UHGV virus genome: UHGV-0216241
DNA length: 14,922 nucleotides
Direction: 5' to 3' (one strand)
Origin: a virus
Every line of letters begins with the position of its first letter. The stretch's first letter is position 1. This document shows positions 1 to 14,922 of the stretch, piece after piece. Made by a program: the position numbers and the translations under genes. The notes under the pieces were generated by a model, which had not been told where the DNA came from, ran no database searches, and worked only from the letters and a program-made list of their open reading frames with translations.

Positions 1-1755
1 AGATTGTACCGTAGTTCTTGTAGCTGATGATTGAGCAAAACGTATTATACCTAAGTTAGTACGTGCTGCTGCTGCCGTTGTAGCACCTGTACCACCATTG
101 GCAATAGGTAATACAGAACTTGTAGTAATGGATTCCATCCATGCAGTCCATGTACCACTATTGTATACGCGTGACCAACTACGTGACCCATTATGTGCCA
201 TATATACCTGTACACAACCTTCTACTCCATTTGCACCTGTTTGGTATACTTGCAAACAACCGGCTGTTTGTGATGGATAATTACGTGTAGTTAATGCGTT
301 AGCACTACCTGATTGCATATAAAAACCAGCTTTAGTGCCGCCTAATGTATTTAGATCCTCGGTAGTTAGTGTTGAAAAATTAGTATATGTTGCACTCAAA
401 TTAGCCCTAGCTGCTGCGGCAGTGCGAGCACCAGTACCGCCCTGACCAACTTCCAACGCTGTGGATAGAGATAATTTTGGCATAGTTACCGTTTTATCAA
501 TAGTGCTGTAAGTTAGAATATTAGGGCCGGATGTAGTTTCTTCGTGGAAACGGAAAGTGTTAGCATCTAATACTACCTGTATTTTATTTGGCGTGTCAGT
601 CTGTGAAAATGTTAGCGTAGGTGCTGCACTTTCTAAAAGTAGTGGATAACTTGCAGTAGGTTTAAAGGTTGCTACGTTGAAGTTATTAGTACCAGACCAT
701 GTATTCACCCCCGCCCCTAATAATGGAACTGTACTACCGGATGTACCGATATTATATGTTGCTGCGGTTCCTAGTCCTAAGTTAGTACGTGCTGTTGCTG
801 CCGTAGTTGCACCTGTACCGCCATTGGTGATAGGAATAATATCAAAATTTGCCGCACCTTTAATACCTAGTACGGTTTTTGCTGCTGCTACATCAGTTAA
901 ATCAGAAAGGTTACTAGCTGCTTTCAACTGTGCATCATTTGTTACATTTCCTAGTCCTACATCTGATTTAGTAATAGTAATATCTGCATTTAGTGCTTTA
1001 CCATTAATCTTACGTGTAATTGGTACATACTGATCACTAATCTGAGTTGCAGTAAGTATACGTGTCCATGCTGTATTTTGGTTCTTTGCATAGATTGCCA
1101 ATGTACCGGATTTAGTCATTGCAATACTGGAGAATGTACCATTATCAATAAGGCCAATTCCCATCATATCCGCACTAGCTGGATTATCTATGCGTGCTGC
1201 TGGTACTTTGATAAAACTGTTGCCATCTGGTAACTGTGGTTCGTACTGAGGTACTACGCCATTAGAGCCTACGCCATATGATCCTACAACTAGTCCGGTA
1301 CTCAATGGTGCTTGACCATCGCGTACTAGAACGTCGGTAGGGGTAAAGGTATATGTTTTAGTAACTACTGCGTCTTTATCACCAGCTAGACGAGCGGAAC
1401 TAATCATACCATTCACCATACTGTAGGAGATGATACCATCAGTTACGGCGTACTGTAGCGTTAGTTGGAACTCGGTCTGATCTTCGGTTGCTTGGTCTAA
1501 AAATGCGTGAGCGGTGCAATCTGGTACGTAGTTTACAACGATATCTACATTGTTTACGTTCTGTTCTGCTAATAGTTTCTCTGAAAATTCACTGTTATAT
1601 ACTTCAATAGTTTGTACTTGGCTATCAATACCGAATGAAGGCATCGCCGCCAATTCATTTACTAGTTCATTCCCTGCGTTATCGGGGATACGGTTCGCGG
1701 TGTCGTCATTATAAAATAATTTAAATCCACTCCCTGTAAAAATTTGATCTGCCAT
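1..1755 (-). CDS. Tail-fibre-like structural protein, 5'-partial (C-terminus lies beyond the window start); three internal copies of a GGTGA-TAA-AR-NLG repeat
   Basis: Minus-strand frame is open from ATG at 1755 to the window edge in every segment I hand-translated; it is absent from the ORF track because no stop falls inside the window. AGGAA Shine-Dalgarno sits ~8 nt upstream. The protein begins MADQIFTGSGFKLFYNDD and contains QGGTGARTAAAARANL, NGGTGATTAATARTNLGLG and NGGTGATTAAAARTNLG, which match my recollection of the tail-fibre repeat class. Lies directly downstream of the head genes. Confidence 0.6.
   Translation of the reverse strand, partial: MADQIFTGSGFKLFYNDDTANRIPDNAGNELVNELAAMPSFGIDSQVQTIEVYNSEFSEKLLAEQNVNNVDIVVNYVPDCTAHAFLDQATEDQTEFQLTLQYAVTDGIISYSMVNGMISSARLAGDKDAVVTKTYTFTPTDVLVRDGQAPLSTGLVVGSYGVGSNGVVPQYEPQLPDGNSFIKVPAARIDNPASADMMGIGLIDNGTFSSIAMTKSGTLAIYAKNQNTAWTRILTATQISDQYVPITRKINGKALNADITITKSDVGLGNVTNDAQLKAASNLSDLTDVAAAKTVLGIKGAANFDIIPITNGGTGATTAATARTNLGLGTAATYNIGTSGSTVPLLGAGVNTWSGTNNFNVATFKPTASYPLLLESAAPTLTFSQTDTPNKIQVVLDANTFRFHEETTSGPNILTYSTIDKTVTMPKLSLSTALEVGQGGTGARTAAAARANLSATYTNFSTLTTEDLNTLGGTKAGFYMQSGSANALTTRNYPSQTAGCLQVYQTGANGVEGCVQVYMAHNGSRSWSRVYNSGTWTAWMESITTSSVLPIANGGTGATTAAAARTNLGIIRFAQSSATRTTVQS
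50..840 (-). repeat. Intragenic repeat units of the tail-fibre-like gene
   Basis: DNA segments ~50-130 and ~760-840 are visibly similar (cctaagttagtacgtgctg...gcacctgtacc...ccattgg), with a third, more diverged copy near 420-470. All encode the GGTGA-TAA-AR-NLG peptide repeat. Confidence 0.6.
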
Positions 1756-1768
1756 CTTTTAATTCCTT

Positions 1769-2161
1769 TTATTTTAAAGTTGCTACAATATTTATTGCAA
1801 AAGATAGCGATTGATAACCAGTTGATGGATCTGTTACTAGTTCACTGTCTGCTACGTCATAACTATGAAGTTGTACACCATTATTACCAAATTCCATGAT
1901 TGTATTAGTACGGAAGTAATCGAAAATAGTACCGAAGGTGTCAGCGGGTAAATTTATTGAAGGTTCTGGTACTAATAGGAATTGAAATGTAAAGTTACCC
2001 ATTTGATTCTGATTATTGTAGTTTACAGATTGGTAGGTTTGATTAGTTGAAACGAGAATAAAGAGATCACGCCCTGCTGCAATATTCATTGCCTTTCTAA
2101 TTGGCATGATATTATTTAAACTGTCTCTAATAGTTTTCTGTACTTGTGTTAGTAGATTCAT
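1769..2161 (-). CDS. Small virion protein, probable head completion or head-tail connector (hypothetical)
   Basis: ORF-track entry 1769..2218; I prefer the internal ATG at 2161 (MNLLTQVQ...), which abuts the upstream stop (TAATATG) and avoids a 56-nt overlap. Position is immediately after the capsid gene. Function is inferred from synteny only. Confidence 0.45.
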   Translation of the reverse strand: MNLLTQVQKTIRDSLNNIMPIRKAMNIAAGRDLFILVSTNQTYQSVNYNNQNQMGNFTFQFLLVPEPSINLPADTFGTIFDYFRTNTIMEFGNNGVQLHSYDVADSELVTDPSTGYQSLSFAINIVATLK

Positions 2162-2162
2162 A

Positions 2163-2483
2163 TTACCACCCGTAATTATTAATTGTAGATGGTCTAATGA
2201 ATACTTCACTAACACCACTTAAATCATTATAGATATTGTATACAGTGTAGTTAGTACCCTGTACGCCTACTACGGAATCAATAGCGATACTGTAAGTAGA
2301 TAGGTCATCAGTCTTTACTGATAGAAATGTTTCTGTACTTTCTACTAGCCCTTCAGTACCACTATCTACGACTACGGGGTGATGATCTACGATTGCCGTA
2401 AATCTCGCCCCGTTAATTGTGATAGGTTCACCAAAGGCATTTAGAAAAGTAGAATCAATTTGATTGCTAGTAAAATGCCTCAT
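2163..2483 (-). CDS. Small virion protein, probable head-tail adaptor or head completion (hypothetical)
   Basis: 106-aa ORF starting 12 nt after the stop of the capsid gene, same strand, tightly packed. Function is inferred from position only. Confidence 0.45.
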   Translation of the reverse strand: MRHFTSNQIDSTFLNAFGEPITINGARFTAIVDHHPVVVDSGTEGLVESTETFLSVKTDDLSTYSIAIDSVVGVQGTNYTVYNIYNDLSGVSEVFIRPSTINNYGW

Positions 2484-2495
2484 AGTGTTTTATCC

Positions 2496-4388
2496 TTATG
2501 GTTTTAGTTGTAGTTGTACAAATGCTTCCTCGTGTGCGATAGCTACATCTAGGTATTGGAAACTACGAATTGCAATAGTTTGTGCTGCACGGTAGGTAGT
2601 ATCATCAAAATCTAGTTCTTGGCCTTCATTCCAGTTAGCAAAGATTAGCTCAGAGAAATCACCGATTAGAATGGTATCTGCTGCTACGAAAGTAGATTCA
2701 ATTACACGTACTTCGTCATTCAACCACATGTCATAACGATGACCTGCTACCATTGCTACGGCTGCGGTGTTATTCAATACTGCGGTTTGACGTAGTTTTG
2801 CAAGCATAGAAGGATGCACGATAGCTACACAACGATTAATATCAACGTTTTTAGCGGAGATAGCTTCGATTGCTGCCTGTACGTCTGCTTCTGATACTTG
2901 ACCAGATACTGCGGTTTGTTTTACTGGTACAGTAGTAGCGATTTGTGCAAATACTGCGGATTCTAGACCGTTAGAGCATTGGCGTAGTAGCTCGTCGGTG
3001 ACGTAACGTTCGGTAGCTGCGTTGCTTAGTAGCATTGCTTTAGTGATTTTGATACCTGCTGCGAACATGCGAGGCTTTAGAGTGATTTTATCGAAATCAT
3101 TACGACCATCATCTACCGCCTCATCTTCTGCGTAGAATTTAGCGGTAGGAGTCATACCTTTAGAACGTGGGATAGAGAAATTGCCACGTCCGGCAAGCCC
3201 TCCGAACACGGTAACATCAAGTTGACCTAGTACAGTTTGAGCGAGTAGTTGACGAATATAGCTGTCTGCTAGTTCTTCTTTTACAAGACCCGCCGCTGTC
3301 ACGGTTGAAGTGGTATCAGCGGTGCTACGTACCATTGCGTTTAGATCTGCATTATAACCGCGAGCACCTTTTTCGAAAGATTCTAGATCGTGTGCTTCAC
3401 CTTTTAGACTGCGTAGACCTTCGTTAATTAGAGATTTCTTTTCCATTTTTTTGATATCCTTATCAATTGATTTATTATCTGTATTTAGTGAGCGTTTAAA
3501 GTCTTCTACGCTTACACCGTTTTTAATTGCTTCTTCTGTACTAACGCCTAGTACCGAAGAAATAGATTGAAGTTCGCGTACACGCTTATCTTCTACTTCT
3601 TTATTTATGCTTTCCTGAATATCAGTTACTGCAATAGAACGTTCTTCTACTAATTCAGGTTGTACTTCCTGTACTTCCTCAATTACTTCCGGTTCTTCTA
3701 CTACTTCTACTGATTCTTCCGGTACTGGTACTTCTTCTTCGATTACTTCGGCTTGTACTTCTTCTTGTTGTACTTCCTCAATAACTTCAACTTCATGTAC
3801 TAGTTCTTCTTTTTGTTCTGGTTCCATTTGGGGTTGATCCTCTAAAGTAATTTCATCATTACTATTTAGTGATCTTCCCACACCTACGCTATTGTCTGCC
3901 GGAGTGGATACGCTAGATACTTCGTAGGGTTGCCATTTTGAAACGATTAGATCATTACCGTCTAGGTAGTAATCTAGAATGTTATAACCTACGGATACTT
4001 TAGGGCGAATACCTTCTACGATCATACCGAAGATAGTATTTGCAGTACCTAAAGCACTAAAACGTACAGTAGCACGACATACCTTATCCATATCTACGCG
4101 AGCATTTTCAACTATACCAACTTGACGCATTGCATCATGTTCTACTAGTACAGGGGCACCGTCATTAAGACGGCTTAAATCCACGTTCTCAGGACTACAT
4201 AAAAGGATCTCATTATAGAGAGTCCCTTTAATATCGCGTACTACTGGAACTTCACTTGCAAAAGAGAGTTCTACCGTTCTGTCAGCTTCATCAATTGCAT
4301 TATTGATTTGCGTTATATTGATCGCCCTCGTCTGGTTCTTGTTCAATTCCATTTTCTTTATTTTCCTTGTTGATTTCTTCCATGACAA
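2496..4388 (-). CDS. Prohead protease - acidic linker/scaffold - HK97-fold major capsid protein fusion
   Basis: 630-aa ORF. The N-terminus (LSFASEVPVVRD...APVLVEHD) resembles HK97-type prohead protease motifs. The middle is a Glu/Val-rich low-complexity block (EEVQQEEVQAEVIEEEVPVPEE...). The C-terminal ~300 aa has an HK97-like capsid character. Lies directly downstream of the portal. The start is uncertain (ATG 4388 or 4352); both overlap the portal 3' end. Confidence 0.7.
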   Translation of the reverse strand: MSWKKSTRKIKKMELNKNQTRAINITQINNAIDEADRTVELSFASEVPVVRDIKGTLYNEILLCSPENVDLSRLNDGAPVLVEHDAMRQVGIVENARVDMDKVCRATVRFSALGTANTIFGMIVEGIRPKVSVGYNILDYYLDGNDLIVSKWQPYEVSSVSTPADNSVGVGRSLNSNDEITLEDQPQMEPEQKEELVHEVEVIEEVQQEEVQAEVIEEEVPVPEESVEVVEEPEVIEEVQEVQPELVEERSIAVTDIQESINKEVEDKRVRELQSISSVLGVSTEEAIKNGVSVEDFKRSLNTDNKSIDKDIKKMEKKSLINEGLRSLKGEAHDLESFEKGARGYNADLNAMVRSTADTTSTVTAAGLVKEELADSYIRQLLAQTVLGQLDVTVFGGLAGRGNFSIPRSKGMTPTAKFYAEDEAVDDGRNDFDKITLKPRMFAAGIKITKAMLLSNAATERYVTDELLRQCSNGLESAVFAQIATTVPVKQTAVSGQVSEADVQAAIEAISAKNVDINRCVAIVHPSMLAKLRQTAVLNNTAAVAMVAGHRYDMWLNDEVRVIESTFVAADTILIGDFSELIFANWNEGQELDFDDTTYRAAQTIAIRSFQYLDVAIAHEEAFVQLQLKP

Positions 4389-5796
4389 TAACCGGATCGT
4401 ATCCCATCTCCGAAATTACCATTGCCTTACTCTTTAAACCGTTATCAATTGCTAATACTTCGGTTTGAAGGTCTTTATATGGATCTAGGGAGATTTGACG
4501 CGTCTGTACATATTGTGCATGAGTCAATTTATTAAAATCACTAAAATTTAAATTGCTTAATGTACTACTATTTAGCATTGCAGATTTTAGCCATGCAATA
4601 TAAAGAGGTTTCAGTACAGATACAATTAAAGCATTAGTACGGCTTTTAAATGTTGATTGCTGTAATTTATCAGTTAACTTTGCAGCACTGAATGAAGCAT
4701 TGCTAGTATCAGAAGTTAGAGATTGTTTTGTAATATCTAATCCCATTGCAATCATCATCATTTGGTTATCAATAAACTCTTGTATACCGTCGGTAGTCTG
4801 AGATGGGTTTACTGTTTTAATATCCTGACCTGCCTGTAGTTCTACGATTGCAGCCGGATTTAGATAGTCCTGGTCATAGTACGATACACTATCATCAGTC
4901 AGTAGTTGTACATCATCGCTATCGGGGTTAGTGATAAAGGCCATTGCGGACGCCGCAACCTTACGGGAAGTAATTGCTGCCGCCATAAATTCCTCTAACT
5001 CTTTTAACTTCTCAGTACCGGAATGTACGTCTGGTATCCCGCGTTGCTGTGTTGGGTAGTCCTGTTGAAAGAGATGTAGGATCTCATCTGCTGGTACTCG
5101 TTCACGCTCACCAATCATATAGTTATACATGATAGGATTGTAACGCGTTACCCAATAGGCTACGGGGCGATTTGTATTAATATCAAATTCAATACCATTA
5201 CTGATAAAGTTTCCCGACGGTAGTAACTGGTTCTCATAGGTAGAGATACGCATTGAATCGATAATCTCGATCTGTGGTAGTTCACCTGGCTTACTGTGAA
5301 TACGTACGAAGCAATCGCCATCTACTGAACGGGTACGTTCAACTAGACGTTGAAAGGTACTGATATCTAGAGTACCGCAACGTGAAAAGGCTTTAGGATC
5401 TTCGGCCCATGCATAGAACGCATCTTCAATTTGTTTATCGATTGACTGGTTAACTTCTTCGTTATCAGAGCTATGAGTACAAGGACGAATATATAGGCCA
5501 TCTGCACCTGTTACGCCTGCACTATTCGTACTGACATATTTCTTTACAATACCGTTCTTAATTGATAATTCACGACTAACGGCGACCATTACGGGTAGAG
5601 TACGGTTAATGATTGCGTTAATATTGCCAGCCTGATTACCGCCAGTGAAGCCAAATGAGATAACAGGGCTAGATGATCCCAAATTAAGGGAAGTCATTGC
5701 ACGTTTCATCGGGTTATTCTTCATTAGCTTCACTGGCTTCTGTACTAATACCTTCTGTTTTGGTTCTTCTACTTTCTTTTTATTCCATCCGAACAT
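4300..5796 (-). CDS. Portal protein (lambda gpB-like)
   Basis: 498-aa ORF between the terminase and the protease/capsid gene, with size and position typical of a portal. Its start overlaps the upstream stop as TAATG, indicating translational coupling. Confidence 0.75.
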   Translation of the reverse strand: MFGWNKKKVEEPKQKVLVQKPVKLMKNNPMKRAMTSLNLGSSSPVISFGFTGGNQAGNINAIINRTLPVMVAVSRELSIKNGIVKKYVSTNSAGVTGADGLYIRPCTHSSDNEEVNQSIDKQIEDAFYAWAEDPKAFSRCGTLDISTFQRLVERTRSVDGDCFVRIHSKPGELPQIEIIDSMRISTYENQLLPSGNFISNGIEFDINTNRPVAYWVTRYNPIMYNYMIGERERVPADEILHLFQQDYPTQQRGIPDVHSGTEKLKELEEFMAAAITSRKVAASAMAFITNPDSDDVQLLTDDSVSYYDQDYLNPAAIVELQAGQDIKTVNPSQTTDGIQEFIDNQMMMIAMGLDITKQSLTSDTSNASFSAAKLTDKLQQSTFKSRTNALIVSVLKPLYIAWLKSAMLNSSTLSNLNFSDFNKLTHAQYVQTRQISLDPYKDLQTEVLAIDNGLKSKAMVISEMGYDPVIVMEEINKENKENGIEQEPDEGDQYNANQ

Positions 5797-6287
5797 TATC
5801 TAGATCTCCTAAATGTAGTAATTGATTTGATAGGACATCCAGTATTGAATCCTTTCATATCCGAAAGTAAATCATTTGCACGACTGACATATACAGGGCG
5901 TAGTTTCATAAGTATTTCACTACTTTCATATGTTAATGATTTATTTTGAATTGATTGACTTAATACACCACCGCCCTTAATTCTATCCATGATGATCTGG
6001 TCAATATCTTTGATGATTTGCATCAGGTCATTATATTCTGATGCCTTTGAGGTTGGATCTACTACTTCGAATTGTTGTACTCCATACGCTTTAGGACTAT
6101 TGATGATTGCAGTCCAGATACCCGCTACCCAATTACTAGTATCAATATCGGGGAACGGGTATGTATAGGAGGTCTTTACCCCATTGGGATCAATCAAGTC
6201 TACTTCTGACCCAGCGGGGTAATCGAATGTAATAGTCTCGCCTTTGAAGATATCGCCTTTTAGAGTTACTTTGCGAACTATTGCCAT
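5796..6287 (-). CDS. Hypothetical head-module protein (occupies the position of lambda gpW between terminase and portal)
   Basis: 163-aa ORF, tightly packed between the terminase large subunit stop (6299) and the portal start (5796). No recognisable motif. Confidence 0.5.
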   Translation of the reverse strand: MAIVRKVTLKGDIFKGETITFDYPAGSEVDLIDPNGVKTSYTYPFPDIDTSNWVAGIWTAIINSPKAYGVQQFEVVDPTSKASEYNDLMQIIKDIDQIIMDRIKGGGVLSQSIQNKSLTYESSEILMKLRPVYVSRANDLLSDMKGFNTGCPIKSITTFRRSR

Positions 6288-6298
6288 TTTATTTTTCC

Positions 6299-8218
6299 TT
6301 ATTTAAAGAAGCCACCACCTTTACGCGGCCTTATTACTCGTTTTGGAGTTGGCTTAGTTGGTGTTTCTTCTGTATTTACTTCTTTATTTAGTCCTGCTTT
6401 CTCTTTTTGTTTCGCGTTGTATTCCCTTAGTTGTCGGAATGGTTGACTACCTAATTTAGATAGATACCACTGGAAACATATAAGCGAGTAATTAAGACAA
6501 TCAAGGGTTTCATTTCTCGCCGAACTAACTTTCTTCACCCATACCCAGGCACCAGCCTTTATTACTCGCTTCTCGGAAGTAAGCTGAATAAAGTAATCAT
6601 CCGGTACTGAATGACTGAAATGTATTTGTACTTCCTTACTATTTTCACTATCGGATACAGCACGGTTGAGTAATTGACGGACGTTTGATTTGCCTAAGTT
6701 TACGTTAAGGTTAATCAGGGAGTGACCACCAGCGGTACTACCTTTGAATAATGGGTTAGAGTTAGACGTACCACCCTTGATAGGTTTAAAGATAGTAGAA
6801 TTACTGCAATAGCGATATACGGTACTAGTTGCGTTGCCGTTACTACTATCGACGAATCCAGCTAATACTTTAAGTGGTTTACCCGAACGTGTTTTCAATG
6901 GGGCGTTAGCAAAGGCCGTTAGCTTATTCCATGCTGGGGCTTCGATCTTCGTACAGTCAATTGCGTATATACTGCGATGATCTAAAACATAGAGATTCTT
7001 CTCACTTACTCCTAGTGTACTTATCTCCAATCTGTCAAGCTGCTGGTCAACGCCGAATACCACCCCTAGTACGTCATCGGGGATATTATTGATATCTATT
7101 TCACTATCTCTTAGGTTCTCCAATAATACTAAATCATGGTCGGTATTCTCTTTATCAATATATGGCAGTCCTAGTACGTTGTTATAGAATGATGCCAGGT
7201 CAAATGTATAATGTGCTTCTGCAAAGTCTGCTACAATTGATTTTATGGAATTGATGGGGGAATAGAGTCTAGATATGTGATAGCCCATTATATCCGTTAC
7301 TTCCGGTGCTGTTACTATCCATTCACCTTTACGGATCATTCGTACACGTTCTGCTTCTGTTATTACATTATTACACTTAGGACATTCTAGCCTTGCAGTG
7401 TCTGCATCTGGAATACGACGGCGACCACCTTCAATAATTTTCCATTCGAATTTAACGTTTTCGAATACCATTTCGTGTGAGTGGTTACAGTGGGGGCAAG
7501 GTACATAAAACTTCTGTTTATTACTTTGTTCGTACTGTTGGGTAATCAGGTCATGCTCATCTAGTGGAGTAGAACAACACATAATCAGGGGGTTACTGAA
7601 TGCTTTCGTTCTCTGTTCTGCCAGCTTCAAGGGATTGCCTTCTTCGCCGTCGGCGTTGACATTGGATATCTCATCCAAAAATACGCGAGGGGCCGTTAGA
7701 CCACGTAGTGAAGCACTACTACCCAATGACAGGAAGTAGGTAAACGTTCCATCTAAATTTTGTTGTGTCTTGTCATTGTTCGTATAGTTCTTGTCGTTCT
7801 TATTACTAACGAGATTTTTCAGTACCGAACATGCTTCGATGACTGCTTGCCATTTACCAGTCCTAAATTTACTAGTAGTACCACCAGTAGCACCACCAAA
7901 GATCATGTTACTAGGATCATTGGCTAGGAAGTAGTACATACTATTCTGTAGTACCGTTGTTTTGAGGAGTTGAGCACTGCTCATGAGCACCACCTTACGG
8001 ACGCGTGGATTTACGATATCGTTGATGGGTTTATGCTGAAAGGCGAATAATTTGACACGCTGCCCCTGTAGTTCGCCGTCCGGGAAGACTAGATTACTCT
8101 CTACCCATTCAGCGGGTAGTTGTTTCTTCGGAGGTAGGATCGACTTCGCCGCCCTCGTTAGTATCTTCATCATCTTCTGGTAGTTGGTCTTCATATGTTC
8201 CCTCATATTCATAGCCAC
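6299..8218 (-). CDS. Terminase large subunit (GpA-type, cos phages)
   Basis: 639-aa ORF, the size of lambda gpA. Has a Walker-A-like FGGATGGTTSK, two Cys pairs (CPHCNH...CPKCNN) and sits directly after the small-subunit gene. The start may be an internal Met (8194, 8173 or 8170); any choice overlaps the small-subunit gene. Confidence 0.8.
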   Translation of the reverse strand: MAMNMREHMKTNYQKMMKILTRAAKSILPPKKQLPAEWVESNLVFPDGELQGQRVKLFAFQHKPINDIVNPRVRKVVLMSSAQLLKTTVLQNSMYYFLANDPSNMIFGGATGGTTSKFRTGKWQAVIEACSVLKNLVSNKNDKNYTNNDKTQQNLDGTFTYFLSLGSSASLRGLTAPRVFLDEISNVNADGEEGNPLKLAEQRTKAFSNPLIMCCSTPLDEHDLITQQYEQSNKQKFYVPCPHCNHSHEMVFENVKFEWKIIEGGRRRIPDADTARLECPKCNNVITEAERVRMIRKGEWIVTAPEVTDIMGYHISRLYSPINSIKSIVADFAEAHYTFDLASFYNNVLGLPYIDKENTDHDLVLLENLRDSEIDINNIPDDVLGVVFGVDQQLDRLEISTLGVSEKNLYVLDHRSIYAIDCTKIEAPAWNKLTAFANAPLKTRSGKPLKVLAGFVDSSNGNATSTVYRYCSNSTIFKPIKGGTSNSNPLFKGSTAGGHSLINLNVNLGKSNVRQLLNRAVSDSENSKEVQIHFSHSVPDDYFIQLTSEKRVIKAGAWVWVKKVSSARNETLDCLNYSLICFQWYLSKLGSQPFRQLREYNAKQKEKAGLNKEVNTEETPTKPTPKRVIRPRKGGGFFK

Positions 8219-8663
8219 CGATTTCTTCTAGCTGGCGGTCTATCTTGTCCTGTAATTTAATTTTTAATTCTAATGCATCCTGTGATTCGAATAATTCAAC
8301 ATAACTTGACGCGGGAATACTTCTTAGTACCTGTCGTAGTTGGTAGAAGTATTGGGATAAAGTTTGCTGTACTACTGCTACCGGAATTAGTTCTCCCGAT
8401 TGCTGGCGTAGTTCTAATTCTTTTAGGTCTGCTTCTGCTTCTAGTTTGCGTAGTGTGGCTTTATGGATCATTCCCTTCACATCACCATTACGCATTGGTT
8501 CGATTACGTTTGCTAGTAACCAGTCGTCTACTAATTTTTTAGGCCAGGTAATATCCAGTCCTTTGCCAGACCAGATACGGGATACAGTAGAATGCTCTAC
8601 GCCGAATCGGTCGGCGATTTCTTGCCATGAATATCTGGTTCCATCGTCTTTATTCTTTGCCAT
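8109..8663 (-). CDS. Terminase small subunit (HTH DNA-binding N-terminus, acidic C-tail)
   Basis: 184-aa ORF immediately upstream of the large subunit. The N-terminus has a helix-turn-helix-like stretch (SWQEIADRFGVEHSTVSRIW) and the C-terminus is acidic (EDDEDTNEGGEVDPTSEE). AGGAAA Shine-Dalgarno lies 7 nt upstream of ATG 8663. Confidence 0.75.
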   Translation of the reverse strand: MAKNKDDGTRYSWQEIADRFGVEHSTVSRIWSGKGLDITWPKKLVDDWLLANVIEPMRNGDVKGMIHKATLRKLEAEADLKELELRQQSGELIPVAVVQQTLSQYFYQLRQVLRSIPASSYVELFESQDALELKIKLQDKIDRQLEEIGGYEYEGTYEDQLPEDDEDTNEGGEVDPTSEETTTR

Positions 8664-8978
8664 GTGATTTCCTATTCACTTATTATTCACTTTCCATTGA
8701 TTGGTATTTTCTATCTATTTCGGTACTGATAGGTTTTATCTATAAATTTGTTTGTTTTATGTAAAATTTCTCACGTATTTTTATTATAACTCGCGGCCAA
8801 ACTTCGCATAGTTTGGCATATTCAGGAGAACCTACCGAAAGTCAAGGGAGTGATTCCATTTTTTTATCTTTTTTTTGATATAAAGCACAAATTGCACAAA
8901 ATCTTGATAGCTTCTACCTATCAGTACCGAAGGATACCATCATCCTATTATTCACTGTTTATGCATTGTTTATGCAAT
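8664..8978. other. Candidate packaging-site region (cos/pac), non-coding, upstream of the terminase small subunit
   Basis: ~315 bp with no credible ORF. Contains a 16-bp inverted repeat (8719-8734 TTCGGTACTGATAGGT and its reverse complement at 8916-8931), a perfect 8-bp-stem hairpin (8796-8817), two T8 tracts (8858-8865, 8869-8876) and a direct repeat TTTATGCA x2 (8953-8971). Location matches cos/cosB in lambda-like phages. Confidence 0.45.
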
Positions 8979-9365
8979 CTACTTGAGTATCACCATATTA
9001 CTAACGATTACATCACAACGATAAGAGATAGGCAGACCATCTACGGTACGGTACTGTAGGATCTCGTCGCGTAGTTCTCTTAGTCTGTTTAGGTGTGGTA
9101 GTTCGCTACCGTTGAATCTATCTAGTTCTCGTATGGGGTAATTAGTACGGCCTATGGTGAAGCGTGAGTAGTTTAATGTAATGTATTTATACTTAAGCGT
9201 TAGTGTATAGGTATCTATGAATAGCTCGTAACCGTCCTGTGTGATGATATGAGCGGTTATTAGCTTATCCTTGCGTGATGGTATGTATCCTGATTCCTGT
9301 CGGCCTGTGGTGCTTTCTATGGCCTTATACGTTCCATCAGGGAAGTGTAGGTAGATTGTATTCAT
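8979..9365 (-). CDS. Hypothetical protein (128 aa)
   Basis: ORF with an AGGAG Shine-Dalgarno upstream of ATG 9365. No recognisable motifs. Confidence 0.55.
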   Translation of the reverse strand: MNTIYLHFPDGTYKAIESTTGRQESGYIPSRKDKLITAHIITQDGYELFIDTYTLTLKYKYITLNYSRFTIGRTNYPIRELDRFNGSELPHLNRLRELRDEILQYRTVDGLPISYRCDVIVSNMVILK

Positions 9366-9371
9366 GGTGGG

Positions 9372-9398
9372 ATACTCCTATTGCATGTATAGGAGTAT
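9372..9398 (-). promoter_or_regulatory. Shine-Dalgarno-sequestering hairpin in the 5' leader of the 128-aa gene
   Basis: Perfect 10-bp inverted repeat ATACTCCTAT (9372-9381) and ATAGGAGTAT (9389-9398) with a 7-nt loop. On the minus-strand mRNA the AGGAG Shine-Dalgarno lies in the 3' arm, paired to ACUCCU. Confidence 0.45.
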
Positions 9399-9410
9399 TT
9401 AGGCAGGAAT

Positions 9411-9437
9411 AAAAAAGCCCACTGTGATTAGTGGGCT
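9411..9437 (-). terminator. Rho-independent terminator after the 232-aa gene
   Basis: Minus-strand hairpin with stem AGCCCACT / AGTGGGCT (9416-9423 and 9430-9437), a 6-nt loop, followed on the minus strand by a run of five U then AUU (9411-9415 on plus). Begins 7 nt after the stop at 9444. Confidence 0.7.
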
Positions 9438-9443
9438 AGTGGA

Positions 9444-10142
9444 TTAGTAAGAATGTATATAATGTGAGATTGGTATAGTACCGCCAGTGTAGGTACTAAT
9501 TTCTAATTCCTTCGCTACTAAATCAAGTATATCCAAGTGTTGCTGTATATCTTGATGTGGTGTTCCATTATTATCTAATAGGTTATGGGGAAAGAGTATA
9601 CTAATTTGTGCTATTTCTCCTACCATAGAAAGATCATTACCATGAATGTAATTTATTTTACGTTCATCGTGGTTATGTTCATGGTATATAGTGAACTTCT
9701 CATTACCTACATCATTTAGGCGACCATAACGCCAGCTAACTTGAAAGATACTACCCATATCATGTACAGTAATTGAATCGTCATTACTACCATCGATAGT
9801 AACATCAACAATATAATTACCGTGATTGATGCGGTAGTCTTCGATGCTTCCCGTTGGTAGATTTGGTTCGGATAGTTCTAGTACGGTTTCATTTTCATCA
9901 AAGCGATAGGAGGCTAATTCTATTGGTAGCATATTGTAAGTATCTAATTCATTATAGCTAATCATGCGGGTAGATTCATTCCATGTATTACCCATGAGTA
10001 CACCAACAAAATTACCGTTATGATCGCGGTGATCACCATCACCCATAATAAATGGAGTGTTACGCGTATACATTACAATCTTACCCGCACGACGAACAAC
10101 AATACCGTTAGTATGTTTAGTGAGAGTTACATCAAAAATCAT
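9444..10142 (-). CDS. Hypothetical His/Asp-rich protein (232 aa), moron-like cassette gene
   Basis: ORF with a GAGGAA Shine-Dalgarno 6 nt upstream and its own terminator. Has His-rich patches (GDGDHRDHNG, HEHNHDERK). No family recognised. Confidence 0.6.
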   Translation of the reverse strand: MIFDVTLTKHTNGIVVRRAGKIVMYTRNTPFIMGDGDHRDHNGNFVGVLMGNTWNESTRMISYNELDTYNMLPIELASYRFDENETVLELSEPNLPTGSIEDYRINHGNYIVDVTIDGSNDDSITVHDMGSIFQVSWRYGRLNDVGNEKFTIYHEHNHDERKINYIHGNDLSMVGEIAQISILFPHNLLDNNGTPHQDIQQHLDILDLVAKELEISTYTGGTIPISHYIHSY

Positions 10143-10164
10143 TATACTTTCCTCATTAGATTTT

Positions 10165-10187
10165 ATTATAGACCACTGTGATTAGTG
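10165..10187 (-). promoter_or_regulatory. Putative promoter -10 (TATAAT) plus a 15-bp repeat element upstream of the 232-aa gene
   Basis: Minus-strand TATAAT at 10170..10165, ~22 nt upstream of ATG 10142; the -35 is poor. The adjacent 15-mer CCACTGTGATTAGTG (10173-10187) is identical to 9419-9433 inside the downstream terminator. Confidence 0.3.
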
Positions 10188-10199
10188 TGTGTATTATTA

Positions 10200-10421
10200 T
10201 TAGTTAGTATCGAACAATGGCTTTATTAGTGGTATCTCTTCTTCCCCTTCAATTGGTTTACCGTGATGATCTGCTACGCGTACTATCGTATTTTCATACG
10301 GATTAATACTATAATAGTTTTGATGTTCTTCGGTACTAACAATGATACGTTCAATGATCATATCACTATCGCTCACTGAATCAGTGAGATTACGGATTGC
10401 ATCTAATAATTTCTCTAACAT
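10200..10421 (-). CDS. Hypothetical small protein (73 aa)
   Basis: ORF tightly packed (9-nt gap) downstream of the secreted-protein genes on the same strand. Confidence 0.5.
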   Translation of the reverse strand: MLEKLLDAIRNLTDSVSDSDMIIERIIVSTEEHQNYYSINPYENTIVRVADHHGKPIEGEEEIPLIKPLFDTN

Positions 10422-10430
10422 GTTTACCCC

Positions 10431-10817
10431 TTATTTTATTTTAACGCAGTTTTGAAAGTAGTAATTACGAGTATCAGATCTCAATAAGAAGATAAAAGTA
10501 ATATCGTTTTGCTCTTTACTTCCCATTGTTGCAAGGAAGTATCGCTGCCTATCATTATCATAAGCCATTGTCATTGAATCATTAGATTCTATTGGTCCGG
10601 TGGCGTGAGTCATTGCACCGAAGTTAAGGATAAAACCATCACTATTAACTTTAGCGTGACCTGCACCAGAATAAGAAGATTTTTCTACTGGAGTATCACC
10701 CAGCATTTCAACTACTTTCACATCACATTGATACAATCCCTGCTCTGGTAGAGAGTGAGTGTTAGCCAGTACCGAAGGAGATACTAACAGTAATGCAGAT
10801 ACGATAACCTTTTTCAT
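10431..10817 (-). CDS. Secreted small protein with cleavable signal peptide, two conserved Cys (paralog 1)
   Basis: N-terminus MKKVIVSALLLVSPSVLA is a classic Sec signal peptide. AAGGAA Shine-Dalgarno 5 nt upstream. Shares architecture and motifs (LPxxGLYxC ... FxNC) with the adjacent gene. Confidence 0.65.
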   Translation of the reverse strand: MKKVIVSALLLVSPSVLANTHSLPEQGLYQCDVKVVEMLGDTPVEKSSYSGAGHAKVNSDGFILNFGAMTHATGPIESNDSMTMAYDNDRQRYFLATMGSKEQNDITFIFLLRSDTRNYYFQNCVKIK

Positions 10818-10826
10818 TTCTATTCC

Positions 10827-11219
10827 TTATTCAATAATACAATTGGAGAAGTTCAAAAATACGGGATTATTCTCATTGCTGACCATATACTGTGTTTTAC
10901 CATTGATTGCACTAATAATAATATCGTACTGGTCAGTATCTACGGCATAGGCCATCAGGCGACCGCTTTTAAGTTTTGAAACAGGGCTGAATGAAATATT
11001 CATATCCCTAAACTTCACACTAACAGCACGGTTATCAATACTCACATAACCAGTCATACCATAATAACCAGTCTTTACTACTCGCTTTCCTACCTGTTCC
11101 CACGATTCAACACCGCAACGATATAAACCATCATCAGGGAGTATTACATTTACTGCCAGTACCGAAGGGGCTACTAACAGTAATGCAGACAGTACAATCT
11201 TTTTCATAAATTCATCCAT
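10827..11219 (-). CDS. Secreted small protein with signal peptide (paralog 2); true start probably ATG at 11207
   Basis: MKKIVLSALLLVAPSVLA signal peptide begins at the fifth codon. The mature region has the same Cys spacing as the downstream paralog. Confidence 0.6.
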   Translation of the reverse strand: MDEFMKKIVLSALLLVAPSVLAVNVILPDDGLYRCGVESWEQVGKRVVKTGYYGMTGYVSIDNRAVSVKFRDMNISFSPVSKLKSGRLMAYAVDTDQYDIIISAINGKTQYMVSNENNPVFLNFSNCIIE

Positions 11220-11325
11220 TCGGGATTATCTACTTTATCAGAATCAATGGCATTGTTGATGCCAGATAATGACAGTGTTTTTGATTACGGCGACTGCAAT
11301 TTAATAAGTAGGGTTAATGTATTTT

Positions 11326-11331
11326 ATTATA
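11326..11331 (-). promoter_or_regulatory. Possible extended -10 promoter element (TGaTATAAT) for the secreted-paralog operon
   Basis: Minus-strand TGATATAAT in the 11208-11386 intergenic gap; no good -35. Confidence 0.25.
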
Positions 11332-11386
11332 TCATAGTAATATGCAGTCCCCATAACTAAAAGTACGGCAAATATTGTTTTCTTCA

Positions 11387-11767
11387 TCACAGATTATCGT
11401 CTATATAATTAGTTGGTTTCGATAACTCAAATTCTGTACCGTAATTATTTGAACGATCAACTATCTTAGTGGTGTTTTTGTGGGGGCCGTGGGCTTTATG
11501 TTCTTCGAAGCTATGAATATTTGTAAGTCGGTCGGCGGCAATAATACAGCTACCAGTAGATGGGCGTTCTTCACCCAATAGCATAGGCTGACAATCACTA
11601 CTGAATTGTGGGCGATACTCTTTACCACCATTTACGGGGAATAATACTAGTGTACGACCGTTAATATCACCTACTACGGCTTCATTCATAAAAGCAGGCG
11701 TTATAGTAGTACAGCCAGTAGTGATTGTAGCCGTAGCGAGTACAGCTAGGGTAAAGAGATTTTTCAT
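11387..11767 (-). CDS. Exported protein, possible lipoprotein (126 aa)
   Basis: N-terminus MKNLFTLAVLATATITTGC is a hydrophobic signal sequence ending in Cys (imperfect lipobox TTGC). AAGGA Shine-Dalgarno 7 nt upstream. A perfect TATAAT (11819..11814) lies upstream. Confidence 0.6.
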   Translation of the reverse strand: MKNLFTLAVLATATITTGCTTITPAFMNEAVVGDINGRTLVLFPVNGGKEYRPQFSSDCQPMLLGEERPSTGSCIIAADRLTNIHSFEEHKAHGPHKNTTKIVDRSNNYGTEFELSKPTNYIDDNL

Positions 11768-11833
11768 TAGTAAATCCTTGTAGTGATTGTGTGAGGTGAT
11801 GTTTGATGTGAATTATTATAGCTATGATATTTA

Positions 11834-11870
11834 GTAATAGCTACTACTTTATTTGTGTAGTAGCTATTAT
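11834..11870 (-). promoter_or_regulatory. Stem-loop with 12-bp perfect inverted repeat between the 227-aa gene and the exported-protein gene; terminator or operator
   Basis: AATAGCTACTAC (11836-11847) and GTAGTAGCTATT (11857-11868) with a 9-nt loop. Sits right after the stop at 11876 and overlaps the -35 region of the TATAAT at 11814-11819. There is no clean U-tract on the minus strand. Confidence 0.4.
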
Positions 11871-11875
11871 TCTTC

Positions 11876-12559
11876 TTATACTACCTTATAGGCTTTAGTA
11901 ACAAGCTCTTTGAAGTCTTGCTCGTCGGCCTGTTTAGGATACTGCTGCTTGTACTCGGCGTAGTATTCCTGTGCTTTCGCGTTCATCTTCCCTTTCTGGT
12001 TTAGATGGAACTCATGACCGTTCCACTTCGCATTAAGCGGGTATTTTTTGCGATAGTCCTCACTATACGCCCGTAAAAACTCGTCAACGTCCGATAGTTC
12101 GGGATTCTTCTTAACCAACTGAATGTATACTTCATCCTTGAGTAATGCCGCTGGTAACTTCTTATTGATTACATTATAGGTTCTTCTTTCGTCCTTCTTG
12201 CTATCAACTATGACTACTTCGAATATCTTATTGCCGTTCGGCTTCGATGCTTTTTGTGGTATGGAAGCAGGAGAAGATACAGCCAGTGTAGAAAGCAGTT
12301 CCTCTACACTAGAGAAGCTACCAGACTCTTGTACAAGTGATTCTAATAGTTTCTTAGCTTCGTTTAGTCGCTCGGTACGTAGTGTGCTTACATAGTCCTT
12401 CACTTCGCCCAGGCGTTGAATGAGAGTGTCTAGTTCTTCTTCGTTGACGTTTGCCAGTGCATTGCGGCCTGTTGCGTCGGCAGTCAACATACCTACATGA
12501 AAATCATCATTAAGAATCGTACTGATCATTTTTGCGGTAATGCTTTTAATGCTTCCCAT
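11876..12559 (-). CDS. Hypothetical protein (227 aa), coiled-coil-like N-terminal half and Lys/Tyr-rich C-terminal half
   Basis: ORF with a GAGG Shine-Dalgarno 7 nt upstream of ATG 12559. No family recognised. Confidence 0.55.
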   Translation of the reverse strand: MGSIKSITAKMISTILNDDFHVGMLTADATGRNALANVNEEELDTLIQRLGEVKDYVSTLRTERLNEAKKLLESLVQESGSFSSVEELLSTLAVSSPASIPQKASKPNGNKIFEVVIVDSKKDERRTYNVINKKLPAALLKDEVYIQLVKKNPELSDVDEFLRAYSEDYRKKYPLNAKWNGHEFHLNQKGKMNAKAQEYYAEYKQQYPKQADEQDFKELVTKAYKVV

Positions 12560-12747
12560 AGTACAGCCTCATTTGGTTTTAACAGTAACTGAGTACAATC
12601 GGTTAGTTTAACTATATTTGCAAGTGGGATCTCCTTCAAAGTGTTTATCATCTCACTGGTAAGACCAAATTCACCTAGTAGATCTTCTTCGGAAAGTTTC
12701 CGTACTGTATCTATATAGAGTACGTTTAGCTCATGTAGATCATTCAT
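12526..12747 (-). CDS. Hypothetical small protein (73 aa)
   Basis: ORF whose start overlaps the upstream gene's stop (ATGA at 12744-12747), indicating translational coupling. Confidence 0.5.
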   Translation of the reverse strand: MNDLHELNVLYIDTVRKLSEEDLLGEFGLTSEMINTLKEIPLANIVKLTDCTQLLLKPNEAVLWEALKALPQK

Positions 12748-12941
12748 AGCTTAATGTTGACGCGTTTTCTAGTAAGTAAGCTCAATAGTGCTTCGTTATA
12801 GGTAGTGTGCCACTTCTTACCATCACTAAAAGGCTTGTTGATGTGTCGGGGATGCTTAGACATAGTGACCGCCCCTACCTTTCGGTCGTGATCGTCGAAA
12901 ACTTCGGTTATAAGTCCACCTGCAATACAACTAATACGCAT
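12744..12941 (-). CDS. Hypothetical small protein (65 aa)
   Basis: ORF in an operon-like array; weak GGGA Shine-Dalgarno. Confidence 0.45.
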   Translation of the reverse strand: MRISCIAGGLITEVFDDHDRKVGAVTMSKHPRHINKPFSDGKKWHTTYNEALLSLLTRKRVNIKL

Positions 12942-13022
12942 GTAAAGATCCCAGCAATGAAGAAAAAGAAATTTGCAGCCGCAAGGTAAGTAAAGGTTAA
13001 TTTTTTTTCATAGAGTGTCCAT

Positions 13023-13063
13023 ATTAACACTACTAGTACATTTTCGGTACTAGTAGTGTTAAT
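13023..13063. repeat. Perfect 17-bp inverted repeat (palindrome) with 7-nt spacer
   Basis: ATTAACACTACTAGTAC (13023-13039), spacer ATTTTCG, then GTACTAGTAGTGTTAAT (13047-13063). Located 4 nt after the stop of the 97-aa gene. No adjacent U-tract on the minus strand. The spacer carries the recurrent TTCGGTACT motif. Confidence 0.6.
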
Positions 13064-13066
13064 TGA

Positions 13067-13360
13067 TTAATGTACGTTAGTAACTTCTTCGGATACTACT
13101 TCTAGTAATGAAGTGAAAGCACGTTCACCATCGAATCGGGCAATAGTGATCTTATCGGTTACACTCTTGGGTAAATTGATGTTCTTTTCCCAATGGAACA
13201 AGCCACCAGACATAAGAAACATACTGAATAATTCACGCTCATTATGACGGGAACTAATTACTATATGAAACATTCCCGTTACACGATTATCAATCTCGTT
13301 GATCTTGAATCCTAAATCATGTGCCTTAATGACCAAATCAGTAGATACACCCTTAGACAT
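13067..13360 (-). CDS. Hypothetical protein (97 aa)
   Basis: ORF with a GGGAG Shine-Dalgarno 9 nt upstream; its start overlaps the stop of the upstream 28-codon ORF. Confidence 0.55.
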   Translation of the reverse strand: MSKGVSTDLVIKAHDLGFKINEIDNRVTGMFHIVISSRHNERELFSMFLMSGGLFHWEKNINLPKSVTDKITIARFDGERAFTSLLEVVSEEVTNVH

Positions 13361-13439
13361 TTTCGATACTCCCTACGATTAGTAACATGGTTATGATGAC
13401 TACAAATAGTACATGCTCTTTAGTGATAGTGAACGTCAT
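13353..13439 (-). CDS. Unannotated 28-aa hydrophobic peptide (MTFTITKEHVLFVVIITMLLIVGSIENV), predicted single transmembrane helix
   Basis: Hand-translated; missing from the ORF track, presumably below its length cutoff. GAGGA Shine-Dalgarno 6 nt upstream of ATG 13439. Stop overlaps the next gene's start by 8 nt. A promoter-like element lies upstream. Confidence 0.4.
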   Translation of the reverse strand: MTFTITKEHVLFVVIITMLLIVGSIENV

Positions 13440-13468
13440 GTTGTGTCCTCGTTGTATTGACACCACTG

Positions 13469-13497
13469 ATACTAGAATCATTAGTTACTAACGTCAA
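13469..13497 (-). promoter_or_regulatory. Putative sigma70-like promoter for the 28-aa/97-aa operon
   Basis: Minus-strand -35 TTGACG (13497..13492), 17-nt spacer, -10 TAGTAT (13474..13469); ATG at 13439. Confidence 0.4.
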
Positions 13498-13533
13498 CAC
13501 TAGATACTAAAATATTTTATTAGTAGAAAACAC

Positions 13534-13561
13534 TTGATAGTAACTAACAGTAGTGTATACT
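13534..13561 (+). promoter_or_regulatory. Putative sigma70-like promoter for the plus-strand 60-aa gene (divergent from the minus promoter)
   Basis: -35 TTGATA (13534-13539), 16-nt spacer, -10 TATACT (13556-13561). The 10-bp element TAGTAACTAA occurs at 13538-13547 and as an inverted copy at 13481-13490 in the other promoter's spacer. Confidence 0.45.
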
Positions 13562-13601
13562 GTCTTTATTGAAGCAAAACACTACTACGAAGGGATATAT
13601 A

Positions 13602-13787
13602 ATGAATACAGTAACTTACTTAGAACGCGGTAACATCACTGATATCATGGTTAACGATGTATATATGGGGGCAGTAGTAAAAGGTGACGATAACAAATAT
13701 CGTACCGTACATAAGAACAATGCAGAATCTGGTACGTTTACTGCTTTCCACTTCGCAGCGTACCATGTAGAAAAAGCAGTTTGATAG
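13602..13787 (+). CDS. Hypothetical small protein (60 aa), the only plus-strand gene with its own promoter and terminator
   Basis: ATG 13602 preceded by an AGGGA Shine-Dalgarno (13591-13595); this is the internal Met of ORF-track entry 13569..13784. Followed immediately by an intrinsic terminator. Confidence 0.55.
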
Positions 13788-13795
13788 AAACGATG

Positions 13796-13820
13796 AAGCC
13801 CACATTAAGTGGGCTTTTTT
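13796..13820. terminator. Rho-independent terminator for the plus-strand gene, overlapping the 3' end of the convergent minus-strand gene
   Basis: Stem AAGCCCAC / GTGGGCTT (13796-13803 and 13809-13816), 5-nt loop, then a T6 run ending at 13820. The last five codons (TKKPT) and stop of the minus-strand 178-aa gene are encoded within the hairpin and T-tract. Confidence 0.7.
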
Positions 13821-14341
13821 GTCTTGCGTGGTTTCTTAGTCTTCGGTACTGGTACTTCTTCCGGTACTGACACGTCCTCTACAACGTCCTGTACACCCCT
13901 TAGAATGCGTTCTACTTCATCGGCATTGCGTTGTACGTCTTGATGTACTCCGGCTTTCCAATAGGCTTGTAGTGCTTCTAAATTGGGGATTCCCTGGCTT
14001 GCGACAACTCCATCAGTATGGTGAATATGTAGGTCCAATCCACCATTGATACGGGCACGGAAGTTATGCGGGTTATTATTCAATATTTCGATTTGCATTA
14101 TTGTTACTCCATTGATTATGCAGTCAGACATAAAGATTATTTCATCCAGATCATCCATGACTACGGACAATTGGAAGTATTCCGCTTCATTCAGTCCTAG
14201 ATAGTAATCAGGGGGATGATCGTACTTGATAGTATTATTTAGTAGTATTCCTTTCGTATTGACTGCATAACGCCTGGATAACTGGCGGTCATTGAAAATC
14301 AATCCACGGGGATTATTGTATACGATTTTTAGTTTTCTCAT
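13805..14341 (-). CDS. Hypothetical protein (178 aa) with Lys/Pro-rich basic C-terminal tail
   Basis: ORF with C-terminus PEEVPVPKTKKPRKTKKPT and a His-rich patch (GGLDLHIHHTDG). No family recognised. Confidence 0.55.
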   Translation of the reverse strand: MRKLKIVYNNPRGLIFNDRQLSRRYAVNTKGILLNNTIKYDHPPDYYLGLNEAEYFQLSVVMDDLDEIIFMSDCIINGVTIMQIEILNNNPHNFRARINGGLDLHIHHTDGVVASQGIPNLEALQAYWKAGVHQDVQRNADEVERILRGVQDVVEDVSVPEEVPVPKTKKPRKTKKPT

Positions 14342-14654
14342 TTGTTTTCCATATGTAAGTAATTTGGCCTTTGTGGTGTTTTAGTATTTCTCTTTGCACC
14401 TTCTGTACTAATTCTGCATCGTATAGAGTACATTCTTGAAAGAGCATTTCTTCCGTGTACTCCGTAAGTAGTTTTCGTGGTATTTCTTGCGTATATGTTC
14501 TTTCAATCCACCTATCGTTGATATAGTCATATAGGAAAGACAATTCACCCATTACATAGATATACATTCCGTGAATAGTGAAATGATTCAGTACGGCATC
14601 ATGATAGTTATGGGAGTATCCCCAATGCATTTGTTTACTATGTATGTATTTCAT
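14313..14654 (-). CDS. Hypothetical protein (113 aa)
   Basis: ORF with an AAGGAA Shine-Dalgarno 7 nt upstream of ATG 14654; its 3' end overlaps the next gene by 29 nt. Confidence 0.5.
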   Translation of the reverse strand: MKYIHSKQMHWGYSHNYHDAVLNHFTIHGMYIYVMGELSFLYDYINDRWIERTYTQEIPRKLLTEYTEEMLFQECTLYDAELVQKVQREILKHHKGQITYIWKTNEKTKNRIQ

Positions 14655-14922
14655 TTATTTGTTCCTTATTGATAGTTAATTCTTCGGTACTGTCGCCGCC
14701 CGTTCCACTCCGTCGCCGCGTCCAACTCACAAAATATATGAGGAAGCACTTTGATAGTAGTAATGAGAACTACACCTACTGGATCGAGCAAAGCGAAGGG
14801 AGAACGCTTGCGGGATTCCGTAGCGATAGCGAGGAAAACGCAATGTTAGGTGTAATAATTAAATAATTTCAAAGACTCGCTCTGTCGAGGCTTTCTAATT
14901 ACTTAACTATTTCTTCCTGTTC

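Follow-up and report, generated by a model that had tools for sequence, protein, structure and literature searches.

A candidate cos region preceding the terminase genes in a temperate Enterobacteriaceae phage lineage

Genes and features of the locus

The window, by which we mean the whole 14,922-nucleotide stretch of virus genome UHGV-0216241 that was analyzed, has all its substantial ORFs on the minus strand. Read in that direction, the gene order is a 128 amino acid ORF, a non-coding gap, the small terminase subunit (TerS), the large terminase subunit (TerL), a head-tail joining protein, a lambda-family portal, and a protease-capsid fusion; the features of the gap and its neighbors are collected in Table 1. 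Because all genes are on the minus strand, the gap is upstream of TerS on that strand only (TerS runs from 8663 to 8109), and the initial annotation, which had placed it directly upstream of the small terminase, was thus right for the minus strand and wrong for the window's plus orientation. The G+C content of the gap is 31%, versus 39% across the window, and searches of the gap with ARAGORN (tRNA) and Rfam at gathering thresholds gave zero matches. In the mechanical list of ORFs, TerS and TerL overlap by ~110 nt (8109-8218); in RefSeq-annotated Escherichia coli relatives, the two genes overlap by 77-120 nt.

Table 1. Features in and around the non-coding interval preceding TerS; roles are as proposed in the text.
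Feature	Position	Strand	Remarks
Non-coding interval	8664-8978	read on minus	315 bp between the 128-aa ORF and TerS
128-aa ORF	9365->8979	minus	no family match; ends at 8979, precedes the interval
TerS, 184 aa	8109..8663	minus	small terminase subunit; phrog_57, E 2e-19
TerL, lambda gpA type	6299..8218	minus	large terminase subunit; Pfam GpA_ATPase 9.4e-50, GpA_nuclease 1.6e-41; phrog_15 5e-130
Two GTGAATA repeats, 11-bp phase	8673..8692	minus	adjoin the TerS ribosome-binding site; in right-flank types A and B, not in short types
Proximal arm	8719..8734	minus	ACCTATCAGTACCGAA on the coding strand; exact repeat; 71-86 nt downstream of island start; proposed R3-position TerS site
AT-rich segment	8747..8788	minus	blocks AAAAT.CGTG.GATTTTT and AAAACAAACAA; conserved by column conservation; position comparable to lambda I2; 3' half of a dyad plus T run in relatives
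GC-rich island, 17 bp	8789..8805	minus	GAAGTTTGGCCGCGAGT in the window, GAGTTTYCGCCGCGAAT as family consensus; proposed cosN
Perfect 8-bp hairpin, 6-nt loop	8796..8817		arms GCCAAACT (8796-8803) and AGTTTGGC (8810-8817)
cosQ-like heptamer AGGTTCT	8827..8833	minus	within conserved TAGGTTCTCC at 8825-8834; 21 nt upstream of island
T7 and T8 runs	8859-8865, 8869-8876		read as A tracts on the coding strand; to the left of the cosQ-like heptamer
Distal arm	8916..8931	minus	TTCGGTACTGATAGGT on the coding strand; 126 nt upstream of island; in the variable left module with the 128-aa ORF; proposed accessory or dispensable copy
Three TG(C/A)ATAA repeats, 11-bp phase	8946..8978	minus	directly past the upstream ORF's stop codon; oriented like the GTGAATA pair next to TerS

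Relatives of the locus and exchange of its flanks

Upstream regions were gathered from IMG/VR (14 loci), one GTDB genome, metagenomes (10 loci), two E. coli genomes, and contigs with an identical TerS; the collection comprised 24 distinct sequences, which were aligned on the TerS strand and are designated here, where they need to be told apart, by L numbers. The TerS family is small and confined to the Enterobacteriaceae. A scan of genome contigs returned one species only, Pseudocitrobacter faecalis, and the element is present in two E. coli chromosomes that are 91-92% identical to it. Over this region, CP050221.1 and the window have the same sequence. No match to the region (megablast and blastn) or to TerS (tblastn) was found among 50,697 phage records, nor was there any to the region in a plasmid search. 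The best TerL match among phage records, phage DCP80, is 37% identical and has no known relation to this cos. In L016 (E. coli WGI31CT, NZ_CM135810), the locus is part of a ~30-kb prophage in which almost all genes share one direction; at 29157-31483, this prophage adjoins a large serine recombinase and disrupts yegD, which carries a partial annotation.

The alignment has a single non-coding block common to all 24 relatives, extending from ~30 nt left of the island through to TerS. Within it the GC-rich island, 142 nt upstream of TerS, is at a fixed position and nearly invariant in 24/24, and the flanks diverge on both of its sides. Most relatives have an 11-bp palindrome, TTCGC-C-GCGAA, inside the island, relative to which the window copy, TTGGCCGCGAG, is less symmetric. 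Nine further exact matches to the island in IMG/VR were judged to be chance, as they lie in coding regions of unrelated, G+C-rich contigs and no TerS relative is found downstream.

Sequences to the left and right of the island occur in several combinations. L047 combines the left flank of L003 (100%) with the right flank of L046 (100%); L046 itself has the left flank of L002 and a window-type right flank, and L041 the left flank of L005 and the right flank of L010. L006, L037, and L038 share a right flank and have three different left ones. The alignments show that left and right flanks reassort independently and switch at the island, which is thus a constrained block at a module boundary. Reassortment alone is of course no proof of a physical end, because crossovers are expected in any shared block. 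Contig ends were used as a proxy for physical ends: none in IMG/VR, the metagenomes, or the identical-TerS contigs falls inside the island, and those recorded lie 58, 164, and 257 nt to its left, or within TerL.

The contigs with an identical TerS are especially informative about what travels with the terminase. From island to TerS they are almost identical to the window, with a single mismatch in the proximal arm, and their left side is unrelated and contains an OLD-family nuclease gene in divergent orientation. In L047 (730-2550) this gene encodes a 606 amino acid OLD-family nuclease (DUF2813, AAA, TOPRIM) on the opposite strand and replaces the 128-aa ORF module; the same arrangement is seen in L048, L051-L054, and L056. 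One genome with an OLD-type sibling prophage is GCA_047644635.1. Because the OLD gene replaces the 128-aa ORF module immediately left of the island, a slot for defense-type cargo would adjoin the candidate cos. One metagenome contig, L044 (OGJN01000019.1), retains the island and has a TerS frame that is broken after residue 27, with stop codons close behind; it is probably a decaying prophage.

A cosQ-like heptamer at constant spacing

The heptamer AGGTTCT is separated from the island by 21-22 nt in most left-hand types, which are unrelated to each other over the remainder of the left flank. Three types carry ATGATTCT in its place. AGGTTCT equals GGGTCCT at 5/7 positions, and in L042 the heptamer is GGGTCCT, the same as lambda 48473-48479, which we take to be the lambda cosQ heptamer and which lies 23 nt before the chromosome end. 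The cosQ element is 7 bp and highly conserved (PMC4669245).

The spacer that separates heptamer and island is variable in sequence. L016 has AGCAAA...TTTTCGCT over spacer and island, where L050 has GGCAAA...TTTTCGCC; the difference is a paired G-C to A-T change, as might be found in a bulged stem formed by spacer and island, and it is a single case.

The initial annotation had drawn attention to a perfect hairpin at 8796-8817 and to two T8 tracts as parts of a packaging site. The hairpin does exist and is perfect, with its 3' arm (8796-8803) inside the island and the other in the variable 21-nt spacer, but in L001, the closest relative (TerS 98% identical), and in other relatives it is absent from this register; it is thus lineage-specific, and the comparison does not support a packaging role for it. 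The tracts are in fact one run of seven and one of eight T residues. They are not conserved among relatives, and as seen from TerS they lie beyond the island, whereas the lambda bend sites I1 and I2 are between cosN and Nu1 (PMC4856287); the proposal that they form a lambda-like bend site is not supported.

Short repeats in 11-bp phase, all in the same orientation, flank the inverted repeat pair on both outer sides. All three matches to TTATKCAY in the window are inside the interval, and L010-L012 have three phased copies per side.

The conserved dyad and transcriptional control

Between the island and the proximal arm is the conserved AT-rich segment, and thereafter sequences up to TerS are lineage-specific. 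The island's right half can, in many relatives, pair with ATTCGYGG ~10-12 nt downstream, after which there is a T run (GATTTTT or TTTTTT in relatives, AGAAATTTT in the window). About half of the relatives reach -8 to -13 kcal/mol with this hairpin, the window only -3.5 kcal/mol, and L014 has a different stem sequence yet keeps a hairpin and a T6 run. Across relatives the helix is 80.6% paired, as against 23-48% in slid controls; a covariation check detected no compensatory double changes, so the helix is indistinguishable from a dyad in the DNA.

The right half of the island and the T run of many relatives could equally be a transcription terminator, and to that extent the cos reading is weakened. 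The conserved block might on this account serve mainly in control of the late operon, the dyad CCGCGAAT...ATTCGYGG and its T run being a terminator or attenuator towards TerS, the arms and the 11-bp-phased repeats being operators bound by a phage regulator, and cos being incidental or located elsewhere. An early/late boundary before TerS is indeed expected from the near-uniform gene direction in the prophage, TerS would need its own promoter in those siblings whose left neighbor is the divergent OLD gene, and the GTGAATA repeats adjoin the TerS ribosome-binding site; the stronger hairpins, including that of L014, are also what the idea predicts. In the window lineage, however, the hairpin is weak, scans of the minus (coding) strand of the window detected neither a terminator nor a sigma-70-like promoter, and the stem shows no compensatory double change. 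Conservation also reaches the unpaired GAGTTTY part and the spaced heptamer, for which a terminator has no need, and a gpA-type terminase would still require a cos, for which there is no other conserved non-coding candidate near TerS. We regard transcriptional control as an unlikely main function of the block.

The 16-bp inverted repeat

The longest exact inverted repeat in the interval is 16 bp: TTCGGTACTGATAGGT at 8719-8734 and its exact reverse complement at 8916-8931, 181 bp apart, precisely as first described. Allowing mismatches, the repeat is 28 nt long (82%). In 300 mononucleotide shuffles of the interval, the longest repeat was 12 bp and 0/300 reached 16 bp; a 16-bp repeat in 315 bp is far above chance expectation. 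When the whole window was divided into 315-nt tiles, 16 bp was exceeded at one other place only, near 13040. There, the perfect 17-bp palindrome ATTAACACTACTAGTAC-N7-GTACTAGTAGTGTTAAT (13023-13063), the longest inverted repeat of the window, spans the overlapping end of a 40 amino acid ORF (12908..13030, minus) and the gap before ORF 13067..13360 (minus); it looks like an operator or a terminator.

Relative to the island, the arms are placed on opposite sides, at -126 and +71. The proximal arm is kept at 15-16/16 positions in every prophage with the window TerS, including those with different left flanks, and its outer half, AGTACCGAAA, recurs at a similar distance in types L003, L013, and L014; by this distribution, it belongs to the TerS-linked side. 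Distal copies at 14-16/16 were found in only six sequences (the window, L001, L002, L016, L046, and L050), and these six are the ones in which the 128-aa-ORF left module is joined to the window-type right module. In the remaining types, a repeat across the island is no better than in shuffled controls, and in the siblings with an OLD nuclease on the left and an identical TerS, the best match to the distal arm is 11/16, equal to the 95th percentile of the null. The cross-island inverted repeat was therefore rejected as a family-wide trait, being restricted to one combination of left and right modules. Because it is missing in siblings with an identical TerS, the distal arm is part of the exchangeable left module and is untied to this terminase, which would not need it.

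A third near copy of the proximal arm, in direct orientation, is found within the 128-aa ORF (ATCCTACAGTACCGTA, 9047-9062). It matches at 11/16 positions in the window and at 13/16 in L016, L046, and L050, at or just over the shuffled maximum, and may be due to chance within coding sequence.

The small terminase subunit

The N-terminal 48 residues of TerS are almost invariant across the family. Residues 10-37 give a weak match to HTH_23 (19.1 bits, below the Pfam cut-off of 24.6), and the only PDB profile match, also weak (E 0.027, residues 12-37), is to the HTH of RppC (6hlk). RppC is a PICI protein that redirects cos-phage packaging. The AlphaFold model, made from a 13-sequence alignment, shows a strand-helix-turn-helix-strand at residues 10-41, but its pLDDT of 59.5 is too low for a fold assignment. 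At lambda-type cos sites, the small subunit binds the R sites through an N-terminal winged helix-turn-helix. TerS had no detectable gpNu1 sequence match in the Pfam and PDB searches.

At the position of the proximal arm, right-flank types differ strongly and share just a short AGTAC/GAAA-like element, found at +65 to +87. Because the TerS N-terminus is near-invariant while the proximal sequence varies, the case for the whole 16-mer as the TerS site is weakened; the true recognition element may be shorter than the 16-mer, or may be contained in the conserved AT-rich blocks.

Comparison with the cos sites of lambda and N15

The lambda site is ordered cosQ, cosN, I2, and cosB (R3, I1, R2, R1), and precedes Nu1/A. 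A degenerate and dispensable R-like sequence, R4, lies left of the lambda cosN, within ~30 bp. It resembles the distal arm in being an R-like copy on that side of cosN from which the right chromosome end is formed, and differs from it in that the distal copy is exact and is 126 nt away. The lambda sequence has R3 at bp 49-64, R2 at 109-124, and R1 at 151-166, with R1 and R2 forming an exact 16-bp inverted repeat.

Several features of the present locus correspond to lambda: a site directly upstream of TerS and a gpA-type TerL; a conserved, partly palindromic, GC-rich block ~140 nt before the start of TerS (190 nt in lambda); a GGGTCCT-like heptamer 21-22 nt before that block (23 nt in lambda); past the block, an AT-rich segment containing runs of A and T; and a 16-bp repeated element ~70 bp in, which like R1/R2 is part of an exact 16-bp inverted repeat. 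The differences are equally clear. Only one copy of the 16-mer is on the TerS side, the second being beyond the presumed nicking site, and the two are separated by 181 bp rather than 26 bp. The complex lambda cosB, with three R sites, the middle one inverted, and an IHF site, has no equivalent here; the IHF consensus WATCAANNNNTTR was sought by eye in the TerS-side sequence, with no match. The suggestion in the initial annotation of lambda-like terminase-binding repeats has a precedent in R1/R2 of cosB, but the arms flank the island instead of both being in cosB, and they occur as a pair in one sub-lineage only.

The island is also not a lambda cohesive end, sharing with it only the 7-mer GCGGCGA, on the opposite strand. 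A narrow definition of "lambda-like phages" requires 12-nt 5' cohesive ends clearly identical to GGGCGGCGACCT (PMC4669245); by that definition the present phage is excluded, GCGGCGA being all that it has in common with the lambda end, but it may function in the same way.

N15, with its "simple" cosB, provides a further parallel. It has a single critical R3 at bp 48-59, and an inverted, closely matching rR2 at bp 249-260 that is non-critical, is embedded in the TerS gene on R3's side of cosN, and is found in close relatives only (PMC4669245). The locus described here likewise has one site at the R3 position and an inverted close copy ~200 bp away; unlike in N15, the second copy is on the opposite side of the presumed cosN and in a separately inherited module.

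A cos region as the preferred interpretation

Taking these observations together, we consider that 8664-8978, read on the minus strand, is probably, though with appreciable room for doubt, the cos region of a ~30-kb temperate Enterobacteriaceae phage with a terminase of the lambda gpA/Nu1 type. In favor are the gpA-type TerL, the lambda-type portal, and TerS directly downstream; the fact that the sole non-coding sequence shared by 24 relatives holds a near-invariant island; the independent reassortment of flanks at that island; and the fixed spacing of a heptamer that resembles lambda cosQ and is an exact copy of it in L042. That no contig ends in the island and that the island is unlike the lambda cohesive end both weaken the interpretation. 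The initial annotation had proposed a cos or packaging site with a repeat pair flanking a hairpin and T tracts; the location, preceding TerS and a gpA-type TerL and containing the conserved block, agrees with our analysis, and the details do not. The conserved core of the candidate site is the 17-bp island together with its cosQ-like partner, and neither the hairpin and T tracts nor the repeat pair.

Towards TerS, the order of putative elements would be the cosQ-like heptamer (8827-8833), the 21-nt spacer, the island (8789-8805), the AT-rich segment (8747-8788), and the proximal arm (8719-8734). TerL is predicted to introduce staggered nicks inside the island; if the lambda distance from cosQ to the nick holds, nicking would start 1-2 nt into the island and the end of a 12-nt overhang would also be contained within it. 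The AT-rich segment would be comparable to lambda I2. In the lineage of the window, the TerS recognition element at the position of R3 in lambda and N15 would be the proximal arm, which we place there because it is 71-86 nt from the start of the island, versus 49-64 for lambda R3 and 48-59 for N15 R3. The distal arm would be a second, inverted copy carried by the variable left module, and any role of it as a TerS site would be accessory, as for N15 rR2 or lambda R1; the inverted repeat of lambda R1/R2 and the non-critical inverted copy of N15 are the precedents for regarding it as accessory or dispensable. By analogy, then, the arms would constitute at most one R3-like site and an accessory copy.

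Other explanations of the repeat

Even with cos at this place, the repeat might have no function in packaging, the distal arm having arisen as a neutral side effect when the left module and the cosB side recombined or underwent gene conversion, with TerS recognizing neither arm. Such an origin fits with the limitation of the repeat to one left/right module combination, with the absence of the distal arm alongside an identical TerS, and with the variability of the proximal sequence next to an invariant TerS. Substitutions are matched between the arms only in part: L046 and L050 have TTCTG against TTCGG, and L002 has a G-to-T change in both arms. Yet 14-16/16 positions have been kept in six sequences while the sequence surrounding and separating the arms diverged (to 43-57% ungapped identity on the left), which suggests selection or recurrent homogenization, and the position of the proximal arm matches R3. 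We find a pair with no packaging function improbable.

At the other extreme, both arms could be docking sites for TerS, situated ~100 bp to either side of the nick and bridged by an oligomeric TerS that wraps a ~200-bp loop containing cosQ and cosN. Recognition sites would then flank the cut, and the left site would travel with exchangeable cargo (ORF or OLD nuclease) and confer a packaging advantage on it. This idea strikes us as quite improbable.

That the arms pair in the late mRNA, as a long-range stem around ~180 nt through which TerS expression or RNA stability is controlled, is very unlikely. The minimum-free-energy fold of 8700-8950 (minus) does use the arm-arm stem, with z = -5.4, but this score is a trivial consequence of a perfect 16-bp repeat. 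The paired change in L002 keeps one base pair, at the same time as L002 has one G-U and one C-A mismatch and L001 has one G-U; L046 and L050 have two arm-arm differences each (a T-C mismatch and a G-U wobble). One arm is altogether missing from siblings whose TerS is identical and whose TerS-proximal leader is nearly so, and there is no Rfam match.

Finally, the suggestion that the arms are terminal inverted repeats of a ~213-bp MITE-like insertion, which stems from the exact 16/16 inverted repeats bounding a short non-coding segment, can be discarded as extremely improbable, as there is no target-site duplication (the abutting bases are CTAT before one arm and GGAT after the other, and a 10-bp direct repeat, TATTATTCAC, lies 28 and 14 nt off the arms rather than next to them), no second copy in the window, one copy per genome in 2/5426 E. 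coli genomes and always at this position in the prophage, none in plasmids or phages, and an interior that is the most conserved part. The presence or absence of the bounded segment in relatives, which had been put forward as a check, also speaks against an insertion: the interior is conserved throughout, and the polymorphism seen in siblings removes the left arm only, together with the whole left module.

Significance

Our current understanding of cos packaging is unchanged by these data. The site would be an ordinary lambda-style one in an unstudied phage lineage. If confirmed, it would be the packaging site of a small, uncharacterized lineage of ~30-kb temperate phages of E. coli, Citrobacter, Klebsiella, Salmonella, and Pseudocitrobacter, with chromosome ends predicted within 8789-8805; this would serve annotation, the assignment of genome start coordinates, and cos-based transducing vectors. 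The lineage also offers a natural experiment, in that identical terminase genes are found whether or not the distal repeat is there, and the cargo directly beside cos varies and includes an OLD-family defense nuclease. It could be used to probe how far left of cosN the sequence required by a gpA-type terminase extends.

Follow-up and report, generated by a model that had tools for sequence, protein, structure and literature searches.

Whether a short word that recurs along a phage genome is read by a protein, or is a by-product of the composition of that genome, is the question raised by AGTACCGAA (TTCGGTACT on the other strand), a 9-mer dispersed over the window analysed here, that is, a whole stretch of 14,922 nucleotides. 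The phage is a temperate, lambda-type-terminase prophage of Enterobacteriaceae, roughly 32 kb long, low in GC and uncharacterised. An earlier note, made from the letters alone, had described the word as over-represented in non-coding regions and had suggested that it either binds a regulator encoded by the phage or is a phage-specific promoter element. Our best reading, which we hold tentatively, is that the copies are operator-like sites for a putative phage-encoded DNA-binding protein.

Frequency of the word in the window

The excess of the word is genuine, and greater than had been claimed. In a k-mer count against shuffled controls, 11 exact copies were found in the window against 0.15 expected under dinucleotide-preserving shuffles (n=200, the highest count in any of them being 2), that is, the word is about 70 times commoner than chance, on both strands and in genes and gaps alike; an order-3 Markov model expects 0.5-0.6 copies. 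The genes of the window all lie on the minus strand, and the word is sense in five copies and antisense in six, as follows:

1928-1936 (+): antisense in the 149-aa head-tail gene (1769-2218); coding strand TTC GGT ACT (F-G-T)
3550-3558 (+): antisense in the capsid-fusion gene (2496-4388); TCG GTA CTA (S-V-L)
7821-7829 (+): antisense in the large terminase gene (6299-8218); TCG GTA CTG (S-V-L)
8719-8727 (-): non-coding, sense; 56 nt upstream of the TerS start
8923-8931 (+): non-coding, antisense; outer end of a 28-nt inverted repeat
10329-10337 (-): sense in a 73-aa gene (10200-10421); AGT ACC GAA (S-T-E)
10768-10776 (+): antisense, signal-peptide region of a secreted 128-aa protein (10431-10817), 41 nt from the start of its gene; TCG GTA CTG (S-V-L)
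11158-11166 (+): antisense, signal peptide of a paralogous 130-aa protein (10827-11219), 53 nt from the start
13043-13051 (-): non-coding, sense; just downstream of a 97-aa gene
13842-13850 (-): sense, 37 nt before the stop of a 178-aa gene; GTA CCG AAG (V-P-K)
14683-14691 (-): non-coding, sense; 29 nt before the start of the 113-aa gene

The earlier note had placed all four non-coding copies exactly, and its distance of about 30 nt to the 113-aa gene agrees with the 29 nt measured. The coding copies that it named do exist, but 2-4 nt away from where it had put them (10764 becomes 10768-10776, 11160 becomes 11158-11166 and 13845 becomes 13842-13850), and its list lacked those at 1928, 3550, 7821 and 10329, beyond the span that it had given. 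The preference for non-coding DNA held in part: non-coding DNA makes up 10.8% of the window and holds four of the eleven copies (binomial P=0.024), while the other seven are inside ORFs.

Against these seven coding copies, permuting codons gave an expectation of 0.20 and shuffling synonymous codons one of 0.60, and neither null reached seven in any of 500 shuffles; in the CDS of the complete E. coli relative, 10 copies were counted against 0.4-1.3 under codon-preserving nulls. The coding copies use four different reading frames. The tripeptide F-G-T is spelled TTCGGTACT in 4/4 cases, V-P-K has CCG for Pro in 3/3, though CCG makes up 12% of Pro codons, and S-V-L has TCG for Ser in two cases of four, though TCG makes up 5% of Ser codons. 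Since the count exceeds codon-preserving nulls and the spelling of the word draws on rare codons, the enrichment acts at the DNA level. Part of the signal is compositional, because codon usage largely accounts for AGTAC itself (Val is GTA in 66% of its codons, Ser AGT in 32% and Thr ACT in 44%); AGTAC alone was observed 90 times against 51-71 under the nulls, and enrichment falls gradually through the nested sub-words (AGTAC 97, AGTACC 37, AGTACCG 23).

Structure of the motif

The full motif is Y-AGTACCGAA-G-R, asymmetric and roughly 12 bp long. The position preceding the 9-mer (-1) is a pyrimidine in 11/11 copies (P=5e-4) and the one following it (+1) is G in eight of them (P=2e-4); among 18 non-orthologous copies of the clade, Y at -1 and R at +2 were each found in 17. 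One-mismatch relatives of the word are enriched only at position 6 (7 vs 1.5 expected) and position 8 (8 vs 1.3), with no enrichment at positions 1, 7 and 9. The length and structure of the word go beyond an accident of composition, which favours a binding-site reading. The variants located in the window are:

AGTACCGGA (position 8, A to G): 1294-1302 (-), 3718-3726 (-), 5014-5022 (+), 6600-6608 (-), 13860-13868 (-)
AGTACAGAA (position 6, C to A): 2136-2144 (-), 2331-2339 (-), 3534-3542 (-), 5738-5746 (-), 14401-14409 (-)
AGTACGGAA: 1907-1915 (+), 12698-12706 (-)

Some of these variants stand beside exact copies. The copy at 3550 and the AGTACAGAA at 3534 form a near-inverted pair, 7 nt apart, whose counterpart in the relative L002 is a perfect inverted repeat, and the copy at 13842 is in tandem with the AGTACCGGA at 13860. 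Concerning the copy at 13043, said to lie in the spacer of a palindrome, the hairpin (13023-13063) has a perfect 17-bp stem and a 7-nt loop, and the copy is partly in the loop but extends into the right stem; this site reads AGTACCGGA in L001 and L016, and in L002 the loop is inverted. The copy at 14683, between the 113-aa gene and a conserved divergent 42-aa ORF (14738-14866, + strand), directly adjoins GGGCGGCGAC (14692-14701), and those at 10768 and 11158 probably have a common origin through gene duplication.

The word in related phages and the absence of AGTACT

The 93%-identical prophage of E. coli WGI31CT (32.5 kb) carries 13 copies of AGTACCGAA, against none in 16 kb of the DNA that flanks it. 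From the sequences of the relatives, the 9-mer is the local form, in this clade, of a family-wide word AGTAC-N-G-R-A: AGTACNG and AGTACNGRA exceed codon nulls 2.5-9 fold in every relative tested, the preferred base at N differs by lineage and, with N collapsed, AGTACNGRA is found 31 times against 3.4-7.1 expected. In the close relatives compared, copies are conserved no better than random local 9-mers (P=0.12-0.94), so that purifying selection on individual sites is not detectable.

In the clade T is impossible at N (position 6), because AGTACT, a ScaI-type site, is completely purged (0 observed vs 33-39 expected); GGTACC, AAGCTT, CTGCAG and GAATTC are likewise at 0. Where relatives align AGTACT, the clade has GGTACT (12), AGTATT (11), AATACT (6), TCTACT (6) or AGTACC (4). 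GGTACT is AGTACC on the other strand, and TCTACT is two mismatches from AGTACT, the others being one-off neighbours.

It is possible to hypothesize that no protein reads the word, and that it arose passively from the AGTACT purge together with a peculiar signature of the genome, in which words containing TA, GTAC and AGTA abound, single transitions having turned many old AGTACT(G) sites into AGTACC(G)/(C)GGTACT. We consider this unlikely, even if several observations agree with it: rho(TA) is 1.11 vs 0.73 in the host, and the use of GTA (66% of Val) and CTA (42% of Leu) is unusual; AGTACT and four other six-mers are absent; GGTACT leads the replacements in the clade; L011 and L013, which tolerate AGTACT, prefer AGTACTG; and the copies show neither excess conservation nor an abrupt fall in enrichment through the sub-words. 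As in restriction-site avoidance, palindromic six-cutters are wholly missing, which accounts for position 6 never being T in the clade. Avoidance, however, is a depletion, and leaves unexplained the excess of AGTAC-N-G-R-A, which stays when N is collapsed and is present also in AGTACT-tolerant relatives (in L013, AGTACNGRA 12 vs 1.2-3.6). Moreover CAGTACTG, the presumed ancestor of CAGTACCG, has at most 4 copies where AGTACT is tolerated, vs 25 copies of CAGTACCG in L016. The strictness of positions 7 and 9, the Y at -1, the G-R at +1/+2, the non-coding excess and the conserved copy near cos are equally left without explanation.

Position of the copies and the cos region

In the early region, a gene boundary is no more than 60 nt away from seven of the eight copies (P about 0.005, with a threshold picked post hoc), while late-gene copies have no relation to boundaries, and the capsid and large-terminase genes carry copies deep inside. 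The copies are not biased in orientation, keep no preferred spacing and do not pair as palindromes.

The only copy whose position is conserved family-wide is the cos-proximal one. The features of this region are:

8791-8805 (-): cos-region core, family-conserved; GAAGTTTGGCCGCGA in the window, GAGTTT(T/C)CGCCGCGA in relatives
8719-8746 / 8904-8931: inverted repeat of 28 nt, 82% complementary, with the 16-nt ACCTATCAGTACCGAA in both arms

The 8719 copy starts 63 nt downstream of the core, and 14 of the 16 family sequences have a sense AGTAY element at 59-71 nt from the core, its flanks and its distance to the TerS ATG (offset 85 to 128) being variable. The variant found there is not always the dispersed variant of its own genome, for example in L002 and L006-9. 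On the opposite side from 8719, in this clade, the 8923 copy is inverted and about 120-130 nt from the core. GTGAATA repeats flank the core on both sides, and TerS is gpNu1-like, with an N-terminal HTH conserved family-wide.

A second explanation, in our opinion quite improbable, is that the word marks the DNA for packaging, or as 'self-DNA', and that the terminase small subunit or an accessory factor of cos reads it: cosB would include the cos-proximal copy, and the dispersed copies, as landing sites of low affinity, would concentrate the factor on phage DNA. The conserved copy is indeed anchored to the core and not to the TerS ATG, and a family-wide word needs a universal reader, TerS being the only universal protein with a recognisable DNA-binding motif. 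The arrangement recalls lambda cosB, with its gpNu1-bound R sites and IHF site I1, in that one copy, whose distance from the core is conserved, stands between this core and the gene for a gpNu1-like TerS, with a second, inverted copy on the far side of the core. However lambda R sites are confined to cos, whereas AGTACCGAA is dispersed genome-wide, and no similarity of the region to lambda cosB was detectable in sequence. Furthermore the GTGAATA repeats are better candidates for TerS sites, the orientation of the copies is unbiased relative to the direction of packaging, and the early region is denser in copies than the DNA that would be packaged first; to our knowledge, no cos phage uses dispersed terminase sites.

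Other explanations

That an endonuclease of the phage (HNH or GIY-YIG) recognises or nicks the copies, with site-specific single-strand interruptions as a result, as in T5-like and tf-like phages, appears very improbable. The phage HNH nickase N.phiGamma recognises YCG/GT (AC/CGR), with ACCGR preferred over ACCGY (PMC4027164, PMC3592412). The word includes YCGGT/ACCGR, its degenerate position 8 (A or G) coinciding with the R, and among the proteins of the related E. coli prophage are a SegE-type GIY-YIG nuclease and a weak HNH_3 protein. However, since ACCG alone is barely enriched and AGT stands before 43 of the 213 ACCG sites, specificity resides in AGTAC. The HNH match is under threshold, of homing type, outside the window and distant from the terminase genes, beside which no HNH gene was found here, while N.phiGamma-type enzymes have been characterised from phages of Gram-positive bacteria (Bacillus, Geobacillus); nor is there an evident reason for a phage to enrich the sites of its own nuclease.

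The promoter element was not borne out, and we give it hardly any credit. Three of the four non-coding copies are sense and 29-102 nt upstream of gene starts, but the sense to antisense split is 5:6 under one-way transcription, and seven of the eleven copies are in ORFs, in several frames and in some cases mid-gene in capsid and terminase. No consistent -10/-35 partner adjoins the word, spacing to -10-like hexamers being inconsistent, promoter-like matches number 24 vs 24.3 in shuffles, and neither a phage RNA polymerase nor a sigma factor turned up.

That the phage carries a signal of its host, either an uptake sequence for DNA or a nuclease-attenuating site of the Chi type, is largely refuted and barely credible: length (9-12 nt in the Haemophilus USS and Neisseria DUS 'dialects'), density (about one copy per kb there, 1 per 1.4 kb here), occurrence on either strand, inside and outside genes and in various frames, occasional inverted pairs and single-base lineage variants all recall USS/DUS, but these are a property of host genomes read by the competence machinery, while AGTACCGAA is confined to the prophage, its variants differ between phages of one host family, and the E. 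coli flanks without copies indicate that it is neither an uptake nor a Chi-type signal. We know of no uptake sequences in Enterobacteriaceae. Chi function requires an orientation bias, which the word does not have, and true Chi (GCTGGTGG) is separately enriched in the E. coli WGI31CT prophage (6 copies, 5 in the same orientation).

A putative phage-encoded reader

Of the roles proposed by the earlier note, that of a site bound by a regulator from the phage itself is what the sequence would best fit. Motif structure, phage specificity, clustering at early boundaries and conservation near cos argue for it; against it, orientation is unbiased, copies are no better conserved than their neighbours, and no DNA-binding reader was found, the early proteins being nearly all orphans in Pfam and PHROGs. 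We infer both the reading of the word by a protein and the role of that protein. The reader would be a sequence-specific double-stranded-DNA-binding protein encoded by the phage, with a preference for YAGTACCGAAGR; it would bind whichever way the word is oriented, at roughly one site in each kilobase. The C at position 6 would not be read, and would be fixed since T makes AGTACT, the change from T to C being a one-step transition escape. The copies that matter for function may be the ones at the boundaries of early genes, in the divergent gap at 14655-14737 and just downstream of the cos core, the last of these preceding TerS, where the late operon must start; at such copies the bound protein could silence or time transcription via occlusion or roadblock. 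Late-gene copies would be weaker or redundant.

Comparable sites are the stoperators/operators of Cluster A mycobacteriophages, bound by the repressors of L5 (gp71), Bxb1 and TipsytheTRex: short asymmetric words in tens of copies, located in promoters, short intergenic gaps and gene ends, phage-specific and with a consensus that varies among related phages (PMC9283540, PMC6550527). Here too, a short asymmetric phage-specific word is spread genome-wide in a temperate phage, with a lineage-dependent consensus. However, the orientation of stoperators tracks transcription and is needed for function, whereas AGTACCGAA is split 6:5; stoperators are mostly intergenic, whereas 7/11 copies of AGTACCGAA are inside ORFs, structural genes included; stoperators have repressors, whereas for AGTACCGAA no cognate repressor was found; and lineage variation of the word comes here partly from restriction-site avoidance and not from immunity specificity.

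A weak candidate for the putative reader is a clade-specific 73-aa protein (12526-12747), FlhD-like by matches that are marginal and under every threshold (Pfam E=0.006, PDB sequence search E=0.055, Foldseek with 1g8e as top match at a probability of 0.82).

Over-representation of the word

The 9-mer AGTACCGAA (TTCGGTACT on the other strand) occurs 11 times in the window versus 0.15 copies expected, so the over-representation claimed in the earlier note is upheld. The four non-coding positions listed there are exact, but the three coding ones are 2-4 nt off, and four copies lying to the left of the span it gave were missing from its list. The word had also been described as belonging to non-coding regions: 4 of the 11 copies do fall in the non-coding 10.8% of the window, a 3.4-fold excess (P = 0.024), but the remaining 7 are inside ORFs.

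For these coding copies, codon permutation predicts 0.20 occurrences and synonymous shuffling 0.60. They span four reading frames (S-V-L four times, F-G-T, S-T-E and V-P-K), the tripeptide F-G-T is encoded as TTCGGTACT in every case, and the word is spelled with rare codons such as TCG (5% of Ser codons) and CCG (12% of Pro codons). Because both codon nulls are exceeded, several reading frames are used and rare codons are recruited, pure codon usage or peptide repeats were ruled out as the source of the excess. A literature search with the 9-mer matched only primers.

The phage and its relatives

The window comes from the genome of a temperate tailed phage and has its genes on the minus strand, except for a 42-aa ORF near the right end.

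Main genes of the window
1-1758, minus: tail-fibre gene, extending past the left end of the window
2496-4388, minus: capsid-fusion protein gene, among the head genes
4300-5796, minus: lambda-family portal gene, among the head genes
6299-8218, minus: gpA-type large terminase (TerL) gene
8109-8663, minus: gpNu1-like small terminase (TerS) gene
8979-14654, minus: small orphan early genes, about 12

No nucleotide match to a cultured relative was found among 50,697 phage records; the best cultured-phage match of TerL is 37% identical, and an exact-protein look-up with the TerL of the window returned no record. The close relatives are IMG/VR proviruses (L001-L013), with TerL identities of 74-98%. 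One relative (L015) was found in Pseudocitrobacter faecalis, and two in 5,426 complete E. coli genomes. The element of E. coli WGI31CT (L016; NZ_CM135810) is a 32.5-kb prophage with 39% GC, versus 54% in its flanks, integrated in yegD beside a large serine recombinase. No known RNA or tRNA elements were found. The early region also encodes two paralogous secreted proteins (128 aa, 10431-10817; 130 aa, 10827-11219) and a predicted lipoprotein of 126 aa with a lipobox-like TTGC (11387-11767), which may have moron or exclusion functions.

Form of the motif

The full word is about 12 bp long, Y-AGTACCGAA-G-R. When the AGTACCGGA variant is included, the exact cores of the 15-kb window rise to 16, and those of the complete L016 prophage from 13 to 21. 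A pyrimidine precedes the core (position -1) in 11/11 window copies and a G follows it (+1) in 8/11; among 18 non-orthologous copies pooled from the window's clade, 17 have Y at -1 and 17 have R at +2. Mismatches are unevenly distributed: of 20 one-mismatch relatives of the core, 7 differ at position 6 and 8 at position 8 (5-6 times the Markov-3 expectation), 1 differs at position 7, and none at positions 1, 3, 4 or 9. From the preferred flanking bases and these uneven mismatches, the unit can be written as Y-AGTAC-N-G-R-A-G-R, with C strongly preferred at N (position 6).

A dimeric or palindromic site was ruled out. AGTAC words have no preferred spacing between them, and the bases on one side of GTAC vary, statistically, independently of those on the other; therefore the word is a single asymmetric site and not half of a palindrome. 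No purifying selection on individual copies was detected among close relatives (86-94% identity), in which copies gain substitutions as fast as random neighbouring 9-mers. Single copies are thus not detectably constrained, as is the case for many redundant dispersed signals.

Phage specificity and orientation

The 9-mer is absent from 16.2 kb of E. coli sequence flanking L016, versus the 13 copies in the prophage, and the shorter AGTACCG occurs 43 times in the prophage versus 2 in its 16 kb of host flanks. Relative to the minus-strand genes, 5 copies in the window are sense and 6 antisense; for AGTACCG in L016 the two orientations number 18 and 25. True Chi (GCTGGTGG) is itself oriented, 5 of its 6 copies in L016 (about 0.3-0.8 expected) being in the coding-strand orientation. 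As far as the available host DNA goes, a host uptake or Chi-type signal is excluded, because the flanks are without the word and its orientation is 6:5. The word is similar to USS/DUS in being present on both strands, inside and outside coding sequence, and with lineage variants; however, USS/DUS are over-represented throughout the host chromosome, whereas the word has no copy in the 16.2 kb of host flanks, and Chi-type sites are strongly biased in orientation with respect to DNA ends or replication, which the 6:5 ratio does not show. True Chi itself is found once in the window (6726-6733), while the E. coli copy of the shared region has four.

The phage-specific promoter element offered in the earlier note did not hold: with a sense to antisense ratio of 5:6, copies inside genes and no fixed spacing to a -10 element, a promoter element, either sigma-70 or phage-specific, was ruled out. 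A marker of mosaic-recombination junctions was rejected too, as copies coincide with no more than 1 or 2 of some 7 homology breakpoints.

Lineage variants and restriction-site avoidance

The most over-represented word changes along the family: it is (C)AGTACCG(A/G)A in the window, L001, L002 and L016, CCAGTACCGCC in L010, AGTACAG(G/A)A in L006-L009 and AAGTACTGA in L013. When N is collapsed, AGTACNG and AGTACNGRA are 2.5-9 fold over codon-preserving nulls in every lineage tested.

AGTACT, the ScaI site, is never found in the window's clade, versus 39 occurrences expected from an order-3 Markov model and 33-38 from codon nulls. E. coli has a ScaI isoschizomer, Eco255I. Other palindromes are also absent (expected numbers in brackets): GGTACC (11), AAGCTT (8.8), CTGCAG (6.4) and GAATTC (6.3). 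CGTACG occurs a single time (whole window; L016 2969-35468), the expectations for six-cutter palindromes being 4-39. The genome is rich in GTAC, with 281 occurrences in the 32.5 kb of L016 versus about 113 expected, and the lack of these six-cutter palindromes in such a genome is a classic case of restriction avoidance. When shared genes are aligned by codon, the columns in which relatives have AGTACT are occupied in the clade mainly by one-off neighbours, namely GGTACT (12), AGTATT (11), AATACT (6) and AGTACC (4), besides the two-mismatch TCTACT (6). Since AGTACT is purged in the clade, the C of AGTACCGAA can be read as a transition escape from the forbidden T; in the AGTACT-tolerant relatives L011 and L013, T is favoured at N. 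A footprint of VSP-type repair was ruled out, because the depletion of AGTACTG follows from the purge of the entire AGTACT hexamer, and the neighbour on the opposite strand shows no depletion. In another provirus, L012 (IMGVR_UViG_3300045988_135422), there are 31 AGTACT sites, yet CAGTAC/GTACTG is absent (0 versus about 5 expected for AGTACTG), which suggests that this lineage avoids a different, asymmetric site.

One rival explanation is that the word has no reader and is a by-product of composition and restriction purging. The abundance of AGTAC does owe much to the unusual genome signature: rho(TA) is 1.11 in the window, while the E. coli flanks and a T4-like phage both have 0.73, and GTA and CTA account for 66% of Val and 42% of Leu codons, respectively. 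Restriction avoidance, in turn, partly explains the variable base N. The purge, however, accounts for the variant and not for the word, because the excess is also seen in lineages that tolerate AGTACT, and CAGTACTG, the putative ancestor, is rare (at most 4 copies, versus 25 of CAGTACCG in L016). As to the rest of the composition, CTAG is not avoided and the whole is very unlike that of enterobacterial hosts.

Copies in the cos region

A 15-nt core, GAGTTT(T/C)CGCCGCGA, is kept upstream of TerS in every relative (8791-8805, minus strand, in the window), and its position and conservation suggest that it marks cosN. In 14 of 16 family sequences a sense AGTAY element lies at +59 to +71 from this core, with differing immediate flanks, and the TerS ATG is at +85 to +128. 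The AGTAY element of the window is the word copy 8719-8727, which starts 63 nt from the core. The clade of the window also has a copy in inverted orientation (8923-8931 in the window), about 120-130 nt beyond the opposite side.

Another rival explanation is that the word is a cos or packaging tag, putatively read by TerS or an accessory factor. If the core is cosN, copy 8719-8727 resembles a lambda-type cosB element in lying between cosN and TerS at a conserved position; however, cosB elements are confined to cos and the word is dispersed genome-wide. As candidate TerS sites, the GTGAATA(ATA) repeats on either side of the core are preferable to the 9-mer. The cos region of the window has no homology to that of lambda past short strings. 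The region (8664-8980) also contains GATAG/CTATC hairpins, a conserved AAAACAAACAAA tract and a sequence, ATCAATGG, resembling an IHF site.

Copies in the early region

In the early region, 7 of 8 copies are at most 60 nt from a gene boundary (P about 0.005, with a threshold picked post hoc); in the late region, copies are unrelated to gene boundaries. Copy 14683-14691 lies in an intergenic gap, with the 113-aa gene on one side and a conserved 42-aa ORF (14738-14866, plus strand; identical to L016 31552-31680) on the other; this ORF is on the strand opposite to all other genes. Because the two are divergent, this gap may be a genetic-switch region.

Abutting the same copy is GGGCGGCGAC (14692-14701, minus strand), which is also how the lambda cohesive end begins (its first 10 nt). 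Some 20 nt upstream there is a second GCGGCGAC; at the place of GGGCGGCGAC, L016 carries ACGGGGCGGCGGC. Since neither position nor orientation of the GGGCGGCGAC string is conserved in other relatives, it may be a coincidence or an alternative cos candidate. A perfect hairpin with a 17-bp stem and a 7-nt loop, CGAAAAT, is found at 13023-13063; its loop is inverted in L002 (about 1060-1100), so that the motif copy is on the other strand. The 14-nt repeat AGTA(C/T)CGAAAATGT is found again at 13357-13370, overlapping the start codon of the 97-aa gene.

Possible readers of the word

The word is real, undescribed, phage-specific and dispersed, and its exact spelling in the window's clade is shaped by restriction-site avoidance. 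The most economical mechanism is a putative phage-encoded protein that would bind double-stranded DNA at the many operator-like copies. Among precedents for sites dispersed in this way, the stoperators of Cluster A mycobacteriophages come closest (PMC9283540). Stoperators are asymmetric, about 13 bp long and present in more than 20 copies per phage genome, and the word, about 12 bp long and dispersed, is comparable. However, the orientation of stoperators tracks the direction of transcription, which is their defining rule, and the word, with 5 sense and 6 antisense copies, does not follow it. Stoperators also sit in promoters and short intergenic gaps, and here the word gives a mixed picture: most copies are intragenic (7/11) and late-region copies are unrelated to gene boundaries, but the 4/11 non-coding copies are an excess and early-region copies lie near boundaries. 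The word may work in a similar way, but it is not a member of the stoperator class.

No cognate phage repressor was recognised and no reader of the word was found. The best lead is a 73-aa all-helical protein (12526-12747), which is confined to the clade with the AGTACCGAA variant. It is marginally FlhD-like by Pfam (E = 0.006) and by PDB sequence search (E = 0.055), and the top Foldseek match of its model, of moderate quality (pLDDT 73), is 1g8e, again a marginal similarity to FlhD; the three are concordant but sub-threshold.

The copies could instead be sites of a phage nickase. The site of N.phiGamma, YCG/GT, is included in the word and is degenerate at the same base (PMC4027164, PMC3592412), and the 11 AGTACCGAA and 5 AGTACCGGA copies read as T-Y-CGGT-ACT with R preferred at the next base. 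However, ACCG by itself is barely enriched, no HNH gene adjoins TerS or TerL, and the sole HNH lead, located about 8 kb away in L016, is an HNH_3 protein that scores below threshold.

We consider it unlikely that AGTAC-N-G-R-A is a dispersed "self-DNA" word of the prophage family, analogous to uptake or Chi sequences, with N drifting under host restriction. A conserved phage machine would then read it, for instance in terminase/cos recognition or as a genome-wide silencer, and restriction avoidance and motif maintenance would co-evolve at the same nucleotides.

If a phage protein does read the word, as in the operator-like mechanism preferred here, this would be a second, independent case, outside the actinobacteriophages, of a temperate phage with operator-like sites all over its genome, here in Enterobacteriaceae and with no dependence on orientation. 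The regulation of this prophage family, in which almost all early genes are orphan, would also become more accessible. Whatever the function, a restriction-site purge dictates the usable variant of an over-represented word in a lineage, and phage motif discovery should take into account that the top k-mer may be a tolerated neighbour of a site that is forbidden.

Other repeats and a related record

Just past the right end of the window, L016 has a cluster of iteron-like repeats (TTAGCCC / ATGGGCTA), direct and inverted, at 31860-31950; it could be an origin of replication or an array of operators. Lineage-specific repeats were also seen: a (CCCTTAC)x8 tandem upstream of the cos region in L011 (about 7450-7510), and 8-10 copies of AGTAATGAG in L003 and L004. 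Finally, the record "Escherichia phage DCP80" (PQ671644.1, 1-15578; L014), classified in the T4-like Straboviridae, starts with a lambda-type gpA terminase followed by about 15 kb of hypothetical genes, where the AGTAC enrichment is absent; this record may be a chimeric assembly.

Follow-up and report, generated by a model that had tools for sequence, protein, structure and literature searches.

A Putative T4-Type Late-Promoter Box Overlapping a Ribosome-Site Hairpin as a Candidate Temporal Gate in an Enterobacteriaceae Prophage Family

A conserved gene for a 128-aa protein, situated beside the presumed packaging site of a prophage family of Enterobacteriaceae, is preceded by a hairpin that encloses its ribosome-binding site (RBS) and by a CTAAATA box that runs into the 5′ arm of the same hairpin. 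We propose that hairpin and box together form a temporal gate of the type found at T4 gene e, I-TevI, and mobE, a reading that we consider somewhat better than even. Under this reading, transcripts that come in from upstream would most likely leave the gene untranslated, and only those begun at its own promoter could be read. The analysis was carried out on a 14,922-nt stretch of viral DNA (UHGV-0216241; hereafter the window), for which an earlier note, made from the sequence alone, had described a tightly gated gene guarded by a terminator and a hairpin. The elements that carry the argument are as follows.

10142–9444, minus strand: 232-aa open reading frame (ORF) from the ORF list; relatives have different genes here
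9446–9444, minus strand: stop codon (TAA) of the upstream 232-aa ORF, by direct reading
9437–9411, minus strand: intrinsic terminator with an 8-bp stem (5 G-C pairs), a 6-nt loop, and six T
9402–9396, minus strand: CTAAATA box, a candidate T4/Aeh1-type late promoter (−12 to −6) by sequence match
9398–9372, minus strand: RBS hairpin with a perfect 10-bp stem and a 7-nt loop
9390 (A), minus strand: predicted +1, the sixth base after the box by the T4/Aeh1 rule (PMC1524935, PMC3014915)
9379–9375, minus strand: Shine-Dalgarno sequence AGGAG, within the 3′ arm and 9 nt before the ATG at 9365–9363
9365–8979, minus strand: ORF of the putatively gated gene, encoding the 128-aa protein
8978–8664, minus strand: non-coding 315-nt gap with conserved blocks, the presumed cos/packaging region

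The terminator starts 6 nt past the stop codon of the 232-aa ORF, with the stem AGCCCAC(T)/(A)GTGGGCT at 9437–9416 and the six T at 9416–9411. It combines a G+C-rich stem-loop with a U run at the end of a unit, as an intrinsic terminator does, and reading, folding, and a terminator consensus scan of the window all recovered it where the earlier note had placed it. On the minus strand, ATTCCTGC lies between its T run and the CTAAATA box. The hairpin consists of ATACTCCTAT (9398–9389), the loop ACATGCA (9388–9382), and ATAGGAGTAT (9381–9372), and the same note was right that AGGAG sits in the 3′ arm of a perfect 10-bp stem. Sites of the AGGA/GGAG type are also used by other genes in the window. 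The note had asked for a folding calculation as a check on hairpin stability; when 9450–9340 was folded as RNA, exactly the terminator and the RBS hairpin formed, at −28.4 kcal/mol (z = −6.1), an energy that none of 200 shuffled sequences equaled.

The RBS hairpin alone was calculated at −10.9 kcal/mol at 37 °C. Across the family, the corresponding stems range from −10.5 to −12 kcal/mol, and the probability that the Shine-Dalgarno sequence is unpaired, P(SD unpaired), is predicted to be approximately 3e-4 at 37 °C in every member. By these models, the RBS would be sequestered on any RNA that carries the 5′ arm, which upholds the appearance of a tightly gated gene. When the start regions of the window were compared, structure of this kind over the RBS was found at the 128-aa gene only. 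An Rfam scan of the window gave nothing above the gathering score, the sole match being Trp_leader over the terminator (25.4 bits versus 41, E = 0.17). Two other perfect inverted repeats in the 15-kb window are longer than 10 bp. Length alone is therefore not overwhelming in a sequence of this size, and it is because the 10-bp repeat is conserved that we do not regard it as a chance occurrence.

Conservation among relatives is concentrated on the box and the two arms. Nine core pairs (9397–9389 with 9381–9373) are unbroken in all homologous loci found, and eight of them are invariant. The sole change replaces C-G with U-G in one locus (L053, C to U in the 5′ arm) and keeps the pairing; in all other copies, the arms TACTCCTAT and ATAGGAGTA are the same. 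In ten aligned loci, the block TAAATACTCCTATA and ATAGGAGTA are invariant. The hairpin loop, by contrast, varies in both sequence and length (5–7 nt), and the spacer to the ATG and the first codons vary freely. No compensatory changes were found in the stem across relatives, and covariation gives no support because the arms themselves are invariant; moreover, the Shine-Dalgarno sequence by itself constrains five bases of the 3′ arm, regardless of pairing. In place of covariation, thermodynamics, the contrast between arms and loop, and parallel devices at other genes carry the case for the structure.

The terminator follows a different pattern. In most relatives it occupies the same place, where four different stems occur (AGCCCAC.., GCCCC.., CCAGC.., and AAACCCAC..). 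Four unrelated stems in one position are good evidence that it is functional. It is absent, however, from the lineage formed by L001, L029, and the prophage of E. coli WGI31CT, and it must therefore be seen as an optional partner of the hairpin. The earlier view of terminator and hairpin as a joint guard thus stands insofar as both elements are real, and fails insofar as it made the terminator obligatory. Box and hairpin also stay intact where the 128-aa ORF is frameshifted or contains a stop codon (L020, L051, and L054–56). From these broken copies, the protein appears to be dispensable and the regulatory block to be kept, which fits a promoter that also serves downstream genes.

The invariant block does not begin with the stem but five bases before it, at (C/A)TAAATA. 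The box overlaps the first three bases of the 5′ arm; TAAATA is invariant across relatives, and the preceding base is C everywhere except in L020, which has A. Five unrelated sequences occur upstream in different lineages, all of which can be aligned from precisely the box onward, and the megablast match between the window and the E. coli WGI31CT prophage begins at 9403. A homology edge at this point is as expected of a unit with a −10-only promoter at its 5′ edge. In phage T4, the late promoter is TATAAATA at −13 to −6, an 8-bp, −10-like box without a −35 element, and the predicted late-promoter consensus of Aeh1 is CTAAATA from −12 (PMC1524935). From this match and the conservation of the box, we infer that CTAAATA at 9402–9396 acts as a late promoter. 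The earlier note had seen no room for a promoter between terminator and hairpin, a conclusion that does not hold for a T4-type late box, which needs 8 bp and no −35 element and is present here as CTAAATA.

A scan for sigma-70 promoters found none between the terminator and the gene and no overall excess of sites in the window. E. coli sigma-70 would not be expected to use TAAATA. A search for a late promoter in the cos gap was also unproductive, as the TTGAC-like hexamers there have no consistent spacing to any −10 element.

With +1 at 9390, two bases before the loop, a transcript is predicted to keep just 2 nt of the 5′ arm. The consequence of start position for access to the RBS was calculated by in silico folding.

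RNA 5′ end at 9520, 9410, or 9402: P(SD unpaired) 0.0003
RNA 5′ end at 9392 to 9388: P(SD unpaired) 0.32–0.42

Transcripts begun at the box are thus predicted to have a free RBS. The note had further claimed that expression would require both terminator read-through and hairpin melting; neither would be needed by RNA started at the box, which would lack the 5′ arm.

The same box recurs at other genes of the family. In the complete prophage of E. coli WGI31CT, (A/C)TAAATA starts 35–42 nt before 7 of the 41 start codons (at 35, 36, 37, 40, 40, 42, and 42 nt). Local shuffles of this prophage gave a mean of 0.50 boxed starts, and 0 of 20000 reached seven. The boxed genes comprise a membrane ORF following the integrase, the 128-aa gene, a tail-fiber gene, a tail gene, a holin-like gene, a GIY-YIG gene, and a lysozyme gene. 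A second representative genome has CTAAATA 15 times on the gene strand against once on the other, including five intergenic copies where 0.92 are expected (P = 0.002). Over the whole window, neither CTAAATAC nor TATAAATA is enriched; the signal is seen only once position relative to start codons is used. Three further occurrences in the window deserve mention.

1795–1789, minus strand: ATAAATA box, 40 nt before the ATG (1755) of a tail-fiber-like gene that runs off the window end
11869–11835, minus strand: 13-bp perfect hairpin, followed directly by CTAAATA at 11834–11828
9191–9184, minus strand: exact TATAAATA inside the 128-aa gene, over codons K58-Y59-K60-Y61

The box at 1795–1789 falls into the same spacing class as that of the 128-aa gene. 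The one at 11834–11828 has TATAAT 7 nt beyond it and lies 67 nt from the ATG of a lipoprotein gene. Within the 128-aa gene, no lineage departs from AAGTATAAATA at the DNA level even though adjacent synonymous sites vary, and the internal TATAAATA could be either a second box or a chance match. The window contains no plus-strand copy of the box from which RNA complementary to the 5′ arm might arise. The idea of a lineage-wide switch between CTAAATA and ATAAATA was discarded, since a single contig (L042/L059) has both.

Parallel arrangements were found at two further places in the family. In 8 of the 9 lineages examined, the junction that follows the tape-measure gene has a hairpin with a T-rich tail, then the box, then 19–27 nt, then an ATG; protein identity among eight of the nine is 62–100%. 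In the same phage family as the window, an e-like lysozyme gene (the product 33% identical to T4 e) and a divergent SegE-like GIY-YIG gene share a palindrome in which, on each strand, the 5′ arm holds the box and the 3′ arm holds the RBS, with arm sequences that differ from those of the 128-aa gene. With the arm search in viral contigs described below and the placement of boxes before start codons, these two arrangements make four independent lines of sequence evidence that the box is more than a resemblance.

The 128-aa gene adjoins the packaging site, as the earlier note had observed, being the upstream neighbor of the cos/terminase region. The 315-nt gap contains TGCATAA repeats, a GTACTGATAGG...CTATCA inverted repeat, and a GC-rich, GCGAGTTTTCGCCGCGA-like block, and it is followed by genes for TerS, a gpA-type TerL, a lambda-family portal, and the capsid. 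Where flanks are known, the 128-aa gene sits just upstream of the terminase genes, and in most loci no other gene separates it from the gap and the small terminase gene; L003, L004, and L025/L041 have extra ORFs between. Between the 128-aa gene and that for the small terminase, no minus-strand terminator was found. Transcripts from the box would consequently run on into the terminase genes, as expected if the promoter supplies the terminase operon as well. On the upstream side are small ORFs, several with signal or lipoprotein leaders. The 232-aa ORF has no Pfam, PHROG, PADLOC, or NCBIfam match. A 15-nt copy of the terminator core (CACTAATCACAGTGG) occurs at 10187–10173, and the ORF appears to have been inserted between two copies of the terminator, one broken and one intact.

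The 128-aa protein itself matched no family in four profile libraries. Its confident structural model (pLDDT 81.6) has a predicted β-rich N-terminal part and C-terminal helices, and no structural neighbors were found. Nine database homologues have 59–95% identity, and further copies in viral and metagenome contigs go down to 43%. Among the relatives compared for the hairpin core, the proteins are 44–96% identical. No member of the family was found in GTDB species genomes, and cultured phages gave neither a DNA match nor a match to the 128-aa protein. The best cultured-phage match of the window's TerL is to a 141-kb E. coli phage, at 37% identity.

The host assignment comes from neighboring sequence. 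A nearby 227-aa protein is 98% identical to an E. coli protein, with relatives in Enterobacter, Klebsiella, Cronobacter, and Leclercia, and the window from 8600 to 9403 has 89.6% identity to a chromosomal prophage of E. coli WGI31CT. This prophage, which occupies 117,657–150,157 of NZ_CM135810.1 and was found in 2 of 5426 complete E. coli genomes, is 32.5 kb long with 38.8% GC, is inserted in yegD, and begins with a large serine recombinase. Its 128-aa ORF is intact, and RefSeq annotation missed it. Like an autonomous temperate phage, it encodes an integrase and complete sets of head, tail, and lysis genes, and its T4-related genes encode the e-like lysozyme, the SegE-like nuclease, and a Gp30.7-like protein.

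In the gate as we picture it, RNA from the upstream genes would mostly be halted at the terminator, where one is present. RNA that reads through would carry both arms, its RBS would be locked in the stem, and the 128-aa protein would not be made; the locked structure on read-through RNA was obtained in silico, and a block on translation would be its expected effect. The (A/C)TAAATA at 9402–9396 would serve as a −10-only promoter of the T4 late type, from which RNA would start at approximately 9390, inside the hairpin. RNA begun there would be free of ACUCCU, its RBS would be open, and the 128-aa protein would be made; beyond the gene, this transcript would extend across cos to cover the terminase and head genes as well. 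Several points speak against such a gate: no gp55-, gp33-, or clamp-like protein was found in the family, the box is not enriched over the window as a whole, the stem gains no support from covariation, and, within the packaging operon, the lock is for no evident reason on this gene only, which is dispensable in some lineages.

An alternative that we grant a limited chance of being right dispenses with the promoter. Here the hairpin would be a plain constitutive throttle on translation, with the gene reached by read-through of the terminator, possibly by an antiterminated polymerase, and perhaps with ribosomes on standby at the A/U-rich CUAAAUA. This is essentially the model of the earlier note, and it agrees with a terminator and a hairpin that are real and stable, with a 128-aa gene on the same strand as all upstream genes, with the empty stretch between terminator and hairpin in the search for sigma-70-like promoters, and with scans that returned no gp55-like reader. 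A stem of −10.5 to −12 kcal/mol and an exposure of 3e-4 would nevertheless leave a conserved protein almost unexpressed, and the terminator is missing in one lineage. The throttle also leaves unaccounted for an invariant box outside the stem with homology starting at that box, the enrichment of boxes 35–42 nt before seven genes, and the composite of box and hairpin before the lysozyme and GIY-YIG genes.

The inverted repeat could instead be a binding site for a protein, either as a DNA operator that overlaps the promoter or as an RNA operator for a translational repressor, possibly the 128-aa protein itself. The arms are almost invariant in sequence rather than merely paired, without compensatory changes, and the repeat covers the predicted −8 to +19, where operators classically lie. 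There is also a precedent in I-TevI, which represses its own synthesis through an operator over its late promoter (PMC2988022). The half-sites, however, are 5, 6, or 7 nt apart and the loop is variable, an arrangement unfavorable for a rigid dimer or for an RNA-binding protein that reads the loop; in the sequences at hand, the fixed half-site distance of a dimeric DNA-binding regulator is not seen. The C to U change in L053 preserves G-U pairing in RNA and breaks symmetry in DNA, the 3′ arm is the RBS, and the hairpins of the lysozyme and GIY-YIG genes have different arms that yet again contain the RBS. A protein-binding palindrome is therefore unlikely as the explanation of the repeat, and the two functions can coexist, as in I-TevI.

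A T4-type promoter calls for a factor that reads it, and the family was searched for one. PHROG and Pfam scans of 40 non-structural ORFs of the family revealed nothing similar to gp55, gp33, or the clamp. All six-frame ORFs, both in the family loci and in the complete E. coli element, were also compared with a gp55 profile made from 115 sequences; the best score was 9.7 bits, compared with 296 bits for the T4 control, and we regard this match, which lies at the tail-chaperone position, as noise. The PGAP annotation of the complete E. coli prophage lists no sigma factor. Since no gp55-type factor was found, the phage cannot on this evidence be assigned to the T4 late-transcription system, even as its device appears to resemble that of T4 on every feature that can be read from sequence. 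We put forward only as a doubtful proposal that the prophage family runs its late, lysis, and accessory genes from (A/C)TAAATA, with the reader being either a new factor of its own or the late sigma of a superinfecting T4-type phage. In the former case, the specificity factor may have converged on the T4 late sigma or diverged from it beyond recognition.

The latter case, in which an incoming T4-type phage supplies gp55 and thereby switches on the boxed genes for piracy or defense, strikes us as very unlikely. It would bring together the T4-type boxes before seven genes, the failure to find gp55 in the element, the residence of the element in bacteria that T4-type phages infect, namely E. coli and further Enterobacteriaceae, and the e-like lysozyme, SegE-like nuclease, and Gp30.7-like protein. 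The GC content of the element, 38.8%, is far from that of the host and close to that of T4-type phages. Against dependence on a helper stand the full head, tail, and lysis set and the integrase, which are those of an autonomous temperate phage. T-even phages, moreover, degrade or silence cytosine-containing DNA, which counts against this reading. An unrecognized factor of the element's own would be the simpler answer, and rV5 is an autonomous phage with T4-late-like motifs and no gp55 (PMC3606486).

Last, an RNA thermometer, which the earlier note had listed among its options and which would release the RBS on a temperature rise, can practically be dismissed: the RBS does lie in a hairpin, but folding at 15–75 °C shows a perfect 9–11-bp stem without mismatches that has a ΔG of −8.7 to −10.3 kcal/mol at 45 °C, leaves the RBS unpaired at approximately 1e-3 at that temperature, and is still folded at 65–75 °C.

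The T4 gate with its promoter within an RBS hairpin is the textbook means by which a phage blocks synthesis of a late protein from early read-through RNA. To our knowledge, such gates have so far been described in T4-type phages only. The same combination of a box and an anti-Shine-Dalgarno arm is now seen in a lambda-like E. coli prophage without a visible T4 late sigma. If confirmed, this would point to a wider use, or a greater mobility, of both the device and the T4-type late promoter than has been assumed, and it would raise the testable question of what reads TATAAATA-type boxes in a prophage. Should the helper reading be true, the prophage would sense the late phase of an invader and exploit or abort it. 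In practical terms, the analysis flags a conserved 128-aa gene that is unannotated in E. coli WGI31CT and offers a simple motif for locating late promoters in this phage group.

How widespread the composite is outside the family was examined by searching 2.9 million viral contigs for exact copies of both arms. The search returned 31 contigs, only nine of which carry the 128-aa gene. In many of the others, TATAAATA, CATAAATA, or CTAAATA precedes the arms TACTCCTAT/ATAGGAGTA, and low-GC contigs have the composite TATAAATA/CTAAATA-CTCCTAT-loop-ATAGGAGTA-ATG, with the ATG 4–10 nt after the arms opening a gene for a GIY-YIG, HNH, or Vsr-like endonuclease. Pooled, the genes of these endonuclease-type contigs include those for a clamp, clamp loader, RegA, and sheath proteins of the T4 type, from which the composite would appear to be a standard part of T4-type genomes.

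Among known systems, the late operon of lambda resembles the present locus in its lambda-like packaging genes and in a terminator upstream of the cos-proximal late genes. It differs in that its model of Q-modified read-through has no RBS hairpin with an embedded box. Neither a Q- or N-like protein nor a qut- or nut-like site was found in the window or its relatives, where many ORFs have no assigned family. Dependence on antitermination and toxicity of an over-expressed product, both suggested in the earlier note, are neither favored nor disfavored by the analysis. Phage rV5 provides a likeness of another kind, having a T4-late-like −10 motif before its late genes without gp55, gp33, or gp45 (PMC3606486). 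It is, however, a large virulent myovirus, its motif is TggTAaAAtA, and no RBS hairpin has been reported for it.

The closest layouts are those of T4-type phages, in which a late promoter combined with an RBS hairpin is established for e, I-TevI/II/III, segB, and mobE (PMC3014915, PMC2988022), and the same design has been reported for soc and other T4 genes and for mobE of Aeh1 (PMC3014915; PMC2988022). The homing-endonuclease genes I-TevI/II/III and segB of T4 and mobE of Aeh1 share the arrangement of promoter and RBS hairpin with the 128-aa gene (PMC2988022), and the box of Aeh1 is likewise CTAAATA (PMC1524935). Unlike their products, the 128-aa protein has no nuclease family or fold, and its gene is unlike a roaming homing gene because its position is fixed near cos.

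Gene e of T4 offers the most direct comparison. Read directly, its leader is TATAAATACCTTCTATAAATACTTAGGAGGTATTATG, and both systems have a TATAAATA-type box over the 5′ arm and enclose the Shine-Dalgarno sequence in the 3′ arm, with TATAAATACCTTCT..AGGAGGTATTATG in T4 e against CTAAATACTCCTAT..ATAGGAGTAT at the 128-aa gene. The present phage is a 32-kb, integrase-carrying Enterobacteriaceae prophage with lambda-type terminase and portal rather than a T4-type myovirus, its device is usually preceded by an intrinsic terminator, and the gated product would be the 128-aa protein and not a lysozyme; the e-like lysozyme of the same phages has a device of its own. For T4 e, RNA started upstream gives approximately 100-fold less lysozyme (PMC3014915). 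Upstream RNA that is silent and box-started RNA that is open are thus documented for gene e (PMC3014915), and the same pair of states is predicted by folding for the 128-aa gene.

An intact copy of the 128-aa ORF, together with its (A/C)TAAATA box, a candidate T4-type late promoter, and its Shine-Dalgarno-hiding hairpin, is carried by the prophage of E. coli WGI31CT (locus L065, 20039-20425; NZ_CM135810.1), where the RefSeq annotation omits the ORF and shows only a featureless 750-nt stretch. In relatives L020, L051 and L054-L056, copies of the gene have lost 7 nt, gained an internal stop or undergone frameshifts, and the box and hairpin are unbroken in all of these loci. The source label of L054 is human gut metagenome. 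A box-like sequence also lies within the gene itself:

9184-9191, minus strand: exact sequence match to TATAAATA within the 128-aa gene

The DNA of AAGTATAAATA, inside the gene, is invariant across all lineages; synonymous sites on either side of it vary. The TATAAATA match could represent a second promoter-like box, situated approximately 520 nt 5' of the small terminase gene, or could reflect codon chance.

The window has several further features of note, among them one small ORF that is a candidate for the factor that recognizes the boxes:

10173-10187, minus strand: second occurrence of the terminator core, 15 nt (CACTAATCACAGTGG), matching 9433-9419 exactly and lying upstream of the 232-aa ORF
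11812-11869, minus strand: perfect 13-bp hairpin directly 3' of the 227-aa ORF stop, followed immediately by CTAAATA and, 7 nt on, a canonical TATAAT
12526-12747: 73-aa ORF overlapping the start of the 227-aa ORF
13023-13063: inverted repeat, 17 bp without mismatch and a 7-nt loop (ATTAACACTACTAGTAC / GTACTAGTAGTGTTAAT), in the gap between the 97-aa and 65-aa ORFs
13795-13817: bidirectional terminator (GAAGCCCAC-loop-GTGGGCTT), between the 178-aa ORF (minus) and the 71-aa ORF (plus)

The 73-aa ORF gave weak, sub-threshold matches to FlhD-like proteins (Pfam E 0.006, NCBIfam E 0.002), and its product is a possible small transcription factor that might read the boxes. At 11812-11869, the distance from the CTAAATA to the start of the lipoprotein gene is 67 nt, and in the E. 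coli relative the matching position reads TTAAATA. No other perfect palindrome in the window is as long as the repeat at 13023-13063. On the gene strand this repeat lacks a trailing T run, and it could therefore function as an operator, as a processing site or in an origin-like role. Among plus-strand ORFs of the window, only the 71-aa ORF bordering the bidirectional terminator is convincing as a gene. In relatives lacking the 232-aa ORF, the terminator comes straight after the 69-83-aa gene; this arrangement, combined with the terminator-core copy upstream of the ORF, suggests that the 232-aa gene was inserted here, splitting or duplicating the terminator.

The cos-proximal region, 3' of the 128-aa gene, contains its own set of features:

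8930-8978, with the gap aligned to it in relatives: two TGCATAA(A)C copies immediately 3' of the 128-aa gene stop
Beyond these copies in the gap, window and relatives: inverted repeat GTACTGATAGG...CTATCA
Also beyond these copies in the gap: GC-rich block, GCGAGTTTTCGCCGCGA in relatives and GCGAAGTTTGGCCGCGA in the window
L025 8644-9414, and L041 (both relatives): additional 256-aa ORF, inserted so as to separate the 128-aa family gene from the small terminase gene

The TGCATAA(A)C copies, inverted repeat and GC-rich block are candidates for the sites at which terminase binds and cos is cleaved. The 256-aa ORF has Cys-rich motifs and a stretch that is possibly GIY-YIG- or T5orf172-like, and the cos-proximal region looks like a hotspot for endonuclease-like insertions.

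At 32.5 kb and 38.8% GC (E. coli is ~51% GC), the complete relative (L065 10515-40807 plus L066 13658-15864) is a prophage inserted in yegD, adjoining mdtABC; of 5426 complete E. coli genomes, only 2 carry it. The prophage's tail genes are annotated as gene-transfer-agent-like (DUF2163, DUF6950), and its PGAP annotation names no repressor or replication protein. Among relatives, L048 has a match to a GTA-type 3TM holin and L041 encodes a 645-aa ATPase-like ORF. L048 and the E. coli element also share a compact divergent arrangement:

L048 17627-17680 and E. coli element 30786-30830, both strands: single palindrome serving two divergent genes, a T4 e-like lysozyme and a SegE-like GIY-YIG nuclease

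On either strand, the order is box, anti-Shine-Dalgarno arm, loop, Shine-Dalgarno arm and ATG. By this predicted layout, the palindrome is a bidirectional version of the device of T4 gene e, to which it is likened, with the difference that here one palindrome would work in both directions.

Follow-up and report, generated by a model that had tools for sequence, protein, structure and literature searches.

The segment 9411-10187 of the viral sequence UHGV-0216241 (14,922 nt, analysed as a whole and referred to below as the window) is probably a one-gene accessory cassette, lodged at a recombination hotspot at the terminator of a pre-late operon, with cargo that moves by recombination at a short junction. 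The single cargo gene, F8, starts with ATG and encodes a 232-aa protein on the minus strand (9444-10142, from the ORF call). The locus is a genuine instance of gene shuffling in phages, though a fairly ordinary one, and its junction is a modest variant resembling the promoter-early stem-loop (PeSL) mobile regulatory cassettes of T4-like phages (Arbiol et al. 2010, PMC2839356; Comeau et al. 2014, PMC4122927).

The window belongs to an Escherichia coli prophage of an uncharacterised Enterobacteriaceae family. A protein identical to F8 is encoded in E. coli CP050221.1, where the element (L003, 5500294-5520992) starts with a serine recombinase. Downstream of the cassette on the minus strand lie a 128-aa ORF, a small terminase (PHROG 57, E 2e-19), a GpA-type large terminase, the portal and the capsid genes. 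Among 50,697 sequenced phages the best large terminase match was 37% identical, and a DNA-level search of the same collection with the region matched nothing. The kit of this prophage family comprises a serine recombinase, a GpA-type terminase, a lambda-type portal and an S74-peptidase tail fibre; its viral contigs span 20-33 kb, and for most of its early genes, among them one encoding a 645-aa protein outside the window, there is no matching family.

More than 25 loci, retrieved by anchoring on the small terminase or on the 128-aa ORF (which yielded L019-L033), were compared with the window. The usual gene order was F4, terminator, late junction, 128-aa ORF and small terminase. F4 (73 aa; 10200-10421, minus strand) is the upstream neighbour of the cassette and, according to the slot map, the last gene before the terminator in most relatives; it abuts the terminator in L001/L020, L005-L008, L024-L026 and L029. 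The downstream neighbour, identified by homologue comparison as the first gene past the terminator, is the conserved 128-aa ORF (8979-9365, minus strand), which has homologues of 40-63% identity in L006, L009 and L015 and matches none of the family libraries. RefSeq leaves this ORF unannotated in the close relatives L001 and L002.

The right-hand boundary of the variable site is a conserved late junction, (C)CTAAATACTCCTATAC-N5-7-ATAGGAGT, at 9374-9405 on the minus strand. In the form (C)TAAATACTCCTATA-N-TAGGAGT it precedes the 128-aa ORF in all compared loci, and a zero-mismatch-tolerant scan of 34 sequences found it unmismatched in 30 loci and the window. It is constant even where the flanking proteins are only 35-60% identical. 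The palindrome of this junction overlaps the Shine-Dalgarno of the 128-aa ORF, the first late gene; the junction may serve as a late promoter or an operator, or may form an RNA hairpin that controls translation. In most loci an intrinsic terminator precedes the late junction, often with the AGCCCAC/GTGGGCT stem, and the hairpin and U-run that follow F8 in the window occupy the same position in L001, L005-L009, L015 and L024-L026, whatever the preceding gene. Pseudocitrobacter locus L011, with a 90% identical small terminase, shares nothing upstream of that gene and is uninformative for this site. Beyond the 128-aa ORF, a roughly 315-nt AT-rich non-coding gap (8664-8978) separates it from the small terminase and is where cos of a GpA/Nu1-type packaging system would likely lie; if so, the variable site would be cos-proximal, as in P2 and P4.

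On the early side, just upstream of the cassette, there is a block of secreted accessory proteins, consisting of two tandem paralogues of 128-130 aa with N-terminal signal peptides (10431-10817 and 10827-11219, both minus strand) and an adjoining predicted lipoprotein of 126 aa (11387-11767, minus strand). The number and type of these signal-peptide paralogues vary between relatives. Further upstream, a 73-aa protein (12526-12747, minus strand) gave weak, sub-threshold matches to FlhD (NCBIfam E 0.0018; Pfam FlhD weak) and may be a small transcription factor of the operon.

The 15-mer CCACTGTGATTAGTG has two exact plus-strand matches in the whole window, a downstream copy at 9419-9433 and an upstream copy at 10173-10187 (exact match search), and no third site in the window at up to two mismatches. 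The two copies bracket the minus-strand 232-aa gene, and none of 200 dinucleotide-preserving shuffles contained the 15-mer twice, which confirms the exact direct repeat reported in the sequence-only reading. An ungapped search extended the repeat to 18 nt at 94% identity (9416-9433 and 10170-10187, 754 bp apart), and the exact pair proved to be the core of two copies of a 22-nt hairpin that differ at three stem positions.

The downstream copy lies in junction J2 (9408-9437, minus strand; terminator scan and fold) and is a strong intrinsic terminator on the minus strand. Its hairpin (9416-9437), read on the coding strand from 9437 to 9416, has the stem AGCCCACT / AGTGGGCT and the loop AATCAC followed by a U-run; the stem is 8 bp long, the minus-strand fold has an energy of -13.4 kcal/mol (z -4.8) with the U-run on its 3' side, and hairpin and U-run start 6 nt past the stop codon of the 232-aa gene. 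A strong hairpin thus stands 3' of F8 as first described, but it is not the private terminator it was taken for: because it is conserved in relatives, is present without the gene, and has F4 as the last gene before it in diverged lineages, it must be regarded as the resident terminator of the operon. An Rfam search returned nothing except a Trp_leader match below threshold (25.4 bits; gathering score 41), which we rejected as caused by the terminator hairpin.

The upstream copy lies in junction J1, which runs from the F4 stop codon to the F8 ATG (10143-10199, minus strand; sequence, promoter scan, fold and sister-junction alignment). Compared with the intact hairpin, it carries three stem substitutions and has TATAATAAA in place of the U-run, so that the copy (10170-10191) keeps only 4 bp of stem and folds at -4.0 kcal/mol (z -2.0). 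The conserved leader AATCTAATGAGGAAA follows at 10148-10162 and includes the Shine-Dalgarno GAGGAAA (10148-10154) of the minus-strand 232-aa gene. A Shine-Dalgarno and a TATAAT had been noted at the outset; both are present, the TATAAT at 10165-10170.

Both hairpin copies of the window have the loop AATCAC, whereas other lineages have AATAAA, ACTCAC or AATTAC. Since the loop is variable between lineages, its identity here indicates that the two copies are related by descent or conversion rather than by convergence. This bears on the reading of the two copies as independent terminators, alike through functional constraint, whose bracketing of the gene would have no evolutionary meaning. Terminators with an AGCCCAC/GTGGGCT stem do occur elsewhere, both as a third hairpin in the window (13796-13816) and as another in L010, but the two copies agree in flanking bases and in a 6-nt loop that is under no constraint, the predicted fold of the upstream copy is not that of a functional terminator, and the L001 indel described below maps exactly to the copies, which together make such independence highly improbable. 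The third hairpin has the loop TTAAT and a T-run on the plus strand only, for which reason it probably terminates a small opposite-strand gene at 13569-13784. The AGCCCAC/GTGGGCT stem recurs in terminators across the prophage family.

Two relatives show the site without the gene. In L001 (E. coli NZ_CM151386) and L020 (an IMG/VR contig), whose flanks are 89-95% identical to the window, the F8 gene is absent, a single hairpin is present and the neighbours are the same, the terminator coming immediately after F4 and the 128-aa ORF next; the window is 754 bp longer. Window positions 967-9464 and 10170-13820 both align to L001 and overlap there at 8458-8505, from which it follows that L001 has a single hairpin and that the 754-bp indel is bounded by the repeat. 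The comparison with related genomes that the sequence-only reading had proposed as a check therefore found the expected indel polymorphism at the repeat boundaries, with L001 and L020 collapsing to one hairpin. The L001 hairpin is intact and has the loop AATAAA.

Other relatives carry different cargo at this position. As far as the cargo ATG, over F4, hairpin and leader, the IMG/VR contig L019 matches the window at 97% identity, and its homology with the window restarts at the late junction (window 9403); between these points it has F32-hairpin-leader-F34 (1188 bp) in place of the F8 gene and hairpin of the window (735 bp). The products of F32 (157 aa) and F34 (218 aa) are unrelated to F8. Both genes also occur in L002 (E. 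coli NZ_CM135810), behind a different upstream neighbour. In five E. coli contigs (L036-L040) an 84%-identical variant of F34 (F34') is inserted inside the terminator T-run, with the layout GGGCTTTT / cassette / TTTATTCCTGCC, and no hairpin follows the F34 cassettes on the 3' side. A further locus, L027 (IMG/VR UViG_2639763134_000009, about 1165-1290), carries an insert of roughly 90 nt that separates the T-run of the terminator from the late junction and has its own 13-bp inverted repeat (AAAGATGACAAAT ... ATTTGTCATCTTT) and T-run; this insert may be a small RNA gene or the remnant of a lost cargo. At least five states of the site, from hairpin to late junction, can thus be distinguished: empty, F8, F32+F34, F34' and the 90-nt insert. 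The description of the region as a moron-like inserted cassette is borne out by the absence of the gene between conserved neighbours in L001 and L020 and by the other cargo in L019, L002 and L036-L040. The cassette has a GC content of 0.35-0.385 against 0.32-0.40 in the flanks and hence shows no compositional trace of import.

Identical short direct repeats flanking an insertion that is absent from relatives could also be produced by target-site duplication, if a transposon-like or site-specific mobile element had carried in the 232-aa gene. The cassette, however, has no transposase, integrase or terminal inverted repeats, and its sole ORF has no signature of a nuclease, recombinase or transposase. 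Apart from the serine integrase at the prophage end, the element has no recombinase. Moreover, the repeated unit is the resident terminator, with imperfect similarity extending past the 15-mer, and the other cargo of the same site shows no such duplication, so that this origin is very improbable.

A second alternative concerns the direction of the event. The F8 gene may be ancestral here and may have been lost from L001 and L020 by deletion between the direct repeats (by slippage or a RecA-independent route), without any insertion. Exact 15-nt repeats at a distance of 754 bp are well suited to deletion, the F8 family belongs to this prophage family and the GC content of F8 equals that of its flanks; nevertheless we consider such a loss unlikely. 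The product of a deletion would be a hybrid hairpin whose 5' arm is crippled, but the hairpin of L001 is intact with the loop AATAAA; the arrangement of F4 followed by the terminator is found in at least four diverged lineages; and where the F8 gene is embedded in an operon it sits elsewhere, between F17 and F1. We favour a gain in the window lineage over a loss in L001 because the L001 hairpin is intact with a different loop and F4-terminator is the common arrangement. The occurrence of the F8 family in the middle of an operon in L005-L009 means that the window arrangement could be a relocation inside this prophage family, or an ancestral state lost in L001. The choice alters the direction of the event only, and not the reading of the region as a cassette at a hotspot.

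Each inserted gene is preceded by a junction of roughly 55 nt, counted from stop codon to ATG. The stop codon lies within an (A)ACTAATAAT-like sequence, which is followed by AGCCCACT-N6-AGTGGGCT, zero to five T, the leader AATCTAA[T/C][G/A]AGGAAA (AATCTAAYRAGGAAA), four to six bases and the ATG. Four such internal junctions, from three or four prophage lineages, are known and were aligned (alignment A6): F4-F8 in the window, F4-F32 in L019, F32-F34 in L019/L002 and F43-F34' in L036. The hairpin and the leader are common to all four, ahead of three unrelated cargo genes. Among 34 sequences (the window and 33 loci) the leader was found only at such junctions, and a diverged copy, AATCTAGCGGGGTAA, has the same position in L036-L040. 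A scan of IMG/VR for hairpin-leader junctions recovered only an already known contig.

Under the preferred reading of a cassette at the terminator hotspot, the window prophage would have received a unit of leader, 232-aa gene and hairpin directly after its hairpin, by which one terminator would have become two copies 754 bp apart. Cargo would enter and leave by recombination between copies of the roughly 55-nt junction, or be exchanged through the junction on one side and the long homology of the late region on the other. Exchange from hairpin to hairpin cannot account for every event: some must instead have been illegitimate insertions at the terminator, since the F34 cassettes have no 3' hairpin and lie within the T-run. 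We infer both the mechanism of recombination and the direction of the event, whether insertion or loss, from these arrangements.

ORFs separated by a conserved imperfect palindrome, with varying cargo, also recall an integron-like cassette array in which the hairpin would be the attC site. No tyrosine integron integrase was found in the element, in which only Resolvase/Recombinase matches were obtained; the hairpin is 22 nt long and has no GTTRRRY core, while attC sites measure 57-141 nt; and only one or two cassettes are present. An integron is accordingly an exceedingly improbable explanation, and junction recombination at the terminator remains our preferred one.

A promoter scan of J1 found a -35 element, TACACA (10188-10193), and the -10 element TATAAT separated by a 17-nt spacer, which together match 10 of the 12 positions of the sigma-70 consensus and lie 22 nt upstream of the ATG. 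The window has no excess of sites of at least 10/12 (5 were observed, compared with 8.0 +/- 2.9 in Markov simulations), and for this reason it is only by its position that this one is called a candidate promoter. At the -10 position the sister junctions have TTTTTA (J1 of L019), TATTCA (J2 of L019) and TTTCAA (L036), and a good -10/-35 pair occurs only in J1 of the window among the four internal junctions. A private promoter for the 232-aa gene is plausible, the candidate being a consensus match limited to the junction of the window lineage.

Because the J1 copy has stem substitutions and no U-run, read-through from the upstream operon is to be expected. Having lost three stem pairs and the U-run, the upstream hairpin would no longer stop transcription, and the 232-aa gene would most likely be read through from the operon upstream; the same changes create the TACACA-17-TATAAT match, from which the gene may also be transcribed. 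The intact downstream copy would still terminate ahead of the late genes. Both read-through and promoter activity at J1 are what we infer from predicted folds and consensus matching.

The F8 protein contains 14 His and no Cys, has a pI of 4.98 and shows no evident N-terminal signal peptide in its translation. By these features it appears to be an acidic cytoplasmic protein, and it represents a rare, prophage-specific family. A search of 5.8 billion protein clusters and 1.84 billion representatives found only four homologue clusters, P0001 (identical), P0002 (51% identity), P0003 (33%) and P0004 (48%), all of which occur in prophages of the window's own family. Searches of IMG/VR for relatives of F8 and F34 added none beyond the known loci, and tblastn of the 50,697 phage records found nothing. 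A dN/dS of 0.12 between the orthologues of L006 and L009 indicates that F8 is a real gene under purifying selection. In L005-L009 the F8 gene is embedded and translationally coupled, with its start overlapping the preceding gene. The L010 copy is solitary, preceded by a terminator and an AT-rich spacer of roughly 360 nt, with an AGCCCAC/GTGGGCT hairpin on its 3' side.

The original statement that the protein matches nothing recognised holds, in that F8 showed no homology to a conserved core phage function and gave, like its neighbours, no match in Pfam, PHROGs, PADLOC or NCBIfam. A profile search of PDB sequences returned noise only (E > 0.2), and the AF2 model, of low confidence (pLDDT 61), had no significant fold match. 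F32 and F34 likewise had no match in PADLOC, Pfam or NCBIfam, libraries in which a new defence system need not be represented. For the proposal that F8 may be an anti-defence factor, no homology to defence or anti-defence proteins was found in the four libraries searched with F8. The further proposal of a His-rich, metal-binding protein was dropped. In the homologue alignment, GDGDHRDHNG and HEHNHDERK both coincide with variable columns that contain gaps, where H38, H41, H154, H156 and H158 align with gaps or other residues, and H186 is the only invariant His (1 of 14). As the His motifs are variable across the four homologue clusters, metal binding is not a property of the family. The residues that are conserved are W137-x-YGRLN143, D117-G-x-N-D121 and G168-N169. 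Within the F8 gene there is a 30-nt direct repeat of 73% identity (window 9806-9835 and 10001-10030), encoding the similar peptides HNGNFVGV and NHGNYIVDV; this is a hint that a beta unit was duplicated within the protein. Our guess, made by analogy with prophage hotspot cargo (PMC9122126) and held with low confidence, is that F8 may be a cytoplasmic factor in phage-host or phage-phage conflict.

Among known systems, the junction is closest in design to PeSLs, for which RB49 has an ORFan between two motifs and phi1 a single motif (PMC2839356), and for which exchange has been attributed to homologous recombination between motifs (PMC2839356; PMC4122927). Here too a composite stop-to-start intergenic motif combines a stem-loop terminator or attenuator with a Shine-Dalgarno and flanks ORFans; an ORFan lies between two motifs in the window and a single motif is found in L001/L020; and in J1 the remnant stem-loop sits between the -35 and -10 elements, as in PeSLs. 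The differences are that the window is from a temperate Enterobacteriaceae prophage rather than a lytic T4-like myovirus, that two or three copies occur at one site instead of dozens across hyperplastic regions, that only one of four junctions has a good promoter, and that the conserved block measures about 55 nt instead of about 100 nt. The cassette works like a PeSL but stands outside the PeSL family.

With morons, as defined in the summary of Cumby et al. 2012 (PMC3594210), of which HK97 gene 15 is a lambdoid example, the cassette shares an extra gene between genes that are adjacent in related phages, an intrinsic terminator 3' and a candidate promoter 5' of it, and a function not needed for the core phage programme. 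It differs in that its GC content is the same as that of its surroundings, that its terminator is a copy from the resident operon and was not imported, that its promoter is a candidate only and that F8 comes from the gene pool of the same prophage family. The structural definition of a moron thus applies to the cassette and the compositional criterion does not. Compared with the variable locus between conserved genes described for P2/P4-type prophages (2022, PMC9122126), the site is likewise a small locus (0-1.2 kb here) of high turnover, between conserved genes just upstream of the packaging genes, with several unrelated alleles among closely related elements; however, PADLOC assigned none of its cargo proteins to a known defence family, it is smaller in extent, and the available genomes are far fewer.

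A bolder version of the preferred reading can be put forward only tentatively, and we find it rather doubtful. It holds that the hairpin-leader junction may be a PeSL-like mobile regulatory element of temperate enterobacterial prophages at a hitherto unnoticed early/late-boundary hotspot, that F8, F32 and F34 may be new factors of phage exclusion or counter-defence, and that the upstream terminator may have been turned into a promoter through three stem substitutions and the change of the U-run to TATAAT.

The locus offers a small, clean example of how temperate phages add or swap single genes without disturbing core operons: insertion takes place at the terminator of an operon, and a short conserved junction provides both homology for recombination and signals for translation. 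If this junction acts like the PeSLs of T4-like phages, the mechanism would apply to small prophages as well as to large lytic phages. Cargo genes could be harvested from short metagenomic contigs with F4, the hairpin and the late-junction palindrome as anchors, and the ORFan cargo proteins are reasonable candidates for phage exclusion or anti-defence screens.

Follow-up and report, generated by a model that had tools for sequence, protein, structure and literature searches.

Three minus-strand genes encode a predicted lipoprotein (LIPO) and two secreted paralogs (PAR1 and PAR2) in a temperate siphophage of E. coli that is uncultured and has packaging genes of the lambda type. Export of all three phage-encoded proteins is supported by their signal sequences. 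LIPO and PAR are two new, unannotated families of a familiar kind, and together their genes form an optional, moron-type insertion between conserved neighbors. The reading that we favor, without giving it quite an even chance, is that the cassette supplies envelope proteins of the lysogen or infected cell that block attack through the envelope, above all phage entry.

The cassette lies in a window of 14,922 nt (the whole stretch of DNA analyzed), between the early genes and terS and just 5′ of the DNA-packaging genes; terS, a gpA-type terL, a lambda-family portal, and a protease-capsid fusion are found downstream of it. The same element occurs as a ~33 kb prophage inside E. coli yegD, with a serine recombinase. 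The phage belongs to a lineage without a sequenced isolate, and the best match to its TerL in a set of 50,697 phage genomes is 37% identical. A megablast of the window against phage genomes gave nothing useful, and Rfam and tRNA scans of the window were uninformative. The carrier phage encodes a J-like tail-tip protein. When the cassette was compared with the type of J-like protein, only three contigs had both, and the comparison is confounded by overall relatedness.

Export signals were called by hydropathy and a (−3, −1) heuristic, and the lipobox was called by rule. Among ORFs of at least 45 aa between positions 8664 and 11900, the heuristic flags exactly LIPO, PAR1, and PAR2, in agreement with the three minus-strand signal-peptide genes described in the first-pass annotation. 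The ORF list contains exactly these genes, with PAR1 as 10827–11219 (130 aa) and the other two as in Table 1. For PAR1, the likelier start is the MKK codon (11207), the one chosen by RefSeq in a near-identical prophage (L014), while the upstream ATG at 11219 would give the 130-aa product. The genes are not strictly consecutive, as a 28-codon ORF and 167 nt separate LIPO from PAR1. The ATG of this ORF overlaps the LIPO stop codon (TGATG), and its sequence is identical in L001, L002, and L014; the homologous DNA found 3′ of the L003/L004 paralog encodes a non-hydrophobic peptide. Its standing as a real gene is doubtful.

Table 1. Features of the cassette and its 5′ flank, in window coordinates
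Feature	Position	Strand	Basis
LIPO, 126-aa lipoprotein precursor	11387..11767	-	ORF list, lipobox, homologs
28-codon ORF MKKTIFAVLLVMGTAYYYDIIKYINPTY	11301..11387	-	read from sequence
PAR1, 126-aa secreted precursor, leader MKKIVLSALLLVAPSVLA	10827..11207	-	ORF list, BLASTP, RefSeq start
PAR2, 128-aa secreted precursor, leader MKKVIVSALLLVSPSVLA, mature protein 110 aa	10431..10817	-	
Leader-coding repeat, PAR1 copy, 53-nt direct repeat, 87% identity to PAR2 copy	11155..11207	-	repeat family D1
Leader-coding repeat, PAR2 copy	10765..10817	-	repeat family D1, codon-level comparison
Perfect 13-bp inverted repeat I4, 9-nt loop, between 227-aa gene and LIPO	11835..11869	-	
Perfect TATAAT hexamer, 48 nt 5′ of LIPO ATG, poor −35 region	11815..11820	-	

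Searches of PHROG, Pfam, and NCBIfam return no match for any of the three proteins, a run of PADLOC and NCBIfam on them returned nothing, and neither the two paralogs nor LIPO gave anything informative in tblastn against phage genomes. In these family searches, the proteins match no virion or lysis family. Given that none of them has a PHROG match and that the cassette is missing from relatives whose structural modules are intact, we reject a role in the virion.

In LIPO, the signal peptide spans codons 1–18, and the codon of the predicted lipid-modified Cys19 falls at 11711–11713. The cysteine that the first-pass annotation had noticed at the end of this signal sequence belongs to a lipobox (ITTG↓C) and is conserved in 32/32 homologs, where it follows G or A (C in one). 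The residue at +2 is T, S, G, or N and never D (n = 32), and on this basis LIPO should be sorted to the outer membrane by the Lol pathway. Mature LIPO (108 aa, ~12 kDa) consists of a folded core of ~77 residues, which holds two invariant cysteines (C59 and C74), and a disordered tail ending in a conserved I-x-D-N-L. The AlphaFold2 model is of moderate confidence (pLDDT of 67, with residues 78–108 below 50) and matches no known fold; LIPO is unrelated to PAR1 and PAR2. The family comprises 41 clusters and is restricted to this one lineage of Enterobacterales phages. We find it in 8 of 185,579 species genomes, 7 of them assigned to Enterobacterales, and always 1–2.5 kb upstream of terS. The dN/dS values of LIPO (0.16–0.30) indicate that it evolves under purifying selection. 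Across genera, its identity (31–45%) tracks that of TerL (44–52%), which looks like steady vertical inheritance rather than an arms race and thus speaks against a role in exclusion.

PAR1 and PAR2 are indeed paralogs, as first annotated, with 32% identity (BLASTP, E 3e-19) and a common SALLLV(S/A)PSVLA leader, LPxxGLYxC, and F(x)NC. Signal cleavage is likely at VLA↓N and VLA↓V. The family is tiny, with 9 representatives among 1.84 billion proteins. The conserved cysteines that had been pointed out near the mature N-terminus and at the C-terminus (C31 and C123 in the PAR1 precursor) are both invariant in a 9-sequence mature alignment that includes the most distant secreted members, while in a 10-sequence alignment the first is invariant and the second nearly so. 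The PAR2 model, which is of moderate confidence (pLDDT of 74.6), is an all-beta barrel of eight strands; the first strand carries Cys13 and the last Cys106, and a disulfide probably joins the two. In fold class, this modeled barrel matches MliC/PliC/ACP, in which a beta1–beta8 disulfide is a conserved staple (PMC5507604).

MliC/PliC, Neisseria ACP, and Brucella PhiA are periplasmic lysozyme inhibitors with which we compared PAR, and in MliC/PliC/ACP, as in the PAR model, the first and last strands of a barrel carry cysteines. The MliC/PliC motifs SxSGAxY and YxxxTKG (PMC5507604), however, are absent from PAR, as is the Pfam MliC model, so PAR cannot be assigned to that family; PAR members match none of the relevant Pfam models at E up to 10. 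A sequence SYSGAGH does occur inside model strand 2 of PAR2, only in that protein, and is not kept across the family.

The two PAR genes are much more alike in their leaders than in their mature parts. The leader DNA is 85% identical (46/54 nt), with the same codon used at 13/14 shared residues, whereas the mature part is 42% identical. Together with a clean natural chimera, this near-identity points to recombination or gene conversion. The first-pass annotation had read the duplication and divergence as diversifying selection, which our analysis does not bear out: close alleles differ by 0–3 substitutions, their dN/dS of 0.14–0.56 comes from only 1–3 substitutions and lies below 1, PAR1 and PAR2 are too diverged for a meaningful dS, and the identity of the leaders is at the level of DNA.

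When 13 close IMG/VR relatives are compared, the full cassette is present in two (L001 and L002), a partial one in seven (L003, L004, L006–L009, and L013), and neither family in four (L005, L010, L011, and L012); LIPO is absent from L005–L012. In the wider set, PAR occurs without LIPO in L006–L009 and L018, while LIPO occurs alone or with other partners in L015, L022–L026, and L044–L050. Because each is found without the other, the three genes are not an obligate system. The conserved neighbors, namely a 227-aa gene, a 73-aa gene, and terS, are present with or without the cassette, which is thus an optional insertion. In relatives, the same slot carries an Old-family defense nuclease (E 1.4e-74), DUF3800 and PLD-like proteins, and further small exported proteins with two cysteines. 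In most of the contexts examined, the direct neighbor of LIPO is either a multi-pass membrane protein or a small exported protein with two cysteines, the latter coming from one of at least three families that are unrelated to one another. Homology of PAR to one other exported slot family, EXP-B, is rejected by hhalign (probability of 0.04%).

As the proteins are exported, belong to neither the virion nor the lysis genes, and are encoded in a variable, defense-bearing slot, an envelope role such as superinfection exclusion is reasonable. To this extent, the role suggested by the first-pass annotation is upheld; the homology to Llp and Cor that could have accompanied it is not found. In our proposal, LIPO would be placed in the outer membrane by Lol, with a small disulfide-bonded domain and a flexible, conserved tail facing the periplasm, and, like Llp, Cor, and Rtp45, would bind a component of the outer membrane from within the periplasm. 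PAR1 and PAR2 would be Sec-exported periplasmic barrels of ~110 residues and eight strands, probably closed by a disulfide, that bind and neutralize a protein sent into the periplasm by an invader. A candidate target is a tail-associated peptidoglycan hydrolase, as hit by T4 Spackle (gp61.3), an exported periplasmic protein that binds the gp5 tail lysozyme of a superinfecting phage and protects the cell (PMC7677548); PAR would do so with a scaffold of the MliC/PliC/ACP shape. Spackle is like PAR in being phage-encoded, Sec-exported, and periplasmic, and we propose it as a working analogy. LIPO and the barrels would then be independent modules with a compartment and a genomic slot in common rather than an obligate complex. 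A bolder version, which we regard as quite unlikely, would make PAR a new family of phage periplasmic peptidoglycan-hydrolase inhibitors that act as Spackle does, but with a disulfide-stapled barrel like that of MliC/PliC/ACP, and whose binding surfaces are swapped between prophages by recombination behind a conserved leader; with the I-x-D-N-L tail of LIPO docking on an envelope machine, the cassette would be a modular, two-layer exclusion system.

Cor of phi80 and N15 is an exclusion lipoprotein aimed at FhuA. T5 Llp likewise acts on FhuA (PMC9586334), while Rtp45 of phage Rtp acts on LptDE (PMC12685063). Like these proteins, LIPO would be a phage lipoprotein on the periplasmic face of the outer membrane; it is also dispensable for virion formation, carried by a siphophage, and equipped with a cysteine pair of its own. 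In contrast to their ~6–8 kDa, mature LIPO has ~12 kDa and a 30-residue disordered tail, and sequence and fold searches reveal no similarity. Indeed, neither LIPO nor PAR resembles any characterized exclusion protein in sequence or fold, which weighs against exclusion. So does the location of LIPO: llp and rtp45 adjoin the gene of the receptor-binding protein, whereas LIPO adjoins terS. In the complete prophage L014, ~17 kb separate the LIPO gene (21203–21583) from the J-like and tail-tip fiber genes (204–3510), and terS is 2 kb from it.

Envelope exclusion proteins decide which phages infect a lysogen, and to our knowledge only a handful (Llp, Cor, Rtp45, Spackle, and SieA) are understood at the molecular level. 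Should the barrels turn out to inhibit invading muralytic enzymes, or LIPO to block a receptor, this short list would gain new scaffolds, and finding them in the prophage content of a strain would help to predict host range in phage therapy. Otherwise, the two families are an ordinary pair of uncharacterized morons.

The fold class of PAR and its first- and last-strand cysteines, shared with MliC/PliC/ACP, would equally suit lysogenic conversion against non-phage attack, with barrels that serve as periplasmic inhibitors of, or immunity proteins against, host lysozyme, peptidoglycan-targeting T6SS effectors, or bacteriocins and with LIPO as a Bor-like, unrelated envelope fitness factor. We consider this unlikely, although several observations fit it. 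Structural matches of the PAR model include the T6SS immunity protein BtaiB, the slot of L011 holds an exported protein with an LprI (lysozyme-inhibitor) domain (E 2.7e-7), and a Klebsiella relative has an Hcp-family gene ~1.8 kb upstream of its LIPO gene. As tandem, diverged, exported paralogs that recombine, PAR1 and PAR2 also resemble orphan immunity gene arrays. Moreover, lambda bor sits directly upstream of the terminase genes, and LIPO is similarly an optional lipoprotein gene in a short interval upstream of terS in a phage with lambda-type packaging. Unlike bor, however, LIPO shares its strand with the late genes and its expression in the lysogen is only putative, and none of 34 LIPO family members matches Pfam Lambda_Bor at E up to 10, so Bor homology is rejected. 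More generally, no LIPO or PAR member scanned matches Pfam MliC, LprI, or Bor at that threshold. Both families were found only inside this prophage lineage, with no T6SS or bacteriocin locus beside either, and Old and DUF3800 mark the other slot cargo as anti-phage.

That the genes have no common function and are unrelated passengers gathered at a hot spot of recombination, with some in decay and their shared export a coincidence, is in our view similarly improbable. The separate occurrence of LIPO and PAR, the 5′-truncated LIPO remnant in L003 and L004, and the debris-like 28-codon ORF are all consistent with it. The purifying selection indicated for LIPO is not, and the flanks of LIPO are richer in envelope proteins than chance cargo should give. 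In L013, furthermore, a LIPO–PAR pair is flanked by a TATAAT element and a terminator-like hairpin, with AAATATCAT...TATAAT, similar to the element in our window, upstream of a LIPO gene of 38% identity.

The lysis module of the prophage is at the opposite end, ~20 kb from the cassette, and includes a T4-type lysozyme, which matches phrog_13211 (E 1.4e-32) and the endolysin phrog_7 (E 1.8e-14), and a weak holin match. Like spanins (Rz1-type o-spanins and T1 gp11-type u-spanins), LIPO is predicted to be a phage outer-membrane lipoprotein, but it has no adjacent or embedded transmembrane i-spanin and no C-terminal helix or membrane anchor, shows no homology to spanins, lies outside the lysis module, and is missing in many relatives, and we therefore reject a lysis cassette or spanin. 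A service to the phage's own lytic cycle in any form, be it lysis timing as an antiholin or anti-endolysin, spanin-like disruption, or the sparing of progeny from debris, is very unlikely when both families are missing from many close relatives whose structural and packaging modules are intact, even though the genes lie on the same strand just 5′ of the packaging and structural genes, the position of LIPO is kept while TerL has fallen to 44% identity, and a periplasmic inhibitor could act on the phage's own T4-lysozyme-like muramidase.

All cassette genes are co-directional with the lytic and structural genes, and promoter-like sites in the window are no more frequent than in shuffled sequence; expression of the cassette in the lysogen is thus only putative. 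The TATAAT hexamer 5′ of LIPO is possibly a promoter of its own, though the consensus scan missed it. Within the window, no terminator is found 3′ of PAR2. The RNA of inverted repeat I4 folds into a hairpin (−16.5 kcal/mol, z of −4.5) without a U-tract; it could mark the end of a transcript or a processing site, or serve as an operator.

Three minus-strand genes of the window encode exported proteins: the lipoprotein LIPO and the two secreted paralogues PAR1 and PAR2, which together make up a phage-borne, optional cassette of one outer-membrane-type lipoprotein and two predicted periplasmic barrels. The ORF list reproduces exactly the three minus-strand genes proposed in the first-pass annotation, and all three genes are flagged as signal-bearing by the simple hydropathy and (-3,-1) rule script on which our signal-peptide calls are based, as the only such ORFs of at least 45 aa in 8664-11900. 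Family conservation offers stronger support than this script for the predicted export. In LIPO, whose signal had been noted to end in Cys, this lipobox-type cysteine follows G or A (C in one) and precedes T/S/G/N in all 32 homologues examined. In the paralogues, both cysteines are invariant in a 9-sequence mature-protein alignment that includes the most distant secreted members, while in a 10-sequence alignment the first is invariant and the second nearly so. The proposed paralogy of PAR1 and PAR2 is borne out by 32% identity in an alignment spanning their full length (E 3e-19), in which the expected leader SALLLV(S/A)PSVLA, the LPxxGLYxC motif, and F(x)NC at the C-terminus are all seen. Comparison of LIPO with PAR1 and PAR2 revealed no relationship. 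For PAR1, the MKK codon is the likelier start, as it is the RefSeq choice in a near-identical prophage and leaves no acidic residues before the hydrophobic core. The genes had been described as consecutive; they do share a strand, but LIPO and PAR1 are split by a 28-codon ORF (11301-11387) plus a 167-nt gap. This minus-strand ORF (MKKTIFAVLLVMGTAYYYDIIKYINPTY), whose ATG start shares bases with the LIPO stop codon (TGATG), is probably a remnant rather than a gene, because the homologous DNA after the PAR gene of relatives L003 and L004 encodes a non-hydrophobic peptide.

Coordinates of the cassette genes, candidate upstream signals, and cargo of the same slot in relatives
Feature	Location	Strand	Remarks
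LIPO	window 11387-11767	-	126 aa, ORF list
PAR1	window 10827-11219	-	130 aa, ORF list; likelier MKK start at 11207
PAR2	window 10431-10817	-	128 aa, ORF list
Perfect 13-bp inverted repeat, 9-nt loop	window 11835-11869	-	RNA hairpin -16.5 kcal/mol, z -4.5, no U-tract
Perfect TATAAT	window 11815-11820	-	after inverted repeat, between 227-aa gene and LIPO; candidate promoter element
Old-family nuclease	L003 3914-5734	-	PADLOC E 1.4e-74
DUF3800 protein	L025 6388-7509	-	slot cargo
PLD-like protein	L015 8516-9445	-	slot cargo
Exported LprI lysozyme-inhibitor-domain protein	L011 4947-5675	+	Pfam E 2.7e-7

The remaining window genes, all on the minus strand, encode a small terminase, a gpA-type large terminase (TerL), a head-tail joining protein, a lambda-family portal, and a protease-capsid fusion. 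Among 50,697 deposited phage genomes, none has DNA resembling that of the window, and TerL identity reaches 37% at best. The same element is found as a ~33 kb prophage in yegD in two complete E. coli genomes, adjoining a large serine recombinase. At the far end of this prophage from the cassette, past the tail genes, are its T4-type lysozyme (phrog_13211, E 1.4e-32, and endolysin phrog_7, E 1.8e-14) and a weak match to holins; the cassette itself is set between a conserved 227-aa early gene and the small terminase gene terS. The three genes are thus judged to be neither a lysis module nor structural. The only recognisable muramidase of the prophage is a stand-alone, 150-aa T4 gp5/e-type lysozyme (L017 4476-4928, minus strand), whose gene is on the opposite strand, adjoining the attachment site and far from the packaging genes. 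In the window, the 630-aa major capsid protein (2496-4388, minus strand) is fused to an N-terminal protease/scaffold region, and the longest terL ORF (6299-8218, minus strand) overlaps terS (8109-8663, minus strand) by 110 nt.

The window proteins and family HMMs were compared with further loci and with 13 IMG/VR relatives whose TerL is 74-98% identical. All three genes together were seen in no group but the closest (L001, L002, and the E. coli prophage L014). In L003 and L004, a single PAR gene is kept along with a LIPO remnant truncated at its 5' end; in L013, LIPO at 38% identity precedes a very diverged PAR; L006-L009 have a lone PAR of 114 aa; in L018, a multi-pass membrane protein comes after PAR; and L019-L021 combine LIPO with another PAR allele and a second lipoprotein. 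With the same queries, neither family was found in L005, L010, L011, or L012. Some small exported protein usually flanks LIPO; as LIPO and PAR assort independently, we do not propose an obligate complex. The cassette slot is enriched for defence and envelope cargo, which in relatives also includes at least two more unrelated families of small exported two-cysteine proteins, and this pattern marks the cassette-terS interval as a hot spot for defence or accessory genes and envelope morons. At 9444-10142 (minus strand), the window has a 232-aa gene with no family match that is unique to it among its closest relatives, which carry other genes at this place. Bracketed by a 10/12 promoter-like site and the region's only convincing intrinsic terminator (10165-10193, 9416-9437), it looks like a separate, classic moron. 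In a Klebsiella relative, DUF8209, DUF1493, and Hcp-family (T6SS_HCP) genes (L025/L026 2851-4159) lie ~1.8 kb upstream of LIPO.

A profile search places LIPO in a family of 41 clusters, all 'hypothetical' and none with a Pfam domain; those with a source name are from Escherichia, Citrobacter, Enterobacter, Kosakonia, and Klebsiella. Among 185,579 species, each represented by one genome, only 8 carry the family; seven are assigned to Enterobacterales, and the remaining one, a soil MAG, gives a weak match. Wherever the flanking DNA is long enough, LIPO lies 1-2.5 kb upstream of a terS of the same phage supergroup, with TerL only 44-52% and LIPO 31-45% identical to those of the window. LIPO is thus an old gene of this phage lineage, stable in position though frequently lost. 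Invariant residues include F26, M27, Y51, P53, F55, C59, C74, and R80, and most members end in a variable linker followed by a conserved I-(P/D)-D-N-(L/I). The gene directly before LIPO in a sister sub-lineage encodes a conserved cytoplasmic protein of 169-185 aa (L015 5444-6001, L022 5481-5990, L025 5460-5990) with a weak EAL-domain match (E 0.013, below threshold), and upstream in the window, a 73-aa protein (12526-12747, minus strand) has a weak FlhD-like match (E 0.006, below threshold), a curious pairing of themes.

The PAR family is very small, with 11 clusters in a word-indexed search. Among 1.84 billion representatives, exhaustive searching with HMMER gave 9 matches at E <=0.001, including two with an N-terminal membrane anchor replacing the cleavable leader and one spurious repeat protein. 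Lower-scoring matches of similar size and compartment were the T6SS immunity protein BtaiB (6.5), Brucella PhiA (6.3), Salmonella PliC (6.1), gonococcal ACP (6.0), and Brucella PliC (5.7). MliC/PliC/ACP proteins are eight-stranded barrels with a preserved beta1-beta8 disulfide, and SxSGAxY and YxxxTKG are the defining motifs of MliC/PliC proper (PMC5507604). As modelled, PAR is like them in barrel architecture but lacks both motifs and any Pfam model match, and membership in MliC/PliC was rejected on these grounds. We treat the resemblance as one of working principle, and this likeness to lysozyme inhibitors provides a testable lead.

We infer that the cassette protects the envelope, and we tentatively favour superinfection exclusion, one of the roles that the first-pass annotation named for phage-encoded exported proteins and lipoproteins. 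By analogy with Llp and Rtp45, which act on FhuA and LptDE, respectively (PMC9586334, PMC12685063), LIPO would exert its effect on the outer membrane from the periplasmic side, while the PAR barrels, like T4 Spackle, which neutralises gp5 lysozyme (PMC7677548), may neutralise an invader protein acting in the periplasm. Exported and lipoprotein morons are of a familiar kind; the LIPO and PAR families themselves, from a phage lineage without a sequenced isolate, are undescribed. Protection against non-phage attack, for example by lysozyme, T6SS effectors, or bacteriocins, appears unlikely. That the independently assorting genes are unrelated passengers with no common function is similarly improbable, and it is very doubtful that they serve the lytic cycle of the phage itself, whose lysis genes lie apart from the cassette.

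The initial interpretation is partly supported: its other part, diversifying selection of the paralogues, is not shown, since close alleles differ by few substitutions and dN/dS is below 1 (0.16-0.30 in LIPO); the data point instead to recombination. The leader-coding DNA of PAR1 and PAR2 is a 53-nt direct repeat with 87% identity (46/54 nt at the codon level, with the same codon at 13 of the 14 shared residues), and the mature parts have 42% DNA and 22% protein identity. At the DNA level, the PAR1 leader also matches the leader of the L019 allele at 100% identity, with mature parts at 57%. An exact chimera is seen in the database protein P0008, where PAR1 residues 1-69 run into residues 66-133 of the L019-type allele (L019 7001-7396), with the crossover at a shared VSVK motif. 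Leader identity and chimera show recombination and gene conversion. In phage pairs with portal and terS dS of 0.19-0.45, dS is 0-0.024 for PAR and 0-0.146 for LIPO, which we attribute to ordinary mosaicism because similarity across the entire early region exceeds that across the structural region (95-97% versus 91-93%). The single PAR of L003 (3134-3511) and L004 (1443-1820) ends in ...NCNLIDNL, like the LIPO C-terminus ...YIDDNL (window 11387-11420), and is followed by the same MKKTI... ORF as LIPO, placing a recombination joint right after the PAR 'NC' codons. In Scandinavium, the gene after LIPO belongs to EXP-B, an exported family unrelated to PAR (L044 7360-7746, L005 4911-5297). The EXP-B leader (MKKLLLIAPLVFSSSVLA) is about 67% identical to PAR1 leader DNA by manual count on the alignment, and leaders of distant true PAR homologues are at about 50%, below that of EXP-B. 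This likeness may hint at leader-mediated cassette exchange or may reflect only signal-peptide composition.

In the window, the perfect inverted repeat and TATAAT precede LIPO. Upstream of its diverged LIPO, L013 has a similar AAATATCAT...TATAAT, and a terminator-like hairpin follows its LIPO-PAR pair. Against such signals, no terminator was found after PAR2 in the window, consensus promoter matches there are no commoner than in shuffles, and in a sister sub-lineage LIPO abuts the preceding gene. The right arm of the inverted repeat, GTAGTAGCTATT, is also present upstream of LIPO in the Pluralibacter locus L047.
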